A stretch of 64,000 nt of DNA, from NCBI GenBank assembly GCA_944385895.1, contig CALWYZ010000007.1, positions 33,489 through 97,488 of the forward strand, written 5' to 3'. Source of the DNA: an uncultured Clostridia bacterium (GTDB lineage: Bacteria > Bacillota > Clostridia > Oscillospirales > QAKW01). The notes beneath the pieces are model-generated. The model did no database searches. It was not told where the DNA came from and saw only the letters and a program-made list of their open reading frames with translations. Shown here one piece after another: positions 1-64,000 of the stretch. The stretch's first letter is position 1; each line of letters begins with the position of its first letter. Position numbers and translations under genes: made by a program.

Positions 1-839
1 TTTCTCCCGATAGATCGGTACGCGGCATTTACGTTGTCGGTGCAAAAAATATAAAAATAGATGTTGCATTTCCGGTAATGCACGGTAAAAACGGAGAGGA
101 CGGGGCAATCGCAGCGCTTTTGAAGCTTGCCGGTATTCCTCAGGTCACAACAACAATGACAAGCGCAGCTTGCAGTATGGATAAAGTCATTACCAAAATC
201 CTATGTGAGCACGCCGGTATACCCCAGGCAAAATGGAAATTCTTTTACTCGCGTAATCTGCATAAAAATGTCAGCAGTATTGCAGATGAAATAGAAGCAA
301 ATTTTGAATATCCGGTATTTGTAAAGCCATCGTCGGCGGGCTCAAGTGTCGGTGTTGCCAAATGCACTGACAGAGCCAATCTTGAAGCCGGGCTGCTCGA
401 AGCCGCGCGGCATGATTTTAAGGTGCTGGTTGAGCAATATATAGACGGAAGTGAGATCGAGGTCGCCGTTATCGGCAACAGCGAGCCTATGGCGTCAGTC
501 TGCGGTCAGATCGCGCCGTCGGGAGAATTTTACAGTTATGATTCAAAGTACAACGATGAAAATTCCAAGCTGTATATTCCCGCAAAAATAGCCGACGACA
601 CCGCCGAAAAAGTACGCAGGACGGCACTGTCCGTTTTTCGTGCTCTTGAATGTCAGGGCATGGCAAGAATCGATTTTTTTGTCAGGAACAACGGTGAGGT
701 AATATTCAACGAACTAAACACCATTCCTGGATTTACTGATATAAGCATGTATCCAAAACTCATGGCACATTCCTGCTTCAGGGGCTCACAACTTGCTGAC
801 AGGCTTATTAATCTTGCAATGGCGGAGGACAGAATATGA
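1..839 (+). CDS. ddl: D-alanine--D-alanine ligase (5'-truncated by window edge)
   Basis: The frame is open from the window start (SPDRSVRG...FPVMHGKNGEDG). ATP-grasp motifs PVFVKPSSAGSSVG, FYSYDSKY and NELNTIPGFT..SMYP are present. Confidence 0.93.
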   Translation, partial: SPDRSVRGIYVVGAKNIKIDVAFPVMHGKNGEDGAIAALLKLAGIPQVTTTMTSAACSMDKVITKILCEHAGIPQAKWKFFYSRNLHKNVSSIADEIEANFEYPVFVKPSSAGSSVGVAKCTDRANLEAGLLEAARHDFKVLVEQYIDGSEIEVAVIGNSEPMASVCGQIAPSGEFYSYDSKYNDENSKLYIPAKIADDTAEKVRRTALSVFRALECQGMARIDFFVRNNGEVIFNELNTIPGFTDISMYPKLMAHSCFRGSQLADRLINLAMAEDRI

Positions 840-1648
840 ATAAAAACGCCATCGGCGTTTTTGACAGCGGTCTGGGCGGTCTTACCGCTATGAAAGAGCT
901 GTGCAAAATAATGCCGCACGAAGATATTGTCTATTTCGGCGACACATCACGTGTGCCTTACGGCACAAGAAGCGCAGATACGATTATAAGATACGCGCGC
1001 CAGGATTTGAATTTTTTGTCAACTTTTGAAATAAAAGCCGCGCTTGTGGCGTGCGGAACCATATCCGCAGTCGCGCTGGATACAATCAAAAGCGACTATT
1101 CTTTTCCTATTGTAGGCGTTATTGAAAGCGCCGCTAAGGCAGCTTTAAAAATTTCAAAGAACAGAAGAATAGGAATACTCGGCACCCAGGCAACCGTCAA
1201 TTCCGGAGCATATGAACGCAAGCTTACAGAGGCAGACCCTAACTGTAAGACAATGAGTATTCCCTGCCCCCTGTTTGTGCCGCTTGTCGAAAACGGACAT
1301 ACCGACCCTAACGATCCGCTCACAAATGGCGCCATTGAGCTGTATCTGTCAAAGCTACTGCCGTTTAAAGCGGATACAATAATTCTGGGATGCACGCATT
1401 ATCCCATAATCGCTCAGGCAATAAGAAGGTTTGTAGGCAGTGAAACAAACCTGATAAATCCGGGGAAAGAGGCGGCACTGACAATAAGTTCATTACTGCA
1501 TGAAAACGGCATGTCAAACAATGCGGGAGTGGGAAAACACAGTTATTATGTCAGCGACAGCACAGATAACTTTGAGACTTACGGGAGCGTATTTATGGGT
1601 CGCTCAATAAATGGGGAAGTACATAAAATCGATATTGAAAAATACTGA
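836..1648 (+). CDS. murI: glutamate racemase
   Basis: IGVFDSGLGG, PYG, ACGT and ILGCTHYP catalytic motifs; overlaps the ddl stop (ATGA). Confidence 0.96.
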   Translation: MNKNAIGVFDSGLGGLTAMKELCKIMPHEDIVYFGDTSRVPYGTRSADTIIRYARQDLNFLSTFEIKAALVACGTISAVALDTIKSDYSFPIVGVIESAAKAALKISKNRRIGILGTQATVNSGAYERKLTEADPNCKTMSIPCPLFVPLVENGHTDPNDPLTNGAIELYLSKLLPFKADTIILGCTHYPIIAQAIRRFVGSETNLINPGKEAALTISSLLHENGMSNNAGVGKHSYYVSDSTDNFETYGSVFMGRSINGEVHKIDIEKY

Positions 1649-1670
1649 AATACCGAAAGGAATATTAAAA

Positions 1671-3350
1671 ATGACAGTCAGCAATCCACTCGAATACATA
1701 AAAAATCTTATAAAGCAGAAGGTGCTCGATGCATATGAAGCATGCGTAAGCCAGGGAGCTCTTGAGCGTGCGGATATTGTTGATTTTGAGGTAGAAATAC
1801 CCAAGGATACATCAAACGGAGACTTTTCGGCAAACTTTGCAATGAAAAATGTAAAGTCCTTAAAAAAGCCGCCCGCCGTTATCGGAAATGAAATAGCAGA
1901 CAGGCTTGAAAAGGGACAAGTTATTGAAAGCGTTTCGGTGGCAGGCCCTGGGTTTATAAATTTTGTACTTTCGGGCAGATATTACGCCGATCAGGTTAAT
2001 AATATACTTGTACTGTCTCAGGATTTCGGGAAAACCGATATCTTCCACGGTCAAAAGGTGCTTGTTGAATTTGTATCCGCCAATCCGACAGGACCCATGC
2101 ACATAGGCAACGCACGCGGCGGTATAATAGGTGACTGTCTGTCTTCGGTGCTCAGCTCTACAGGAGCACAGGTCAGCCGTGAATTTTACGTCAATGATGC
2201 GGGCAACCAGGTTGCTTTGTTCGGACAGTCTCTTTATGCCCGGCTGTATCAGCTGATAAACGGCGAAAACAGTATAGAATTCCCCGACGACGGCTATCAC
2301 GGCGATGACATAAAAGAGCTTGCAGCCGAATATGCAAAACAGCACAGTCAGATTTCTCTTGAAGACAAGGACGAACTTATACGCTCTCTGACAGAATTCG
2401 GACTGGAAAAGAATATTGCACGGATGCAGAAAGATCTTGAAAAATATAAAATCGTATACGACACATGGTTTCGTGAATCACAGCTGCATAAAAGCGGATA
2501 TGTGGCAGAGACAATAGAGCTTCTTGAAAAAGCCGGAGCGCTATATGAAAAAGATGGTGCAAAGTGGTTTCGCGCAACCGATTACGGCTGCGAAAAAGAC
2601 GAGGTCATGGTCAAGGCCAACGGCTTTTATACCTATTATGCCGTTGATCTTGCCTATCACCGCAACAAATTCATAGAGCGCGGATTTGATCGCTGCATAA
2701 ATGTACTGGGTGCGGATCATCACGGACACACCATCCGCTACAAAGCGGGTCTGAAAGCACTGGGTATAGACCCCGGACGACTTGATGTCGTGCTCATGCA
2801 GCTTGTACGACTCATGCGCGACGGAAAGCCATTCAAAATGTCAAAACGTACCGGCAAAAGCATCACTCTTTCAGATCTTCTGGATGAGATCCCGGCTGAC
2901 GCAGCAAGATTTTTCTTTAACCTCAACCGCTCCGAATCAGTTATGGACTTTGATCTGTCTCTGGCTGTCAAACAGGACAGCGAAAACCCGCTCTATTATG
3001 TTCAATACGCGCATGCCCGAATTTGCTCTATACTTCGCAATGTCGGCACCGGATGCGTAAAAGACTGCGGTGATTACCTGTACAACGACAGGCATGAACG
3101 CCAGCTCATCAGCATACTCTCATGCTTTCCGGACATACTCGTGTCTGCGGCACAGTCGCTGGAGCCTTCCAAAATAACAAAATACCTGACCGACCTTGCC
3201 GGCGCATTTCACAGCTTTTATAACGCCTGCCGCATAAAGGGTGAGAATGATTGCGTGTTTGCAGGACGTATAGCTCTTGTTCTCTGTACCAAAACAGTTA
3301 TAAAAAACGCGTTGGACCTTATGAATATAGACGCTCCCGAAAAAATGTAA
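1671..3350 (+). CDS. argS: arginine--tRNA ligase
   Basis: VEFVSANPTGPMHIGNARG (HIGH), KMSKRTG and YYVQYAHARICSI. Start moved to ATG 1671, which follows a GAAAGGA RBS. Confidence 0.96.
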   Translation: MTVSNPLEYIKNLIKQKVLDAYEACVSQGALERADIVDFEVEIPKDTSNGDFSANFAMKNVKSLKKPPAVIGNEIADRLEKGQVIESVSVAGPGFINFVLSGRYYADQVNNILVLSQDFGKTDIFHGQKVLVEFVSANPTGPMHIGNARGGIIGDCLSSVLSSTGAQVSREFYVNDAGNQVALFGQSLYARLYQLINGENSIEFPDDGYHGDDIKELAAEYAKQHSQISLEDKDELIRSLTEFGLEKNIARMQKDLEKYKIVYDTWFRESQLHKSGYVAETIELLEKAGALYEKDGAKWFRATDYGCEKDEVMVKANGFYTYYAVDLAYHRNKFIERGFDRCINVLGADHHGHTIRYKAGLKALGIDPGRLDVVLMQLVRLMRDGKPFKMSKRTGKSITLSDLLDEIPADAARFFFNLNRSESVMDFDLSLAVKQDSENPLYYVQYAHARICSILRNVGTGCVKDCGDYLYNDRHERQLISILSCFPDILVSAAQSLEPSKITKYLTDLAGAFHSFYNACRIKGENDCVFAGRIALVLCTKTVIKNALDLMNIDAPEKM

Positions 3351-3429
3351 GGCAGCCGCTTATTCTCATGATACAATTTAAAGGCAGCCGCTTATTCTCA
3401 TGATACAATTTAAAGGCAGCCGCTTATTC
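3349..3429. repeat. 32-bp tandem repeat, ~2.5 copies
   Basis: AAGGCAGCCGCTTATTCTCATGATACAATTTA at 3349 and 3381, with a partial copy at 3413; no spacers. Confidence 0.9.
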
Positions 3430-3464
3430 ACAGTATTTAGAAAAGTTAAAATCTGTTTTGACGC

Positions 3465-3494
3465 AAAAAAGCGCGTAAAAATTTTACGCGCTTT
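3465..3494. terminator. likely bidirectional intrinsic terminator
   Basis: AAAGCGCGTAAAA-A-TTTTACGCGCTTT hairpin between convergent genes. Confidence 0.7.
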
Positions 3495-3509
3495 AACGAT
3501 TGCATAATC

Positions 3510-4088
3510 CTATTTTTTGAAGCTTAGAGAACTCTTGGGTCTTGGTGTTATAAAATATGCCGCCGTAAACAGTATCAGACACGGGATAAGCTCGGCAAAT
3601 GCCAGCGCAAGACTTGCAAATACAGCGCCCAGAAAGCCGCCGTACGACTGCATGACGGCTGACATGGCGTCAAAATATTCAGAATATCTGAATGGCAGCT
3701 GATAATCGATCACAAATATTATAAAATAACCTAGAGCGCCCGAGAGCATTGCAGCAAACATTGAGGCTACATATCCAAGAGGCGTTTTGAAAAGCCCCAG
3801 CCTCTTTGCCGCATAAATAACGGCAGATACAAAAGCCGCCGGTATCACAAGCCATAGAGCACAAATACCGTCAATAAGAGATACCAGCAGCGTTACATGC
3901 AGAGCAAGCGACAGAGCGCCCCAATAAGGCCCACATACCGCAATGATAAAAAAGCTTCCCGTAAAATCAAGCCATAGCGGAAAGCCAAGATACTTGGACA
4001 AACAAAACAGCGCAACATTTAATATTGAACCGACAGTAAACAGCGCAAACTGTTTTACAGGTGAGTTGCGCATATCTTTCACCCCCAA
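3510..4088 (-). CDS. membrane protein, probable ECF transporter S component
   Basis: About 5-6 hydrophobic segments; the GFPLWLDFTG...CGPYWG motif resembles S-component N-termini. Confidence 0.6.
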   Translation of the reverse strand: MGVKDMRNSPVKQFALFTVGSILNVALFCLSKYLGFPLWLDFTGSFFIIAVCGPYWGALSLALHVTLLVSLIDGICALWLVIPAAFVSAVIYAAKRLGLFKTPLGYVASMFAAMLSGALGYFIIFVIDYQLPFRYSEYFDAMSAVMQSYGGFLGAVFASLALAFAELIPCLILFTAAYFITPRPKSSLSFKK

Positions 4089-4171
4089 ATTATTAATAAA
4101 TAAATTATATATTATTTAACAAATTTTGTCAATGTTTGACGAAAAATTTATAATCGACGGAGAATCACACA

Positions 4172-4960
4172 ATGTCGGAACTGATATTTACGGTCTTGAT
4201 ATTTATAATTTTTATTGCAATACTGCTTTTGATTTACAACAATACCGTAATTATAAAAAAGTACAAAATAAAAACGGATAAAGCCTGCGGGGGTCTCAAA
4301 ATAGTGCTGATAAGCGATTTTCACAACAACAAAAGGCTTTGTCCTGCAATATTGTCAAAGACAAGACAGTGCAAGCCGGACATTATTGTTATAGCAGGCG
4401 ATCTTATTGACAGAAAACATACCGATTTTAATACCGCAAAAAATCTGCTTGACGGGCTTTCTGATATAGCGGAGGTATATTATGTCACAGGCAATCACGA
4501 GGCGATAGCAGGACGGCAGAAAACGGCAGACACTCTCGGATGCGATAATGTTCTGGCTGATGAGCGGTATAAAATTTTTGACAACTATTCAATTTTAGGA
4601 ATTTCAGATAAAATAAACGGAAATGATGAAAAAAAGTCAGATCTGCTTACTGTTTTTCAGCGTCTGGACAATTTTAAGATCGTAATAGTGCATCGCCCTA
4701 CGGAATTTACAACCGGTCTTGACATCAGCAAGTACGACATCGATCTTGTATTGTCCGGGCACAACCACGGCGGACTTGTAAGAATACCGTTTTACGGTGC
4801 GCTGTATTCTCCGGACGAAGGATTCTTTCCGCGCTTTTCAAAAGGTTTATATAAAAACAACGGCAGTCAGATGATAATTTCAGCAGGCGCAGGAAATACT
4901 TTTTTGCCGCTGCGGCTGAATAATTTTCCGGAAATTGTAAGCATCAGCATAGAAAATTAA
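4172..4960 (+). CDS. membrane-anchored metallophosphoesterase (YkuE-like)
   Basis: SDFH, GDLID, GNHE and SGHNHGG calcineurin-like motifs; N-terminal TM helix. Confidence 0.88.
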   Translation: MSELIFTVLIFIIFIAILLLIYNNTVIIKKYKIKTDKACGGLKIVLISDFHNNKRLCPAILSKTRQCKPDIIVIAGDLIDRKHTDFNTAKNLLDGLSDIAEVYYVTGNHEAIAGRQKTADTLGCDNVLADERYKIFDNYSILGISDKINGNDEKKSDLLTVFQRLDNFKIVIVHRPTEFTTGLDISKYDIDLVLSGHNHGGLVRIPFYGALYSPDEGFFPRFSKGLYKNNGSQMIISAGAGNTFLPLRLNNFPEIVSISIEN

Positions 4961-5021
4961 AATAATTATTGCAATTTGGGTATGATTGTGTTATCATATT
5001 TCAGATTACTAAAGTTTTGTA

Positions 5022-5059
5022 ACAGGCAGTCCTCTGCATTTGCTCGCACGAATGCCTGT
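5022..5059 (+). ncRNA. putative L19 ribosomal protein leader hairpin
   Basis: ACAGGCA...TGCCTGT stem enclosing CCTCTG, ~35 nt upstream of rplS, where Firmicute L19 leaders occur. Confidence 0.5.
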
Positions 5060-5094
5060 AAAGCTCTTTAAAATTTCAAGGAGGAATAGTTACA

Positions 5095-5436
5095 ATGGAT
5101 TATTTAAAAGCTGTAACTGACGAGCAAATCAAAGCCGACAGATTTGAACTTAATATCGGCGACACCGTTCGTGTAAGCGTGAAAGTAAAAGAGGGAAACC
5201 GTGAGAGAATACAGGTTTTTGAGGGTACTATTATCGCTAAGCACGGCGGCGGAATATCTGAAACTTTCAAGGTAAGACGTGTCGCTTACGGCGTAGGTGT
5301 AGAGAGAACATTTCCTGTAAACTCTCCCAAGGTCGAAAAGGTTGAAATAGTTCGTCGTGGTAAAGTTAGACGTGCAAAGCTCTATTACGTACGCGACAGA
5401 GTCGGAAAAGCTGCAAAAGTAAAACAGAAGATCTGA
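5095..5436 (+). CDS. rplS: 50S ribosomal protein L19
   Basis: [30 protein letters not shown] and [10 protein letters not shown]. Confidence 0.98.
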
Positions 5437-5450
5437 ATTTGTTTAACTTT

Positions 5451-5490
5451 AAAAAACAGATATGCATTACAATGCATATCTGTTTTTTTA
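5451..5490 (+). terminator. intrinsic terminator after rplS
   Basis: AAAAAACAGATATGCATT-AC-AATGCATATCTGTTTTTT. Confidence 0.85.
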
Positions 5491-5700
5491 TTTTAAAACC
5501 GCTTTTTAAATTTTATATGGAAATACCTCATTGCTCTATACAGTCAGCTATGCTTTGAGATGTGTTATTTTTTGGGATTTAATTTTTAAAGCACCTTGAA
5601 AATATAATTAAAATATGATAAAATTCTATAAAATGGTATTGGTATAATTCCAAATAGTTTTATTATTCTTTCCCGGATAATTAAAAGGGGGGTAGATAAT

Positions 5701-6594
5701 TTGAGCAATTCAGAAATGCCCAAGTCTGCACCGGACAAAAAGAAAAAGCTGTCTCCTCAGATTATTGTTATAATCGTCCTGGCAATCCTGGTGGCAATCA
5801 GCGCCGGCGCTCTTGCTACAAGGTATATTTATCTTAATTTTTTTGATAATTCTAAAGCCACAGTCACAATTGAGGATAACCTTATAGGTGATAACAATAA
5901 TCAGGATGCAGAATCAAATCAGAACGCTGATACAGACCAGAGCGCAGACACAAATCCCGAAAATGACAGTCAACAGGCAGTCGGCGAAAACAACAACACG
6001 TCTGACTTATCCGACAGCGGTCAAGGCAATACAGACGAGACGAAAACTGAAACAGAAAAGCCCAAAGCAACAGTTATTGAACTATTTAAGGGACAGCCTG
6101 AAGACAATGAAACATTCAATGTCACAAATATGCTCCCAGGCGATATTGTGACAAAATATTTCTGTGTTAAAGCCACACATGATTCAGATTTCAACCTGTT
6201 ATTTGCCGCTCAGATTACCAATCAGACAAAACAGCTTGCCAACGCTTTAAATATCAGGATTTCAATCCCTGAAACAGACACTGTTTTATATGACGGGACA
6301 TTCGCACAGGCAGACAAGCAGGAATTGTGCAAAACCGTATTGAAAAACGATCAGGGACAGACCATTATCTATTATAAGATTGATGTTTACATGGATACTT
6401 CGGTAGGGAATGAGTATCAGGCAGCAAGCCTTACGGCAGATTTTGATTGGTATGTAAATGAACAAGACAGCCTGACCAGTCCGGATACCGGCGATAATTT
6501 AAATATTATACTGTGGTCAATATTACTGTTGTCATCTGCGGCAATAATGCTTCTCTTGCTTTTGAAAAGCCGAAAGGAGGAGAATAAAAGATGA
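5701..6594 (+). CDS. TasA/camelysin-like secreted protein with C-terminal sortase sorting signal
   Basis: N-terminal TM; TasA-like motifs FNVTNMLPGD and VGNEYQAASLTADF; C-terminal SPDTGD, then a hydrophobic helix and KSRKEENKR. Confidence 0.65.
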   Translation: MSNSEMPKSAPDKKKKLSPQIIVIIVLAILVAISAGALATRYIYLNFFDNSKATVTIEDNLIGDNNNQDAESNQNADTDQSADTNPENDSQQAVGENNNTSDLSDSGQGNTDETKTETEKPKATVIELFKGQPEDNETFNVTNMLPGDIVTKYFCVKATHDSDFNLLFAAQITNQTKQLANALNIRISIPETDTVLYDGTFAQADKQELCKTVLKNDQGQTIIYYKIDVYMDTSVGNEYQAASLTADFDWYVNEQDSLTSPDTGDNLNIILWSILLLSSAAIMLLLLLKSRKEENKR

Positions 6595-7139
6595 ATAATT
6601 CAGGCGTAACCAAAAAAAGAGCTTACGGACATATAGCCGTTATAATTATTCTTGTTTTAATGCTTGCCGCAACAACTTATGCTTTGATTTTATCATTGGT
6701 GTCTGCAGACGGTAATATCTTTGAGACCGGGCAGGTGGAAATAGAACTAAACGGCGGACAAACGGTATTTGACGGTTCAGATGTGAATATTGCACCGGGA
6801 CTTTCTACGGAAAAAAGCTTTACGTTAGAAAATAAAGGTACCGCTGATATTTATTACCGTATTTATATGGAAAATATATCCGGAGCCCTGCAAGAAGTTC
6901 TTACGTTTGAGATTTATGACCAAGACAAACTTTTATTCAGCGGCAAATCAAAAGATTTGACAAAAGACTCTCCGTGCACAAGCGACACACCTCTTGCTCC
7001 CGGGGAAATCAAAACTCTGAAAGCAGTAGTTAAAATGTCAGAAGATGCTGACAATACATATCAAAACGGAGATATTACTTTTGATATAACAGCAGATGCG
7101 GTACAGGCAAAAAATAATTCAAATAAAGTTTTTGATTAA
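6591..7139 (+). CDS. small TasA-like protein with SipW-class signal peptide
   Basis: Signal peptide ending ATTYA; NIAPG, FTLENKGT and ADNTYQ...ITADAVQ motifs. Confidence 0.7.
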   Translation: MNNSGVTKKRAYGHIAVIIILVLMLAATTYALILSLVSADGNIFETGQVEIELNGGQTVFDGSDVNIAPGLSTEKSFTLENKGTADIYYRIYMENISGALQEVLTFEIYDQDKLLFSGKSKDLTKDSPCTSDTPLAPGEIKTLKAVVKMSEDADNTYQNGDITFDITADAVQAKNNSNKVFD

Positions 7140-7172
7140 TTTAATTTGATATTTATAAAGGAGGAAAAAATT

Positions 7173-9116
7173 ATGTCAAACACAAAAAAGTCACTTATTA
7201 CAAGTGCAATTTCCCTTGCTGTCAGCGCAGTACTGCTGATAAGCACGACATTTGCATGGTTTACCGACAGTGTTATAAACCAGGGTAATAAAATCCAATC
7301 GGGAAATCTGAACGTTGAACTGTGGCAGAAAACAAATACTCTGTCTCAGGATCAAATTGACGAGGGTTTACCGTCTGATGCTGAATACACAAATATTTCG
7401 GATTCAGTCAATCCCGTATTCAATAGCGGACTGTGGGAACCCGGTTATTCAAACGGTGCAACATTGCAGGTTCGCAACAACGGTACGCTCGCGCTAAAAT
7501 ACGAGCTGGCTATCAGAGGTATTGTAACAGCGACCGGTGCCCAAAACGGCGGTTCTGCTTCTGCTACCGGCAATATCGCCGATGTTTTGGACGTATACTT
7601 CTTAGACTCATATCGCGCTCCGACATCTGCTGATACACCTATAGGAACTTTGGCATATCTTATGACTAATCCGGTAATCGACAGTGCTATGCTCGCTTCC
7701 GGCAACTGCAGCAACGATATCAACATAGTCTTAAAAATGAAAGACAACGCAGGCAATGAATATCAAGGAGCTTCAGCCACATTTGACGTTGAGCTGCGCG
7801 CAATTCAGGCAACCTCAGAAGCAGACGGATTCGGCAATATCAACTATGACGCAAACGCTGACGGAAATCCTGATAATCCGAGCTGGGATGCAATAAATAC
7901 AGGCAAAGTAGTCGTACCCGTTGCTCCCTCAGGAGACACAACCATCACAAGCGTTGACGGAGCTGCAACCTTTACAGTACCCTCTTCTGCTGTTGAAGAC
8001 GGAGTCGATCAGCTCACTCTCAACATTGTAGAAACAAGCAAACCCAGTGAAGTTCCGGTTGACCCCGGTCAGGATTCTGTTACCTACGATATCACCATTG
8101 ACGGTATAAAAGAAAATCTTACCGGAGATGACAGAGTAACTGTAACCTTCTTTATCGGCAAAGACCTTGTAAATGTAAAAATGTATCATTATGACAGAGA
8201 GCTGACTGCCCAGGATGATGATTTTGCATATGATCCGGTAACAGGCTATGTAAGCTTTAAGGCTTCTGAATTCAGTCCGTATACTATTACTTTTACGAGA
8301 AGCACAAACACTTCTACAGCTGATGATTTTGTTAATGCTCTCCAAAAGGGCGGTCTTGTAACGCTTGAAAACGACATCACCCTTTCAAGCGTTGCGGTAG
8401 TGCCCGAGGGCGTAACGGTAACCATCAATCTTGGCGGACACACGATAAGCGGCAGAGGCATAAGAAATCTCGGCACGATCGTTAGCCTTACAAACGGCAG
8501 CATTATAGCGGACAGCGGCTACGGTCTTGATAACCGTGCAAATATAGGTACTCTTAACTGCAATATCACTTCAAAAACTTCCGATGCAATAAGCAACGGT
8601 ACCGGTACATGGCAGGGTGATGAATATATCTCAACTGCCGGTGTGATAAATGAAATTGCAGGCGGAAACTACTTTGGCCGCCCTGAGACTTACGGTTCAT
8701 CAAGCGTTGGCTCATGCGGTCTTTACAACGATACTTATGCTGTTGTAAAGCTGATATCAGGCGGTCGCTTCCAGGGCTCTTCTGTCGCTTTCCGCGATTA
8801 TAACAAAGACGGTGGTATAAAGAGCGTTACAGGCGGTTTCTTTGACTGCCCGTATATGGATGCAAACGGCAAAACTTTCTGCGACAACACAACTATAGAC
8901 GAAGTGTTTTATAATACTGCTCCTGTCAGCGTCACAGGCGGCACTTGGTATAATGTCGGCACTAAGATAAATAATAGTCTTGCTGACGGATACACTGTAA
9001 ACCAGGGTGATGTATGTGCAATGACAAGCCACAAACGCTATGATTCTACAAGACATTGGGTCGATGATGAGAGCGGAACAGTATATTATTATTACACTGT
9101 TGGCACAGCTAAATAA
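7173..9116 (+). CDS. SipW-cognate TasA-like fibre subunit with C-terminal beta-helix-like region
   Basis: TTFAWFTDS signal; LWEPG and AGNEYQ...ELRAIQ TasA motifs; Gly/Asn/Thr-rich C-terminus with ISGG/VTGG repeats. ATG 7173 follows AAGGAGG. Confidence 0.75.
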   Translation: MSNTKKSLITSAISLAVSAVLLISTTFAWFTDSVINQGNKIQSGNLNVELWQKTNTLSQDQIDEGLPSDAEYTNISDSVNPVFNSGLWEPGYSNGATLQVRNNGTLALKYELAIRGIVTATGAQNGGSASATGNIADVLDVYFLDSYRAPTSADTPIGTLAYLMTNPVIDSAMLASGNCSNDINIVLKMKDNAGNEYQGASATFDVELRAIQATSEADGFGNINYDANADGNPDNPSWDAINTGKVVVPVAPSGDTTITSVDGAATFTVPSSAVEDGVDQLTLNIVETSKPSEVPVDPGQDSVTYDITIDGIKENLTGDDRVTVTFFIGKDLVNVKMYHYDRELTAQDDDFAYDPVTGYVSFKASEFSPYTITFTRSTNTSTADDFVNALQKGGLVTLENDITLSSVAVVPEGVTVTINLGGHTISGRGIRNLGTIVSLTNGSIIADSGYGLDNRANIGTLNCNITSKTSDAISNGTGTWQGDEYISTAGVINEIAGGNYFGRPETYGSSSVGSCGLYNDTYAVVKLISGGRFQGSSVAFRDYNKDGGIKSVTGGFFDCPYMDANGKTFCDNTTIDEVFYNTAPVSVTGGTWYNVGTKINNSLADGYTVNQGDVCAMTSHKRYDSTRHWVDDESGTVYYYYTVGTAK

Positions 9117-9126
9117 TTTTAACAAC

Positions 9127-9161
9127 TGACAATATCGTCCCATTATGGGACGATATTGTCA
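9127..9161 (+). terminator. perfect 16-bp-stem hairpin (terminator or mRNA stabiliser)
   Basis: TGACAATATCGTCCCA-TTA-TGGGACGATATTGTCA just after the stop codon; no immediate U-tract. Confidence 0.6.
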
Positions 9162-9312
9162 AACCGGTTTTATTAATACTGTCATCAAATGATTTTTCGA
9201 TATAATAATCTTTATTCCCGCATTTTGCTTTTTGAAAAAAGCCGGATATAAAAGAGCAAAAATTTCTTTTTGCTTTTCTGTACCCGAAACAGCGAAGGGA
9301 GAGAATTAATCC

Positions 9313-10032
9313 GTGAAAAAAGCTTTGGATATAGCAGGAAAAGTAGCTGCCACTTTAGTATTGGTTTTTTCAATATGCATAATGATATTTACAATAGTAT
9401 CCGTAAATACCATAGGCAAAGACAAAGGGCTGTTTGGATTTAAGCCTTATATTGTTTTGTCCGACTCAATGAAAGATACGTTTTCTGTAGGCGACCTGAC
9501 TGTCAGCAAAACAGTTGATCCCCAAACACTACAACCAGACGATATAATTACATTTAAATCCATAGATCCATCAAACTATGGAGCGGTAGTTACTCATAAA
9601 ATAAGACAAATTACAGAATACAACGGCGAGCCTGCCTTTATAACTTACGGAACCACGACAAATTCTGATGATTCATATCCCGTACCTTATGATAATGTTA
9701 TTGGCAAATATGTATTCCGAATGCCTAAAATGGGTTACTTTTTTGAGTTTTTAAGATCTCCTGCCGGATATGTAACTCTAATATTGCTTCCGTTTTTGAT
9801 TCTTATAATTATTCAAGCAATAAAATTTTTAAAGCTGGTCAGACAATACAAACTGGAACAGCAAGCTGAATTAGATATTCAAAAAGCAAATATCGAGGCA
9901 GAAAGACAAGAAGCTCAAAAAATGAAAGAGGAACTGGAGCAGCTCAGAGCCCAGCTTAAAAATCTTGAAGGTGAAAACAGCGATAGCAATATTGCTGTGT
10001 CAGGATTTAATAACTCAGGAGGTGAGGCTTGA
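9313..10032 (+). CDS. sipW: signal peptidase I, SipW/ER type (S26B)
   Basis: IVLSDSM (catalytic Ser), DIITF and VVTHKI (catalytic His); second TM and a coiled-coil tail; sits among AWF-signal genes. Confidence 0.85.
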   Translation: MKKALDIAGKVAATLVLVFSICIMIFTIVSVNTIGKDKGLFGFKPYIVLSDSMKDTFSVGDLTVSKTVDPQTLQPDDIITFKSIDPSNYGAVVTHKIRQITEYNGEPAFITYGTTTNSDDSYPVPYDNVIGKYVFRMPKMGYFFEFLRSPAGYVTLILLPFLILIIIQAIKFLKLVRQYKLEQQAELDIQKANIEAERQEAQKMKEELEQLRAQLKNLEGENSDSNIAVSGFNNSGGEA

Positions 10033-11012
10033 TGTTACGACAGACAAACAACATTTTTGTACGGCAATCCGGTAAAACGATGCATAAAATAATTATGATT
10101 TTTGTGGCGTTGGCTATTGCTGTTGTATGTTATTCCATCACTGTATATGCTTGGTACCAGGACAGTATATCAAATGACTCCAACTCGATCACAGTCGGTA
10201 CATTTTCAGCTGATATACAGATTCTGGATGAAAGCGATGCAGTGCTTTGGGACAGTGCAGCCGATTTCCCGGATGGTATATTAGGATATGAAGGTAATAT
10301 TTCCCTGCCTGTCGGCACAAAGCCGGTTTCGCTGAAAATAACAAACGCAGATGCTGATGCTCTTAGTTTTCAATATCAGATATCGCTTAAAGCAGACAAT
10401 AATATTATCTGCTCAGCAGGAATAACAGAAAAAAAAGTACTGGCTGGAAACGGCTGGGAAAGCTATACTATAACCTTTCCGGATTCAGCGTCAAACTTTA
10501 CAGAACTATATCTGAGTTTGCGCACCTCATTTGAAAACGGCATAATAGACAATCCCATAATACTAAATCTGCCGGTGGTACAGCCTTCAGATGATAATGA
10601 CCAAACTGACCCGCAGGTCCCCTCAGGTACAGACCAAACTGACCCGCAGGTCCCCTCAGGCACAGACCAAACCGACCCGCAGGTCCCCTCAGGTACAGAC
10701 CAAACTGACCCGCAAGACCCCTCAGGTACTGACCAAACTGACCCGCAGATTCCCTCAGGTACTGACCAAACCGACCCGCAGATTCCCTCAGGTACTGACC
10801 AAACCGATCCGCAAGACCCCTCAGGTACTGACCAAACTGACCCGCAAGACCCCTCAGGTACTGACCAAACTGACCCGCAGGTTCCCTCAGGTACAGACCA
10901 AACTGACCCGCAGGTTCCCTCAGGCACAGACCAAACCGACCCGCAGGTCCCCTCAGGCACAGACCAAACCGACCCGCAGATTCCCTCAGGCACAGATCAG
11001 ATTGATCAGTAG
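10029..11012 (+). CDS. SipW-class secreted protein with 12 x 11-aa acidic repeats
   Basis: TVYAWYQDS signal; C-terminal (DQTDPQ[V/I/D]PSGT)12. Confidence 0.7.
   Translation: MMLRQTNNIFVRQSGKTMHKIIMIFVALAIAVVCYSITVYAWYQDSISNDSNSITVGTFSADIQILDESDAVLWDSAADFPDGILGYEGNISLPVGTKPVSLKITNADADALSFQYQISLKADNNIICSAGITEKKVLAGNGWESYTITFPDSASNFTELYLSLRTSFENGIIDNPIILNLPVVQPSDDNDQTDPQVPSGTDQTDPQVPSGTDQTDPQVPSGTDQTDPQDPSGTDQTDPQIPSGTDQTDPQIPSGTDQTDPQDPSGTDQTDPQDPSGTDQTDPQVPSGTDQTDPQVPSGTDQTDPQVPSGTDQTDPQIPSGTDQIDQ
10599..10994 (+). repeat. 33-bp coding tandem repeat, 12 copies
   Basis: Unit GACCAAACYGACCCGCARRTYCCCTCAGGYACW (GAC in the Asp units), contiguous with no spacers. Confidence 0.95.
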
Positions 11013-11112
11013 TATAATTTCGCCGTGCTGTATTCAGGCAAACACCAAACTGCGCAAAAACACGGCAGGCAGGATCGGGCTTGCTACCTCTAAACTACAG
11101 CCTGTCTATAAT

Positions 11113-11508
11113 TTATATAGAAATCAAATCACTTGTTAATGGTTTCAGTATGATTTCAGAATTGTTTAATAAAAGATCATTTTGTAACAAAGTTAACTTT
11201 GACATAAAATTATATAAATTACCTGTGCGTTTTGATATTCTTAATTGAATGTCATAACATGAAACATATTTAATTATTTTGCTTATAACATCGTTATTTG
11301 ATAGAATTTCATTTGAAATAAATAATTTGAATTTAAATCCATTCAATATTAAAGTTTCAATCAATTCTATTTTTGCATTAGCATCAATAATAATAGAATA
11401 ATTAATATTTTTTTGTATTGTGGATAGTTTAATATTATCAAAAGAATTCAAGTGAGTTCGAATGAATGCATTATTAAACAAATATTTATTGTAATACATT
11501 ATCTTCAA
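11113..11508 (-). CDS. AT-rich hypothetical ORF (may be spurious or degraded)
   Basis: ORF only; I/N/K-rich with no recognisable motif. Confidence 0.3.
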   Translation of the reverse strand: MKIMYYNKYLFNNAFIRTHLNSFDNIKLSTIQKNINYSIIIDANAKIELIETLILNGFKFKLFISNEILSNNDVISKIIKYVSCYDIQLRISKRTGNLYNFMSKLTLLQNDLLLNNSEIILKPLTSDLISI

Positions 11509-11622
11509 TCTTTAACAAAACCTACAGATATAATCTTTGCAAATTTCTTTGCTTTTGATGGGAAAAATGATTTTAAAAATGCATTGTTTAGAAGTAATTA
11601 TAATTGAGCAACAACTTGAGGA

Positions 11623-12222
11623 ATGAACATGAGAATAGTAAGCATACAAAAATTTAATTCAATCATGTCAGAAGTCACCTCCGGTTATAGAAATTGTAAT
11701 GTTTATATTTACTGGCATCGAATTAATAAAACTCTCATTACACCTTTGTCTATTTTTACTTTCATAATGTTATCACTGAGTTTAGAAAAAGAACTTGAAA
11801 TGTATGGTCTTTTAAGTAATTTAATTGAAAGTAGTTGGCTTTTTGTTTTATCTATAATTTCCATATTATTATTTATTACAATCATCATTGCATTTCTTCA
11901 TGAACTGATTCACATTTTGAGTTTTCCAAAAAAATTTAAAAAGGCAATAGTTATAGTCGATTTACCTTTTACTATTAGTGTTGTATATAATGATGAATTG
12001 AAGAAAAGTAATTACCTAAAAACACTAATTTGCCCAGTTCTTGTTTTATCAATTTTAATATCTATTTTATGCATACTTATAAAAAGCATATACATATTCG
12101 CATGGTTGATGACAATCAACATTACATTAGCTAGTTCTGACATTTTTTCATTCTTTTATATATTAAAAAAAGTCCCATCAAATGCATACTTATTTGGAAA
12201 TTATTATAGGTGTCAACGATGA
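11623..12222 (+). CDS. membrane zincin-like metalloprotease (DUF3267-like)
   Basis: HELIH zinc motif after a TM helix, with P.LVLS and N...ASSD downstream; very AT-rich DNA. Confidence 0.65.
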   Translation: MNMRIVSIQKFNSIMSEVTSGYRNCNVYIYWHRINKTLITPLSIFTFIMLSLSLEKELEMYGLLSNLIESSWLFVLSIISILLFITIIIAFLHELIHILSFPKKFKKAIVIVDLPFTISVVYNDELKKSNYLKTLICPVLVLSILISILCILIKSIYIFAWLMTINITLASSDIFSFFYILKKVPSNAYLFGNYYRCQR

Positions 12223-12490
12223 ATAGCATCGATTTGAGTATTAAATTTAAAAGGAGCTATCACAAACAGATTGTTGTATTTTCAACAAAAAATATCAACC
12301 CGTTATTTTTTAACGGGTTGGCTATTTTTAGACAGACTCACAAACACCGAAAAATCACATCACACTCAAGGCGTAATAAATAGCAAAAACTGAGTGTCAA
12401 GACAGCAATTTAGACTATTGATTTAAAGAAAATAAATATGTATAATATTGTAAGTAACTACTATTACCATTAAAGAAAGGAATTAGGAAA

Positions 12491-13552
12491 ATGGCAAAAT
12501 TAAAAGTAGCTGTTATAGGCTGCGGAACTATTGCAAATGCTGCGCATATACCAGCATATATTAAAAACCAGGATGTTGAAATCAAGTGGTTCTGCGACAT
12601 AATTCCCGAAAGAGCAGATGAGGCTGTAAAAAAATACGGATGCGGCAAAGCTGTGTACGATTACCATGAAATACTCAATGACAGAGAAATAGATGCCGTT
12701 TCTGTATGCACACCAAATAATGTTCATGCACAGATATCAATAGATTTTCTGAAAGCCGGCAAGGATGTGCTCTGCGAAAAACCCGCCGCGCGTACATATG
12801 ATGAGGCTCTCACAATGCTCAATGCTCAGAAAGAGACGGGGAAAATACTTAACATAGGCGTTGTCAACCGTTTTAACGACGGCGTCAATAAAATCAAGGA
12901 ATTGATTGACAGCGGCCGGCTGGGAAAAATATATCAGGTATATGTAAGCTTCCGTGCCCATCGCTCTATCCCCGGACTCGGCGGTGCGTTTACAACGAAA
13001 GATATCGCAGGCGGCGGAGTGCTTATCGACTGGGGCGTTCACTATCTTGACATAGTTATGTACTGCTGCGGCGACCCGACAGCAAAAACAGCAACAGCAG
13101 AAACTTTTTCGAAGCTTGGAAAAGATATGAATAATTATACATACGTAGATATGTGGGCAGGTCCTCCCAATTACAGTGGGACTTATGACGTCGAAGAGGG
13201 TATTACCGGTATGATCCGTACCGATGGTCCTATTATTACTTTGAACGGAGCATGGGCTCAAAATATCGGAGAAAAAGAAACGTATATCGATTTTATGGGT
13301 GATAAAGGCGGTATTCGCCTGTATTACGGCAAAAATTTTATACTGTACGGAACTGAAAACGGTATGCTTACAACAACTGAATTCAGCTACCCACAAACAA
13401 ATCATTTTGAAAATGAGATAAATGCATTTGTAAAAGATATCTCAGACCGTACAAAGCTCCCGTCAGCCATCGATGTCAATATCAAAACCTCAAAGCTTAT
13501 GCAGGCGCTATATGATTCTGCCAGCTTACATAAAGAGATAGAATTAGATTAA
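12491..13552 (+). CDS. Gfo/Idh/MocA family oxidoreductase
   Basis: VIGCGTIA Rossmann fold, VCTPNNVH, LCEKP and GGGVLIDWGVH. Confidence 0.92.
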   Translation: MAKLKVAVIGCGTIANAAHIPAYIKNQDVEIKWFCDIIPERADEAVKKYGCGKAVYDYHEILNDREIDAVSVCTPNNVHAQISIDFLKAGKDVLCEKPAARTYDEALTMLNAQKETGKILNIGVVNRFNDGVNKIKELIDSGRLGKIYQVYVSFRAHRSIPGLGGAFTTKDIAGGGVLIDWGVHYLDIVMYCCGDPTAKTATAETFSKLGKDMNNYTYVDMWAGPPNYSGTYDVEEGITGMIRTDGPIITLNGAWAQNIGEKETYIDFMGDKGGIRLYYGKNFILYGTENGMLTTTEFSYPQTNHFENEINAFVKDISDRTKLPSAIDVNIKTSKLMQALYDSASLHKEIELD

Positions 13553-13563
13553 GGAGACGGACT

Positions 13564-14400
13564 TTGAAATCTGTAGGATTTATAGACTATTACTTGGACG
13601 AATGGCATGCCAACCATTATCCCGAATGGATTAAACAACACAGCGGCGGCGAATATGAGGTCAAATATGCCTATGCTGTCATTGACTCTGAACGTGATGG
13701 AGCTATGACAAATAAAGAATGGGCCGAAAATTATAAAGTTGAGTTATTAAACTCCATTGACCAGCTTGTAAAGAAAAGCGATGCAATTATCGTTCTTTCT
13801 CCCGATAATTGTGAAATGCATTATGAGTTGTCAAAACAAGCGCTGGAAACGGGAAAATGTGTATACATAGATAAAACTTTTGCCAAAGACCGTGAAACAG
13901 CGGAGAAAATATTCGCTGTTGCCCAACATAATAACTCTCCGTGCTTTTCATCCTCTGCTTTGAGATTTTCAAGCGAATATGCTAAAATTGAAAAAAAAGA
14001 CATTCAATCTATAATAAGCATTGGAACCGGCAAAATAGATAATTATATAATTCATCAGATAGAGCCTGTTATTATGATGATGGGGTTGGAAGTCTCAAAA
14101 GTTATGTACATAGGCAGTCAAAAAAACGACTCGTTTGTCATAAAGTTTAAGGATGAACGAACAGCTACTGTAAATATGCTTAAAGGGCATGCGGATTTTT
14201 CCATATATTTTAATTATTCCGATTCTAATGCACTGGCTGTTGCAAATGATTCATACTTTGAAAGTTTTATTGATGCGCTTATTGCTTTTTTCAGAACCGG
14301 CAAAGCACCGGTCAGCCATCAGGAAACCATTACTATTATGGCTGTTCGTGAGGCTTGCATTAAAAGCAAGAAAAATCCCGGAATCTGGCTTGAAATATAA
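13564..14400 (+). CDS. Gfo/Idh/MocA-like oxidoreductase
   Basis: YIDKTFA (EKP equivalent), FSSSALRF and YIIHQIE. Confidence 0.7.
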   Translation: MKSVGFIDYYLDEWHANHYPEWIKQHSGGEYEVKYAYAVIDSERDGAMTNKEWAENYKVELLNSIDQLVKKSDAIIVLSPDNCEMHYELSKQALETGKCVYIDKTFAKDRETAEKIFAVAQHNNSPCFSSSALRFSSEYAKIEKKDIQSIISIGTGKIDNYIIHQIEPVIMMMGLEVSKVMYIGSQKNDSFVIKFKDERTATVNMLKGHADFSIYFNYSDSNALAVANDSYFESFIDALIAFFRTGKAPVSHQETITIMAVREACIKSKKNPGIWLEI

Positions 14401-14428
14401 AAAGGAAGTGCTTTTGCACTTCCTTTTT
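14399..14428. terminator. intrinsic terminator
   Basis: AAAAAGGAAGTGC-TTTT-GCACTTCCTTTTT. Confidence 0.8.
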
Positions 14429-14549
14429 ATTTATTTACAATACTTTTTAAATATTCAGACGGATTCATTCCGGTTTTTTTATAATATATGTAGGTTCAAT
14501 ATATATTTCACCGTTTTGGATAAGGCATATTTGTCCTAGACGTTTTGGA

Positions 14550-15359
14550 TTATGATAGTTTTAATGGAAAATCACCGAATCCCATGCAACAAGAGATGCC
14601 GTTCAATGAGATTTTTTGCATTTCCATGGTAGCAAGTAGAACGCACAGGCAAGTGTGATACATACTGTTGATTTCATAGGTTTTTCCGAGTGATTTGTGC
14701 TTGGATTCTTTTTCGATGACAAGAGAGTTTTGAATCAGTTTGTCCAGTGCAGCACGCAAAGTAATATCGTCAAAATTCAGTTTTTCTTGAAGCTCATCGT
14801 AGCTAATATCACTCATGGAGATGATAGCCATAGCGGTAAGCAGCACACTTTTATCTGACAATGCACCGAATATTACAGATGAAAATACTGCAGTTTCCGG
14901 TGTAATGTCCTCAAAAAAGCGTCTTGTTATGATAGCTCCGTAGCCTTTTCCGCTGAGAAGCGAGACGCCGTTTTCGTCCGTTATGTGAGTCGGCTCATCG
15001 TACATCAGCTCTTTTCCACGCAGGTTTCCATGTGAAATTCCATGATGAGCAGAGGCAAATATTTTGAGCGCTTCTTCATAGGAATCTTTGCTCATCTGCG
15101 GAAAAGACGAAACCTTCGTCCGTATTTTATCATAGATGTCATCGTAGGTGTAATCTTTTCCGTAAAATAGGTAGTCCACGCTTACATGAAAATAATCGGC
15201 AATCAGCGGCAGTGTCATGGTATCGGGCTGACAGGTATTCGTTTCCCACTTCGATACCGCTTGCGACGATACATTGAGGGCTGTGGCAAGCTGTTCCTGA
15301 GTGACTCCTGCTGTCTTTCTCAAATCGGTAATGTTTTTGGATATGTTTATGCTGTTCAT
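14550..15359 (-). CDS. XRE-family HTH transcriptional regulator with C-terminal winged-helix-like domain
   Basis: LRKTAGVTQEQLATALNVSSQAVSKWET...PD...IADYFHVSVDYL. Confidence 0.85.
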   Translation of the reverse strand: MNSINISKNITDLRKTAGVTQEQLATALNVSSQAVSKWETNTCQPDTMTLPLIADYFHVSVDYLFYGKDYTYDDIYDKIRTKVSSFPQMSKDSYEEALKIFASAHHGISHGNLRGKELMYDEPTHITDENGVSLLSGKGYGAIITRRFFEDITPETAVFSSVIFGALSDKSVLLTAMAIISMSDISYDELQEKLNFDDITLRAALDKLIQNSLVIEKESKHKSLGKTYEINSMYHTCLCVLLATMEMQKISLNGISCCMGFGDFPLKLS

Positions 15360-15621
15360 ATGAATCCTCCGAGTTTATTTCCGTGTGCACATCGGATTGT
15401 ACTTAAATTATATCACATCTTCAAAACAAATCAACAACGCAAAACGGCAGGTTTGAAACCGTTGGTTGAGTGGAAAACATATTTCCGCTTGTGGGTTTCA
15501 AAAGATGCAACAAAACTTGTGTTTTTAAACACTGAAAATTTGCCGATGTGGCGGCGAAATCAAATTGTAAGCAAAAAAACAGCCGAAAGTGGGGCGGAAA
15601 ACCTCATTTTCGGCTGATTTT

Positions 15622-15697
15622 TGGTCGGAGTGACAGGATTCGAACCTGCGGCATCTTGGTCCCAAACCAAGCGCGCTACCAACTGCGCTACACCCCG
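15622..15697 (-). tRNA. tRNA-Pro(TGG)
   Basis: Reverse complement CGGGGTGTAGCGCAGTTGGTAGCGCGCTTGGTTTGGGACCAAGATGCCGCAGGTTCGAATCCTGTCACTCCGACCA folds as a cloverleaf with encoded CCA. Confidence 0.97.
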
Positions 15698-15959
15698 ATA
15701 AATATCTCTCTTGCGTTATGTTAATCAATAAACTTTTTCAATGACAAAACTGCTTTTTGAATTTCAGCAGCATCATACAATCATTTACAAAGCCATATTA
15801 TATAGTATTATAACATATATCCAACTAATTTTCAATTGTTTTAATAATTTAAAGGCGTTATTTTTCACATATTATATGCTGCCTCATCATATTAGCATTT
15901 ACTTATGATTCTGTCAACCTTATTTCAAAAAATCAACAAAATATATTCATATAAGGCAG

Positions 15960-15987
15960 TACCCGGCATGTTAAGTCATGCCGGGTA
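15960..15987 (-). terminator. hairpin downstream of uvrA
   Basis: TACCCGGCATG-TTAAGT-CATGCCGGGTA. Confidence 0.65.
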
Positions 15988-15998
15988 TTTATACAGTT

Positions 15999-18833
15999 TT
16001 AATATTTTTTATTTAAAATCTTTTTTAAATACTGACCCGTATATGAATCTTTGTTTTCAGCTACCTGCTCAGGCGTACCAAGTGCAATAACCTTTCCGCC
16101 GCCGTCTCCGCCTTCAGGGCCTAAGTCCACTATATAATCTGCGGTTTTTATAACATCAAGATTATGCTCTATTACAATTACTGTATTACCGGCATCTGTA
16201 AGTTTCTGCAGAACTTCTATCAGCTTATGCACATCAGCGGTATGCAGGCCGGTTGTAGGCTCATCAAGGATGTAAACCGTCTTTCCGGTTGGTCTGCGGG
16301 CAAGTTCAGTTGCAAGCTTAACGCGCTGAGCCTCACCTCCGGACAAAGTGGTAGATGATTGTCCTATCTTTATATATGAAAGTCCGACATCATATAAGGT
16401 CTTTAATTTACGATAGATTTTCGGGTGGTTTTCAAAAAATGTCATACCCTCTTCAACCGTCATATCCAAAACATCGGCAATGGATTTATCCTTATATTTA
16501 ACCTCCAGAGTCTCACGGTTATATCTTTTACCCTTGCATACGTCACATGCAATATATATATCAGGCAAAAAGTGCATCTCTATCTTGACTATGCCGTCAC
16601 CCTGACATGCCTCACATCTTCCGCCGCGGACGTTGAATGAAAATCTTCCCGAAGTATAACCGCGCGCCTTTGCTCCGTTAGTTGAGGCAAATAAATCCCT
16701 AATATCAGTAAATACAGACGTATATGTTGCAGGATTTGAGCGAGGAGTTCTGCCGATAGGCGACTGGTCTATGTTTATCACCTTGTCCAGATACTCCATT
16801 CCGTCTATTCCGTCACTTTTCCCGGGCACCGTTCTTGCACGATTCAAATCACGTGCTAAGGTCTTGTATAGAATTGAATTTATCAGCGAAGACTTGCCGC
16901 TTCCCGACACACCGGTAACGCAGGTCATGACTCCCAACGGGATTTTTACGTCTATATTCTTGAGATTATTCTCCTTTGCTCCTTTGATTGTTATAAAGTT
17001 CCCGTTTCCGCAGCGGCGTTTGTCAGGCACCTCAATTTTCTTTTTCCCTGAAAGATACTGTCCGGTCACCGATTCCTTGCAGGCTATAATATCCTCTGCG
17101 CTGCCCTGAGCTACTACATATCCACCGTGTATTCCGGCACCCGGTCCTATATCGACAATATAATCCGCGGCAAGCATTGTATCCTCATCGTGTTCAACAA
17201 CTATAAGAGTATTTCCCAAATCCCTCAGCATTTTTAAAGTATTTATGAGTTTATCATTATCACGCTGGTGCAGTCCTATTGACGGCTCGTCCAAAATATA
17301 TAAAACTCCCGTAAGACAAGATCCTATTTGAGTTGCCAGTCTTATTCTCTGGCTTTCTCCGCCTGATAGAGTTCCTGCGCTGCGTGACAGAGTCAAATAA
17401 TCAAGCCCTACGTTTTTGAGAAATTCAAGTCTGTTTTTTATCTCTTTTATAACTCTGCGCGCTATTGTTTCGTCCTTTTGGCTGAGTTTAAGGCTGTCAA
17501 AGTAATCAAGCAGCTTTACAACAGACATGTCTGTTATTTCACTTATATTCTTATCTCCTACTGTAACCGCAAGAACATCTGGACGCAGTCTTCTGCCCTT
17601 GCACGCGGGACAATCGCTCTCACGCATCAGCGCTTCAATTTCACGGCGCATAAAGTCACTGGTCGTCTCTTTGAAACGGCGCTCCAAATTAGGTATCACT
17701 CCCTCGTATGCGCTCTCATAGTTTACGCTTCCAAAGGATGAATTACGCTGCATTTTTATCTTCTGTCCGCCGTTGCCGTAAAGAATTATATCAAGTATCT
17801 GCTTGGGCAGTTTGCACACGGGAGTGTCAAGTGAAAATTTATAATGCTTTGCAAGCGCGCTGAAATACATTTTGGCAACACTGTCGCCGAAAGGCGAGTT
17901 CCAGCCCGACGCTTTTATAGCTCCCTCATTTATTGATTTTGTTTTGTCGGGTATAACAAGATCCAGATCAAGCTTTAAAAGATATCCCAGTCCGTCACAC
18001 TCAGGACACGCACCGAAAGGAGCATTAAAGGAAAACATACGAGGGTTTAACTCCTCTATTGAAAAATCATGATCGGGACAGCTGTAATTTTGAGAAAAAA
18101 GCATCTCTTCTCCGTCGATAACCTGTGCTATAACAAGCCCTTTTGCATTATGAAGCGCAGTCTCTACCGAATCTGTAAGCCGTCTGCGCACACCGTCTTT
18201 TATGACAAGCCTGTCTACTACTATCTCAATATTATGTTTTTTATTTTTCTCAAGCGGTATCTTTTCCATTAAATCGTACATGATACCGTCTACACGGACC
18301 CTTACAAACCCCGATTTTGACGCATCCTCAAACAGCTTTGTATATTCGCCCTTGCGGTTGCGCACAACAGGTGCAAGAATACTCAGCTTTGTACCCTCGG
18401 GCAACGTTAATATTTTATCAACGATCTGATCCACAGTCTGCTGTGAGATCTCCCTGCCGCAAACAGGGCAGTGAGGTTTGCCAACCCTTGCAAACAACAG
18501 TCTGAGATAGTCATATATCTCAGTAACGGTACCTACAGTAGAACGGGGATTTTTAGAAGTGGTCTTCTGATCTATGGATATAGCCGGTGACAATCCGTCA
18601 ATCTCATCTACATCCGGTTTTTCCATTTGTCCCAAAAACATGCGGGCATAGGACGAAAGACTTTCCACATATCTGCGCTGACCTTCAGCATATATCGTAT
18701 CAAACGCTAAAGACGACTTGCCGCTGCCGGAAAGTCCGGTAAAAACTATAAGCTTGTCCCTTGGAATCGTAAGATCGATATTTTTAAGGTTATGTGTTTT
18801 CGCGCCTTTTATTTTTATATAATTATTTGCCAT
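15999..18833 (-). CDS. uvrA: excinuclease ABC subunit A
   Basis: Two ABC ATPase modules ([23 protein letters not shown]) and Zn fingers. Confidence 0.98.
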
Positions 18834-20793
18834 TGGTCTTTTCTCCCCGAAGTTTTGCTATTTTATCACGCATCATAGCCGCATACTCAAATTCAAGCAA
18901 ACGAGCCGCCTCACGCATTTGCTTTGTATACTCTGCTATCATTCTTTCCCGGTCCTTGGCTGAAAGCTTTTTACCATTATCAGGCAGCTGTTCTGTTTTG
19001 GATATTTCGAGTACGGAACGTACATCTTTTTTTATCGATTTGGGGGTGATACCGTGCTGCTTATTGTACTCATCCTGAATTTTACGGCGGCGGTTTGTCT
19101 CCTCAATAGCGCGTTCCATTGATTCTGTAACATGGTCTGCGTACATTATTACCTCTCCGTGCTCATTTCTTGCGGCACGGCCGATAGTCTGTATAAGAGA
19201 TGTCTCAGATCTAAGAAATCCTTCTTTGTCCGCGTCAAGTATTGCAACAAGAGACACCTCAGGTATATCCAAACCCTCTCTTAGAAGATTTATACCGACC
19301 AAAACGTCAAACTCACCCGTTCTCAGATCCCGCACAAGCTCCATACGCTCGATAGTGTCAACATCATGATGCATATATCTGACTTTAACACCCATGCCCT
19401 CAATATATGATGTAAGATCCTCTGCCATACGCTTTGTAAGAGTAGTAATAAGCACCCGCTCGTTCAAATCCGCACGTTTGCGTATTTCCGACAGCAGATC
19501 GTCCATCTGGCCTTCAACCGGCTTTACCGTTATAAGCGGATCAAGCAGGCCGGTCGGTCTTATTACCTGCTGTGCAATATTCCCGCTGCGCTCCGTTTCA
19601 AATTTGGCGGGAGTCGCGCTTACATACAGAACCTTATCCAGCTTTGTCAAGAACTCATCAAAATTCAGAGGACGATTGTCAAAGGCGCTGGGAAGCCGGA
19701 AGCCGTAACGCACAAGACTTTCCTTGCGTGACCGGTCTCCCCCGTACATACCCCTTACCTGAGGTATTGTAACATGTGACTCGTCGATTATCATCAAAAA
19801 ATCTTTCGGAAACAGATCGAACAGCGTATACGGCGTACTTCCGGGAGCACGATTACTGAAAATGCGCGAATAATTTTCTATTCCGGAACAAAATCCCAGC
19901 TCTTTTAGCATTTCTATATCATATAAAGTCCGCTGTTCTATACGCTGAGCCTCTATAAGCATATTGTTGTCGTTAAAGTATTTTATGCGCTCTGTAAGCT
20001 CGGCTTTTATCTCCTTGACTGCTCTGTCAATTCTGTCAGCGGATGTAACATAATGCGACGCAGGATAAATTGCGACATGTGAAAGTACCGCTATAAGCTC
20101 ACCCGTGATATGATTTATTTCGCTGATACGTTCTATTTCATCATCAAAAAATTCAACGCGTATGACCTTGTCAGAAGACGCGGCCGGAAATATTTCAAGC
20201 ACATCTCCGCGCACACGGAACTTGTTGCGGGAAAAATCTATATCATTTCGCTCATAACGTATCGAAACAAGCTGCGCTATAACCTCATCACGGTCTTTTT
20301 TCATACCGGGGCGAAGGGAAATAACAAGACTCTTATATTCCTCCGGATCACCCAGGCTGTAAATACATGAAACGGACGATACTATAATAGTATCCGGGCG
20401 CTCAAGTACCGAGAAAGTTGCGCTGTGGCGCAGCTTATCGATCTCATCATTGATTGAGCTGTCCTTTTCTATATAGGTATCGGACGCGGCTATATATGCC
20501 TCCGGCTGATAATAATCATAATAGGACACAAAATATTCAACCGCATTTTCAGGAAAAAATTCCTTAAGTTCCGAACAAAGCTGCGCGGCAAGTGTTTTAT
20601 TATGAGCCAGCACAAGCGTAGGGCGCTGGACTCTTTCAATCACGTTAGCCATTGTGAAGGTTTTGCCCGAACCGGTAACGCCTAAAAGCGTCTGCTCCTT
20701 TATACCGTTTTCAATACCACGCACTATCGATTCTATCGCCTGCGGCTGATCGCCCGTTGGCTTATATGGCGACACTAATTTAAAACGAGCCAA
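18823..20793 (-). CDS. uvrB: excinuclease ABC subunit B
   Basis: [30 protein letters not shown] and a C-terminal UVR domain. Confidence 0.98.
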
Positions 20794-21148
20794 TGCTAAA
20801 CCTCCTTTCTTACATTACAAAAGTCAAACATTTAAACTGACAATATTCAAAAATCTCATGTCTGATTGTATAATTAAATCACTATATTATTACGATTACG
20901 TCATATTCAGTTTTGTGTGCTGAAAGTAAAAAAGTATAATATAATTCTCTAAAACTATATTATACCATAAAGCTTATTAAATTAAAAGAGAAAGACCAAA
21001 CTTATATTAAAAAATTTGGCCGTCTCTTTTATCATGAATATTTAATCACGTCAAAATTCAATATATGCGCATACCGCCGGTATTCATCAAAACCGACGGT
21101 ATGCATTATTAATTGCAGCAATTTAAAACTATGCTGCCGAGGTTTGTT

Positions 21149-22978
21149 TTACTGTTTTCTTAAAAGCCATACCTGCATTTCCGTTTGTCCTCGATTTGCA
21201 AAGGCATGATAAGGAATAAGCGTCAGCGGTATCTTTTCATAGTCATCACCGGCCTCATAGTATAATTCATTTGTTTGTCTTGGACGGTATGCATATGTCT
21301 CAATAAGAGGAAGTGGAAATTCTCCGTCCTTCAATTCATACGGCATATTCAAATCCACAAGAACGCTTTTAATATCAGCGCCGTTATCTATCCCTTCGGC
21401 ACAGTAAACCACGGGGCCTCGCATTACAGCAACCCTTCCGGCATCGGAATGAACGCGGCGGTTAGCGGCAATAAACCTTACCGGCATTTCAAAATCGACA
21501 CTTATTTCAGCATGCCCGTCTGCAACGATAAAAGCGTATCCGTTTTTTATGACATATTCACGGTTTATGCTGAATTTCTTACACCAGCCGGGGATCCGCA
21601 ATGCTATATACTTTTTTTCAGTATCGCATATTATAGTTACTTTTCCGTCCTTTGGATATTCGGTTTTTTGTTCTATCCTTAGAGTATTTGTTTGGGCTTT
21701 CGAGTCTACATACTGATGAATGTATACCGTATCCCTGTCAACACCATAGAAATAACCCGCAACAGATGCGACAAAACGCAGAATATTAGGAGGGCAGCAA
21801 GAGCATCCAAATACTTCCAGCCTCTGCGTTATCGGAAAGCGCAATTTATGTTTAGTAGATGTATCTACATCATTGAAATCAGGATCAATTTCCAACGGGT
21901 TTTCATAAAAAAATGATTTGCCGTCTAATGAGACGCCCGACATTATACCGTTATACATTGTTTTTTCAACTATATCGGCATATTTTGATTCAGGACCGAA
22001 TACAAGCATTCGGTTTGCAAACATTGCAAGAGAAATCGCAGCGCAGGTTTCGGCATATGCAGTTCTGTTAGGCAAGTCATAGTCAATTGTAAAAGATTCG
22101 CCTATATATGACGATCCTACCCCGCCGGTAATATACATACGCTTGTTTACAATATTATCAAAGAATCGCTCACACGCTTTTTTCAGTGCCTGATCATTGT
22201 ATTGCGCCGCTACGTCTGCCGCGCCGCACATAAGATACAGAGCACGTACACAATGTCCTTGTGCAGTACTGCGCTGACTTATCGGCATATCATCCTGATT
22301 ATAGTTTTCATTGACAGATTTAATATAGATGCTCTCTTCAGGATGCTTTCCGTGTTCGTCTATGAAATACTTTGCAAGATCCGCGTATCGTTTGATACCT
22401 GTTGCCATATACAGACGCATTAAGGCAAGTTCGATTTCAGGATGTCCCGGTGTTGTAAAGGCGGCACTTTTTTGCTCTTTAAATACCTTTTCAATATAAT
22501 CTGCATATTTGCACATTGCTTTTAAAAACCTGTCTTTTCCGGTGATTTCATAATAAGCTATGGCCGCTTCGATCAAATGTCCTGCGCAGTAAAGCTCATG
22601 ACAATCCCTGTAGCAAAATTTTTTATCCTTGTCGGTCACAAGAAAATGACTGTTAAAATACCCGTTTTCATCACTGTTTTCAATTATATTGTCAATTGCA
22701 TCCTCAATTATCTGTTCAATATATTTATCGCACTTGGTATTTTGTATGTATACAGCGCCCTCAATCCACTTTGCAACATCCGAGTCCCAATAAATATGGG
22801 GCATATTAGGCTCAGACTCTTTCCACTCACACTTAAGTGCATCAAATCTGTGAGTTTCTTTGAAACGATCATATACAGACCTGAGTGTAGTATTGCTGTT
22901 TATTTCCTGTCTTGTTTTCCAATAACCACCGGTAATTTTAACATTAGAAAACTTAATATCCTGCATATCCGTCACCAC
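21149..22978 (-). CDS. GH127 beta-L-arabinofuranosidase-like glycoside hydrolase
   Basis: DSDVAKWIE, HELYCAGH, GHPEIE, GHCVRA, YAETCA and CSCCPPN motifs of the HypBA1 family. Confidence 0.9.
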   Translation of the reverse strand: MVTDMQDIKFSNVKITGGYWKTRQEINSNTTLRSVYDRFKETHRFDALKCEWKESEPNMPHIYWDSDVAKWIEGAVYIQNTKCDKYIEQIIEDAIDNIIENSDENGYFNSHFLVTDKDKKFCYRDCHELYCAGHLIEAAIAYYEITGKDRFLKAMCKYADYIEKVFKEQKSAAFTTPGHPEIELALMRLYMATGIKRYADLAKYFIDEHGKHPEESIYIKSVNENYNQDDMPISQRSTAQGHCVRALYLMCGAADVAAQYNDQALKKACERFFDNIVNKRMYITGGVGSSYIGESFTIDYDLPNRTAYAETCAAISLAMFANRMLVFGPESKYADIVEKTMYNGIMSGVSLDGKSFFYENPLEIDPDFNDVDTSTKHKLRFPITQRLEVFGCSCCPPNILRFVASVAGYFYGVDRDTVYIHQYVDSKAQTNTLRIEQKTEYPKDGKVTIICDTEKKYIALRIPGWCKKFSINREYVIKNGYAFIVADGHAEISVDFEMPVRFIAANRRVHSDAGRVAVMRGPVVYCAEGIDNGADIKSVLVDLNMPYELKDGEFPLPLIETYAYRPRQTNELYYEAGDDYEKIPLTLIPYHAFANRGQTEMQVWLLRKQ

Positions 22979-23168
22979 CTTTTTACGTTGATTATTTAGC
23001 GCAATTATAATCTAATATATTTTTTCAATATGACAAAGCATAAATATACTAAAATCAAATCTCACAAACTTTAGAGAGGTAATGATGCCGCCGCATTCAA
23101 TACAATTTTATAAAAATACCAATCGTAAACAGTGTCAAGCCTTAATATAAAAAATATTTTTTAATACA

Positions 23169-23200
23169 AAAACGGCGCAAACTAAAGTCTGTGCCGTTTT
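23169..23200 (-). terminator. terminator after SipW-cognate pair
   Basis: AAAACGGCGCA...TGTGCCGTTTT imperfect hairpin. Confidence 0.55.
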
Positions 23201-23239
23201 GCATATTCTAAGAATATTAGATTTTAAATGATATAAAAA

Positions 23240-24802
23240 CTAACTGAATAATACAGTCGTACCGTCGACAATTAACGTACAATCCAATACCTTGACGTCA
23301 TCGCCTGTCGGGTCAAGAAGCTTATCTTCAATATTTTCTGCTGTAACAGCAACACCGTCATAATTACAGCCGTTAAAAATGTAGGTCAGATCTGCCGCGC
23401 CCGCACCGATTTTAAAATCACTCTTGAAGGTGCATTTGTCCCATGTAGTATCTGCATAAGGACGCAGGAAATTATATGAGCTGTTACCTTTACTGAATTC
23501 CGTATTTACAAAGCTTGCCGACTTGATAAAACCGTAAGAGGTCCAGCCATGAAGCTTAGAATCGCAAACCTCGATCTCCAGGTTCTGACTGTTTGAACTG
23601 TTTACATTAAAGGTATAAATGCCCGTAATTTCACAGTTGTCGATAACAACTTTACCGTTTGTACCGTCAACTATATAAAGTGAACGAGCATTGGATGTCA
23701 GCGTTGAATTAGAGATGGTCAAAGTGTCGTCTTGGCCAAAGCTGCTGCCGGTAACAAGGACAGGGCTGGCACCGCTATAGGAAGTAATTGACACATTGTC
23801 AAGAACCGTGCCCCCCTCTTTGACAACAACTACACCCGCGAAGTTATCGTTTTCTATATTGAAGTTAGGCAGAATCGATGCGTTAGAGATAGTTACACCG
23901 GGCTGATCGATAACAAGTCCCATGGTTTTACCGCCGGAATTCGTTTCCGGAACGGTAATCTTTGTCTCTCCAATGCCATTTCCTGTCAAGGTTACGCCTT
24001 CAGGGATTTTAGTCTCATCGGGCAGCGTAAAACTGCCGGGACTCAGAAGTATAGTATCCCCAGAAACGGCTTGATTAATAACCTCTGCCAGTTCATCGCT
24101 GTCAGCTACAGGATATGTCGCACCGGCGTCATACTTTTCACTTCCAAAGCCATCTTTTTCAACAGTGTCCTGTGTAGCAAGGATAGTCACATCTGACCTG
24201 AAGCTCTTGTTCATATAGTCGTTATTTGCTTCCTCATACATGCCGTAAACGAGGATAAAGCGAACGGTTTGGCCGTTATTGGCCAGTGATATCTCCATAT
24301 CTTTTGCAAATGTTTCAAGTGTATTCATAGGTCGTTTTATAAACGTACCAGTTATATTGCCGTTTGAATCCACCTGAATAAAGTCAAACCACAGTGCGTT
24401 CATAAGTCCGCTGCTTTTCACGTCAAATCGAAGCTTGATCTTTGCCGCAAGACTGCCGCCGTTTTTTACCTCAAGAAGTTTTGCACTGGATTTGCCCGGC
24501 TCCCAAAGCTGCTCATCAATGATAGGCGGGCAATTTTCATCTTTAAGGCTTTGTCCGACGGTCGCAAAATAGAATGCCTTACCGCCGTTGACACCATCGA
24601 TCTGATATTGCGTTGTACCGGTGTTATCCATATCCAACTCATACACAAAGGCGTCAACAGACAGGTTCCCCGCCTTGATGATATTGCCTGTGTTTACAAC
24701 ACTGTCGGTAAACCAAGCAAACGTAGCACCTATAAGCATGGTGGCACAGATAAGCAATGAAAGTCCGCTCAACAATAGGGATTTTTGTGTCCTTTTCATC
24801 AT
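23240..24802 (-). CDS. SipW-cognate TasA-like protein with parallel beta-helix C-terminus
   Basis: ATFAWFTDS signal, LWEPG, ANNDYM...ILATQ...DGFG; the GDTILLSPG...VTLTGNG start is typical of pectin-lyase-like folds. Confidence 0.75.
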   Translation of the reverse strand: MMKRTQKSLLLSGLSLLICATMLIGATFAWFTDSVVNTGNIIKAGNLSVDAFVYELDMDNTGTTQYQIDGVNGGKAFYFATVGQSLKDENCPPIIDEQLWEPGKSSAKLLEVKNGGSLAAKIKLRFDVKSSGLMNALWFDFIQVDSNGNITGTFIKRPMNTLETFAKDMEISLANNGQTVRFILVYGMYEEANNDYMNKSFRSDVTILATQDTVEKDGFGSEKYDAGATYPVADSDELAEVINQAVSGDTILLSPGSFTLPDETKIPEGVTLTGNGIGETKITVPETNSGGKTMGLVIDQPGVTISNASILPNFNIENDNFAGVVVVKEGGTVLDNVSITSYSGASPVLVTGSSFGQDDTLTISNSTLTSNARSLYIVDGTNGKVVIDNCEITGIYTFNVNSSNSQNLEIEVCDSKLHGWTSYGFIKSASFVNTEFSKGNSSYNFLRPYADTTWDKCTFKSDFKIGAGAADLTYIFNGCNYDGVAVTAENIEDKLLDPTGDDVKVLDCTLIVDGTTVLFS

Positions 24803-24810
24803 TTACCTCC
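24698..24810. repeat. 113-bp direct repeat, copy 1 (RBS plus signal peptide)
   Basis: Matches 26574-26686 with 2 mismatches by manual alignment. Confidence 0.9.
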
Positions 24811-24839
24811 CGTTTTCTTTAATTATATATCATTATTAA

Positions 24840-26678
24840 TTAAAAATTAGTCGTAACATTATCATAAATGCAGTCTTCAAACTCGAATCGATAAAAATAA
24901 TTGAATATTTCAAGCTGGCTGCCGCTTTCACGAGTACTATGGAATGTACAACCGATAAGTGTAACAGTTCCCTGATCGTTATAACTCGGATCAATTCCGT
25001 TATAAATCAAAGCGTTTCCGCCATTGCCGGCCTGAGTATCTAATTTGGGGATTTTTACAAATGTTGAGTCTTTAATTATGGAATTGCCGTTACCGTACAC
25101 ATAAAGAGGATAATAATACGCTGCCGTTATAGTACAATCCTCTACATATGCAAAAGCATCATCCTCAATTGCCAAACCACCCCTGTCGCCATTGATAGTA
25201 CAACGGGTAATGTCTGCCGTAGCCTGCTGGGCTATTGTAACACAATAGTGTCCGCTATTGATACCGGATCTGTTAGATACAACACAATCTTCCATTACAA
25301 GAGTTCCTTTCAAGCATCTAACAGCTGCATTTCCGCCAGGGAACTCATCTGTAATACTATTTGAAATTTCATTTATAATGGTTCCGTTTTTTAAAGTAAG
25401 GTTACCTTCGCTTAGTATAAGATCATAATTAATATTACCATCCGGCAGACGGAGTGTTTTTTTATTTAAGTCCAAAATCACGGAAATTCCTTCGGGAACG
25501 ATAAGTGCTTGGCTCAGTTCTATGTCTTCAGTCAGCCTTATTCTGCCGCCTTCATTCAGTGCTGCCTGCAGTGCACTCTCAGTAGACACACATGTGCTGC
25601 CGTCCTCATAAACCACTGTAAAAGGACTGAACGACGCTGTCTTGAAAGCAACATATCCGGTGTTTGCATCATAATCCGACGCTATTAATGCCGTTTTATG
25701 GTATATTTCAACATTGTTAAGGCCCTTGCCGATATACAGATAAACCGGAATTTCAACGCTGTTATTTTCTGCAAGGCCATCGACCGTTATGTCATAGCTT
25801 ACCGCCAGCTCATTGCTGTCAACGGTAATGCCTGTCGGTTTAGCGGCCGGCACAACAGTAAGAGTAATCTCCAAAGAACTATCATCGATCGCATCCTTAG
25901 GAACCTCTACCTGCATTCCGTTCATGGCAAGAGTGGTCGTTTCCGCCCAGCCGTCCGCCGGTTTGGATGCTATTGCATTACCGGAAATTACTGCATTCCA
26001 GTTGTTATCCGGTGTGCCGTCAGCTGTGGAATCGTACTGTTTGTTGCCAAATCCATCCTCTTCATATACAGCCTGCATAGCACGTAGTTCTACATCAAAA
26101 GCAACACTGCATTTCTGATATGTATTGCCCGCAGTCTCCTGCATTTTCAACACAATTGAAAATGTTTTTTCTTCGCCCTCGGTGCTCAGTACATCTCCGA
26201 CTACAAAACCGTCTTTCAGTGAGGAAAGAGTACCCAATTTATTTGCATCAGTTAGAGCCGTCGCTCCATCTTCAGCGCCGATCATGTACACGTCCAGGAC
26301 ATCGGCGATGTTTGAAACATTCCCGTCATTTGTGGCATCGGTATTTACAATATTTGAAAAATATAACTGCCACTTAAGCGCAAGGGACCCGTTGTTGACT
26401 ACTTTCAAATCCAGTCCGTTAGCATAGCCCGGCTCCCAGAGCTGGTTTGAAAAAAGCTTGCCCATTTCACCTGCTGTTTCAGGAACATCCTGATATTCGT
26501 CCTGTGAATGAAGCGTTCTGTACTGAAAACCGACCTTCAGCTCTCCGGATTTAATTGTATTACCTGTGTTTGTAACACTGTCGGTAAACCACGCAAACGT
26601 AGCACCTATAAGCATGGTGGCACAGATAAGCAATGAAAGTCCGCTCAACAATAGGGATTTTTGTGTACTTTTCATCAT
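24840..26678 (-). CDS. SipW-cognate TasA-like protein with Ig-like linker and beta-helix C-terminus
   Basis: ATFAWFTDS signal; clear paralogue of 7173-9116 (LWEPGY.NG, NIADVLDVY, FDVELRA.Q, TGYV.FK...FSP). Confidence 0.75.
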   Translation of the reverse strand: MMKSTQKSLLLSGLSLLICATMLIGATFAWFTDSVTNTGNTIKSGELKVGFQYRTLHSQDEYQDVPETAGEMGKLFSNQLWEPGYANGLDLKVVNNGSLALKWQLYFSNIVNTDATNDGNVSNIADVLDVYMIGAEDGATALTDANKLGTLSSLKDGFVVGDVLSTEGEEKTFSIVLKMQETAGNTYQKCSVAFDVELRAMQAVYEEDGFGNKQYDSTADGTPDNNWNAVISGNAIASKPADGWAETTTLAMNGMQVEVPKDAIDDSSLEITLTVVPAAKPTGITVDSNELAVSYDITVDGLAENNSVEIPVYLYIGKGLNNVEIYHKTALIASDYDANTGYVAFKTASFSPFTVVYEDGSTCVSTESALQAALNEGGRIRLTEDIELSQALIVPEGISVILDLNKKTLRLPDGNINYDLILSEGNLTLKNGTIINEISNSITDEFPGGNAAVRCLKGTLVMEDCVVSNRSGINSGHYCVTIAQQATADITRCTINGDRGGLAIEDDAFAYVEDCTITAAYYYPLYVYGNGNSIIKDSTFVKIPKLDTQAGNGGNALIYNGIDPSYNDQGTVTLIGCTFHSTRESGSQLEIFNYFYRFEFEDCIYDNVTTNF

Positions 26679-26686
26679 TTACCTCC
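26574..26686. repeat. 113-bp direct repeat, copy 2
   Basis: Matches 24698-24810 with 2 mismatches. Confidence 0.9.
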
Positions 26687-26910
26687 TTAAATTTTTATAT
26701 TTACAATTTAATTTTAAGAGCTGTAATATATTTAAGTTTAAACCAGCAATATTGCTCTGCATTATTGCTAAAAGACAATAATTATACCAAGCAAAAAGTC
26801 ATGATATGTATATAGGTTATTTGCCTGCTTTCCTTAAAAAAATAAATATATATATACTATATCATATAATTTTCTATAATTCAACTGATTATCCATATTT
26901 TGTATAGTTA

Positions 26911-26943
26911 AAAAATACCTTGGATTTAAATCCAAGGTATTTC
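26911..26943 (-). terminator. intrinsic terminator
   Basis: AAATACCTTGGATTTAAATCCAAGGTATTT palindrome with a U-tract on the minus strand. Confidence 0.75.
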
Positions 26944-27059
26944 TATTATGCATGTTAAGGCAGCTGACTGCAATAAGTATTTTTATAAGCAAACGCCTGC
27001 TTTAATTGAGTTCTCACAGTAATAACGTCTGTTTATTCATCAGCGGTGATGACATTCTT

Positions 27060-27641
27060 TTAATCCTGCATATCATCAGACTGAGAAACATCACTTTCAT
27101 CTGTTCTATTTTTCTTTTTATTCACTATGTTCCGTACAGCCTCGCCCGCAATCAAAAACAGAAGTCCGCTCACCGCCGCCTGTATGGCATTGAACGGTAC
27201 AGAATCGACAGCAGCCGTAGTCAGCGCCGCCTCCAGCTGTGACCCTGAAATAATAAGCAGCACGACCTCGCTTACATAGTATCCCGCAATGGTGACGATA
27301 CCCGAAAGGCAGATAAGTATATCCTGTACAAGTATATGTTTTGATGCCCGCATAAGCAGTTTTGCAGTCAACACAACAAGAGCCTTGACAATTATTGTCG
27401 GGATCACATAGATCAAACTGCCAAGCGTCAAATCGGCAAAAGCCGCTCCGACCGCAGCTGAGGCAACTGCATATGGCGTAGGCAGCAAAACAACCGCAAG
27501 ATATATCATCGCATCTCCGATATGTATATACGCTCCTCCACCTATCGGCGCAATGGCGCCTGTAAGAGTTGCGGCATAAATGAGCGCGGCAAAAAGCGCG
27601 GACTTTGTAAGCATATTCATTTTTTTGTTGCTCATAAACAA
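27060..27641 (-). CDS. ECF S component, probably vitamin B6-specific
   Basis: ALFAALI, GAYIHIGD, GAAFADL and PFNAIQ; coupled to pdxK. Confidence 0.75.
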   Translation of the reverse strand: MFMSNKKMNMLTKSALFAALIYAATLTGAIAPIGGGAYIHIGDAMIYLAVVLLPTPYAVASAAVGAAFADLTLGSLIYVIPTIIVKALVVLTAKLLMRASKHILVQDILICLSGIVTIAGYYVSEVVLLIISGSQLEAALTTAAVDSVPFNAIQAAVSGLLFLIAGEAVRNIVNKKKNRTDESDVSQSDDMQD

Positions 27642-28471
27642 TACTCCTTTAACAGTCCCAGTTTATCCTCAAACTGCATTCCGAATAATTTATCACCGTT
27701 ATTATTATATGTCTTCTGCGCGCAGATTTCAACAAAATCAGCAGCAATCTTTACTGACTCCGCTATACTTTTAGCGCTTAAAGCGACACCGCATATTACA
27801 CTTGCAAAAACATCTCCGGTTCCGCAGTATGTGACCGGAAACTTTTTATTGTCAGTAAGACAAACCTTCCCGTTTTGATATACCAAATTTGAAATACGCC
27901 CTTTTTCTATTTCCGACACGGACGCGTTTTCAAGACCGGTCACAACGATGCATTCCGCCCCCAGATTTTTGCACATTTCTTCCACCCGGTCAAGAGTGAT
28001 TTTCTTTTCAGGATAGTCTGTACCGCAAAGAGCGCAAAGCTCTGTAAGGTTTGGCGTTATTATGTTTGCCTTGCTTACCAGGTCGCGCATATGCACAAGA
28101 ATTTCCCTGCCGCAAGTATCATAAAGTACTCCGTTATCGCCCAGAACAGGGTCTACAAGCTTTAACGAGTTTTTCCCGAATTTGAGCATAAAATCATTAG
28201 TGATTTTTACCTGAGCAGCCGAACCGAAAAAACCGCTGTAAATAACATCGAACGTAAGACCTAGTTTTTCCCAGCTTTTTATATAATCCGGCATATGGTC
28301 GGTAAAATCATAAAAAGTATAGCTGTCAAATCCCGTATGGTTGGATAACACCGCAGTCGGAAGTACGGCGCACTCATAACCGCAGGCAGACACTATCGGC
28401 AGCGCCACGGTGAGTGAGCATCTGCCCACTCCCGATAAATCATTTATAAGTGCCGCCCGTTTCATGAGCAC
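27632..28471 (-). CDS. pdxK: pyridoxal/pyridoxamine kinase
   Basis: DLSGVGRCSL, LSNHTG, VDPVLGDNG, ITPNLTE and GTGDVFAS. Confidence 0.9.
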   Translation of the reverse strand: MLMKRAALINDLSGVGRCSLTVALPIVSACGYECAVLPTAVLSNHTGFDSYTFYDFTDHMPDYIKSWEKLGLTFDVIYSGFFGSAAQVKITNDFMLKFGKNSLKLVDPVLGDNGVLYDTCGREILVHMRDLVSKANIITPNLTELCALCGTDYPEKKITLDRVEEMCKNLGAECIVVTGLENASVSEIEKGRISNLVYQNGKVCLTDNKKFPVTYCGTGDVFASVICGVALSAKSIAESVKIAADFVEICAQKTYNNNGDKLFGMQFEDKLGLLKEYCL

Positions 28472-28552
28472 GCCTCCCTCCGTTTTTTATTACTATATCA
28501 CTGATATGGTCATATTAAAACTATCAATTTATAATAATTTTATATAACCAGA

Positions 28553-29626
28553 TTAATCCTGAGCCATTTTTGCCATATCGGCAAATTCCTCAAGTACCTC
28601 CTTGGAATAACCGAGTATAGACGGAAAACTGTCATGATAAACACCGTGAGAAAGCATGTCCCATGCATATTCCTTGATGTTTTCGTCGCTGTTGTCGTCA
28701 TATTGGAGTTTGTCACCGTCTATGCCGAGGATATCGGCAAATTCAGGGCTGTAATATCCGCTTTTCATCAATGAAATAATATTTTCTATCTGCTGCTGAC
28801 GCTGACTGTTACTGACCTTTTGTGCAGCGGTCTGACTGTTGATTATTTTATATTGCTGTTCAAGAGCCGCTATTTTTTCCTCATATTCACGGTCAAGTGC
28901 GTCCTTTTGCTGCTGATATTCAAACTGACGGTTTTCAAGATCCAGATCAGAAGCGTCCTTTTGCTGCTGATATTCGAATTGACGGTTTGCAAAATCACGG
29001 TCAAGCGCATCCTGCTCACGGTCATACTGAGTTTGCTGAGCGGCTGTAAGCCTGTCGGCACGATCTGTTGCCGAATCGTATAAAAGCTGCGCTATTTTTT
29101 CATTATTATCATAGGCAGACTGTGCGGCGTTTGCAGCTATTTCCCGCTTTGCATCAAGAGTATCACTGTTTATCTGGTTTCGCTGATTAATATAACTGTT
29201 GTCATAAGCCGCGCGCGTGCTTTCGGACAATCCGCCTGAAATACCGTCAGCCTTAAGCTGCTGGTCAAGACCGAGTGAGCTTTGAAGATTTTTAATGTAT
29301 GCCTCACGCAGTCTTGATCTTCCCTGTTCATCAGCCGCTGTCTGCTGATCGCTGAAATTCTGCTGACGGTTCTGTTCTGCCTGTTCAAGAGCGTTTGTGT
29401 ACGCGTTGACAGCCGATGCCGCAGTTGCCATGCCTGCGTCAATTACATTATACTCGCTTCCGTCCTCGCCGCCGCTGTACCCATAGCTATTGCGAATACT
29501 CTCCGCCTGATTATGAAGCTGCTTTTTCAAATCCTTATCATCAGTACTGCGCCACGCATTTTCAAGCTGCTCTATACGCTTCAGGTCTTCTTTGCTCATT
29601 AAATTGTTGTCAAAAATACTTGCCAT
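28553..29626 (-). CDS. putative virion ejection (DNA-injection) protein
   Basis: Q/A/D-rich predicted coiled coil with a duplicated NRQFEYQQQKDA; last gene of the podovirus-like module. Confidence 0.5.
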   Translation of the reverse strand: MASIFDNNLMSKEDLKRIEQLENAWRSTDDKDLKKQLHNQAESIRNSYGYSGGEDGSEYNVIDAGMATAASAVNAYTNALEQAEQNRQQNFSDQQTAADEQGRSRLREAYIKNLQSSLGLDQQLKADGISGGLSESTRAAYDNSYINQRNQINSDTLDAKREIAANAAQSAYDNNEKIAQLLYDSATDRADRLTAAQQTQYDREQDALDRDFANRQFEYQQQKDASDLDLENRQFEYQQQKDALDREYEEKIAALEQQYKIINSQTAAQKVSNSQRQQQIENIISLMKSGYYSPEFADILGIDGDKLQYDDNSDENIKEYAWDMLSHGVYHDSFPSILGYSKEVLEEFADMAKMAQD

Positions 29627-29637
29627 TTTTTTCTCCT

Positions 29638-31653
29638 TTACATAATTGTATATTCTATAAGAAAGCTGCGAAGAGTAAACGGCTGATCAAAATTATCATT
29701 TTCAAACCTCAGCTTTATACTCCTTCCGCGTTTGTGCAGCAGTCTTTTATATACGGCGTAGCTTTCGGGACGATCACTGTACGTAAATCTTGCGTAGCTG
29801 ATATTTTCATATCTGAACACCGACAATTCGCCGCCGTAATCCTTGATCACACGCCATTTGTCGTTATCAAACCTGGCGGAGATCCTGACATCGGTATTAA
29901 GCGGGGCGCCGTCAACAGCCATTTGAGATGATAAAAGCGCGCCCATACGCTCAAAGAACTTATTTACATGAAAACTTTGACAATATATGGGCGGGGTTTC
30001 CCAATATGCATTTATTGTACTGTATACTATCTGTCCGCTTGATATCTCCGTCTCATCACGATAATCGCTGTTTGAAATAAAGTTCTTATTGAAACGGAAA
30101 ATATACTCGCCATTTGAAAAATACAGATACCCCTGATTCACCCACATATATTTTGCATTAATGCCCTTCCATATGTACCCGTCATACTGACGGTATGAAA
30201 ACGGCTCATCTCCGCTTTTGAAATACTGTTTGGAATCAAGCAGATACAAAGTGTCGCTGCGGTTTGAAATGACAAGAAAATCGTCATATGCAAGCATTTT
30301 ACAGTCATCAAGCTGTTCCTTAAGCAAATGATAATTTATCATAGCGGATCTGTTCTGACAGCACCGTTCATCCAGAACACCGCTTGCCGTTATAGCGGAC
30401 ACTCCTTTTTCGGTCAGGTATACGACTTCATTGTCAAATACCTGGGTAAGCACGCCCTCAATCGGCTTTACAGTTCTGAATATTCCGCTGATCAAAAACA
30501 GTGCGTTTGGCAGAAAATCCACTGCTGTCTGCGGATCCTGAATATTTCCAGATACCATATACACATTATCATTACAGATAACAGCAAGGCGCGTATCATC
30601 GCCGGCAAGCGCAACTATCTGTGTGTCCGATTCGCCTATTTTAAGATAGTTTAGATCCGGAAAATATAAATGGTTATCCATATCCGAATAATAAATAATA
30701 TTCGGAACATCACTGTTGGCGGCAAGAAATACCCTGTCTTTATAGCCTGCCACGCCGTACATTGTCATACACCTGCATTTAGCGATTTTATAAGCGTTTT
30801 GGGCAAACGAGTCATATAAATAAATTATCTTCAGATTGTCCTCGCCCTCAACAGATGTTTTAGGCGGAGGCATAACGAATTTGACTGTTCTTCCGGCATA
30901 AGATAAAACCGCAGCAGGTTCCCATTCACCCAATGTGTTTTTTGTAAACGCATGAACAGTGGTGTCGGGCTTTATATCCATATGTACTGTATATTCATTG
31001 GCATCACCGTCACATATGAACTGCTCGCTTATATAGGGATTGAGTAGGTTCACAGCCTCATAAGAGCTGCCGGCGCCAGTAGGTGTGCAGCCAATAAAAA
31101 GCACAGGCAGATACAGACCTTCAAAAGGATTTGTATATTCTGTAACAGTAGTACTGCCGTCGCTGCCGATATAAAACACCTCTCCGTCTGCAACTCGATA
31201 TATAAACACAAAATCTCCGTTTAAAAAGAACATACAGTCCTCTGACTGCATTGCCAAGCAATCATCAAAATCATCCGGAAGATCAACTGTGATGGTATCT
31301 TCACTTTCAAAATCATAGCTGCTTGTACTTACAGCCATTACGTTGCCGGAGATAAAAAAATACAGTTCTTGTTCCGGTGATGAAAACTTAAATACTCCGC
31401 CCAGCGCACCAAACTGTTCCGATTTTTTGCAGATAGTATATCCGGGACGTTTGCTTATCTGTCCAAGTCCTGTGCGTATCATGTTTACGGTGCCCGGCTG
31501 TTCGCTTCCGTCATAATAGCTTATCCCATCGGCATGTGAAATTGAACGCTCATCTTCCGCAGATGTGCTATCGATGCCGTGAATGCTTGAGGTTTGAACG
31601 GTCCCCGACGAGGATACCGAGCCGCTCATGATATTATTTGAGACAAATCGCAT
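29638..31653 (-). CDS. putative tail nozzle/head-stabilisation protein (P22 gp10/T7 tubular B-like)
   Basis: 671 aa, beta-rich; begins GID...NM...KRPGY; follows the adaptor gene. Confidence 0.55.
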   Translation of the reverse strand: MRFVSNNIMSGSVSSSGTVQTSSIHGIDSTSAEDERSISHADGISYYDGSEQPGTVNMIRTGLGQISKRPGYTICKKSEQFGALGGVFKFSSPEQELYFFISGNVMAVSTSSYDFESEDTITVDLPDDFDDCLAMQSEDCMFFLNGDFVFIYRVADGEVFYIGSDGSTTVTEYTNPFEGLYLPVLFIGCTPTGAGSSYEAVNLLNPYISEQFICDGDANEYTVHMDIKPDTTVHAFTKNTLGEWEPAAVLSYAGRTVKFVMPPPKTSVEGEDNLKIIYLYDSFAQNAYKIAKCRCMTMYGVAGYKDRVFLAANSDVPNIIYYSDMDNHLYFPDLNYLKIGESDTQIVALAGDDTRLAVICNDNVYMVSGNIQDPQTAVDFLPNALFLISGIFRTVKPIEGVLTQVFDNEVVYLTEKGVSAITASGVLDERCCQNRSAMINYHLLKEQLDDCKMLAYDDFLVISNRSDTLYLLDSKQYFKSGDEPFSYRQYDGYIWKGINAKYMWVNQGYLYFSNGEYIFRFNKNFISNSDYRDETEISSGQIVYSTINAYWETPPIYCQSFHVNKFFERMGALLSSQMAVDGAPLNTDVRISARFDNDKWRVIKDYGGELSVFRYENISYARFTYSDRPESYAVYKRLLHKRGRSIKLRFENDNFDQPFTLRSFLIEYTIM

Positions 31654-32163
31654 TTACATATCCTCCATCCTCACCACCGTCATGACCGCCTGTCCTTCAT
31701 CAAACTGTACGATATTTGAAAGTATAGTATTGTACATATCCAAAAACGCATAGTATCTGCGCATATCGCTGTCTGACAGCACAGCGTATGCCGCTGCAAA
31801 ATACGGTATTGCGTTTTGAGCATGCTCACAAACCTCAAATTCGGTTTCAGGATCAGTCATCTCCGTAATTTCCGATGGGTATGCGTAATATCTTACGGTT
31901 ACCTCTTTGTCGCCTTCCGCTATAATATGTTTTTCATCGATCCTTTTAAAACTGACATTTGCGCCCAAGATCCGGTATGTATCGTCTGGTATTTGTGTAA
32001 CAACTCCGCCCAGAACTTTAAAGCTTTTCACTATCGGAGATACTGTTGTAGCGATTTGCTTTTGCGCGATATCATAATATCCGGCAAGCACTCCTTTCAT
32101 GTGATGGTAATCGTCCTCTCCGATAAGACCGCGTACCAGATCGTTAACCTGATTAATTGTCAT
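31654..32163 (-). CDS. putative head-tail adaptor
   Basis: 169 aa, MT..Q...VRGLIGE...DIAQKQIA and YYAYP...IPYFAA; lies after the capsid genes. Confidence 0.55.
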   Translation of the reverse strand: MTINQVNDLVRGLIGEDDYHHMKGVLAGYYDIAQKQIATTVSPIVKSFKVLGGVVTQIPDDTYRILGANVSFKRIDEKHIIAEGDKEVTVRYYAYPSEITEMTDPETEFEVCEHAQNAIPYFAAAYAVLSDSDMRRYYAFLDMYNTILSNIVQFDEGQAVMTVVRMEDM

Positions 32164-32185
32164 TTTGTACCTCCTTTTTTAAATC

Positions 32186-32211
32186 AGGGACGCGGATATA
32201 TCCGCGTCCCT
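32186..32211 (-). terminator. perfect 26-bp palindrome after capsid genes
   Basis: AGGGACGCGGATA|TATCCGCGTCCCT. Confidence 0.65.
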
Positions 32212-32217
32212 CTCTGT

Positions 32218-32574
32218 TTACGGAAGCTCGATTGCAGCTACCTTGATGTTGGCATTGTTTCCGGTAATAAGAATACATCCGCGGTTTTGTCCTGAAACAT
32301 TCATATATTTTCCGCTCTCTACCGTTATGACTTTTGTTTCACTCGATGCAAGTGTAACGGTAAGGTCACTTATTCCCTGGATACTGTCGCCGGCTTTAAT
32401 AGTCACGGTATTTTCAGCCGCGGTTGCGTTTTCCAGAATCAGAAGGATTCTTGCGTCCTCCTTATTTGAATAATCCACAAGTGCTCCGTCTGTTGCGTTT
32501 ATCGCAACAGCAGCGGGCATTGTTTCAGCCTTATTAAATTTAAGGCTTGTGTTTACAACAGATGTAGCAGCCAT
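32218..32574 (-). CDS. putative capsid decoration/cement protein
   Basis: 118 aa, A/T/V-rich beta protein immediately after the major capsid gene. Confidence 0.5.
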   Translation of the reverse strand: MAATSVVNTSLKFNKAETMPAAVAINATDGALVDYSNKEDARILLILENATAAENTVTIKAGDSIQGISDLTVTLASSETKVITVESGKYMNVSGQNRGCILITGNNANIKVAAIELP

Positions 32575-32592
32575 TATTATATCCTCCTTTTA

Positions 32593-33408
32593 TTATTTGT
32601 GTGCTTTGATTACATACAACTCTTTTGGACGGACTATCTTGCCGCCGTATACGTTAAGACCCTTTACCGCATCGGCAAAGTATGACTCGGGACGGTATGC
32701 CTCTGTCTCATCTATGCCGCCGGCAAAGGCTATAGCACGGTTGGTACGTACCAGCATGTAATCGTCAGTGCCGTCATTGTACAGGTTATTAGACATTTTA
32801 ACCTTGCAATTATCGTACATTCCGGCTATACCCTTACTTATCAGCTCATCATTGTTTGTCTTAAGCTCTGTCAAAGCGTCACGGAAAAGATGATAGAAAA
32901 ACGGCGACACAGTAATGGACACATTGTCCTCCACGTCAACATCGTTTTCTCTCAGCTTTAAAAGTGCCGCATCCACAAGCTCTTTAGCCTTCTGAGCAGA
33001 GTCTACTTTAGTAGATTCCGAGAAAAACTCGGCTTCCTTTGCAAGAGTTGCAACAAAGTGGTCACGGGTTCTTGCCATTTTAGCGGTAGCCTCTCTTATA
33101 AGCACTTCCATAAGCCCGTTTGTCGACTGTGCCTTATCGATATCATCGATCATAAAGTTAAACGCTTTTGCCTGGTCAATATCCAGGTGTATGCTTGTCC
33201 CCTCCACAGCTACAGGCGCAGGTATACCGTTTCCGGGTATGTAATCAAATATATCCGGTGCTCCTACACCGATTATTTTGACGCGTGCGCCTTGTTTTGC
33301 TTCGCCTTCAAACTGTGTCCAGCAATCCTCGACCAGTCTGCACTTCTTTTCAAGTTCGGTCTGAATAAATTTAGACCATATTACTGATTTAAAATTAGAA
33401 AAAGCCAT
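32593..33408 (-). CDS. major capsid protein (P22 gp5-like HK97 fold)
   Basis: F..VIWS, FEGE...G..VKI, LDIDQAKAFNF.IDDIDKAQ and E.YRPE..FADAVKGL.VYG.K..RP. Confidence 0.85.
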   Translation of the reverse strand: MAFSNFKSVIWSKFIQTELEKKCRLVEDCWTQFEGEAKQGARVKIIGVGAPDIFDYIPGNGIPAPVAVEGTSIHLDIDQAKAFNFMIDDIDKAQSTNGLMEVLIREATAKMARTRDHFVATLAKEAEFFSESTKVDSAQKAKELVDAALLKLRENDVDVEDNVSITVSPFFYHLFRDALTELKTNNDELISKGIAGMYDNCKVKMSNNLYNDGTDDYMLVRTNRAIAFAGGIDETEAYRPESYFADAVKGLNVYGGKIVRPKELYVIKAHK

Positions 33409-33421
33409 TTTTTATTCTCCT

Positions 33422-34021
33422 TTACAGTCTTTTAAGTGATTTCATTGCCTTCCTGAAAATAACCGGATTGTCAAGATCTCGCTTTGTAAGCCTGTCCAGT
33501 TCTTTCGAGCTGAAAAACTCACCGCTTGCATCCTCTGTGACGCCTACAGCCCCGGTTTCTGGCGGTCGTTTACATAAACTGCCCTCGTTTGCTGCTTTTA
33601 TTGCGGAAAAGGCTACCTTAGCGTCTACTCCGTTTTCTATCAGCTTTAAAAAATCTCCGCCAATGCTTTCAAGGTCTGAAACGCCCGGGTCGATCTGACG
33701 TATTGCCTCGAGATCCGCCTGCATCCTGTTCTCAACAAGCCTGGAAAGATAAATATCGCTTTGTTTTTTGTACTTATCGATATCCGCCGCGCGACTCAAC
33801 TGAGCACGCAGCCTGTCGATTTCCTTTTTATATGCCTCGTTTTCAAGCCGGATCTTTCTGAATCCCGAGTTTTCGGCGGCTGTTTGCTTACGGCCGGTGA
33901 GCTCCGTCTGTGTGACGGATACGGGCGTCCCCGTTCCGTCACCACCTTTACTGGCATTGCCGCCTTGTACAGGCTCCACGACTGCCTGCCGTGCGTCGTT
34001 TACCGCATTTAAATTTTCCAT
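33422..34021 (-). CDS. putative capsid scaffolding protein
   Basis: Disordered N-terminus, coiled coil, and a short helical C-terminus; directly upstream of the capsid gene. ATG 34021 chosen as start. Confidence 0.6.
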   Translation of the reverse strand: MENLNAVNDARQAVVEPVQGGNASKGGDGTGTPVSVTQTELTGRKQTAAENSGFRKIRLENEAYKKEIDRLRAQLSRAADIDKYKKQSDIYLSRLVENRMQADLEAIRQIDPGVSDLESIGGDFLKLIENGVDAKVAFSAIKAANEGSLCKRPPETGAVGVTEDASGEFFSSKELDRLTKRDLDNPVIFRKAMKSLKRL

Positions 34022-34025
34022 ATCT

Positions 34026-34646
34026 TTATCCCCATCTTTCAAGAAGTCTTTCAAATATGACCGCGGCTTCCTGACGTGTCAGATTTGCACGCGGATTGAA
34101 ATTATTATTTTCATCGCCAAGCATTATACCGGCCTCAGTCACCTTTTTGACAGCTTCTTTTGCCCAATTTGAAATGCTGGCTTCGTCATTATATTTTTCC
34201 ATAGTCTGTTCCTCCGAAATAATAAAGCTTTCGCTGTAATACACCCCGACTTTATTCGGTATGCCCAGATACGAGCTGGGGTCTATCGGACTGTTATTGC
34301 TGTCGTTAAGCTGAAAATGCAGATGCAGGCCGGTAACGTTTCCCGTATCGCCCATTTTAGCTATAACAGTAGTGCGGTTAACACTCTGTCCTACAGTAAC
34401 CCTTACGCTGCCCTCTTCCAGATGACAGAATATATGCCGGTTTCCGTTGCTGTCCCCGATAGATACATATCTGCCCCAGCCGCTTTCATCATACGCAATT
34501 ACTCGAACAGTCCCGTCGCAGGTCGCATAAACATCTCTGTTGTCCGCAACAAAGTCTATACCTTTGTGTTTGTCTTTCCAGTAAGACCCGTCCTGTCCGT
34601 AAGTCGCCGTAACGGAGAATTTGCCTGTAACAGGTAAATTTGTCAT
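34026..34646 (-). CDS. M23 endopeptidase endolysin with C-terminal SLH domain
   Basis: HKGID and HLHF zinc motifs; ISNWAKEAV...GIMLGD...FNPRANLTRQEAAV is an SLH motif. Confidence 0.85.
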   Translation of the reverse strand: MTNLPVTGKFSVTATYGQDGSYWKDKHKGIDFVADNRDVYATCDGTVRVIAYDESGWGRYVSIGDSNGNRHIFCHLEEGSVRVTVGQSVNRTTVIAKMGDTGNVTGLHLHFQLNDSNNSPIDPSSYLGIPNKVGVYYSESFIISEEQTMEKYNDEASISNWAKEAVKKVTEAGIMLGDENNNFNPRANLTRQEAAVIFERLLERWG

Positions 34647-35089
34647 TTTTTATCACCTCCGCCGTTATTGATTTCGTCTTTTGCATTCTTTAAAAATTTA
34701 GCTATCCAGCCCGGAAGCGCCTGATTATTACATCTATAAATATTTTCAACTATCGATATACTTTCTGTTACTGCAATATAAACGCATATCACGCTTGAAA
34801 ACAGTAAGTTTTTAGGTACGCTGAGCCCGACTGACGATGCGGCATAAGGTATGAACACATCAAGAAACGTCCCAAACGCCAGTGCCAGAAACAGCACTAC
34901 CTTTTTTATAACGCCCTTATATGCCTTCTGACTTGACAGTCCGCTGCCATCCATGATGGATGCCAGAATACCCGTCGCTATGTCAAACAGCACAACTGCG
35001 CCGACGATCGTATACGCAAGTCCGTATAGTTTAAAATATGCTAAAACAGCGCCGCCCGCTATTGACAGCAGGTATTTTATATTACTCAT
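34643..35089 (-). CDS. phage holin (holin_4 / toxin-secretion type)
   Basis: D..TG...SS...KG..KK and ESISIVEN...P; three TMs; overlaps the endolysin start. Confidence 0.85.
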   Translation of the reverse strand: MSNIKYLLSIAGGAVLAYFKLYGLAYTIVGAVVLFDIATGILASIMDGSGLSSQKAYKGVIKKVVLFLALAFGTFLDVFIPYAASSVGLSVPKNLLFSSVICVYIAVTESISIVENIYRCNNQALPGWIAKFLKNAKDEINNGGGDKK

Positions 35090-35124
35090 TATCTTTTTCC
35101 CTCTCCAAATTATTTTTAACGCCG

Positions 35125-36789
35125 CTAAATGAGCTGCCCTTCTGCCGTATCAGAAAGTTTTGCAGACAGTTGATTTGTCATATTCTGCAAACTAACAGCA
35201 AGATTTTGCAGATCATTGAGCGTGGCGACGGGAGAGTAGATCCATTCTCCCGTTCTTAAAACGGCTCTGCCGAAGTCGGATATATTTGTCACATACATAG
35301 GGCCCGACACTCCTTGGCTTTCAAAGTATGAACATAAATCCACACTTCCGTTTATCCATTCAGCAAGAGTCCATGTTTTTGTTGAATAATTATTATCGGC
35401 GTTGCAGATAAAATATCCGCTTGAGCCGCCTACAATATATATCGGATCAACAATACTGCTTCCGCTCTCAGCAAGAGCAAGATCAAACAGTCGTATTCCC
35501 GATCCGTAAGTTAGGGTACTGTCGGTAAGCCCGTGCGACTGTATCGCAGATACCGCCGACTCAACATTGCCGAAAGCACACGGCAGTGCAGGAGATATGC
35601 ACGAATCTGCGGCAGTACCGCTTGATATCTCTTCCGACAGACTGCGACTGCGAAGCTTTATGACACCGTCCTTACGGTAAAATATACTGTCATTTACAAG
35701 ACCCGTGGGGTCAGTATCTGTATTAATTATTATCTGTTCGCTGTCAGCATCAAGCTTTTGGGCAAGCATGCTGTCGGTTTGTGCAGTAGTATACGTGTCT
35801 ATTTCATCAAACTTCTGCTGTACATACTTTTCTGTGGCTATCTTTTCGTAAACAGTTTCCTTAGCTCTGAAAACCTGTTTTGCAAAATCAGATACATTTT
35901 GAATAATAATATCCGAATATCCCTGCTGTTCAAAATGTCCCAACACATCTGCCGTACCTGCCGCCCATACTGAACTGCTCCATGCTTTATGATCGGTTTT
36001 CTGATCATAGTTATCTAAATAATATAAGGTCCTTACATTAACAATATATAATTTATCAACAAGCGTTCCATCCTTATTGTATAAATCCATAAGATGTATA
36101 CAAGAGGTGTTGTTTTCCGTCTTATCAGTAAGCCCGTGCGACTCAATTGCGCTGTCAAGATCATCTGAGCTGTCATAAACGCACAGTGCGGGAGACAGAT
36201 AAACCTCAGCTTTATCGCCGTCTGAGGGGGCGGATATATATCCGTTTTTATAAAGCTTGAGCTGAGTATCCTCTCTGCAAATAAACGCTGTGTCCTGATC
36301 AGAGGGCTGAGAGCTCACATCCTGTATCACATTTTTACTGTCATTGTCGGTCTTGAGATCCAGCAAGGAGTCGGTCTGTGTTTTGGTATATATCTGTGTT
36401 TTATCATATACATTCTGTATATCAGCCTTTTGTGACAGCATACTGTCCGTCTGAGTTTTGGTATATACCTGTGAGGCGTCTGCTTTAAGATCGAGGTATC
36501 CGTCCGCCTCACTTTTATTATACGTCTCAGATTTTTTATAGACACTGTCCGCGTCCGCTTTTGTATCGAGCAAACCGTCGGTTTCCGTCTTTGTGTATAC
36601 ACTTTGGGCGGGCGCTGCGGCGTTTGCGGTATCTACAAGCTCATTTATTTTCGGAATGATTATCTGTCTGGGCAGATAATCGAAAAACTCTTTCATTTCC
36701 TGTGCGGTTTTTCCCGGTACGTCAGATTGATTTACATGATACCGTTTTTGATTAAAAAGTTCAGTATCATTGATTTTCGATATCGACAT
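35125..36789 (-). CDS. putative fibre/receptor-binding virion protein
   Basis: Repeated YTK.[EQ]TD..L..KAD fibre motifs and an internally duplicated ~190-aa domain. Confidence 0.55.
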   Translation of the reverse strand: MSISKINDTELFNQKRYHVNQSDVPGKTAQEMKEFFDYLPRQIIIPKINELVDTANAAAPAQSVYTKTETDGLLDTKADADSVYKKSETYNKSEADGYLDLKADASQVYTKTQTDSMLSQKADIQNVYDKTQIYTKTQTDSLLDLKTDNDSKNVIQDVSSQPSDQDTAFICREDTQLKLYKNGYISAPSDGDKAEVYLSPALCVYDSSDDLDSAIESHGLTDKTENNTSCIHLMDLYNKDGTLVDKLYIVNVRTLYYLDNYDQKTDHKAWSSSVWAAGTADVLGHFEQQGYSDIIIQNVSDFAKQVFRAKETVYEKIATEKYVQQKFDEIDTYTTAQTDSMLAQKLDADSEQIIINTDTDPTGLVNDSIFYRKDGVIKLRSRSLSEEISSGTAADSCISPALPCAFGNVESAVSAIQSHGLTDSTLTYGSGIRLFDLALAESGSSIVDPIYIVGGSSGYFICNADNNYSTKTWTLAEWINGSVDLCSYFESQGVSGPMYVTNISDFGRAVLRTGEWIYSPVATLNDLQNLAVSLQNMTNQLSAKLSDTAEGQLI

Positions 36790-38263
36790 TGTTTTGTCCT
36801 CCTCTGCTCTTTATTATCTGCTCCAGTTTTGACTTTGGCACAGAGCTGTCATCATCCAGCGCCCAAACATACTCCTCAAATGTAAGATGACCCATACTGA
36901 AAAGCTGGCTTAGTGACTGCTCTCTTGCGTATTTTGAAAACGGATTTGTACTGGATACATCAACACGGACCTGCGGCTGGAGGATATCAAGCTGTCCGGC
37001 GCTGATTTTCTCTCCGCCCGGAAGCGTAATTCCCTCAGGGTTATAAACAATCCACTGTCTGTACCAGATCATCGCAATGTCTTCCACCAAACGTCTAAAC
37101 GCAGCTGTCTGCTCATTAAGCGGTATCGCAGCCTGGTCACGTACGGCAATAATAGCGGTGCCGGAGGCCTTAGTCGGATCTATATTTCCCAGTGAAGCGT
37201 CGCCCGCACCGGCAAGCTGACGAGTCGTTATAAGCAGCTCCTCGCTCAGAGCCTTGGCATCGGGAGCCATCGGTGACGGAGTAAGATAATTTACCGCATC
37301 CTTTACCGAATTTATACTTCCGCCCTCTACTTCTATTGCAGTTCCGACTTCAGTCAGCGCCTTCGGATTGGCAATACGGTCACCTGCGTATATCAGACGC
37401 GAATATGCGGTAAGCTTGGCATTTACAAGGCGTCTTGCAAGATTGCGGTTTATCTCTATCTGATTTGGTATAACAGGCAATACCTCACCGTAGCCCCGTG
37501 CTGTTGAACGCTTTCTTGAACAAATCAGAGACGCCACAGGATAACAATTCAATCCCTTAACTACTTGTCTTGGCTGATATACCACTGTTCTTGTTGAACG
37601 GGTAAAATACAGATCGCCGTTTACCAGCTCCAGCTTTAAAAGGCTTACGCATTTGTCCCGTCCCAGATCATCCAAGTCCTCATCAGGTAAAATCGTCATA
37701 TAGATCTCTTTGGATATTCCGTTTTTCTGCGCCTGCGCCCGGATATCTTTAACTGACTTGCGTTCTCTGATTAATATGTATGGCTGTGCCGATATGTCCG
37801 GATTGGACTCATCCGCAAGAAAAACATCTGTGCGTTCAAGTACCTGACACGACCCGGCTCCGTCATAAAAATAGATATAACTGTCACCCGATATCATAGC
37901 GGCCTTAACTACATCCCAGCATTTTGTATCCATTTTGAGACGTTCCCACTGCTGTGCGGCGATGCGCGACAGCCCGGCGCATACACGCTGCATGCGGTCG
38001 TCAGTGATAGGAGCAGAATAGTTTATGCTCATATCGTTCATTGCAACCATAGCAGTTTTATACTTGACAAGCGGGGCAATAAAATTATATACAGGCAGCT
38101 GTTCATCTCCGCTCTCAAGTCCGTACCACTGATCTCCCTCATAAAAGCGGTATGCACGAACGGTATCGTCATCAATACCCATTTTCATATGAGTATCAAG
38201 ACAAGTCTCATATTCACCCCAGATCTGCCCTGCCGTCACTATTGTGTCATACAGCTTGCTCAT
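36767..38263 (-). CDS. portal protein (P22-like)
   Basis: FYEGDQW, P.YNFI, GYGEV...IPNQIEIN and ASGTAI; follows TerL. Confidence 0.8.
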   Translation of the reverse strand: MSKLYDTIVTAGQIWGEYETCLDTHMKMGIDDDTVRAYRFYEGDQWYGLESGDEQLPVYNFIAPLVKYKTAMVAMNDMSINYSAPITDDRMQRVCAGLSRIAAQQWERLKMDTKCWDVVKAAMISGDSYIYFYDGAGSCQVLERTDVFLADESNPDISAQPYILIRERKSVKDIRAQAQKNGISKEIYMTILPDEDLDDLGRDKCVSLLKLELVNGDLYFTRSTRTVVYQPRQVVKGLNCYPVASLICSRKRSTARGYGEVLPVIPNQIEINRNLARRLVNAKLTAYSRLIYAGDRIANPKALTEVGTAIEVEGGSINSVKDAVNYLTPSPMAPDAKALSEELLITTRQLAGAGDASLGNIDPTKASGTAIIAVRDQAAIPLNEQTAAFRRLVEDIAMIWYRQWIVYNPEGITLPGGEKISAGQLDILQPQVRVDVSSTNPFSKYAREQSLSQLFSMGHLTFEEYVWALDDDSSVPKSKLEQIIKSRGGQNNVDIENQ

Positions 38264-38448
38264 CTGCGGTCACCGCCTTTGTATTTATCCGTTTTGCCGT
38301 ATGCTTCAATATTCTGCAATAAAATATTAAGCTGTTCTATCTCGTTGTGGGCAGCACCGTGTATGCTCTTTTTATATCTATGCTTTTTAATAATAAAACA
38401 TACTGCACCGGCAGCAAGTATTATGCCGGTAAAAACCAATACTTCCAT
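38260..38448 (-). CDS. small membrane-anchored phage protein
   Basis: GAGGAGG RBS and an N-terminal TM; overlaps the portal start. Confidence 0.6.
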   Translation of the reverse strand: MEVLVFTGIILAAGAVCFIIKKHRYKKSIHGAAHNEIEQLNILLQNIEAYGKTDKYKGGDRR

Positions 38449-38458
38449 TTTTCCTCCT

Positions 38459-39817
38459 CTATATTATTTTGAACTGTTTTTCACTGTCAAAAGGGGACAG
38501 TTTTTTCTCAAAACTAAAGCCGTATTTATATTCGGGCGGCGGTATGTCTGCCGGTCTTGGCTGACCTGAAACAAAGTAACGTATAGCGTCAGGAGCATGA
38601 GTAAGTTCATGCGGGACGCTTGCACAATCAGATGGATTTTGACTGTCACACTGCAGCATAGAAATGCAGCGGATAAGATTGATGCAACAGTCAAAAATCC
38701 TAAGCCGAGCCGTCGGCTTTTGCTGTTCATCCTGAGTTATATGCAGCCATTCCTTGACAGCAAGCCAACCTGAAATCCTTGAGGACGATACACGCGTCAG
38801 ATTTATTCCGTTTTCAGCAAACAGTGAGGCTATACTTTTACCGCTGTCTTTTTGTCTGTTCCAGAGATCGGGCGGTGCGAAAACCGCACGGATCTTGTCG
38901 CCGCCGCAAAGTTCTTTTAATCTTTGGGCCGCCTGCGACACTATAAGCCCGCTTCCTCCGTTGTCTTTGCCCTCATACACCTCAGCTGTCACATATGCAT
39001 TGCAAAAACCGTCAACAGCAATTTTATAAGCGGCAAGCATATCAAGTCCGTAATCGAGACAGATGTATTTTCTCCACTCGTCAGGAATCTCAAATGCCGG
39101 CATAACATGAATCTGCCGGTCAAATTCTTCAAAAAATTTGCCGTCAGTGATGTCCCAGCATCCGTCAAGCAGCGCTTTTCTGTCCTTTTTACTCAGAGCT
39201 TCAAGGCGCTTGATATACATCGGATCTGATTTCATCAAAAAGCCGTTATCAGTGATTTTTGCGGGGATGAATATTCTTGTCATTCCTGCGATCTTAACCG
39301 CTCTGTCGGCAGGGCAACAGTCAATAAACCGTTTTTTTACCCAGCTGTGACCTATACCCCCGGGATTTGTACTGCTTTTGACGGACTTGGGATAACCATT
39401 GACACCTCTGCAGCGTGAAAGCAAATACAGATACATACTTTCTGTAAAATGAGTCAGCTCGTCAAAACGTATGACATCATATTCAGCCGACTGATACCTA
39501 TACACATCCTGCTCATTATCACAATAGGCAAAGTCTATCAGCGATCCGTTTACAAACGTCCCCGTGTGATCGGCTTTCCGATAGCTGTAAACCTGAGAGG
39601 GATATAGCGAAAGAGATGTACGTATCAGCGACTTTTCAAGTTCGGGAAGTGTACGCCTAAAAATTATCTGCTTTGATGCCGGATATTTCATTGCGTACAG
39701 GAATGCATCTATTATCTGTCCGTAACTTTTTCCGCCGCCCGCCGCACCTCCGTAAAGCACTTCGAATTCATAAGTGTCACAGAATTTTTTTTGACGCTCG
39801 GTAACGGAAATGTCCAT
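38459..39817 (-). CDS. terL: terminase large subunit
   Basis: Walker A GGAAGGGKS, Walker B IRFDELTH, STNPGG, and nuclease motifs LDYG and HAPDAIRY. Confidence 0.93.
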   Translation of the reverse strand: MDISVTERQKKFCDTYEFEVLYGGAAGGGKSYGQIIDAFLYAMKYPASKQIIFRRTLPELEKSLIRTSLSLYPSQVYSYRKADHTGTFVNGSLIDFAYCDNEQDVYRYQSAEYDVIRFDELTHFTESMYLYLLSRCRGVNGYPKSVKSSTNPGGIGHSWVKKRFIDCCPADRAVKIAGMTRIFIPAKITDNGFLMKSDPMYIKRLEALSKKDRKALLDGCWDITDGKFFEEFDRQIHVMPAFEIPDEWRKYICLDYGLDMLAAYKIAVDGFCNAYVTAEVYEGKDNGGSGLIVSQAAQRLKELCGGDKIRAVFAPPDLWNRQKDSGKSIASLFAENGINLTRVSSSRISGWLAVKEWLHITQDEQQKPTARLRIFDCCINLIRCISMLQCDSQNPSDCASVPHELTHAPDAIRYFVSGQPRPADIPPPEYKYGFSFEKKLSPFDSEKQFKII

Positions 39818-40056
39818 CAGTCAACAACCCTGATATTAACCTTAAATTCGCCGGCTGACGGACTGTCCTGATAATCCAGAATCTCTCTGACAAGCTTTAC
39901 TGCATCCGGTGCGCCGCCAAGCGCACGTTTTATTATTGCTGCCGCTATTGCCTGCTGCACTGTAAAACTTGGACCGAGAATTGCTTCTTCCGGATCACTT
40001 ATCTTTTTCCTGCATAGCTTTTTGACTGTCGCGTCAAATGTTTTAGTCCTTGCCAT
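39817..40056 (-). CDS. short terminase small subunit-like protein
   Basis: 79 aa, coupled to terL (TGATG); AIAAAIIKRALGG...AVKLV helix pair and C-terminal FKVNIRVVD strand. Confidence 0.6.
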   Translation of the reverse strand: MARTKTFDATVKKLCRKKISDPEEAILGPSFTVQQAIAAAIIKRALGGAPDAVKLVREILDYQDSPSAGEFKVNIRVVD

Positions 40057-40083
40057 TTGCTCTTTGCCCCCTTTCGTATTCTG

Positions 40084-40115
40084 ATTTTAAACTAAAAAAC
40101 CGAACAAAACGAACA
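40084..40115 (-). promoter_or_regulatory. putative activator-dependent promoter of the virion operon
   Basis: Minus strand reads TGTTCG-TTT-TGTTCG-N11-TAAAAT-N9-AAAGGGGG-N10-ATG; no TTGACA. Confidence 0.55.
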
Positions 40116-40208
40116 GTATGATACTTTTTTAAGTTATTGTATTGACTATAAAAACGGCATTTATCTGTTCAAGGTCGAAATACGTCATATAAAAAAATAC
40201 GTTTTATA

Positions 40209-40237
40209 TTGACAATTTTGCAATGATATGCTATACT
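40209..40237 (+). promoter_or_regulatory. sigma-A promoter of tRNA-fMet
   Basis: TTGACA-N17-TATACT with an extended -10 TG. Confidence 0.85.
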
Positions 40238-40248
40238 AACATATACAT

Positions 40249-40324
<76 letters not shown>

Positions 40325-40354
40325 ACATTGCGAACCGAAAAAGATATTGGTTCG

Positions 40355-40390
40355 AAAAACCCAGAAACCACAACGGTTTCTGGGTTTTTT
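40355..40390 (+). terminator. terminator after tRNA-fMet
   Basis: AAAAACCCAGAAACC-ACAAC-GGTTTCTGGGTTTTTT. Confidence 0.8.
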
Positions 40391-40518
40391 ATGTCATTTT
40401 TCAAGGTGGAGTTCAAAAGATATCATTTCCCCAAAACGACCTTTGGGGAGGACTTGAACTAAATACCTAGGCTTTTAGGGGCAGATTTTGCGATTATTTT
40501 CGCAGCGTCTGCCTCTTT

Positions 40519-41277
40519 TTATTTGTAATTATAAACGTAATCCGAAGGAGAAATGCCTACCTGTTTTTTGAACTCGGTAGAAAAATATTTGTAATCTGTG
40601 TAGCCCGACATTAAAGCGATTTCTTTAAGAGAATAATATCCTGTAGAAATCAATTCTTTCGCACATTGAATACGAAGGTGTATGATATATTTCTGTGGAG
40701 AAATACCATAGTCTTCTTTAAACAGCTTTCTGAAATACACCTCACTCATGAAAGACTGCTCGGCAATTGCCTTTATAGATAAATCACAATCGTTGTAATG
40801 TTTTAATAGATAATCTACGGAATTTTTAATCTTTGAGTTTATGGGTTTTGGCTTATAGTTTTCGGAATAGCACATGGCTAAGATCTCATTGAAAATTGCC
40901 GAACATTTATATTTGTATCCGACCTCTTTATGATTCCAACACTCTAAAATACTTGTAAAAAGGCTTTGGAAAGTTTCGGGATATTTAGGTTTGAAAAATT
41001 CAATATCCCTTGCATTACAATTGATAAATTCGAAGTGTATCACGATCAACTCGTCAATTTTAGAAACACGACTGTAATCAAGATTTGATGGTACAAACGA
41101 TACATAACTATCGCCCATTTGAAATACGCCGGTTCTGCTTTTTAAAACCGTATCGGCTTTCAATCTAAAAGACAGAGCATCGAAATTACGTTTGCTGTTA
41201 TGTATATTAACATTTTTTTGTTTAAGTTCTAAAACATCCAATAGATTAAAAGAAATCGTATCATTATCAAAAAACAA
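40519..41277 (-). CDS. AraC-family regulator
   Basis: SEVYFRKLFK..YGISP..Y...LRI..AKEL and GY.D..YFS..FKK..G.SP. Confidence 0.92.
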   Translation of the reverse strand: MFFDNDTISFNLLDVLELKQKNVNIHNSKRNFDALSFRLKADTVLKSRTGVFQMGDSYVSFVPSNLDYSRVSKIDELIVIHFEFINCNARDIEFFKPKYPETFQSLFTSILECWNHKEVGYKYKCSAIFNEILAMCYSENYKPKPINSKIKNSVDYLLKHYNDCDLSIKAIAEQSFMSEVYFRKLFKEDYGISPQKYIIHLRIQCAKELISTGYYSLKEIALMSGYTDYKYFSTEFKKQVGISPSDYVYNYK

Positions 41278-41403
41278 AACAAACCACCTAACTTTCTGCT
41301 TTATTATAGATATTTAGTTTTGAAAAATCAACCTATTATATCGAATTTCGGGTTTCATTTGTAGATTTTTTCGATTAAGATATAGAATATAGGAGGTTTC
41401 GTT

Positions 41404-42753
41404 ATGAATGACAGAAAAAAGATTTTAGATTTGTTTGAGCAACAAAAAGAATATACCGACAAAAGAGTTTCAGAGGACATAGAAAAATACAGAAAAGGTA
41501 ACGCTGAAATTATTGTCACCGATAAAAGAGGAAAACCTATACACAATGTGGAAATCAAAGCAAAACAAAAATCTCACGAATTCCGTTTCGGTGCAAATTT
41601 GTTTATGCTCGATGAATTTGAAACAGAAGAAAAAAACGAAAAATACAAAAAGCATTTTGCTGATGTATTTAATATGGCAACGTTGCCTTTTTATTGGGAT
41701 GCGACCGAGCCTGAAAAAGAGAAAACAAGATATGATAAAGACAGTAAAAAGCTTTATCGCAGACCCCCGATTGATTTGTGTATAGAGTTTTGCGAAAAAT
41801 ACGGCATAGAACCTCGTGAACACGCTTTGGCTTATGACCGTTTCTTCCCCAAATGGCTTTATGAAGCAAACGTTGCGCAGGTAAAAGAAGCGCTCGAAAA
41901 ACGTTATAAAGAAATTTCCGAAAGATATGCAGATAAAATACACACCATCGAAGTTACCAACGAAATGGAATGGGTAAAGGGAAAAACATCGTTTTATGAT
42001 GAACCTGATTTTGTGAAATGGTGTTTTAAATCAGCTGAAGAATATTTCCCTAATAATCAGCTTGTTATAAATGAGCATACCGGTCTTTGTTGGGCTGACA
42101 GATGCCGCGCTACCGATAAGTACTATTCCTACATAGAGGCTAATATGCTTAAAGGCGCCAGAATTGATGCCATTGGTATGCAATACCATTTATTCAACAG
42201 GCGAGAAAATGAATATGATGCAACAAGGCTTACACTAAATCCCGAAAGTCTTTACAAGCATATGGATTTGTATTCTAATTTTGGTAAGCCTCTGCAAATC
42301 ACCGAGGTAACGGTGCCCGCATATTCGTGGGCGTCAGAGGATGAGGAAATACAGGCGGAAATTATTGAAAAACTGTATTCTATCTGGTTCTCACATCCCA
42401 ATGTTGAGCAGATCATTTATTGGAATCTGGTTGATGGCTACGCCCATGTATGGGATCCCGATCCCGAAAAGATCAGGGCATCTCAAGGCAATATGTCGCT
42501 GGGAGAGAACTACTATTACGGCGGACTGCTTCGCTTTGATTTATCTCCTAAGCCTGCGTATTACGCTATTAAAAATCTTATTCAAAACGTGTGGCACACT
42601 GAAGAGACTCTTGTTACCAGTGAAAAGGGCACATGCTCTTTCAGAGGGTTTTACGGTGAATATGAACTGGAATTTGATGAGGACGGCAAGACAATGAAAA
42701 AGACTGTTTTTCTTTCTTCTAAGGATGACAACGAAATAAAAGTGGTATTGTAA
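41404..42753 (+). CDS. GH10-like glycoside hydrolase (no signal peptide)
   Basis: EVTNE (acid/base), IDAIGMQYH, LQITEV (nucleophile) and a C-terminal FRGFYGEY. Confidence 0.8.
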   Translation: MNDRKKILDLFEQQKEYTDKRVSEDIEKYRKGNAEIIVTDKRGKPIHNVEIKAKQKSHEFRFGANLFMLDEFETEEKNEKYKKHFADVFNMATLPFYWDATEPEKEKTRYDKDSKKLYRRPPIDLCIEFCEKYGIEPREHALAYDRFFPKWLYEANVAQVKEALEKRYKEISERYADKIHTIEVTNEMEWVKGKTSFYDEPDFVKWCFKSAEEYFPNNQLVINEHTGLCWADRCRATDKYYSYIEANMLKGARIDAIGMQYHLFNRRENEYDATRLTLNPESLYKHMDLYSNFGKPLQITEVTVPAYSWASEDEEIQAEIIEKLYSIWFSHPNVEQIIYWNLVDGYAHVWDPDPEKIRASQGNMSLGENYYYGGLLRFDLSPKPAYYAIKNLIQNVWHTEETLVTSEKGTCSFRGFYGEYELEFDEDGKTMKKTVFLSSKDDNEIKVVL

Positions 42754-43622
42754 TGGGTGGAAAAATACTTATCATACTTGCCTGTGTTCCGCTATATGTA
42801 ATCAATTCCTTTTGTGATAAGGTTTTATCCACAAAAAACGGAAATTCATTTAATTACATATACAACTGTTTAAAATTTTGTATTTGCAGCCTGTGTATGA
42901 TTCCCCTGCTTTTTGTGAAGGTTTCATCACTTTTTGCTGCGGGTAGTATAGTCTGCGGAGTTTCTTGCGGGTTAATGTATGCAGTCAGTAAAACTGTTAT
43001 GCTTAAAGGATACGAAGCCACTTCGGTAGCGTTTATGACCTTGTGTCATTCCGCGGGAATGATTGTGCCTTGCATTATTGGGCATTTTCTTTGGTCAGAA
43101 AAGCTGAGCGTTTTATCAATAATGGGCATTCTAGTTACAATTTTTGCAATTACACTGCTCAAAGACAACCGGGCTGCCACCACAAAGTTTAAAGCAAAAG
43201 GAATTATTTTCGGACTAATAATTTTCCTTACCAGTGGCGGAGTAATGATTTCGCAAAAAGCAATGGGCGTATATTTTGAAACAGAGGGAGTTTCTGCATA
43301 TACATTATACTCTTTTATTGTTCCGGCACTTATATTATCCTTGCTTTCAAAACCAAAGACCATAAAAAATATAAATCTAAAAGATAAAAAAACAATTGGA
43401 TTTTGCGCGCTTGGAAGTGCAATCTCGCTATCTGTTATCGGTTTTGTTATGACGGGGCTGGCGTCCAGTGTTCCGTCGGTGATCCTGTTCCCGCTGTTCA
43501 ACGGGCTTGGCATTATAGCCGTATGTATCGGCTCGGTTTTTGCTTTTAAGGAAAAACTCAGCATCAAAAATGTTGTTGGCTTGCTATTAGGCGTTTGCGG
43601 GCTGTGTTTAGTGAATTTATAA
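42753..43622 (+). CDS. DMT/EamA-family membrane transporter
   Basis: About 10 TMs in two repeats, ending WSEKLS and FKEKLS. Confidence 0.75.
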   Translation: MGGKILIILACVPLYVINSFCDKVLSTKNGNSFNYIYNCLKFCICSLCMIPLLFVKVSSLFAAGSIVCGVSCGLMYAVSKTVMLKGYEATSVAFMTLCHSAGMIVPCIIGHFLWSEKLSVLSIMGILVTIFAITLLKDNRAATTKFKAKGIIFGLIIFLTSGGVMISQKAMGVYFETEGVSAYTLYSFIVPALILSLLSKPKTIKNINLKDKKTIGFCALGSAISLSVIGFVMTGLASSVPSVILFPLFNGLGIIAVCIGSVFAFKEKLSIKNVVGLLLGVCGLCLVNL

Positions 43623-43688
43623 TGTCATCTGTATGGACGCATAAGTCAACAAGCAGCACAGATATCTTTTTCGGTGCGACTTGCCAAG

Positions 43689-43714
43689 AAAAACCGCCGT
43701 TTTCGGCGGTTTTT
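43689..43714 (+). terminator. intrinsic terminator
   Basis: AAAAACCGCCG-TTTT-CGGCGGTTTTT. Confidence 0.8.
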
Positions 43715-43879
43715 CTTTTTTTGTTTTTAAATTTATTTGACCACTTTTTTGACCATTTTGTTATTCTATTGTTTTTATAATAGAAAAAGGTATGAGTAAA
43801 AAATAAGATTTCTACTCATACCTTTTTTTCGTATTTACGAATATTATTATTTTTTATTTACTAATTATTTGAAACGATA

Positions 43880-44130
43880 ATTAACTATCATTTCATAATC
43901 ACATTTGTTTAATTCTTTTATTTTATTTGTTAATGTGTTAATGTCATTATTTGAATGTTTTCCAGTTAAAATATAGTCTGTACTAATTTTTATTACTTTG
44001 TTTCCTCGTTCAATATTTAAAATAATTGAATTACATTCATATATTCTGCAATTTTTTCTTGTGTTAAATTTAATTCTTTTCTTCTTTTTGCTATACGAAT
44101 ACCGATATTTTTTAAGTTTTCATTTTTCAT
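43880..44130 (-). pseudogene. degraded XRE-family HTH regulator
   Basis: Minus strand reads MKNENLKNIGIRIAKR, a frameshift, KELNLTQEKIAEYMNV, another disruption, then NIERGNK...STDYILTGK. The 3' end is approximate. Confidence 0.65.
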
Positions 44131-44658
44131 ATTTACCACCCGGCCTGTGGTTTTAGTATATTAACTTTTTGTTTAAACTATAAGCATCTCTGGATTGACT
44201 TTATTAACCTTTGGGGCGATTTTTTTGAGTGGTTATTTGCTGATAAAGAAAAACGGAAAATGTTGAAATATGTTCCTCGCTGTTGCCGATATCGCAACTT
44301 TTAAGCATTTGTCGTGATAGTAATAATAATTGGAAATGTCATCATGGTTGTATGTTTTTAAATTCTGAAAAAAAGCAAAAAAGATATGAGGAAATTTTCT
44401 CTTTTGGCTTATATCTTTTTTGATGCCTCTTTACAGCATATCGCAGTACGGGAATTGTTTCGGGTTCAATATTATTTACTTTCCACCTTATTTTTCTGTA
44501 ATATGTAATAAAAACCGCTGTATTTTAAGACTACGGTACTTTTTTATTAATTGCATTTTATAAACAATGCTTTATAAACAAATTCATTGTGATATACGGC
44601 TGTTGATTTAATGCCGTATTTATGCTATTATGTATAAAAATAAATCCAGGGTGAACTT

Positions 44659-45546
44659 ATGCTTATTAAAATTATTAAGGAATTACGGACGCTGAAAATA
44701 AAGAATTTTCTGCTGTTGACTTTAGCCGGAATAATAAATGCAGTAGGTGTAACTATATTTCTGTCACCGGTAAGTCTGTATGACAGCGGCATATCCGGCA
44801 CTTCGATGCTTTTAAGCCAGCTTACTCCAGACTATATGAGTCTGTCTCTTTTTCTGCTTATACTGAATATCCCGCTTTTTTTGTGCGGATTGAAAAAACA
44901 AGGTATATGCTTTACCATATATGCCGTTTATACGGTTGGTGTATACTCACTTGCTGCATGGCTTATAATTGATGTGCTGCCAGTAGATGTAAGTGTCGCC
45001 TCTCCTCTTGCAGGCTCGGATCTGCTGCTGTGTGCACTTTTCGGCGGATTTATATCGGGTATCGGAAGCGGACTTGCAATAAGATACGGCGGGGCTATGG
45101 ACGGTATAGAGGTAATGGCTGTCATATTTGCAAAACGTCTCGGTATTACGGTGGGTACATTTGTTATGACATATAATGTAATTCTTTATGTGTGCTGCGG
45201 CATAATGCTTAATAGCTGGATACTTCCGCTGTACTCTATCGTAACATACGGAGCAGGTATAAAAACCATAGACTTTATCGTAGAAGGAATAGACCGTTCA
45301 AAAGCAGCGATGATCGTTACAACCAAGCCTAATGAAATATGTTCTGCACTATCTGATCAATTTGAATGCGGAATGACAATAATTGATGCAAAAGGCTTTT
45401 ATTCAAATACAAATAAAAATGTAGTATATATAGTAATAAACAGATTTCAAGTCGGAAAAATGCGCGAGCTTGTTCATAAAGAAGACAAAAACGCATATAT
45501 ATCCATTTTTGATGTAGCTGATGTATTTCATGCAACACAAATGTAA
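44659..45546 (+). CDS. YitT-family membrane protein
   Basis: LYDSGISG, LNIPLF, GGAMDG, and a C-terminal G.T...AKGFYS...D.NA domain. Confidence 0.88.
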   Translation: MLIKIIKELRTLKIKNFLLLTLAGIINAVGVTIFLSPVSLYDSGISGTSMLLSQLTPDYMSLSLFLLILNIPLFLCGLKKQGICFTIYAVYTVGVYSLAAWLIIDVLPVDVSVASPLAGSDLLLCALFGGFISGIGSGLAIRYGGAMDGIEVMAVIFAKRLGITVGTFVMTYNVILYVCCGIMLNSWILPLYSIVTYGAGIKTIDFIVEGIDRSKAAMIVTTKPNEICSALSDQFECGMTIIDAKGFYSNTNKNVVYIVINRFQVGKMRELVHKEDKNAYISIFDVADVFHATQM

Positions 45547-45584
45547 AAAGCTGACGGCAGTTCATTAACTGCCGTCAGCTTTTT
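45545..45584. terminator. bidirectional terminator
   Basis: AAAAAGCTGACGGCAGTT-CATT-AACTGCCGTCAGCTTTTT. Confidence 0.85.
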
Positions 45585-46455
45585 ACATGCCTAATTTTGA
45601 TTTTATTGTAAGACTGTACTCAGTAGGAGACATATGCTCAGATTTCCTAAAACTCCTGCAAAAATAATGTACCGAGTTAAATCCCAAAGAGGCAGCAATC
45701 TGCGTAACATTTTTTTCGCCTAAACGTAAAAGCATTTTAGCTTCACGAATACGCAGCTGATTGACATATTCTATTACTGTTGAACCATATGCCTCTTTAA
45801 ATTTGCTGCATAAAGTGGTTTTATTGGTGTTAAAAATGAAGCATAGCTCATCCAGGGTTATATTTTTACAAAAATTATTTTGAATATAGTCGTGTATCTC
45901 ACGCATTTTCCCACTTTCATCAAAACCCTCTGCTGCAGTCGGAATATCAATTACACTTCTAACAAGACCTATTAAAAATATCTCCAATCTCAGCTTTATC
46001 ATCTGATCGGCTCCGAATGGATAATCACTGCGCTTTTTCATATCCCTAACATTCGGAATGTCATATGGAGGCAGAAAGACAGTTCTTCCTTCTTTAATAA
46101 CCTCTGTTAATGCGCGTATAAGCTGGGACGTCAACATTGTCGGCGTGCATGAAAAGTAATCTAATTCAGCAGATGAACACTCAAAACCTATTATTATAAC
46201 ATTTGGCGGTACCTGTGCATCACAATAAAGAGAATGCTGCTCAAAGCTTTTATGTATAATAAGCTGATTTTTAAAAAGTTTACCCGAATATCCATCGGAA
46301 TTGACATAAATCGATCCGTTATCTACATACACAAGCTCTCTGAATTCATGTTTGTCATTAGCAGTATGATATTGCTCTGTAAATTCAAAATAATGAATAT
46401 TGGCAAGCCGCGTAACATTAATAACACTTTCAAATTCTTTTAATTTAAATTCCAT
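45583..46455 (-). CDS. AraC-family regulator with cupin sensor
   Basis: H.F.ELVYVD.G cupin and a C-terminal AraC HTH (LGFNSVHYFCRSFRK). Confidence 0.9.
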   Translation of the reverse strand: MEFKLKEFESVINVTRLANIHYFEFTEQYHTANDKHEFRELVYVDNGSIYVNSDGYSGKLFKNQLIIHKSFEQHSLYCDAQVPPNVIIIGFECSSAELDYFSCTPTMLTSQLIRALTEVIKEGRTVFLPPYDIPNVRDMKKRSDYPFGADQMIKLRLEIFLIGLVRSVIDIPTAAEGFDESGKMREIHDYIQNNFCKNITLDELCFIFNTNKTTLCSKFKEAYGSTVIEYVNQLRIREAKMLLRLGEKNVTQIAASLGFNSVHYFCRSFRKSEHMSPTEYSLTIKSKLGM

Positions 46456-46518
46456 ATCCGTACCACAATATAGCTATTATTAATATTAAATTTCTATAAG
46501 TTATTCATAAATTAATAA

Positions 46519-47880
46519 TTATTTTCCTACACAAAATTTTGAAAATATCTCATCAATTATTTTATCAGACACACTTGCACCTGTTATCATTCCTATTTGA
46601 CTGGCAGCTTCAGTTATGTCTACGCTTGCAACATCAGGTGTAAAACCGCTTTCCAATGTATTGATTGCAGCTTGAACATATTCACTTGCCTTTACTGCTC
46701 TTTCATAATGACGTACGTTTGTAATTACTGTCCCGCTCTCTATTGCCACCTTATCTGACAAAAACAGTTTGTTTATAATTTCTGATAGTTTTTCCAAGCC
46801 CTGTTTTTGTTCAGCAGATATTTCTACTATATGTATAAAATTATCGCAAATATACTTTTTGTCTATAGTTTGAGTCAAATCACATTTATTTAAGACTGCA
46901 ACAGCAGTCTTACCCTTACAAAGTTGGATTATTTTTTTATCATCATCTGACAAAGAACGTGAGGCATCAAACACGGCAAATACAAGGTCGGCATTTTTTA
47001 AAGTTCTGCACGTTATTTCAATACCCCGCTTTTCTATTTCACCTGCCATTTTACGAATACCTGCCGTATCACAAAGATTAAGAGTAACTCCGCCCATTGT
47101 CACTCTTTCTGATATCATGTCTCGAGTCGTACCCTCTGTTTTTGATACAATTGAACGTTCATAGCCGAGAATTGCATTGAGCAATGTACTTTTTCCCACA
47201 TTCGGAGCACCGACTATTGCGGTATCTGCTCCATCATGAATAACAGAGCCTATCTCAAAACTTTCGGCAAGACTACGCAAACTTTTCAAGATTTTATTCA
47301 GGCTATCAATCATCAAGCAGGGATCAACATCAACCAACCCTTCGTCAGGAAAATCAATATATGCAAGAATATTTGTATTAATATCTATAAGTCTATTGAA
47401 TATTTCGTTGAATTCATCAGAAAGTCCACCTGACATATGGCTGAGAGCCAAAGCCGCATCAGTCTGATTATAAGCATCTATCAAATCACCTACAGCTTCT
47501 GCCTGTATAAGATCGAGTTTACCGTTTAAAAATGCACGTTTGGTAAACTCTCCTGCCTGAGCAGATCTTGCACCGTTTTTAATCAGAAGCTTCATTATAC
47601 GGTTAAGAATCATTACAGAACCGTGACAGTTTATCTCTACCATATCTTCACCCGTATATGATGCAGGCGAACGGAAAGAAACACACATGACCTGGTCAAT
47701 GTCAGCATTACCGTCATGCACATATCCCAAGCGCATTTGTGCACTCTTTGCAGATATAATATTCCCGTTTTTAAGTCTTATTATCTTATTGCAAATTTCA
47801 AACGCTCTCTCTCCGCTTACGCGGATAATTCCTATTGCCGCACAAGCTCTTGCTGTTGCAATTGCACAGATAGTATCCAT
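46519..47880 (-). CDS. mnmE: tRNA modification GTPase MnmE
   Basis: SYTGEDMVEINCHG, GAPNVGKS, GTTRD, DTAG, NKCD and C-terminal FCVGK. Confidence 0.97.
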   Translation of the reverse strand: MDTICAIATARACAAIGIIRVSGERAFEICNKIIRLKNGNIISAKSAQMRLGYVHDGNADIDQVMCVSFRSPASYTGEDMVEINCHGSVMILNRIMKLLIKNGARSAQAGEFTKRAFLNGKLDLIQAEAVGDLIDAYNQTDAALALSHMSGGLSDEFNEIFNRLIDINTNILAYIDFPDEGLVDVDPCLMIDSLNKILKSLRSLAESFEIGSVIHDGADTAIVGAPNVGKSTLLNAILGYERSIVSKTEGTTRDMISERVTMGGVTLNLCDTAGIRKMAGEIEKRGIEITCRTLKNADLVFAVFDASRSLSDDDKKIIQLCKGKTAVAVLNKCDLTQTIDKKYICDNFIHIVEISAEQKQGLEKLSEIINKLFLSDKVAIESGTVITNVRHYERAVKASEYVQAAINTLESGFTPDVASVDITEAASQIGMITGASVSDKIIDEIFSKFCVGK

Positions 47881-47936
47881 CAGTGTCTCCTGTTCTAAAA
47901 AATTAGCGCCGCACAGTCAGGTGCGGCGCTTTTTAA

Positions 47937-48782
47937 TCACTTTACATATGCAACGATCACCTTACGGCGCGGTTCGGTACCTATTGAATAAGTAGTAATA
48001 TGCTCACGCCCCGACAAAGCTGCATGTATTATTCTTCGCTCATATGAACCCATGGGTTCAAGAGACTGATTCTTTTTGTGCTTAATCGCTTTATCAGCTG
48101 TCTTGTTAGCAAGAGCCTCAAGCGTAGCTATTCTTTTAGCACGATAGTTTTCGCTGTCAAGTATAACTCGAATTTTTTTATCCTTGCCATGATTGACAGC
48201 AAGATTTGTTATATACTGAGCTGCATCAAGAGCTTCGCCGCGTCTGCCGATAAGCACGCCCATTTTAGAACCGTCTATCTGAGTAAAATAGCTACCGTTC
48301 TCATCAAAAGATATCTTTACACTTCCGTTTTCTATCTCCAGCTTTTCCAGAAGACCCAGTATAAATTCAGTGATTACCGGCACATTTTCGTCATCGTCCG
48401 GTACGGGAGTAAGCTTACGCTCTATCATAACAGGCTCAGACTTGACCGATTCTTTGTTTTTTTCAGCTTGAGGCTTTTGCTTTTTTGATATTTTTTCAGG
48501 TTCAAAGCCATTAGGAAGTTGTACCGAATCAGACTTTTGAGCGGGCTTGTCTTGCTGCTCAGACTCCGGTTTTACATTATCTGAATCTTCATCAAAAGTC
48601 TCAACAATGATTTTAATTTTTGCAAGAGTGGCACCTATTCCGAAAATGCCTTTTGACGCAGTCTGAACCACTTCATAGGACAGCATATCCTTGTCCTGTT
48701 CAAGCTGTGCAGCGGCAGCATCAAGCGCCGCATCTATATTTTTGCCTTCAAAAAAATATTCCTTGACTGCCATTTTAATCAA
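47937..48782 (-). CDS. jag: Jag/EloR (KhpB) RNA-binding protein
   Basis: Jag_N (KGIFGIG), KH (LIGRRGEALDA) and R3H (ERRIIH). Confidence 0.93.
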   Translation of the reverse strand: MIKMAVKEYFFEGKNIDAALDAAAAQLEQDKDMLSYEVVQTASKGIFGIGATLAKIKIIVETFDEDSDNVKPESEQQDKPAQKSDSVQLPNGFEPEKISKKQKPQAEKNKESVKSEPVMIERKLTPVPDDDENVPVITEFILGLLEKLEIENGSVKISFDENGSYFTQIDGSKMGVLIGRRGEALDAAQYITNLAVNHGKDKKIRVILDSENYRAKRIATLEALANKTADKAIKHKKNQSLEPMGSYERRIIHAALSGREHITTYSIGTEPRRKVIVAYVK

Positions 48783-49795
48783 TTCTCCTGTTTTTCTTCA
48801 ATATCAATAACGTCGGCTTTTTGCTGCACGGTATTCTGAGCGTTTAAAGCGCGTTTTTTCTTACTATTCTTATTATTTGACATAGCCCTGCGCTCTGCTG
48901 CAAGCCGGCGCCGTTCTTTTTCCGACTCTTTTTCGCGTTTCATTTTTTCTTCAACTTCTTTTAATACCTTTTTAGGATCATACAGTCTGTTCAAAAGGAA
49001 TGTCTGGCCAATAGCTACAATGTTAGACGCTATCCAGTAAAGACCGAGCGCGGAAGTATAGGTATAAGAAATCCATACCGATATAAGCGGCATGAAAATA
49101 TTCATGGTTTTCATTGAACTTGCAGACTTAGGATCAGCCGTCATTGTGGGGCTGAGTTTCTGAGAAACAAACCCCGAAAGCCATGCCGTGGCACCTGAAA
49201 GTATTGGTATCAAAATCAACCAGAAATTACCGTCTGTTAAAAACTCACTTGGTTTCAGCGCAAGATCAAATACACCTAAAAACTTTGAATTTATATCGAT
49301 TGCACCGTCTGAAGAAAGATGAGTAAAAAGCTGAAGCTCGTAGCGATTGAAGTTGTCAGCGTTAACGCCTTTAAATGCATCCGGAAATTTTTCAATATAC
49401 GGCTGCATTTTTGTCCATATTTCTGTCAGGCTGAAACCTGCAAGATAGGTCAGAGGACGGCGCACGATAGTATAAATAAGCATAATAATAGGTAGCTGTA
49501 TAAACGCAGGCAGGCAGCTGGACATAGGGCTATAACCCTCACGCTGATATAAATTCATCAGCTCCTCCTGATAGCGCTGCTTATTACCCCCGTATTTTTT
49601 CATTAGTTCATCCTGATACGGCTTGAGACGCACCATATTAAGCTGTGTTTTCTGCTGCTTTATAGAGAGAGGTATCAACAATATTCTTGTTATTATAGCA
49701 TAAAGAAAGAGCGCAACGCCATAGCTGTTAAACAAGCTGTAACAAAAGCGCATAATGTACCCGAACGGGATAACAAGATAATTCCAAAGTGACAT
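48779..49795 (-). CDS. yidC: membrane protein insertase YidC
   Basis: PLSIKQQK, SCLP..IQLPI and LGLYWIASN. Confidence 0.92.
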   Translation of the reverse strand: MSLWNYLVIPFGYIMRFCYSLFNSYGVALFLYAIITRILLIPLSIKQQKTQLNMVRLKPYQDELMKKYGGNKQRYQEELMNLYQREGYSPMSSCLPAFIQLPIIMLIYTIVRRPLTYLAGFSLTEIWTKMQPYIEKFPDAFKGVNADNFNRYELQLFTHLSSDGAIDINSKFLGVFDLALKPSEFLTDGNFWLILIPILSGATAWLSGFVSQKLSPTMTADPKSASSMKTMNIFMPLISVWISYTYTSALGLYWIASNIVAIGQTFLLNRLYDPKKVLKEVEEKMKREKESEKERRRLAAERRAMSNNKNSKKKRALNAQNTVQQKADVIDIEEKQEN

Positions 49796-50059
49796 TTATT
49801 TTCTCCTTGATTTATTTTTTACAAACAGATGCTCAGGGACATAGTCAAACCCGCCCTTTGACCACGGATTACATCTAAGCAGCCGCCAAAGTGCAAGAGC
49901 ACCTCCCACAACTATACCATACCGTTCAATAGCAGTCACTGCATATTGTGAACAACTAGGAACATATTTACATCTTGCAGGAGTATGAGGTGAAATATAC
50001 TTTTGATATAAACGAATAGGGAAGACAAATATACTGCGCAAAAATCTAATTACTTTCAA
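49796..50059 (-). CDS. yidD: membrane protein insertion efficiency factor
   Basis: YQKYISP...[10 protein letters not shown] and [13 protein letters not shown]. Confidence 0.95.
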
Positions 50060-50366
50060 ATTTTTTTCTTAGCATCCGTTCAATATCGGTGCTTTTCAAT
50101 CCTTTCATGGCACTTCTTACTACTATTATTATATCGCAATCTTGCGGTAATATATCGCTGCAGGCATATGCAGCTGCACGAACGATCCTGCGCAACCGAT
50201 TACGGCAAGGTGCATTCCCAATTTTTTTTGAGACCGTAATTCCCAAACGTTGTTTTCCGATAATGTTTTTTTTCCAATAAATGCTCATGACCGGAGTCAC
50301 CATATTTTTTCCCTTATGGTATGCCCGACGGAAGCTTACATTTTCCTTAACGCTTTCAATTTTCAT
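50046..50366 (-). CDS. rnpA: ribonuclease P protein component
   Basis: [19 protein letters not shown]. Confidence 0.93.
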
Positions 50367-50438
50367 AATTCTATTTGATTTAAAATCCCCATATGAGCGG
50401 TTTTAAATAAAAAGAGGCTCTGACGGAGCCCCCTGTTA

Positions 50439-50573
50439 TTAATGAGACAATCTTACTCTGCCCTTTGCACGTCTTCTTGCCAGAACCTTTCTGCCGTTAG
50501 AAGTTCTCATTCTTTTTCTGAAGCCGTGAACTTTGCTTCTCTGTCTTTTTTTAGGCTGATATGTGCGAACCAC
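50439..50573 (-). CDS. rpmH: 50S ribosomal protein L34 (absent from the ORF track)
   Basis: GTG start after AGGAGG; translates as [44 protein letters not shown]. Confidence 0.97.
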
Positions 50574-50655
50574 TGCAATCCCTCCTGACTTTATAGTTGA
50601 GGGTCATTTTCCTTTATTTTAAGGTAATTCCCCATTATTAACATTAGCAGTAAGC

Positions 50656-50684
50656 ATTATACAAAATATAGACGCATTTGTCAA
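50656..50684 (-). promoter_or_regulatory. sigma-A promoter of the rpmH operon
   Basis: Perfect TTGACA-N17-TATAAT on the minus strand. Confidence 0.85.
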
Positions 50685-50693
50685 CACAATTTT

Positions 50694-52097
50694 TTAAAAG
50701 TTAATTTTTGATTGGATATACCCGCAAAGGTCATCTATTTTAATACGTTCCTGCTGCATGGTATCGCGGTCCCTGACCGTTACGCAGCCGTCCTGCTCGC
50801 TTTCAAAATCATAGGTCACGCAAAACGGTGTGCCGATTTCATCCTGACGGCGATAACGCTTACCGATTGATCCGGCATCATCATAATCTACATTAAAGCT
50901 CTCGGCAAGTTTAGAATAGACTTGAGTTGCCTTGTCTGCCAATTTCTTAGACAACGGTAAGACTGCAGCTTTGACAGGAGCCAGAGCCGGATGCAGTCTT
51001 AAAACTACACGGATGTCCTCTTTGGCTGGATCGTTTGAGATATTTTCCTCGTCATAAGCATCGCACAGAAAAGCCAGAACAACACGATCAGCTCCCAGTG
51101 AAGGCTCAATGACATACGGTACATATTTTTCATTTGTCTCAGCATCAAAATACTCCATAGGCTCCTTTGAATGCTTTGCATGCTGAGTGAGATCATAGTC
51201 GGTACGGTCTGCAATTCCCCAAAGCTCACCCCAACCGAACGGAAAAAGAAATTCAAAGTCGGTAGTTGCTTTTGAGTAGAAACACAGTTCCTCTTTGTCA
51301 TGGTCACGCAGTCTCAGATTTTCTTTTTTAATACCCAGTCCGTACAGCCAATCACGGCAAAAACCGCGCCAGTAATCAAACCACTCCAGATCCGTCCCGG
51401 GCTTGCAGAAAAATTCAAGCTCCATCTGTTCAAATTCACGGGTACGGAATGTAAAATTACCAGGAGTAATCTCATTTCTGAAGGATTTTCCTATCTGTCC
51501 CACACCAAACGGTATTTTTTTGCGGGTTGTACGCTGGATATTTTTAAAATTAACGAATATTCCCTGTGCGGTTTCAGGGCGAAGATAAAGCGTTGAAGAG
51601 GAGTCCTCTGTCACACCCTGAAACGTCTTAAACATAAGATTAAATTTACGTATATCGGTAAAATCTGATGAACCGCAGGCAGGACATACAATATGTTTTT
51701 CTTTTATAAACGAAAACATCTGATCATCGCTCCAACCTGCAGGATTATCGTCAGTTTTGTTTTGTGCGGCATAATCTTCTATAAGCTTGTCCGCACGGTG
51801 CCGGGTTTTGCACACCTTGCAATCCATTAGCGGATCGGAAAATCCTCCCAGATGTCCGGATGCCACCCATGTTTCGGGGTTCATTAAAATTGCGCTGTCC
51901 AATCCGACATTATAAGGACATTGCTGAACAAACTTTTTCCACCATATACGTTTAACGTTGTTTTTAAGCTCCGCGCCCAAAGGCCCGTAGTCCCAGCTAT
52001 TTGCAAGTCCCCCGTATATTTCGCTGCCGGCGTATACAAAGCCCCGGTTTTTACACAACGCTACGATTTTATCCATTGTTTTATCTTTATTGTTCAT
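50694..52097 (-). CDS. glyQS: glycine--tRNA ligase (alpha2 type)
   Basis: [30 protein letters not shown] and [15 protein letters not shown]. Confidence 0.96.
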
Positions 52098-52129
52098 TTA
52101 AAAACTCCGCTTAAAATATTTTATCTTGT

Positions 52130-52159
52130 ATTATACAACAAAACAAGCCGCCCTGTCAA
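52130..52159 (-). promoter_or_regulatory. sigma-A promoter of glyQS
   Basis: TTGACA-N18-TATAAT on the minus strand. Confidence 0.7.
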
Positions 52160-52212
52160 CTCAAAGACAGACCTGAACTGATATGTTATTGAGCATTGAC
52201 ATATGCATCGAT

Positions 52213-53361
52213 CTAAAGGGCGCTGAGGGTTTCCATCACATATTCTGCAAATTCATCACATGTTGCACCGGTATTTCTGCCCGTAATAACAAGTTTCTTC
52301 TCCGTTTCCGTACAGATTTTCATGGCTTTTGCAAGCTTGTCAGCCCTGTCACCCATTGCAATATGACGTAACAGCATTTCAGATGCCTTAAGCATGCTCG
52401 AAGGATTTGCGTATTTACCGTCGCCGCGTTCTATCATTCTGGGAGCAGAGCCGTGGATTGCTTCAAACATCGCATATCTGTCGCCGATATTAGCGCTGCC
52501 CGCGGTTCCGACACCTCCCTGTATCTGAGCCGCCTCATCTGTTATGATATCACCATATAAATTAGGAAGAACAAATACCTGAAATCTGCTGCGATTGTTT
52601 TCATTTATAAGATTTGCCGTCATGATGTCGATATACCAATCTTCCGCCTCTATCCCCGGATAATCTTTTGCCACCTCGTGACACAGCTCGGAGAACTTAC
52701 CGTCTGTCTTTTTCATGATATTTGCCTTCGTGACGATGGCAACGCTTGTCTTGCCGTTATTTTTTGCATACTCAAATGCCGCGCGCGCAATGCGGCGGGT
52801 TCCGGCGTTTGTCGTCACCTTGAAGTCCATCGCAAGCTTTTGAGGTATCTCGACTCCGCGGCTTCCTAAAACATACTCACCCTCAGTATTTTCACGGTAG
52901 AAGATCCAGTCAATACCATACTGAGGAACACTGACAGGCCGCACATTTGCATAGAGGTCAAGCTCGCGGCGCATTGCGACGTTTGCGCTCTCCATTGACC
53001 CTCCCTTGGGAGTTGTAGTCGGTCCCTTAAGAATTACATCACACGCTTTAATCTGCTCTAATACATCATCAGGTATGGCTTTGCCGCAGGCTAAGCGGTT
53101 TTCTATCGTGAGGCCTTCAATAACGCGCATTTCCACTCTGCCTGACTTGATCTCATCATCAAGCAAATACTCCAATACCCGCTGTGCACCATTAGTGATT
53201 ATAGGGCCTATACCGTCTCCACCGCAGGTTCCTATAATTATTTTATCGGCATTTTTAAAATCCTTTACAAAATTATCCTTCTCCATTTTATTCTGCCGCG
53301 CAAGCTGCTCTGTTATCAACGTTCTGAATTGCTCGACTGCATTATCAATATATTTATCCAT
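52213..53361 (-). CDS. icd: isocitrate dehydrogenase (isocitrate/isopropylmalate family)
   Basis: GDGIGP, LKGP.TTP, RENTEGEY, PNLYGDI and FEAIHGSAP; follows aconitase. Confidence 0.85.
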   Translation of the reverse strand: MDKYIDNAVEQFRTLITEQLARQNKMEKDNFVKDFKNADKIIIGTCGGDGIGPIITNGAQRVLEYLLDDEIKSGRVEMRVIEGLTIENRLACGKAIPDDVLEQIKACDVILKGPTTTPKGGSMESANVAMRRELDLYANVRPVSVPQYGIDWIFYRENTEGEYVLGSRGVEIPQKLAMDFKVTTNAGTRRIARAAFEYAKNNGKTSVAIVTKANIMKKTDGKFSELCHEVAKDYPGIEAEDWYIDIMTANLINENNRSRFQVFVLPNLYGDIITDEAAQIQGGVGTAGSANIGDRYAMFEAIHGSAPRMIERGDGKYANPSSMLKASEMLLRHIAMGDRADKLAKAMKICTETEKKLVITGRNTGATCDEFAEYVMETLSAL

Positions 53362-53362
53362 T

Positions 53363-55294
53363 TTATTTTCCCTCTTTCTTTGTATAGCTTAAAAGTCCGC
53401 CTGCCTTTAATATTTCTTTCTGTCTGTCAGTAAAATTACAAACAAGCGGTATTTTATCACCTGTAGTTTCATTGATAAGCGTCATCTCACCGCTGTCCAT
53501 GCCGTCGAAAACACCATCAATAGACAACATATCACCCTGGCTGAGTTTTTCATAATCGTCAGGGTTTTTAAATGTAAGCGGCATGATTCCTGCGTTGATT
53601 AGGTTTGCTATATGAATACGGGCAAAGCTTTTAGTGATTACAACACGCACGCCCAGATACAAAGGTACAAGCGCCGCATGTTCTCTTGACGAGCCCTGAC
53701 CGTAGTTTGTACCGCCTACTATAATACTTTTCCCGGCTGCTTTTGCGCGTTCAGGAAAACTCTTGTCACATACTCCAAAACAAAACTGAGAAAGGTATGG
53801 GATATTAGAGCGGTATGGCAATATCTTAGCACCTGCAGGCATGATATGGTCGGTAGTTATATTATCGCCTACCTTAAGGATAAGCGGGGCTTTTACCGAA
53901 TCGGTCTGAGGAATACTGTCCGGAAATTTCTTGATATTTGGACCGCGAAGTATCTCAAGGGATTTTGCCTCTTCAGCAGATGCAGGAGGTATGATCGCAC
54001 TGTCGTCTATACGGAATTTGTCCGGAAAATCTATCTTTATGTCCATTCCGAGCGTTGTCGGATCAGTTATCTGTCCGGTAAGTGCCGCTGCAACAGCAGT
54101 CTCGGGAGACACAAGATAAACCTTACCGTCGGCTGTACCGCTTCTGCCCTCAAAATTACGATTGAAGGTACGCAAAGATACTCCACCGGAGTTTGGTGAA
54201 AACCCCATGCCTATACAAGGTCCGCATGCACATTCCAAAATACGCGCACCGGAAGCAATAATATCGGTAAGCGCGCCGCAGTCTGCAAGCATCGCAAGTA
54301 CCTGCTTGGAGCCCGGAGAAATAGATAAACTGACATACGGTGAAATTGTCCTGCCCTTAAGCATCGCAGCAACTTTCAGCATATCAAGCAAAGATGAATT
54401 CGTACATGAACCTATACACACCTGATCAACCTTTGTGCCCTTGAGACTTTCGACCGTAACAACATTATCCGGCATATGCGGCTTGGCTATAAGCGGCTTA
54501 AGTTCAGATAAATCTATGTCTATAACACGGTCATAGACCGCATCTGAGTCACTTGAAAGAGGTATGTAGTCCTGTTCTCTTCCTTCTGCCTTTAAAAATT
54601 CACGGGTCGTCTCGTCAGACGGGAATATAGAAGTGGTAGCACCCAGCTCCGTACCCATATTGGTAATTGTAGCACGCTCCGGCACAGAAAGAGTTTTTAC
54701 TCCTTCTCCTCCCCACTCAATTATGTATCCGACACCGCCTTTTACCGACAGTATGCGCAGTATTTCAAGACTTACATCCTTAGCCGTGACAAAAGGCCGA
54801 AGTTTGCCCGTGAGATTTACTTTAATCATTTTGGGCATTGTAATGTAGTATGCACCGCCGCCCATGGCGACCGCAACATCAAGACCGCCGGCACCGAATG
54901 CAAGCATGCCTATACCGCCGCCCGTAGGGGTATGACTATCTGAACCGATAAGAGTTTTACCGGGAATGCCGAATCTTTCAAGATGTACCTGATGACAGAT
55001 ACCGTTGCCGGGGCGTGAAAAATATATGCCGTATTTTTTCGCCACAGATTGAATATAGCGGTGATCGTCCGCATTTTCAAAACCGGACTGGAGAGTGTTA
55101 TGATCTATATATGCAACAGAACGCTCAGTACGTACACGGTCTATACCCATAGTCTCAAATTCAAGATATGCCATGGTACCGGTTGCATCCTGCGTCAGTG
55201 TCTGATCAATTTTCAAAGCTATTTCTTTACCCGGTATCATCTCACCGCTTATAAGATGATTCTTAATAATTTTTTGTGCAATTGTAAGGCCCAT
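53363..55294 (-). CDS. acn: aconitate hydratase
   Basis: QDATG, GSDSHT, IGSCTNSS, CGPCIG, ITTDHI and GSSREHAA. ATG 55294 follows AAGGAG. Confidence 0.92.
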   Translation of the reverse strand: MGLTIAQKIIKNHLISGEMIPGKEIALKIDQTLTQDATGTMAYLEFETMGIDRVRTERSVAYIDHNTLQSGFENADDHRYIQSVAKKYGIYFSRPGNGICHQVHLERFGIPGKTLIGSDSHTPTGGGIGMLAFGAGGLDVAVAMGGGAYYITMPKMIKVNLTGKLRPFVTAKDVSLEILRILSVKGGVGYIIEWGGEGVKTLSVPERATITNMGTELGATTSIFPSDETTREFLKAEGREQDYIPLSSDSDAVYDRVIDIDLSELKPLIAKPHMPDNVVTVESLKGTKVDQVCIGSCTNSSLLDMLKVAAMLKGRTISPYVSLSISPGSKQVLAMLADCGALTDIIASGARILECACGPCIGMGFSPNSGGVSLRTFNRNFEGRSGTADGKVYLVSPETAVAAALTGQITDPTTLGMDIKIDFPDKFRIDDSAIIPPASAEEAKSLEILRGPNIKKFPDSIPQTDSVKAPLILKVGDNITTDHIMPAGAKILPYRSNIPYLSQFCFGVCDKSFPERAKAAGKSIIVGGTNYGQGSSREHAALVPLYLGVRVVITKSFARIHIANLINAGIMPLTFKNPDDYEKLSQGDMLSIDGVFDGMDSGEMTLINETTGDKIPLVCNFTDRQKEILKAGGLLSYTKKEGK

Positions 55295-55298
55295 CGTT

Positions 55299-55961
55299 TT
55301 ATATCTCCTTTTCAAGTATACTGTCGCGCGCTCTTGTGGCGTGCTCTATAGTCAACTTCTGAGCAAGCTCGGGATCATGGTGTTCAAGTGCATGGTAAAT
55401 GCCTTCATGCTCATTAAGCGACTGTCTTGCTCGGCTGTGGCTTTTCATCGACGCTTTTCGGTATTTTATCATTTTTTTGTGTATGGGCAAAAGCGTGTCA
55501 TAATATGCCTTGCTGCCGCTGAATATATACAACAGACGATGAAACTCAGAATCAAGATTTTTTATATTATCCGAATTATCCGAGTTATCAGCATCTGTCT
55601 TATCAACATAATAACGCTGAAGATCCAATACCTCTTTCATCTTTGACAGACCGTCATCGGTTATGCTGCGCGCCGTACGTGCCGCGGCAAGCCCCTCCAG
55701 ATGCATGCGTATTTCATACATATCGAAAAGGTCCTCCTTGGAAATACCGATAACGACTGCTCCGCGGCTGGTCTCCTCTATTATATGTTCCTGTTCAAGC
55801 CTGCGAATAGCCTCGCGTATCGGTGTGCGTGAAACTCCCAGTGTTTCTGAAAGTTTAAGCTCAGTCAAAATTTCTCCTCGCTGATATTTACCTATTAGAA
55901 TATCATGCTCAAGCTGTTCAAAAATCTGGTCTGCTATTGAAATACTTTTATGTTCTTTCAT
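55299..55961 (-). CDS. GntR (FadR subfamily) regulator
   Basis: LGVSRTPIREA winged helix plus FCD domain (EFH...EH..I). Confidence 0.92.
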   Translation of the reverse strand: MKEHKSISIADQIFEQLEHDILIGKYQRGEILTELKLSETLGVSRTPIREAIRRLEQEHIIEETSRGAVVIGISKEDLFDMYEIRMHLEGLAAARTARSITDDGLSKMKEVLDLQRYYVDKTDADNSDNSDNIKNLDSEFHRLLYIFSGSKAYYDTLLPIHKKMIKYRKASMKSHSRARQSLNEHEGIYHALEHHDPELAQKLTIEHATRARDSILEKEI

Positions 55962-55974
55962 GATAAATCCCTCT

Positions 55975-57351
55975 CTATACGCGCTTGTACTTTCCGCCGG
56001 AAAGCTGCTCTATTTTAAGCTCCAGCTCTTCATTTGAAAGCGATGTGGTACGTCCGCTCTCATATTCTTTGTCTACCCACTCTTTAAGTGCCGCAACAAG
56101 AGGATCGCGCTTATCTATCATATTTTCACCCGTCAGGTCAAAATTCTGATTTATCCAATAGGCGATACCCGCCAGTCCTGATGTTTTGCTGATCATAACA
56201 GAGGCAGGTCTGTTAAGGAGCTTTTTAGTATCAAATATATTGTATATCTCCTCATCCTTCAAAAGACCGTCAGCATGTATTCCCGCACGTGTCACATTAA
56301 AATTCTTTCCTACAAACGGGGTCATGGGCGGTATCTTATAGCCTATATTATGCTTAAAGTACTCGGCAATTTCCGTTATCACGGTCGGATTCATACCGTC
56401 AAGCGAGCCGCGCAAAGAAGCATACTCAAAAACCATCGCCTCCAACGGCACATTTCCTGTACGTTCACCAATTCCCAAAAGCGAGCAGTTAACGCCTGAC
56501 GCACCGTACAACCACGCGGTAGACGCATTTGCAACCGCCTTGTAAAAATCATTATGTCCGTGCCATTCCAAAAGCTCACTCTTAACATCTGCATAATGCT
56601 GAAGTCCGTAAACAATTCCCGGAACACTTCTTGGTAGGTCTACCTCAGGATACGGAACCCCATAACCCATTGTGTCGCAAGCACGTATACGCACAGGTAT
56701 CTTGGCCTCGTTGGACAGCCTCATAAGCTCGTTTACAAAAGGAACAACAAAACCGTAAAAATCCGCACGAGTAATATCTTCCAGATGACAGCGCGGCATA
56801 ACACCTGCTTCAAACGCTTCCTTGACTGTTGCAAGATAATGATCCATTGCCTGAGCACGTGTCATTTTCATTTTTTTAAAAATATGATAGTCGCTGCAGC
56901 TGACAAGTATCCCGGTCTCCCGTATTCCAAGATCACGAACCAGTTTAAAATCCTCCCGGCTTGCACGTATCCATGTAGTGATCTCAGGAAATTTAAGCCC
57001 CAGATCCATACACCGCTCCAAAGCCTCTCTGTCTTTTTTGCTGTAAATAAAAAACTCTGTTTGCCGGATTATACCGTACGGCCCGCCAAGCTTTGACATA
57101 AGCTTATAAAGGTCTACTATTTGATCTGCAGTATACGGATTTACCGATTGCTGTCCGTCTCTGAACGACGTATCGGTTATCCATATATCCTCAGGCATTG
57201 AAAGCGGCACACGCCGATGGTTAAATGCGACTTTCGGCACCTCTTCATAATTATATATATCACGGTATAAATTTGGTTTGTCAACATCCTGAAGATTATA
57301 TTTGTAACTGTTTTGCTCCAAAAGATTGGATTTTGGTGAAATCTCAAGCAT
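55975..57351 (-). CDS. Re-citrate synthase (DRE-TIM family)
   Basis: ITDTSFRDGQQ, HGHNDF and GERTGN; heads the aconitase/IDH operon. ATG 57351 follows GAGGAG. Confidence 0.8.
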   Translation of the reverse strand: MLEISPKSNLLEQNSYKYNLQDVDKPNLYRDIYNYEEVPKVAFNHRRVPLSMPEDIWITDTSFRDGQQSVNPYTADQIVDLYKLMSKLGGPYGIIRQTEFFIYSKKDREALERCMDLGLKFPEITTWIRASREDFKLVRDLGIRETGILVSCSDYHIFKKMKMTRAQAMDHYLATVKEAFEAGVMPRCHLEDITRADFYGFVVPFVNELMRLSNEAKIPVRIRACDTMGYGVPYPEVDLPRSVPGIVYGLQHYADVKSELLEWHGHNDFYKAVANASTAWLYGASGVNCSLLGIGERTGNVPLEAMVFEYASLRGSLDGMNPTVITEIAEYFKHNIGYKIPPMTPFVGKNFNVTRAGIHADGLLKDEEIYNIFDTKKLLNRPASVMISKTSGLAGIAYWINQNFDLTGENMIDKRDPLVAALKEWVDKEYESGRTTSLSNEELELKIEQLSGGKYKRV

Positions 57352-57382
57352 CTTTATTCTCCTCTTTAGGAATATATGTATT

Positions 57383-57394
57383 ATTGTATACAAT
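57383..57394. promoter_or_regulatory. putative GntR operator
   Basis: Palindrome ATTGTATACAAT upstream of the citrate synthase gene. Confidence 0.6.
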
Positions 57395-57449
57395 TATACC
57401 ATGGCTATTTTCTTTTGTCTATATAATTTTAAATTTTTTTAAAATGCTA

Positions 57450-57486
57450 TTGACTTTTACACGCTAAAGCGATATCATGTTAAAGT
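57450..57486 (+). promoter_or_regulatory. his operon promoter with HisR-like operator
   Basis: TTGACT-N17-TATCAT overlapped by ACTTTT-ACACGC-TAAAGC, which resembles ACTTTA-N6-TAAAGT. Confidence 0.55.
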
Positions 57487-57511
57487 AAATCTGATAAACG
57501 GAGTAAGTAAA

Positions 57512-57817
57512 ATGGATGTTTTTCATACAGAGGGTGCTAAACTTTTAATAGACGGACTTATGTCTCTTGAAACCAAAGAGGAATACGCTGCCTTTTTAGA
57601 AGATTTGCTTACCACAAAAGAGATGCTGGATATGTCGCAAAGAATTATGGTGGCAAAGCTTTTGACAGAAAAAAAAGTATACAATAAAATCGCAGAAGAG
57701 ACAGGGGCAAGTTCCGCTACGATCAGTCGCGTAAACCGTGCTTTCACTTATGGTAAAGACGGTTATAAAACTGTATTCAAAAGACTGAAAGGAAACAATA
57801 AAAATGACACTGAATGA
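57512..57817 (+). CDS. TrpR-like YerC/HisR regulator
   Basis: FLEDLLT.KE...SQR..VA and TGASSATISRVNR...YG.DGY; first gene of the his operon. Confidence 0.88.
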   Translation: MDVFHTEGAKLLIDGLMSLETKEEYAAFLEDLLTTKEMLDMSQRIMVAKLLTEKKVYNKIAEETGASSATISRVNRAFTYGKDGYKTVFKRLKGNNKNDTE

Positions 57818-58769
57818 CAATGAGCTTTTACCGTCCGAGCGTGCGGTGTACACGTTACGCCAGCTTTATCTCAGCTATGGATATAAACGTTATAAAGTCA
57901 GCAAATTTGAAGAATATGATTTATATGCACAAAACAAAAGTTTTTTAACCGATAAAAGCATACTTACATTCACTGATACGGATGGACGCCTGATGGCGCT
58001 CAAACCGGATATAACTTTATCAATAATAAAAAATATCAAGGATACACAAGGAACACAAAAAGTTTTTTATAATGAATGCGTATACCGTGCCAGTGACAGC
58101 GGTTTCAGAGAACTTATGCAAACCGGACTTGAGTGTATAGGGGATATTGAACTTAGCTTAACGGCTGAGGTAATATCTCTTGCATACAAAAGTCTTGAAC
58201 GCATCGGTGAAAACTTTCTTATTGACATATCACATATGGGATTCACCATGGGTCTTATAGACGCTATAACTGAAGACAGTAATATAAAAGCACAGCTGAT
58301 GCTTGCAGTACAAGCTAAAAGCTATGATGAGGTTAAAGAGATATGCGCCCAAACAAAAGCCGGCGATAGATTTTCAAACGCGCTTGCCCGGGCATGCGTT
58401 CTTTACGGCCGGCCGAGCGACATTCTAAAAGAAGCACGTGACATTTCGGTAAATGCTCAAACAAACGCTGCTCTGGACGATCTTGAAGGCATAGTAAACA
58501 TTATGAGCGAAAACGGGCTTACAAAAAATTTAAGGCTGGATTTTTCTATTTTGAATGATACAAATTATTATAACGGGATAATTTTCAAAGGCTTTATTGA
58601 CGGTATCCCTCAAAGCGTACTTTCCGGCGGACGCTATGACAGCTTACTTGAAAAACTCGGCAAAAACCAGGGAGCAATCGGCTTTGCCGTTTATCTTGAC
58701 AGTCTTGACAGACTGTTAATGAGTAAAGATACATCCGCAACCGACGGAGGTGATAGCATTGTCGGATAA
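57804..58769 (+). CDS. hisZ: ATP phosphoribosyltransferase regulatory subunit
   Basis: LKPDITLSI, QTGLECIG, YYNGIIF and SGGRYD. Confidence 0.9.
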   Translation: MTLNDNELLPSERAVYTLRQLYLSYGYKRYKVSKFEEYDLYAQNKSFLTDKSILTFTDTDGRLMALKPDITLSIIKNIKDTQGTQKVFYNECVYRASDSGFRELMQTGLECIGDIELSLTAEVISLAYKSLERIGENFLIDISHMGFTMGLIDAITEDSNIKAQLMLAVQAKSYDEVKEICAQTKAGDRFSNALARACVLYGRPSDILKEARDISVNAQTNAALDDLEGIVNIMSENGLTKNLRLDFSILNDTNYYNGIIFKGFIDGIPQSVLSGGRYDSLLEKLGKNQGAIGFAVYLDSLDRLLMSKDTSATDGGDSIVG

Positions 58770-59406
58770 TTATGTAAATATAGCTCTGCCCAAAGGCAGA
58801 CTGGGAGAATCAGCATATGCTATTTTTGAAAATGCCGGCTATGATTGTCCTGATATCCATAAGCAAAACCGCAAACTTATTTTTGAAAATGCGCAGAATC
58901 TTGTGCGTTATTTTTGGGTAAAGCCGTCTGATGTGGCAATTTATGTTGAAAAAGGTGCCGCAGATATCGGAATAGTCGGTAAAGATATTTTGCTTGAATA
59001 TCGTCCGGACGTATATGAATTATGTGATCTTCATATAGGTATATGCCGTATGGCAGTTGCTGCAAAGCAGAATTTTACGGATAATCCAGATATGGTCTTG
59101 AGAGTTGCCACAAAATTTCCCGGCATTGCAAAACACTACTACGCCGAAAAAAGCCGCGAAATTGAAATCATAAAGCTCAACGGATCTATAGAGCTTGCAC
59201 CACTCCTAGGACTTTCAGATGTTATCGTAGATATTGTAGAAACCGGTAAGACGCTTGCAGAAAACGGACTTGTTGCATATGAGACAGTAGCACCCATAAG
59301 TGCAAGACTTATATCAAATAAAGTAAGCTATAAATTTAAAAATACCGCAATAACACAGATCAGCAAAAAAATAAGTAATATATGTAAGGAAAATATCGAT
59401 GATTAA
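58759..59406 (+). CDS. hisG: ATP phosphoribosyltransferase (short form)
   Basis: IALPKGRL, VATKFP and GSIELAP...DIVETGKTL. TTG 58759 follows GGAGG. Confidence 0.95.
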   Translation: MSDNYVNIALPKGRLGESAYAIFENAGYDCPDIHKQNRKLIFENAQNLVRYFWVKPSDVAIYVEKGAADIGIVGKDILLEYRPDVYELCDLHIGICRMAVAAKQNFTDNPDMVLRVATKFPGIAKHYYAEKSREIEIIKLNGSIELAPLLGLSDVIVDIVETGKTLAENGLVAYETVAPISARLISNKVSYKFKNTAITQISKKISNICKENIDD

Positions 59407-60685
59407 AATACTTAAATATAATGAAACAGACAAAAAAGATTTATTTTTGCGAGACAGTGGGAAGACACTCATAAGCGACACCGTAAATGATATTATCCGT
59501 GACGTGCGCAAACGCAAAGACAGTGCACTGTTTGAATATACTTTAAAATTTGATAAGGCACAATTAAAAGAGCTTGAGGTGTCAAACTCTGAAATTGAAA
59601 ATGCTGTAAAAAGCGTTTCTCCAAAACTTTTAAAGGTTATGGAGCGTGCATCAGACAACATCAGAGCTTTTCATAAAAATCAAGTTCGTCCGGGCTTTAT
59701 AACAAACGGAAAAGACGGTGTTATAAGTGGTCAGCGCGTTCTTCCCATAGAGAGAGTAGGGCTTTATGTTCCGGGCGGTACAGCGGCATATCCTTCGTCT
59801 GTGCTGATGAATTGTATACCCGCCGTTATTGCAGGCTGTGAGCTTATAGTTATGACAACGCCTCCGTCGTCGGACGGCACGGTTAATCCTGCCATACTTG
59901 CAGCGGCAAAAATTGCCGGAGTTCAACGTATTTTCAAAGTTGGCGGGGCGCAGGCAGTGGCAGCTCTTGCGTACGGAACTCAGACGATCCCATGCGTAGA
60001 TAAGATCGTGGGACCAGGCAATGCGTATGTTGCAGAAGCAAAACGACAGGTTTTTGGCAAAGTAGCTATTGACATGATAGCCGGACCAAGCGAAATACTC
60101 ATAGTAGCAGATGACAGCTGCAATCCGGAATACGTAGCTGCCGACCTTTTGTCCCAGGCAGAACACGACAAAATGGCAAGCGCCGTACTTGTAACTGACA
60201 GTCAAAGGCTTGCCGATTCCGTGTCAAATGCGATTGAAAGACAAATACCCCGGCTTTTACGTGCCGATATTGCCCGTGCTTCTATAGACAACAATGGTAA
60301 AATAATTATTGCAGACAGCCTTTGGGCTGCCGTGGATATTGCAAACGAACTTGCTCCTGAACATCTGGAAATCTGCACAGACAATCCTTTTGACTATTTA
60401 AGCAGTATTAAAAATGCAGGTTCTGTATTTTTGGGGAAATATTGTCCTGAAGCTGTAGGCGACTATTTTGCAGGCCCCAATCACACACTTCCTACAAGCG
60501 GTACAGCACGGTTTTCAAGTCCACTGTCAGTGGATGATTTTGTCAAAAAAACACAATATACATACTACACTGAAGACGGTCTTAACAAAATAGCATACGA
60601 TATTGATACTTTCGCAAAAGCAGAGGGTCTTACTGCTCATGCAAAAAGTGTAACTATCCGTTTTGAAGGAAGTGAAAACAAATGA
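59399..60685 (+). CDS. hisD: histidinol dehydrogenase
   Basis: GLYVPGG, GPGNAYV, IDMIAGPSE, SQAEHD and APEHLE. Confidence 0.97.
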   Translation: MIKILKYNETDKKDLFLRDSGKTLISDTVNDIIRDVRKRKDSALFEYTLKFDKAQLKELEVSNSEIENAVKSVSPKLLKVMERASDNIRAFHKNQVRPGFITNGKDGVISGQRVLPIERVGLYVPGGTAAYPSSVLMNCIPAVIAGCELIVMTTPPSSDGTVNPAILAAAKIAGVQRIFKVGGAQAVAALAYGTQTIPCVDKIVGPGNAYVAEAKRQVFGKVAIDMIAGPSEILIVADDSCNPEYVAADLLSQAEHDKMASAVLVTDSQRLADSVSNAIERQIPRLLRADIARASIDNNGKIIIADSLWAAVDIANELAPEHLEICTDNPFDYLSSIKNAGSVFLGKYCPEAVGDYFAGPNHTLPTSGTARFSSPLSVDDFVKKTQYTYYTEDGLNKIAYDIDTFAKAEGLTAHAKSVTIRFEGSENK

Positions 60686-61749
60686 GCAGATTTCTGTCAG
60701 ATCGACTGTCTGCACTTAAAGAGTACATACCAGGCGAGCAGCCTCAGGATATGAAATATATAAAACTCAATACAAATGAGTCACCGTATGATCCGTCACC
60801 TGAAGTAAAAAAAGCAATAACTCAAAAAAGAGCGGCAAAACTACAGCTGTATCCCGAGCCCGATTGTACGGAGCTTAGCGACGCACTTGCGCGTTACTAT
60901 AACGTAGATCGAAACAATATATTAATAGGCAACGGTTCGGATGAAATATTAAATTTTTGTTTTTCAGCTTATTTTGACAATAAATCTCCTGTTTTGTTCC
61001 CGGATATAACCTATGGTTTTTATAAAGTATTTGCAGACCTATATGGCTCTGACTATACACAGATTCCGCTTAATGATTGTTTTTGCATTGACCCTAATGA
61101 CTACATAGGCAAAAATAAAAATATCATACTTGCCAATCCAAACGCACCAACGGGAATAGCATTACCGGTATCGGATATCGAAACAATGGCCGCCTCAAAT
61201 CCTGATAATATCGTTATAATAGACGAAGCGTACGTTGATTTCGGCGGACAGAGCTGTGCTCAGCTAATAAAAAAATATAAAAACCTTATTGTAGTAATGA
61301 CGTTTTCAAAATCCCGCTCACTTGCAGGCGCGCGTATGGGGTTTGCCATTGCCGACAGCGAGCTTATATCTGATCTTAATAAAATCAAATATTCCACAAA
61401 TCCGTATAACATCAACAGCATGAGTCAACAGGCTGCTCTTGCAGCAGTAAATAGCTGTGACTATTATGAGCAAAACTGCAAAAAGATCATGGTAACAAGA
61501 GACAATTTCTGCATTGGGCTTGAAAAACTGAATTTTGAATATCTGCCGTCATGTGCAAACTTTATCTTTGCCAAAAAAACCGGTATAGACGGAAAAACAC
61601 TTTATTTGGAATTAAAGAAGAAAGGAATACTCACCCGTCATTTTGACAGCCCGCGCATTCAGGATTTTCTGCGTATTACCATCGGTACACAGCAACAGAT
61701 GGACATACTGCTTTCTGCACTTTCTGAAATAACGGAGGAAATTTTATGA
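60682..61749 (+). CDS. hisC: histidinol-phosphate aminotransferase
   Basis: KLNTNESP, GNGSDE, NPNAPTG, DEAYVDF and TFSKSRSLAGAR. Confidence 0.95.
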   Translation: MSRFLSDRLSALKEYIPGEQPQDMKYIKLNTNESPYDPSPEVKKAITQKRAAKLQLYPEPDCTELSDALARYYNVDRNNILIGNGSDEILNFCFSAYFDNKSPVLFPDITYGFYKVFADLYGSDYTQIPLNDCFCIDPNDYIGKNKNIILANPNAPTGIALPVSDIETMAASNPDNIVIIDEAYVDFGGQSCAQLIKKYKNLIVVMTFSKSRSLAGARMGFAIADSELISDLNKIKYSTNPYNINSMSQQAALAAVNSCDYYEQNCKKIMVTRDNFCIGLEKLNFEYLPSCANFIFAKKTGIDGKTLYLELKKKGILTRHFDSPRIQDFLRITIGTQQQMDILLSALSEITEEIL

Positions 61750-62333
61750 GAACTGCATCAATAAAACGCAAAACCACCGAAACTGATATAACGGTATTAT
61801 TAAATATAGACGGCAGCGGCAAAAGCCAAATTCAATCCGGCAACGGATTTTTTGACCATATGCTCACCTTGCTTTCACGTCATGCACGTTTTGATCTGAA
61901 TATAACCTGCATAGGTGACACAAACGTAGATTTTCATCACAGTGCAGAAGATATAGGTATTGCAGTTGGCTGTGCTTTAAAAGAAGCGCTGTCCGACAAA
62001 CGCGGGATAACGCGGTACGCTCATACAGTGCTTCCAATGGATGAAGCACTTATTTTGACGGCTGTTGATATTTCCGGCAGAAGTCATCTGTCCTGCAATC
62101 TCTGTCTGCCATCGGCGCGCATAGGAGACTTTGATACTGAGCTATGCAGTGAATTTTTAAATGCTTTTGCGTCAAATGCGGGTATTACACTGCATGTCAG
62201 ACAGCTTTCCGGAAATAATACCCATCACATAATAGAGGGAACATTCAAATCCCTTGCAAAAAGTCTTCGCTGCGCATGTATGATAGATCCTCAAGCAGCG
62301 GATGATATTCCTTCGACAAAGGGGTTGCTTTAA
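61746..62333 (+). CDS. hisB: imidazoleglycerol-phosphate dehydratase
   Basis: FFDHML, DFHHSAED, PMDEAL, NTHHIIE and PSTKG. Confidence 0.96.
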   Translation: MRTASIKRKTTETDITVLLNIDGSGKSQIQSGNGFFDHMLTLLSRHARFDLNITCIGDTNVDFHHSAEDIGIAVGCALKEALSDKRGITRYAHTVLPMDEALILTAVDISGRSHLSCNLCLPSARIGDFDTELCSEFLNAFASNAGITLHVRQLSGNNTHHIIEGTFKSLAKSLRCACMIDPQAADDIPSTKGLL

Positions 62334-62948
62334 ATGGTTGCAATAATAGATTACGGCGTGGGAAATCTTTTTTCACTTAAAAGCTCTTTTGAATTTTTAG
62401 GTGAGTCCGTCATTGTTACAAATGACAGTAAAAAAATTTCCGACAGCGACAGAATAATACTTCCGGGAGTCGGCGCCTTCGGAGACGCCGCGAAAAAACT
62501 CAATGACAGCAAAATGGCAGAGCTTGTGTTGGAGCAGGCAAAAAAAGGCAAGCCGATATTAGGCATATGCCTGGGCATGCAGCTGCTTTTTGAAAAATCA
62601 TTTGAGTACGGTCAGCATTCGGGTCTCTCTCTCATTCCGGGATCTGTACGTCCGCTGCGCGATATAGTGGATCCCTCGCTTGATATTCCGCATATAGGCT
62701 GGAACAGTTTATCATTTCCAAAACACTGCGAGCTTTTTAAATATATAAATGAGGGTGATTATGTATATTTTGTCCACTCCTTTTATGGAGCAGATTGTGA
62801 AAACTACGTCACAGCGTATACAGACTACTCTGTTAAGGTAACAGCTGCCGTAGCTTATGATAACGTATTTGGCACACAGTTTCATCCTGAAAAAAGCGGA
62901 AATGTCGGACTTAAAATACTCAAAGCATTCTGTGAGGTGAGATCATGA
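62334..62948 (+). CDS. hisH: IGP synthase glutaminase subunit
   Basis: LPGVGAF, GICLGMQ, YFVHS and QFHPEKS. Confidence 0.96.
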   Translation: MVAIIDYGVGNLFSLKSSFEFLGESVIVTNDSKKISDSDRIILPGVGAFGDAAKKLNDSKMAELVLEQAKKGKPILGICLGMQLLFEKSFEYGQHSGLSLIPGSVRPLRDIVDPSLDIPHIGWNSLSFPKHCELFKYINEGDYVYFVHSFYGADCENYVTAYTDYSVKVTAAVAYDNVFGTQFHPEKSGNVGLKILKAFCEVRS

Positions 62949-63670
62949 TAATCCTGCCTGCAATAGACATTATCAACGGGCAAGCTGTACGCCTTGAAAA
63001 AGGAGATTACAGCAAAAAAACCGTATACAGTGAAAATCCAGCACAGGTTGCAAAAAAATTTGCAGACACCGGAGCTCAATTTTTGCATCTTGTAGATCTT
63101 GACGGTGCAAAAAGCGGCAGAAGCGATAACTTTGATACCATAAAAGAAATAATAAGCCAAAGCCGGCTATTCACAGAACTGGGCGGAGGTATACGCACGC
63201 TTGAAACTGTCAGAAAATATTTTGACGCAGGTGTGAGCAGAGTGATACTCGGTACCGCGGCAGTTACAGACCCGGATTTTCTTGATCGCTGTCTTGATCT
63301 TTACGGCGATAAAATTGCTGTCGGAATTGATATCAAAGATGGATTTGTAGCTATCCGAGGTTGGACAGAACTTTCAAACTTCACCTGTGAACAGTTTTTT
63401 GAAAAAATGCAGAAAAAAGGTGTAAAAAATATAATATGTACCGATATATCCCGTGACGGTATGCTGGGAGGCACAAATACAGAGCTGTACCATAGACTTT
63501 CCGAAAAATTCAGTATAGATATAACAGCTTCCGGCGGTGTCAGCACACTGTCGGACATACAACTGCTTTCAAAATTGAAGATATACGGTGCAATTCTCGG
63601 CAAGGCTCTTTACACGGGCACATTAAGTCTTACCGATGCCCTTTCCTGCTGCAAGGAGGATAAACAGTGA
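62945..63670 (+). CDS. hisA: ProFAR isomerase
   Basis: [30 protein letters not shown] and ASGGV. Confidence 0.96.
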
Positions 63671-64000
63671 TAACAAAAAGAATAATACCATGCCTTGACG
63701 TAAAAGATTCGCGTGTAGTCAAAGGTGTGAACTTTGAAGGACTGAATGATGTATCTTCTCCTGTAGAGCTTGCAGAATACTACAGCTCAAACGGCGCTGA
63801 CGAACTGGTATTTTATGATATTACCGCTTCATTTGAACAACGTGCACTTTTTACCGATATTCTTAAACAGGTTGCCAAGACCATTTTTATCCCTCTGACG
63901 GTAGGCGGCGGAATAAATGAACTTTCTGATTTTGAACGGGTGCTCAGCTGCGGTGCAGATAAAGTAAGCGTAAACAGCGGCGCTATACGCAATCCGTCAC
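63667..64000 (+). CDS. hisF: IGP synthase cyclase subunit (3'-truncated)
   Basis: GTG start; [23 protein letters not shown]...[13 protein letters not shown]...PLTVGGGI. Confidence 0.95.

What the first reader, a model, noticed from the sequence alone, without database searches (positions are those of the whole stretch)
28553..40056. Candidate podovirus-type gene transfer agent: an intact 11.5-kb virion and lysis operon with no phage life-cycle genes
Seen: 13 co-oriented, tightly packed ORFs in the order terS, terL, small membrane protein, portal, fibre, holin, endolysin, scaffold, capsid, decoration, adaptor, nozzle, ejection protein. TerL catalytic motifs are intact and no frameshifts or gene debris are apparent. 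There is no integrase, repressor, replication gene or att repeat. The block abuts pdxK on one side and the 5' (promoter) side of tRNA-fMet on the other, so it is not a tRNA 3' insertion. Base composition looks host-like by eye. Known: GTAs such as RcGTA and VSH-1 are host-controlled structural clusters that package host DNA and cannot replicate themselves. Inference: a domesticated short-tailed particle system in a clostridial lineage, unlike the tailed siphovirus-like RcGTA. The clean boundaries argue against random prophage decay.
Basis: partly seen in the sequence, partly recalled or inferred. Interest (0 to 1): 0.92.

Follow-up and report, generated by a model that had tools for sequence, protein, structure and literature searches.

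The report
Domesticated short-tailed phage particle operon
An 11.5-kb operon for a complete short-tailed phage particle plus lysis genes, with no phage life-cycle genes, has been inherited vertically under strong selection in a family of uncultured gut Clostridia, which makes it a strong candidate gene transfer agent of a kind first reported only recently.

Summary
Thirteen co-oriented minus-strand genes (28553-40056) encode a TerS-like protein, TerL, portal, fibre, holin, M23/SLH endolysin, scaffold, capsid, adaptor and nozzle. They sit between pdxK and the 5' side of the only tRNA-fMet, with no integrase, repressor, replication gene or att repeat.

- TerL homologues occur in 35 of 36 same-family genomes, against capsid homologues in 21 of 399 class-wide genomes.
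- In all 11 assessable loci of the genus the cluster abuts pdxK and/or the ECF-S gene.
- TerL, portal and capsid trees match the RpoB tree at supported nodes.
- dN/dS is 0.005-0.20 for all genes in the two least saturated pairs, and dS equals that of the flanking host genes.

Related true prophages (about 37-39 kb) carry an integrase, a repressor, a Terminase_2 TerS and a giant polyvalent protein. The cluster instead has a 79-aa DUF5681-like TerS without a DNA-binding domain, and a genome-unique GTTCG-repeat promoter shared by two genera.

Packaging and transfer of host DNA remain untested. A podovirus-like GTA-like element (FpGTA, Faecalibacterium) is already published, so this is a new member of a known kind.

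The parts
40101..40115 (-). Direct repeat TGTTCG-TTT-TGTTCG at the -35 position of the operon promoter
   Evidence: The core GTTCGTTTTGTTCG (at most 1 mismatch) lies upstream of the TerS-like gene in 10 of the 11 g1-genus species aligned; G006 has a variant (GATCGGTTTGTTCG). It occurs once in the 1.95-Mb genome at up to 1 mismatch. A related GTTCG-N4/5-GT[TG]CG plus TATAAT lies at the cluster promoter in 5 of 6 g2-genus loci. It was not found upstream of TerS in 9 phage-like loci.
40084..40089 (-). -10-like TAAAAT box, followed by a GGGGG ribosome-binding site
   Evidence: Read from the sequence. An A/T-rich box at this position is kept in the alignment of 11 species. No transcript data are available.
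39817..40056 (-). 79-aa TerS-like protein (DUF5681-like, no DNA-binding domain detected)
   Evidence: No Pfam or PHROG hit of its own. An HMM of 11 genus orthologues hits the proteins in the same slot in g2 (E 6e-5 to 1e-2 at Z=1e6), in G053 (2e-3) and weakly in g3 (0.08-0.14). The g3 protein matches DUF5681 at 31.8 bits (cut-off 27.5) and the G053 protein at 26.9 bits. dN/dS is 0.06-0.09. Complex with TerL: weak support, 0.35 against a best control of 0.02.
38459..39817 (-). Large terminase (TerL)
   Evidence: PHROG 979 at 2e-49; Terminase_6N. Walker A G23-S31, D119-E120, T150-N151-P152, D255 and D410 are invariant in 12 sequences. dN/dS is 0.05-0.08.
38260..38448 (-). 62-aa protein with an N-terminal transmembrane helix
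   Evidence: Hydropathy 2.3 over residues 1-19. Conserved in the closest species (84% in L033, about 50% in L013/L014). dN/dS is 0.19-0.44.
36767..38263 (-). Portal protein (P22-like)
   Evidence: PF16510 at 28.6 bits; PHROG 156 at 1.6e-14. dN/dS is 0.02-0.03.
35125..36789 (-). Tail fibre / receptor-binding protein in a hypervariable slot
   Evidence: Fibre-type repeats and a duplicated C-terminal domain. Hit to a T5-type L-shaped fibre, 8hqz, at E 7.6e-5. Across the genus the slot holds 554-, 311-, 225-, 513- and 564-aa proteins, some with no detected similarity to g5, and is empty in L036 and L038.
34643..35089 (-). Holin
   Evidence: Phage_holin_4_1 at 1.4e-18. dN/dS is 0.03-0.06.
34026..34646 (-). 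Endolysin: M23 peptidase with a C-terminal SLH cell-wall anchor
   Evidence: Peptidase_M23 at 3e-22 and SLH at 7e-13. dN/dS is 0.06.
33422..34054 (-). Putative scaffolding protein (TTG start uncertain)
   Evidence: Assigned by its position directly before the capsid gene. No family hit. Orthologues occupy the same slot in all related clusters and phages. dN/dS is 0.07-0.16.
32593..33408 (-). Major capsid protein
   Evidence: PHROG 267 at 1e-35; Phage_capsid_4. It is 79-98% identical across the genus. dN/dS is 0.005-0.02.
32218..32574 (-). 118-aa conserved virion-module protein of unknown role
   Evidence: PHROG 24894 (unknown function) at 4e-7 and PHROG 16194 ('tail protein') at 7e-4. It is missing from several genus members. 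The 'decoration' label is not verified.
32186..32211 (.). Palindromic hairpin with an 11-bp stem between g10 and the adaptor gene
   Evidence: Terminator-like scan hit. Its function was not tested.
31654..32163 (-). Probable head-to-tail adaptor
   Evidence: SU10_adaptor at 20.9 bits, below the cut-off of 27. PHROG 13046 at 2.5e-12. It lies directly before the nozzle gene.
29638..31653 (-). Tail nozzle (T7 gp12 / P22 gp10 class)
   Evidence: AF2 model with pLDDT 83.2 and pTM 0.82. The top 29 Foldseek PDB hits are podovirus nozzle or tail-hub chains, E 1e-17 to 6e-11.
28553..29626 (-). 357-aa helical coiled-coil protein (internal/ejection protein or tail plug; unresolved)
   Evidence: AF2 model with pLDDT 84 and helices at 64-126 and 135-266. 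No PDB match at E<=1e-3 and no sequence hit to solved structures. It is kept in related phages directly before their giant ORF. In L038 two small ORFs stand in its place.
27632..28471 (-). Host flank: pdxK-like kinase, followed by the ECF-S component at 27060-27641
   Evidence: Phos_pyr_kin at 6.5e-18; ECF-ribofla_trS at 1.8e-13. pdxK and/or the ECF-S gene abuts the cluster in 11 of 11 assessable genus loci.
40249..40324 (+). Host flank: initiator tRNA-Met (CAT), transcribed away from the cluster
   Evidence: ARAGORN. Single copy in the assembly. It is adjacent in G000 and L033, 2-3.5 kb away in G004 and G007, and 4.5 kb upstream in one g2 lineage.

Best explanation
This is a host-domesticated, podovirus-derived particle operon of the gene-transfer-agent type.

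Proposed mechanism:
1. One promoter drives all 13 genes. Its -35 region is replaced by a TGTTCG direct repeat, so it probably depends on an activator.
2. TerL, helped by a 79-aa TerS-like protein that lacks the DNA-binding domain found in the TerS of related phages, fills capsids with DNA by headful packaging without a specific pac site. The packaged DNA would therefore be mostly host DNA.
3. The capsids are built from portal, scaffold and a 271-aa capsid protein.
4. An adaptor, a T7/P22-type nozzle, a helical plug or ejection protein and a variable fibre complete a short tail.
5. A holin and an M23/SLH endolysin lyse the producing cell and release the particles.

Shown here: gene content, intactness, absence of life-cycle genes, vertical inheritance, purifying selection, and the contrast with complete related prophages.

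Inferred: non-specific packaging, activator dependence, particle release and delivery of DNA to recipients.
For: Content:
- A complete head, short-tail and lysis gene set.
- No integrase, repressor, replication gene or att repeat.
- All head and tail genes are single copy in the genome.

Distribution:
- TerL homologues occur in 35 of 36 same-family genomes: g1 11/11, g2 18/18, g3 6/7.
- They occur in 13 of the 24 genomes that stand for the order's other families, one each.
- Capsid homologues occur in only 21 of 399 class-wide genomes.

Synteny: pdxK and/or ECF-S lies directly downstream in 11 of 11 assessable g1 loci. Five g2 species share another conserved locus.

Co-divergence:
- In the TerL tree the g1 copies form one clade (100/97).
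- The internal order ((G000,G002),(G004,G007)), G009, and the group (G003,G005,G010) match the RpoB tree at every supported node.
- The portal and capsid trees agree.

Selection:
- dN/dS is 0.005-0.20 for every gene in the two least saturated pairs.
- The flanks give pdxK 0.10 and ECF-S 0.12.
- Cluster dS is 0.57-1.59, against 0.93 and 1.48 for the flanks.

Contrast with phages:
- The G022 element is a prophage of about 37 kb with an integrase, a CI-like repressor, a Rep-like protein, a Terminase_2 TerS and a 2120+-aa polyvalent protein.
- The phage-like contig L044 has the same 11 genes in the same order as this cluster, plus a Terminase_2 TerS and a giant ORF.

Shared derived traits of the chromosomal clusters:
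- A short DUF5681-like TerS.
- A GTTCG-repeat promoter that is unique in the genome.

TerS-like with TerL: weak support, score 0.35 against a best control of 0.02. That mark was reached by 58 of 80 solved complexes and 2 of 110 mismatched pairs. At 0.60 or under, only 7 of those 80 solved complexes and both of the mismatches that passed lie there. The runs agree in at least 64% of their contacts, and the partner's pLDDT is at least 73.

Precedent: FpGTA in Faecalibacterium is a podovirus-like cluster with a TerS lacking a DNA-binding domain, 40-nm particles and 8.4-8.9-kb host fragments. GTA-like packaging was also seen in Christensenellaceae MAGs, with no cluster identified (PMC12946183, section 9 read).
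Against: - No particle, packaging, expression or transfer data exist for this organism.
- Head capacity is unknown. Related prophages are 37-39 kb and their capsid proteins are 55-60% identical, so the head could hold more than the 11.5-kb operon. That would be unlike classical GTAs.
- The activator is unidentified. The promoter could equally respond to a factor from an infecting phage.
- Deep history is not clean. In the TerL tree, phage-like second copies nest between the g1 clade and the g2/g3 clades, and g3 groups with g2 rather than with g1. One ancient domestication is therefore not proven.
- The tRNA-side flank varies within the genus.
- One genus member (L038) lacks g13, two lack the fibre slot, and one family genome (G019, 94% complete) has neither TerL nor the capsid gene.
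- PBSX shows that such particles can package host DNA without delivering it.
Confidence: 0.7

Rival explanations
1. A PBSX-like domesticated particle. The cell makes DNA-containing particles and lyses, but the particles do not deliver DNA. The selected benefit would be killing of competitors, release of DNA or nutrients, or biofilm matrix.
For: The same evidence of domestication applies. The fibre slot is hypervariable, as expected for surface recognition under diversifying pressure. The authors of the FpGTA paper raise the same caveat for their element (PMC12946183, Discussion passage read).
Against: The known killing particles are contractile or flexible tail devices. A podovirus head with an intact terminase, portal and nozzle under strong selection points to DNA packaging and ejection as the selected activity. 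None of this is decisive.
Confidence: 0.15
2. A phage-responsive element. The operon is silent until a related podophage infects. A late activator from that phage then fires the GTTCG-repeat promoter, and the particles either parasitise the phage or abort its infection, giving defence or satellite-like piracy without mobility.
For: The promoter lacks a canonical -35 and carries a repeat typical of activator sites. Related phages infect these genera. No regulator gene lies in the operon.
Against: The repeat was not found upstream of TerS in 9 phage-like loci. G000 itself has no related phage head genes. The element has no integrase or replication module and has stayed at one locus throughout the genus.
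Confidence: 0.08
3. A decaying cryptic prophage remnant kept by chance, or kept for a single useful gene such as the lysin.
For: It lacks life-cycle genes. A few members have lost g13, g10 or the fibre gene. An orphan XhlA-holin-M23 cassette elsewhere in the genome shows that remnants do exist.
Against: All 13 reading frames are intact. dN/dS is 0.005-0.20 even though synonymous sites are near saturation between species. The cluster is present in 35 of 36 family genomes and co-diverges with RpoB.
Confidence: 0.04
4. A mobile satellite (of the PICI or capsid-forming PICI type) or an active phage whose integration and replication genes were not recognised.
For: It is compact and encodes its own capsid and terminase. 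IMG/VR holds a 9.6-kb 'viral' contig that consists of such a cluster.
Against: Host genes lie directly on both sides. There are no att repeats. No contig in 4 other runs joins across the cluster. The locus is fixed and the trees are congruent. The cluster encodes its own tail, which capsid-forming PICIs do not.
Confidence: 0.03

Closest known systems
FpGTA of Faecalibacterium prausnitzii (Borodovich et al., Nat Commun 2026, PMC12946183; preprint 10.1101/2024.11.15.623857)
   Same: Both are podovirus-like particle clusters in gut Clostridia. Both run TerS (without a DNA-binding domain), TerL, portal, scaffold, capsid and short-tail genes, have no replication or integration genes, and are near-ubiquitous in the host clade. 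Both are about 10-11 kb.
   Different: FpGTA is split into a 10.5-kb head operon and a 5.5-kb fibre/lysis operon about 125 kb away. Here the lysis and fibre genes sit inside one operon. The host family is different. Sequence homology to FpGTA could not be tested because its sequences could not be fetched. FpGTA has EM, proteomics and packaged-DNA data, whereas this cluster has none.
RcGTA and other alphaproteobacterial GTAs
   Same: Vertically inherited phage-derived head, tail and packaging genes under purifying selection. The TerS lacks DNA-binding specificity. Lysis releases the particles. Expression is controlled by the host.
   Different: RcGTA is siphovirus-like and multilocus, and it is regulated by CtrA/GafA (recalled). 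Its components show no specific relationship to those here. Here the tail is short and the regulator is unknown.
PBSX of Bacillus subtilis
   Same: A Gram-positive domesticated phage-like element at a fixed locus. It packages host DNA and lyses the producing cell.
   Different: PBSX has a contractile tail, is about 28 kb, and acts as a killing particle without DNA delivery (PMC12946183 passages; otherwise recalled).
Temperate podophages of the same bacterial family (G022:C11 prophage of about 37 kb; L044 contig; VE202-08 prophage / IMG/VR UViG of 39,106 bp)
   Same: TerL, portal, scaffold, capsid, adaptor, nozzle and g13 are homologous (TerL 43-62%, capsid 55-70% identity). L044 has the identical gene order, including the internal lysis cassette.
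   Different: The phages carry an integrase, a CI-like repressor, replication-associated genes, a Terminase_2 or HTH-type TerS and a 1,700-2,100+-aa polyvalent protein. They lack the GTTCG-repeat promoter.
Capsid-forming PICIs / phage satellites
   Same: Compact islands that encode their own capsid, portal and terminase.
   Different: Satellites have an integrase, replication and regulatory modules, are mobile and take their tails from a helper (recalled; cited in 10.64898/2026.07.08.737213, passages read). None of these features is present here.

Membership tests
Gene transfer agent (viriform) | Phage-derived particle genes in the chromosome, without integration, replication or lysogeny functions | tested here: met
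   a complete head, tail and lysis set, no integrase, repressor or replication gene, no att repeat, and host genes on both sides.
Gene transfer agent (viriform) | Vertical inheritance with the host and purifying selection | tested here: met
   Present in 35 of 36 family genomes. Conserved locus in 11 of 11 assessable genus loci. Trees congruent with RpoB. dN/dS 0.005-0.20, with dS equal to that of the flanks.
Gene transfer agent (viriform) | Particles package essentially random host DNA and do not enrich their own locus | not testable with these tools
   Only assembled contigs of public runs were available, and their depth cannot rank regions. The short TerS without a DNA-binding domain is indirect support only.
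Gene transfer agent (viriform) | Head capacity smaller than the encoding gene set | not testable with these tools
   The T number is unknown. Related prophages are 37-39 kb.
Gene transfer agent (viriform) | Expression under host control | tested here: inconclusive
   The repeat promoter is unique in the genome, conserved in two genera, and absent from the phage-like relatives examined. The regulator was not identified.
Gene transfer agent (viriform) | Delivery of packaged DNA to recipient cells | not testable with these tools
   This needs culture work.
FpGTA (Faecalibacterium podovirus-like GTA-like element) | Sequence homology to FpGTA proteins (capsid RCH50849.1, portal RCH50851.1) | not testable with these tools
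   No tool fetches these records. The searches that might have surfaced them gave no identifiable Faecalibacterium locus. The fetched class-wide loci have GC of 0.51 at most.
FpGTA (Faecalibacterium podovirus-like GTA-like element) | Short-tailed gene set: portal, adaptor and nozzle, with no tube, sheath or tape measure | tested here: met
   Nozzle fold, P22-like portal, and no tail-tube or tape-measure families among the 13 genes.
FpGTA (Faecalibacterium podovirus-like GTA-like element) | TerS without an obvious DNA-binding domain | tested here: met
   The 79-aa protein has no HTH or Terminase_2 match, whereas the phage relatives have Terminase_2 or HTH-type TerS proteins of 135-217 aa by ORF length, the longest start probably over-extended.
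FpGTA (Faecalibacterium podovirus-like GTA-like element) | Two separate operons (head/packaging; fibre/lysis) | tested here: not met
   The fibre, holin and endolysin genes lie inside the single operon. The only other lysis cassette, on contig C14, is an orphan.
Temperate prophage | Integrase, repressor/lysogeny switch, replication genes and att sites | tested here: not met
   None is present in or beside the cluster. All are present in the related G022 prophage.
PICI / capsid-forming PICI satellite | Integrase, replication module, mobility between sites, dependence on helper tails | tested here: not met
   No integrase or replication gene. Fixed locus across the genus. Its own nozzle, adaptor and fibre.
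PBSX-like defective phage | Contractile myovirus-type tail | tested here: not met
   No sheath, tube or baseplate families. The nozzle fold is of the podovirus type.

The most novel reading that the evidence does not exclude
The operon is an ancient GTA that arose before two or more genera of an uncultured gut Clostridia family diverged. It is driven by a dedicated activator-dependent promoter (a GTTCG direct repeat) and packages DNA through a minimal DUF5681-type TerS.

On this reading it is the missing genetic determinant of the GTA-like whole-genome packaging already seen in faecal virus-like-particle fractions for Christensenellales-type bacteria. Podovirus-type GTAs would then be a widespread, repeatedly or anciently domesticated route of gene flow in animal gut Clostridia.
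Probability: 0.45. Interest if true: 0.75.

Novelty: new member of a known kind. Interest (0 to 1): 0.62.

Why it matters
GTAs have been characterised in very few lineages. In gut Firmicutes only PBSX and the recently reported FpGTA have gene clusters assigned.

This locus adds three things.
- It is a second podovirus-type candidate, and it has unusually complete evolutionary evidence: family-wide presence, a fixed locus, co-divergence with RpoB, and strong purifying selection on every gene.
- It shows a clear before-and-after contrast with intact related prophages from sister genomes.
- It has two concrete handles for experiments: a genome-unique repeat promoter and a truncated TerS.

The locus could explain GTA-like packaging signals in gut viromes for which no genes have been assigned. 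It also shows that virus databases hold such clusters as 'phage' contigs.

Tried and rejected

- The link to FpGTA could not be tested.
  - The capsid search returned 2558 proteins, but the 120 listed are all at least 59% identical and none bears a useful name.
  - The Atlas search gave only generic capsid clusters.
  - The class-wide search plus 10 fetched loci gave no high-GC locus; the highest GC was 0.51.
  - MT836592.1 is a 9588-bp contig from human faeces with GC 0.59. It has TerL 44%, portal 46% and capsid 37% identity and the same gene order. However, it carries a full-length Terminase_2 TerS, so it does not fit the published description of FpGTA.
  - The supplements of PMC12946183, which list fragment lengths and the scaffolds of the Christensenellaceae events, are closed and may bear on this question.

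- Sequence searches of solved structures found nothing for the nozzle or for g13.

- The g13 fold search found no match at E<=1e-3. Rows to T7 ejected-state chains at E of about 1 are not evidence.

- Public runs gave little.
  - No RNA holder is listed.
  - All four runs laid are contigs, so their depth cannot rank regions.
  - Contigs in X2 and X4 bridge the pdxK-g13 junction, and no contig joins across the cluster.
  - The stretch 40850-44000 is uncovered in X2 and X4.

- The generic promoter scan gave a 9-of-12 hit at 40172-40145, which is not conserved among species.

- No direct repeats bracket the cluster.

- A single ancestral locus for g1 and g2 was considered, because a tRNA-fMet lies upstream in one g2 lineage as well. 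It is absent from the other four g2 loci checked, so this remains weak.

- An origin-proximal position was considered, because the mnmE-jag-yidC-rnpA block lies 6.5-10 kb away. No dnaA was seen among the window genes scanned, so this was not pursued.

- Rows dropped: gene-pair combinations with fewer than 40 aligned codons or with no hit were skipped, and saturated pairs print no ratio. In some searches, hits covering less than 40-50% of the query were not listed.

Full report
OBSERVATION

The window is G000:C7:33489-97488 of a 1.95-Mb, 30-contig genome. Between 28553 and 40056 lie 13 minus-strand ORFs that overlap by up to 29 nt or are separated by at most 54 nt.

Family searches name most of them:
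- TerL: PHROG 979 at 2e-49; Terminase_6N.
- A P22-like portal: PF16510, 28.6 bits against a cut-off of 26.1.
- A holin: Phage_holin_4_1 at 1e-18.
- An M23 peptidase with an SLH anchor: 3e-22 and 7e-13.
- A capsid protein: PHROG 267 at 1e-35.

The 671-aa protein was folded from a 16-row alignment, giving pLDDT 83 and pTM 0.82. Its best 29 Foldseek hits in the PDB are podovirus nozzle or tail-hub proteins, including T7 gp12, P22 gp10, PhiM1 and SU10, at E 1e-17 to 6e-11. The short-tail reading is therefore structurally supported.

The gene before the nozzle matches SU10_adaptor only below threshold, at 20.9 against 27 bits. The 554-aa protein has fibre-type repeats, an internal duplication and a hit to a T5-type L-shaped fibre at E 7.6e-5. 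The 62-aa protein has an N-terminal membrane helix.

The last gene (357 aa) folds as long helices. It has no significant structural match, so 'ejection protein' is only one of two plausible roles; the other is a tail plug. 'Decoration' for the 118-aa protein is not supported by any hit.

The TerL catalytic residues are invariant in 12 aligned sequences.

BOUNDARIES

- Downstream lie a pdxK-like kinase and an ECF-S component, followed by a GH127 enzyme and uvrB/uvrA.
- Upstream, 192 nt away and transcribed divergently, is the only initiator tRNA-Met of the assembly.
- None of the 11 Phage_integrase hits of the genome lies within the window.
- No direct repeat brackets the cluster.
- Cluster GC is 44.2% against 40.9% for the genome, similar to neighbouring core genes.

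DISTRIBUTION

- A TerL homologue is present in 49 of 61 related genomes. Within the family that is 35 of 36 (g1 11/11, g2 18/18, g3 6/7). Among the genomes that stand for the order's other 24 families, one each, it is 13 of 24.
- The one family genome without it (G019, 94% complete) also lacks the capsid gene.
- As a control, capsid homologues at E<=1e-8 occur in only 21 of 399 genomes drawn evenly from the class.
- The capsid family is large in metagenomes, with 2558 proteins at E<=1e-10. The phage collection, however, has nothing above 37% identity.
- Record titles of relatives name uncultured Clostridia or Eubacteriales MAGs from animal and human guts. Public runs holding this DNA are mostly chicken-gut metagenomes.

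SYNTENY

In every genus-g1 locus with enough downstream flank, the cluster is followed directly by pdxK and ECF-S, or by ECF-S alone in L039 and L043. These 11 loci are G000, G007, G003, G001, G010, L033, L036, L037, L038, L039 and L043. Loci seen through two tools are counted once.

Two further genomes cannot be judged because the contigs end inside the cluster. The TerS-side flank varies:
- The tRNA-fMet is adjacent in G000 and L033.
- It is 2-3.5 kb away, behind inserted genes, in G004 and G007.
- It is cut by a contig end in L038.
- It is absent from the other loci.

Five g2 species carry a related compact cluster at a different locus that is conserved within g2.

Within the cluster the fibre slot is hypervariable. 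It holds proteins of five different lengths, some with no detected similarity to g5, and is empty in two loci. The g10 gene is missing in several species, and L038 has two small ORFs in place of g13.

CO-DIVERGENCE

RpoB identity to G000 is 92% for G004 and G007, 88-89% for the rest of g1, and 76-79% for g2 and g3. TerL follows the same ranks: 79%, 63-70% and 53-60%.

In a careful TerL tree the g1 copies form one clade (100/97). Its topology is ((G011,(G003,G005,(G001,G010))),(G006,(G009,((G000,G002),(G004,G007))))). The RpoB tree gives (G008,(G005,G003,G010),(G011,G006,(G009,(G000,(G004,G007))))). Only the weakly supported place of G011 differs. The portal and capsid trees repeat the pattern.

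SELECTION

By the Nei-Gojobori method, dN/dS in the two least saturated pairs is as follows.

| Gene | G007 vs G004 | G000 vs L033 |
|---|---|---|
| capsid | 0.005 | 0.010 |
| portal | 0.025 | 0.018 |
| TerL | 0.084 | 0.052 |
| TerS-like | 0.063 | 0.088 |
| holin | 0.063 | 0.026 |
| endolysin | 0.056 | 0.063 |
| scaffold | 0.156 | 0.065 |
| adaptor | 0.048 | 0.103 |
| nozzle | 0.112 | 0.050 |
| g13 | not available (contig end) | 0.050 |
| fibre | 0.202 | 0.101 |
| g10 | 0.096 | 0.085 |
| g3 | 0.190 | 0.196 |

- The highest value in any pair is 0.44, for g3 over 46 codons.
- In the G000 vs L033 pair the flanks give pdxK 0.10 and ECF-S 0.12.
- dS in that pair is 0.57-1.59 for cluster genes, against 0.93 and 1.48 for the flanks. 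Cluster and flanks therefore have the same age.
- More distant pairs are saturated.

WHAT THE RELATED PHAGES HAVE THAT THIS CLUSTER LACKS

Some genomes hold second copies at 54-62% TerL identity.
- The copy in G022 is a complete prophage of about 37 kb between host genes. It has an integrase (PF00589), a CI-like repressor, PcfJ, DUF3102, YopX and Rep-like proteins, a Terminase_2 TerS and a 2120+-aa polyvalent protein with LPD38 and PBECR3 domains.
- The contig L044 (the second copy in G010) has the same 11 structural and lysis genes in the same order as this cluster, plus a Terminase_2 TerS and a 2017+-aa ORF. In all three trees it is the sister of the whole g1 clade.
- A related predicted prophage in IMG/VR is 39,106 bp.

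TWO TRAITS THAT SET THE CHROMOSOMAL CLUSTERS APART

First trait: the protein in the TerS slot is only 76-84 aa in g1, g2 and g3.
- The g3 protein matches DUF5681 above threshold (31.8 bits), and that of another family (G053) reaches 26.9 bits.
- An HMM of the g1 proteins finds the g2, G053 and, weakly, g3 proteins, and none of the Terminase_2 proteins.
- A complex prediction with TerL gave weak support: 0.35 against a best control of 0.02. That mark was reached by 58 of 80 solved complexes and 2 of 110 mismatched pairs. At 0.60 or under, only 7 of those 80 solved complexes and both of the mismatches that passed lie there. The runs agree in at least 64% of contacts, and the partner's pLDDT is at least 73.

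Second trait: about 45 nt upstream of the start codon lies the repeat TGTTCGTTTTGTTCG, followed by a TAAAAT-like box, in otherwise unalignable intergenic DNA.
- The repeat core is kept, with at most one mismatch, in 10 of the 11 g1 species aligned; G006 has a variant.
- It occurs once in the G000 genome at up to one mismatch.
- The g2 clusters carry GTTCG-N4/5-GT[TG]CG plus TATAAT in 5 of 6 loci.
- Nine phage-like loci show nothing similar upstream of TerS.
- The relaxed pattern has 20 hits in the whole genome.
- No canonical -35 is present, which suggests dependence on an activator. That is an inference.

COMPARISON WITH WHAT IS KNOWN

Borodovich et al. (PMC12946183; abstract, sections 9 and 26 and searched passages read; supplements closed) describe FpGTA in Faecalibacterium.
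- A 10.5-kb operon carries a TerS without a DNA-binding domain, TerL, portal, scaffold, capsid and short-tail genes.
- A separate 5.5-kb operon carries fibre and lysis genes.
- The particles are 40 nm and carry 8.4-8.9-kb host fragments.
- The authors call it the first podovirus-like GTA-like element.
- They also report GTA-like packaging in Christensenellaceae MAGs (3 of 25 events) without naming a cluster.

A 2026 preprint (10.64898/2026.07.08.737213; passages read) proposes further GTA candidates in murine gut Clostridia. A search for 'gene transfer agents' together with 'FpGTA' found only the first paper. Two other searches found no description of this cluster.

I could not fetch the FpGTA sequences, so homology to it is untested.

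VERDICT

- Firmly shown: this is a domesticated, vertically inherited, selectively maintained particle operon.
- Inferred: it packages host DNA non-specifically and transfers it.
- Open: whether g1, g2 and g3 go back to one domestication. They share the TerS type, and g1 and g2 share the promoter. Against that, in the TerL tree phage-like copies nest among them, and g3 joins g2 against the host tree.

Noticed in passing
G000 contig C14:14231-15573 (L106:10231-11573), outside the window: An orphan lysis cassette (XhlA-like 96 aa, holin 149 aa, M23/SLH lysin 205 aa) with no head or tail genes nearby and an integrase about 8 kb away. In several phage-like and genus loci the holin and lysin match this pair better than the cluster's own pair, so it may be the remnant of a related prophage.
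   Followed up: partly
window 40400-47000: A low-GC stretch (33-37%) next to the tRNA-fMet carries two AraC-type regulators, a GH10 xylanase, an EamA transporter and a YitT-family protein. Positions 40850-44000 are not covered by contigs of two of the four other runs laid, so this side may vary between strains.
   Followed up: partly
rpoB matches in genus g3 (G013, G015, G017, G021, G023, G025): In 6 of 7 g3 genomes the RpoB match contains one in-frame TAA, and G013 also has a TGA. One g2 genome (G020) and two genomes of other families (G043, G056) show the same. The cause (a split gene, an insertion or read-through) was not examined.
   Followed up: no
L098 (IMGVR_UViG_3300022660_003761, 9620 bp) and L103 (MT836592.1, 9588 bp): Two entries in virus collections, each about 9.6 kb, consist of little more than a cluster of this type. 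L098 is a g1-genus cluster without flanks. Such records may be domesticated clusters filed as phages.
   Followed up: partly
L011 (G005) and L009/L016/L042 (G001), promoter region: In G005 the whole repeat promoter is present twice, 263 nt apart. In G001 the repeat has three units instead of two.
   Followed up: no
window 32186-32211: A perfect hairpin with an 11-bp stem (8 G-C pairs) lies between g10 and the adaptor gene, just after the head genes. It could set the ratio of head to tail transcripts.
   Followed up: no
window 46519-50366: The mnmE-jag-yidC-rnpA block, which usually lies near the replication origin in Firmicutes (recalled), is 6.5-10 kb from the cluster. Cumulative GC skew reaches its minimum near 57 kb. 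No dnaA was seen among the window genes scanned.
   Followed up: partly
L026 (G053:C19) and L116 (G211:C4): Genomes of other families carry clusters with the same gene order. L026 and L116 also have a short protein in the TerS-like slot, and L026 has host-like genes about 12 kb downstream. Domesticated copies may therefore exist beyond this family.
   Followed up: partly
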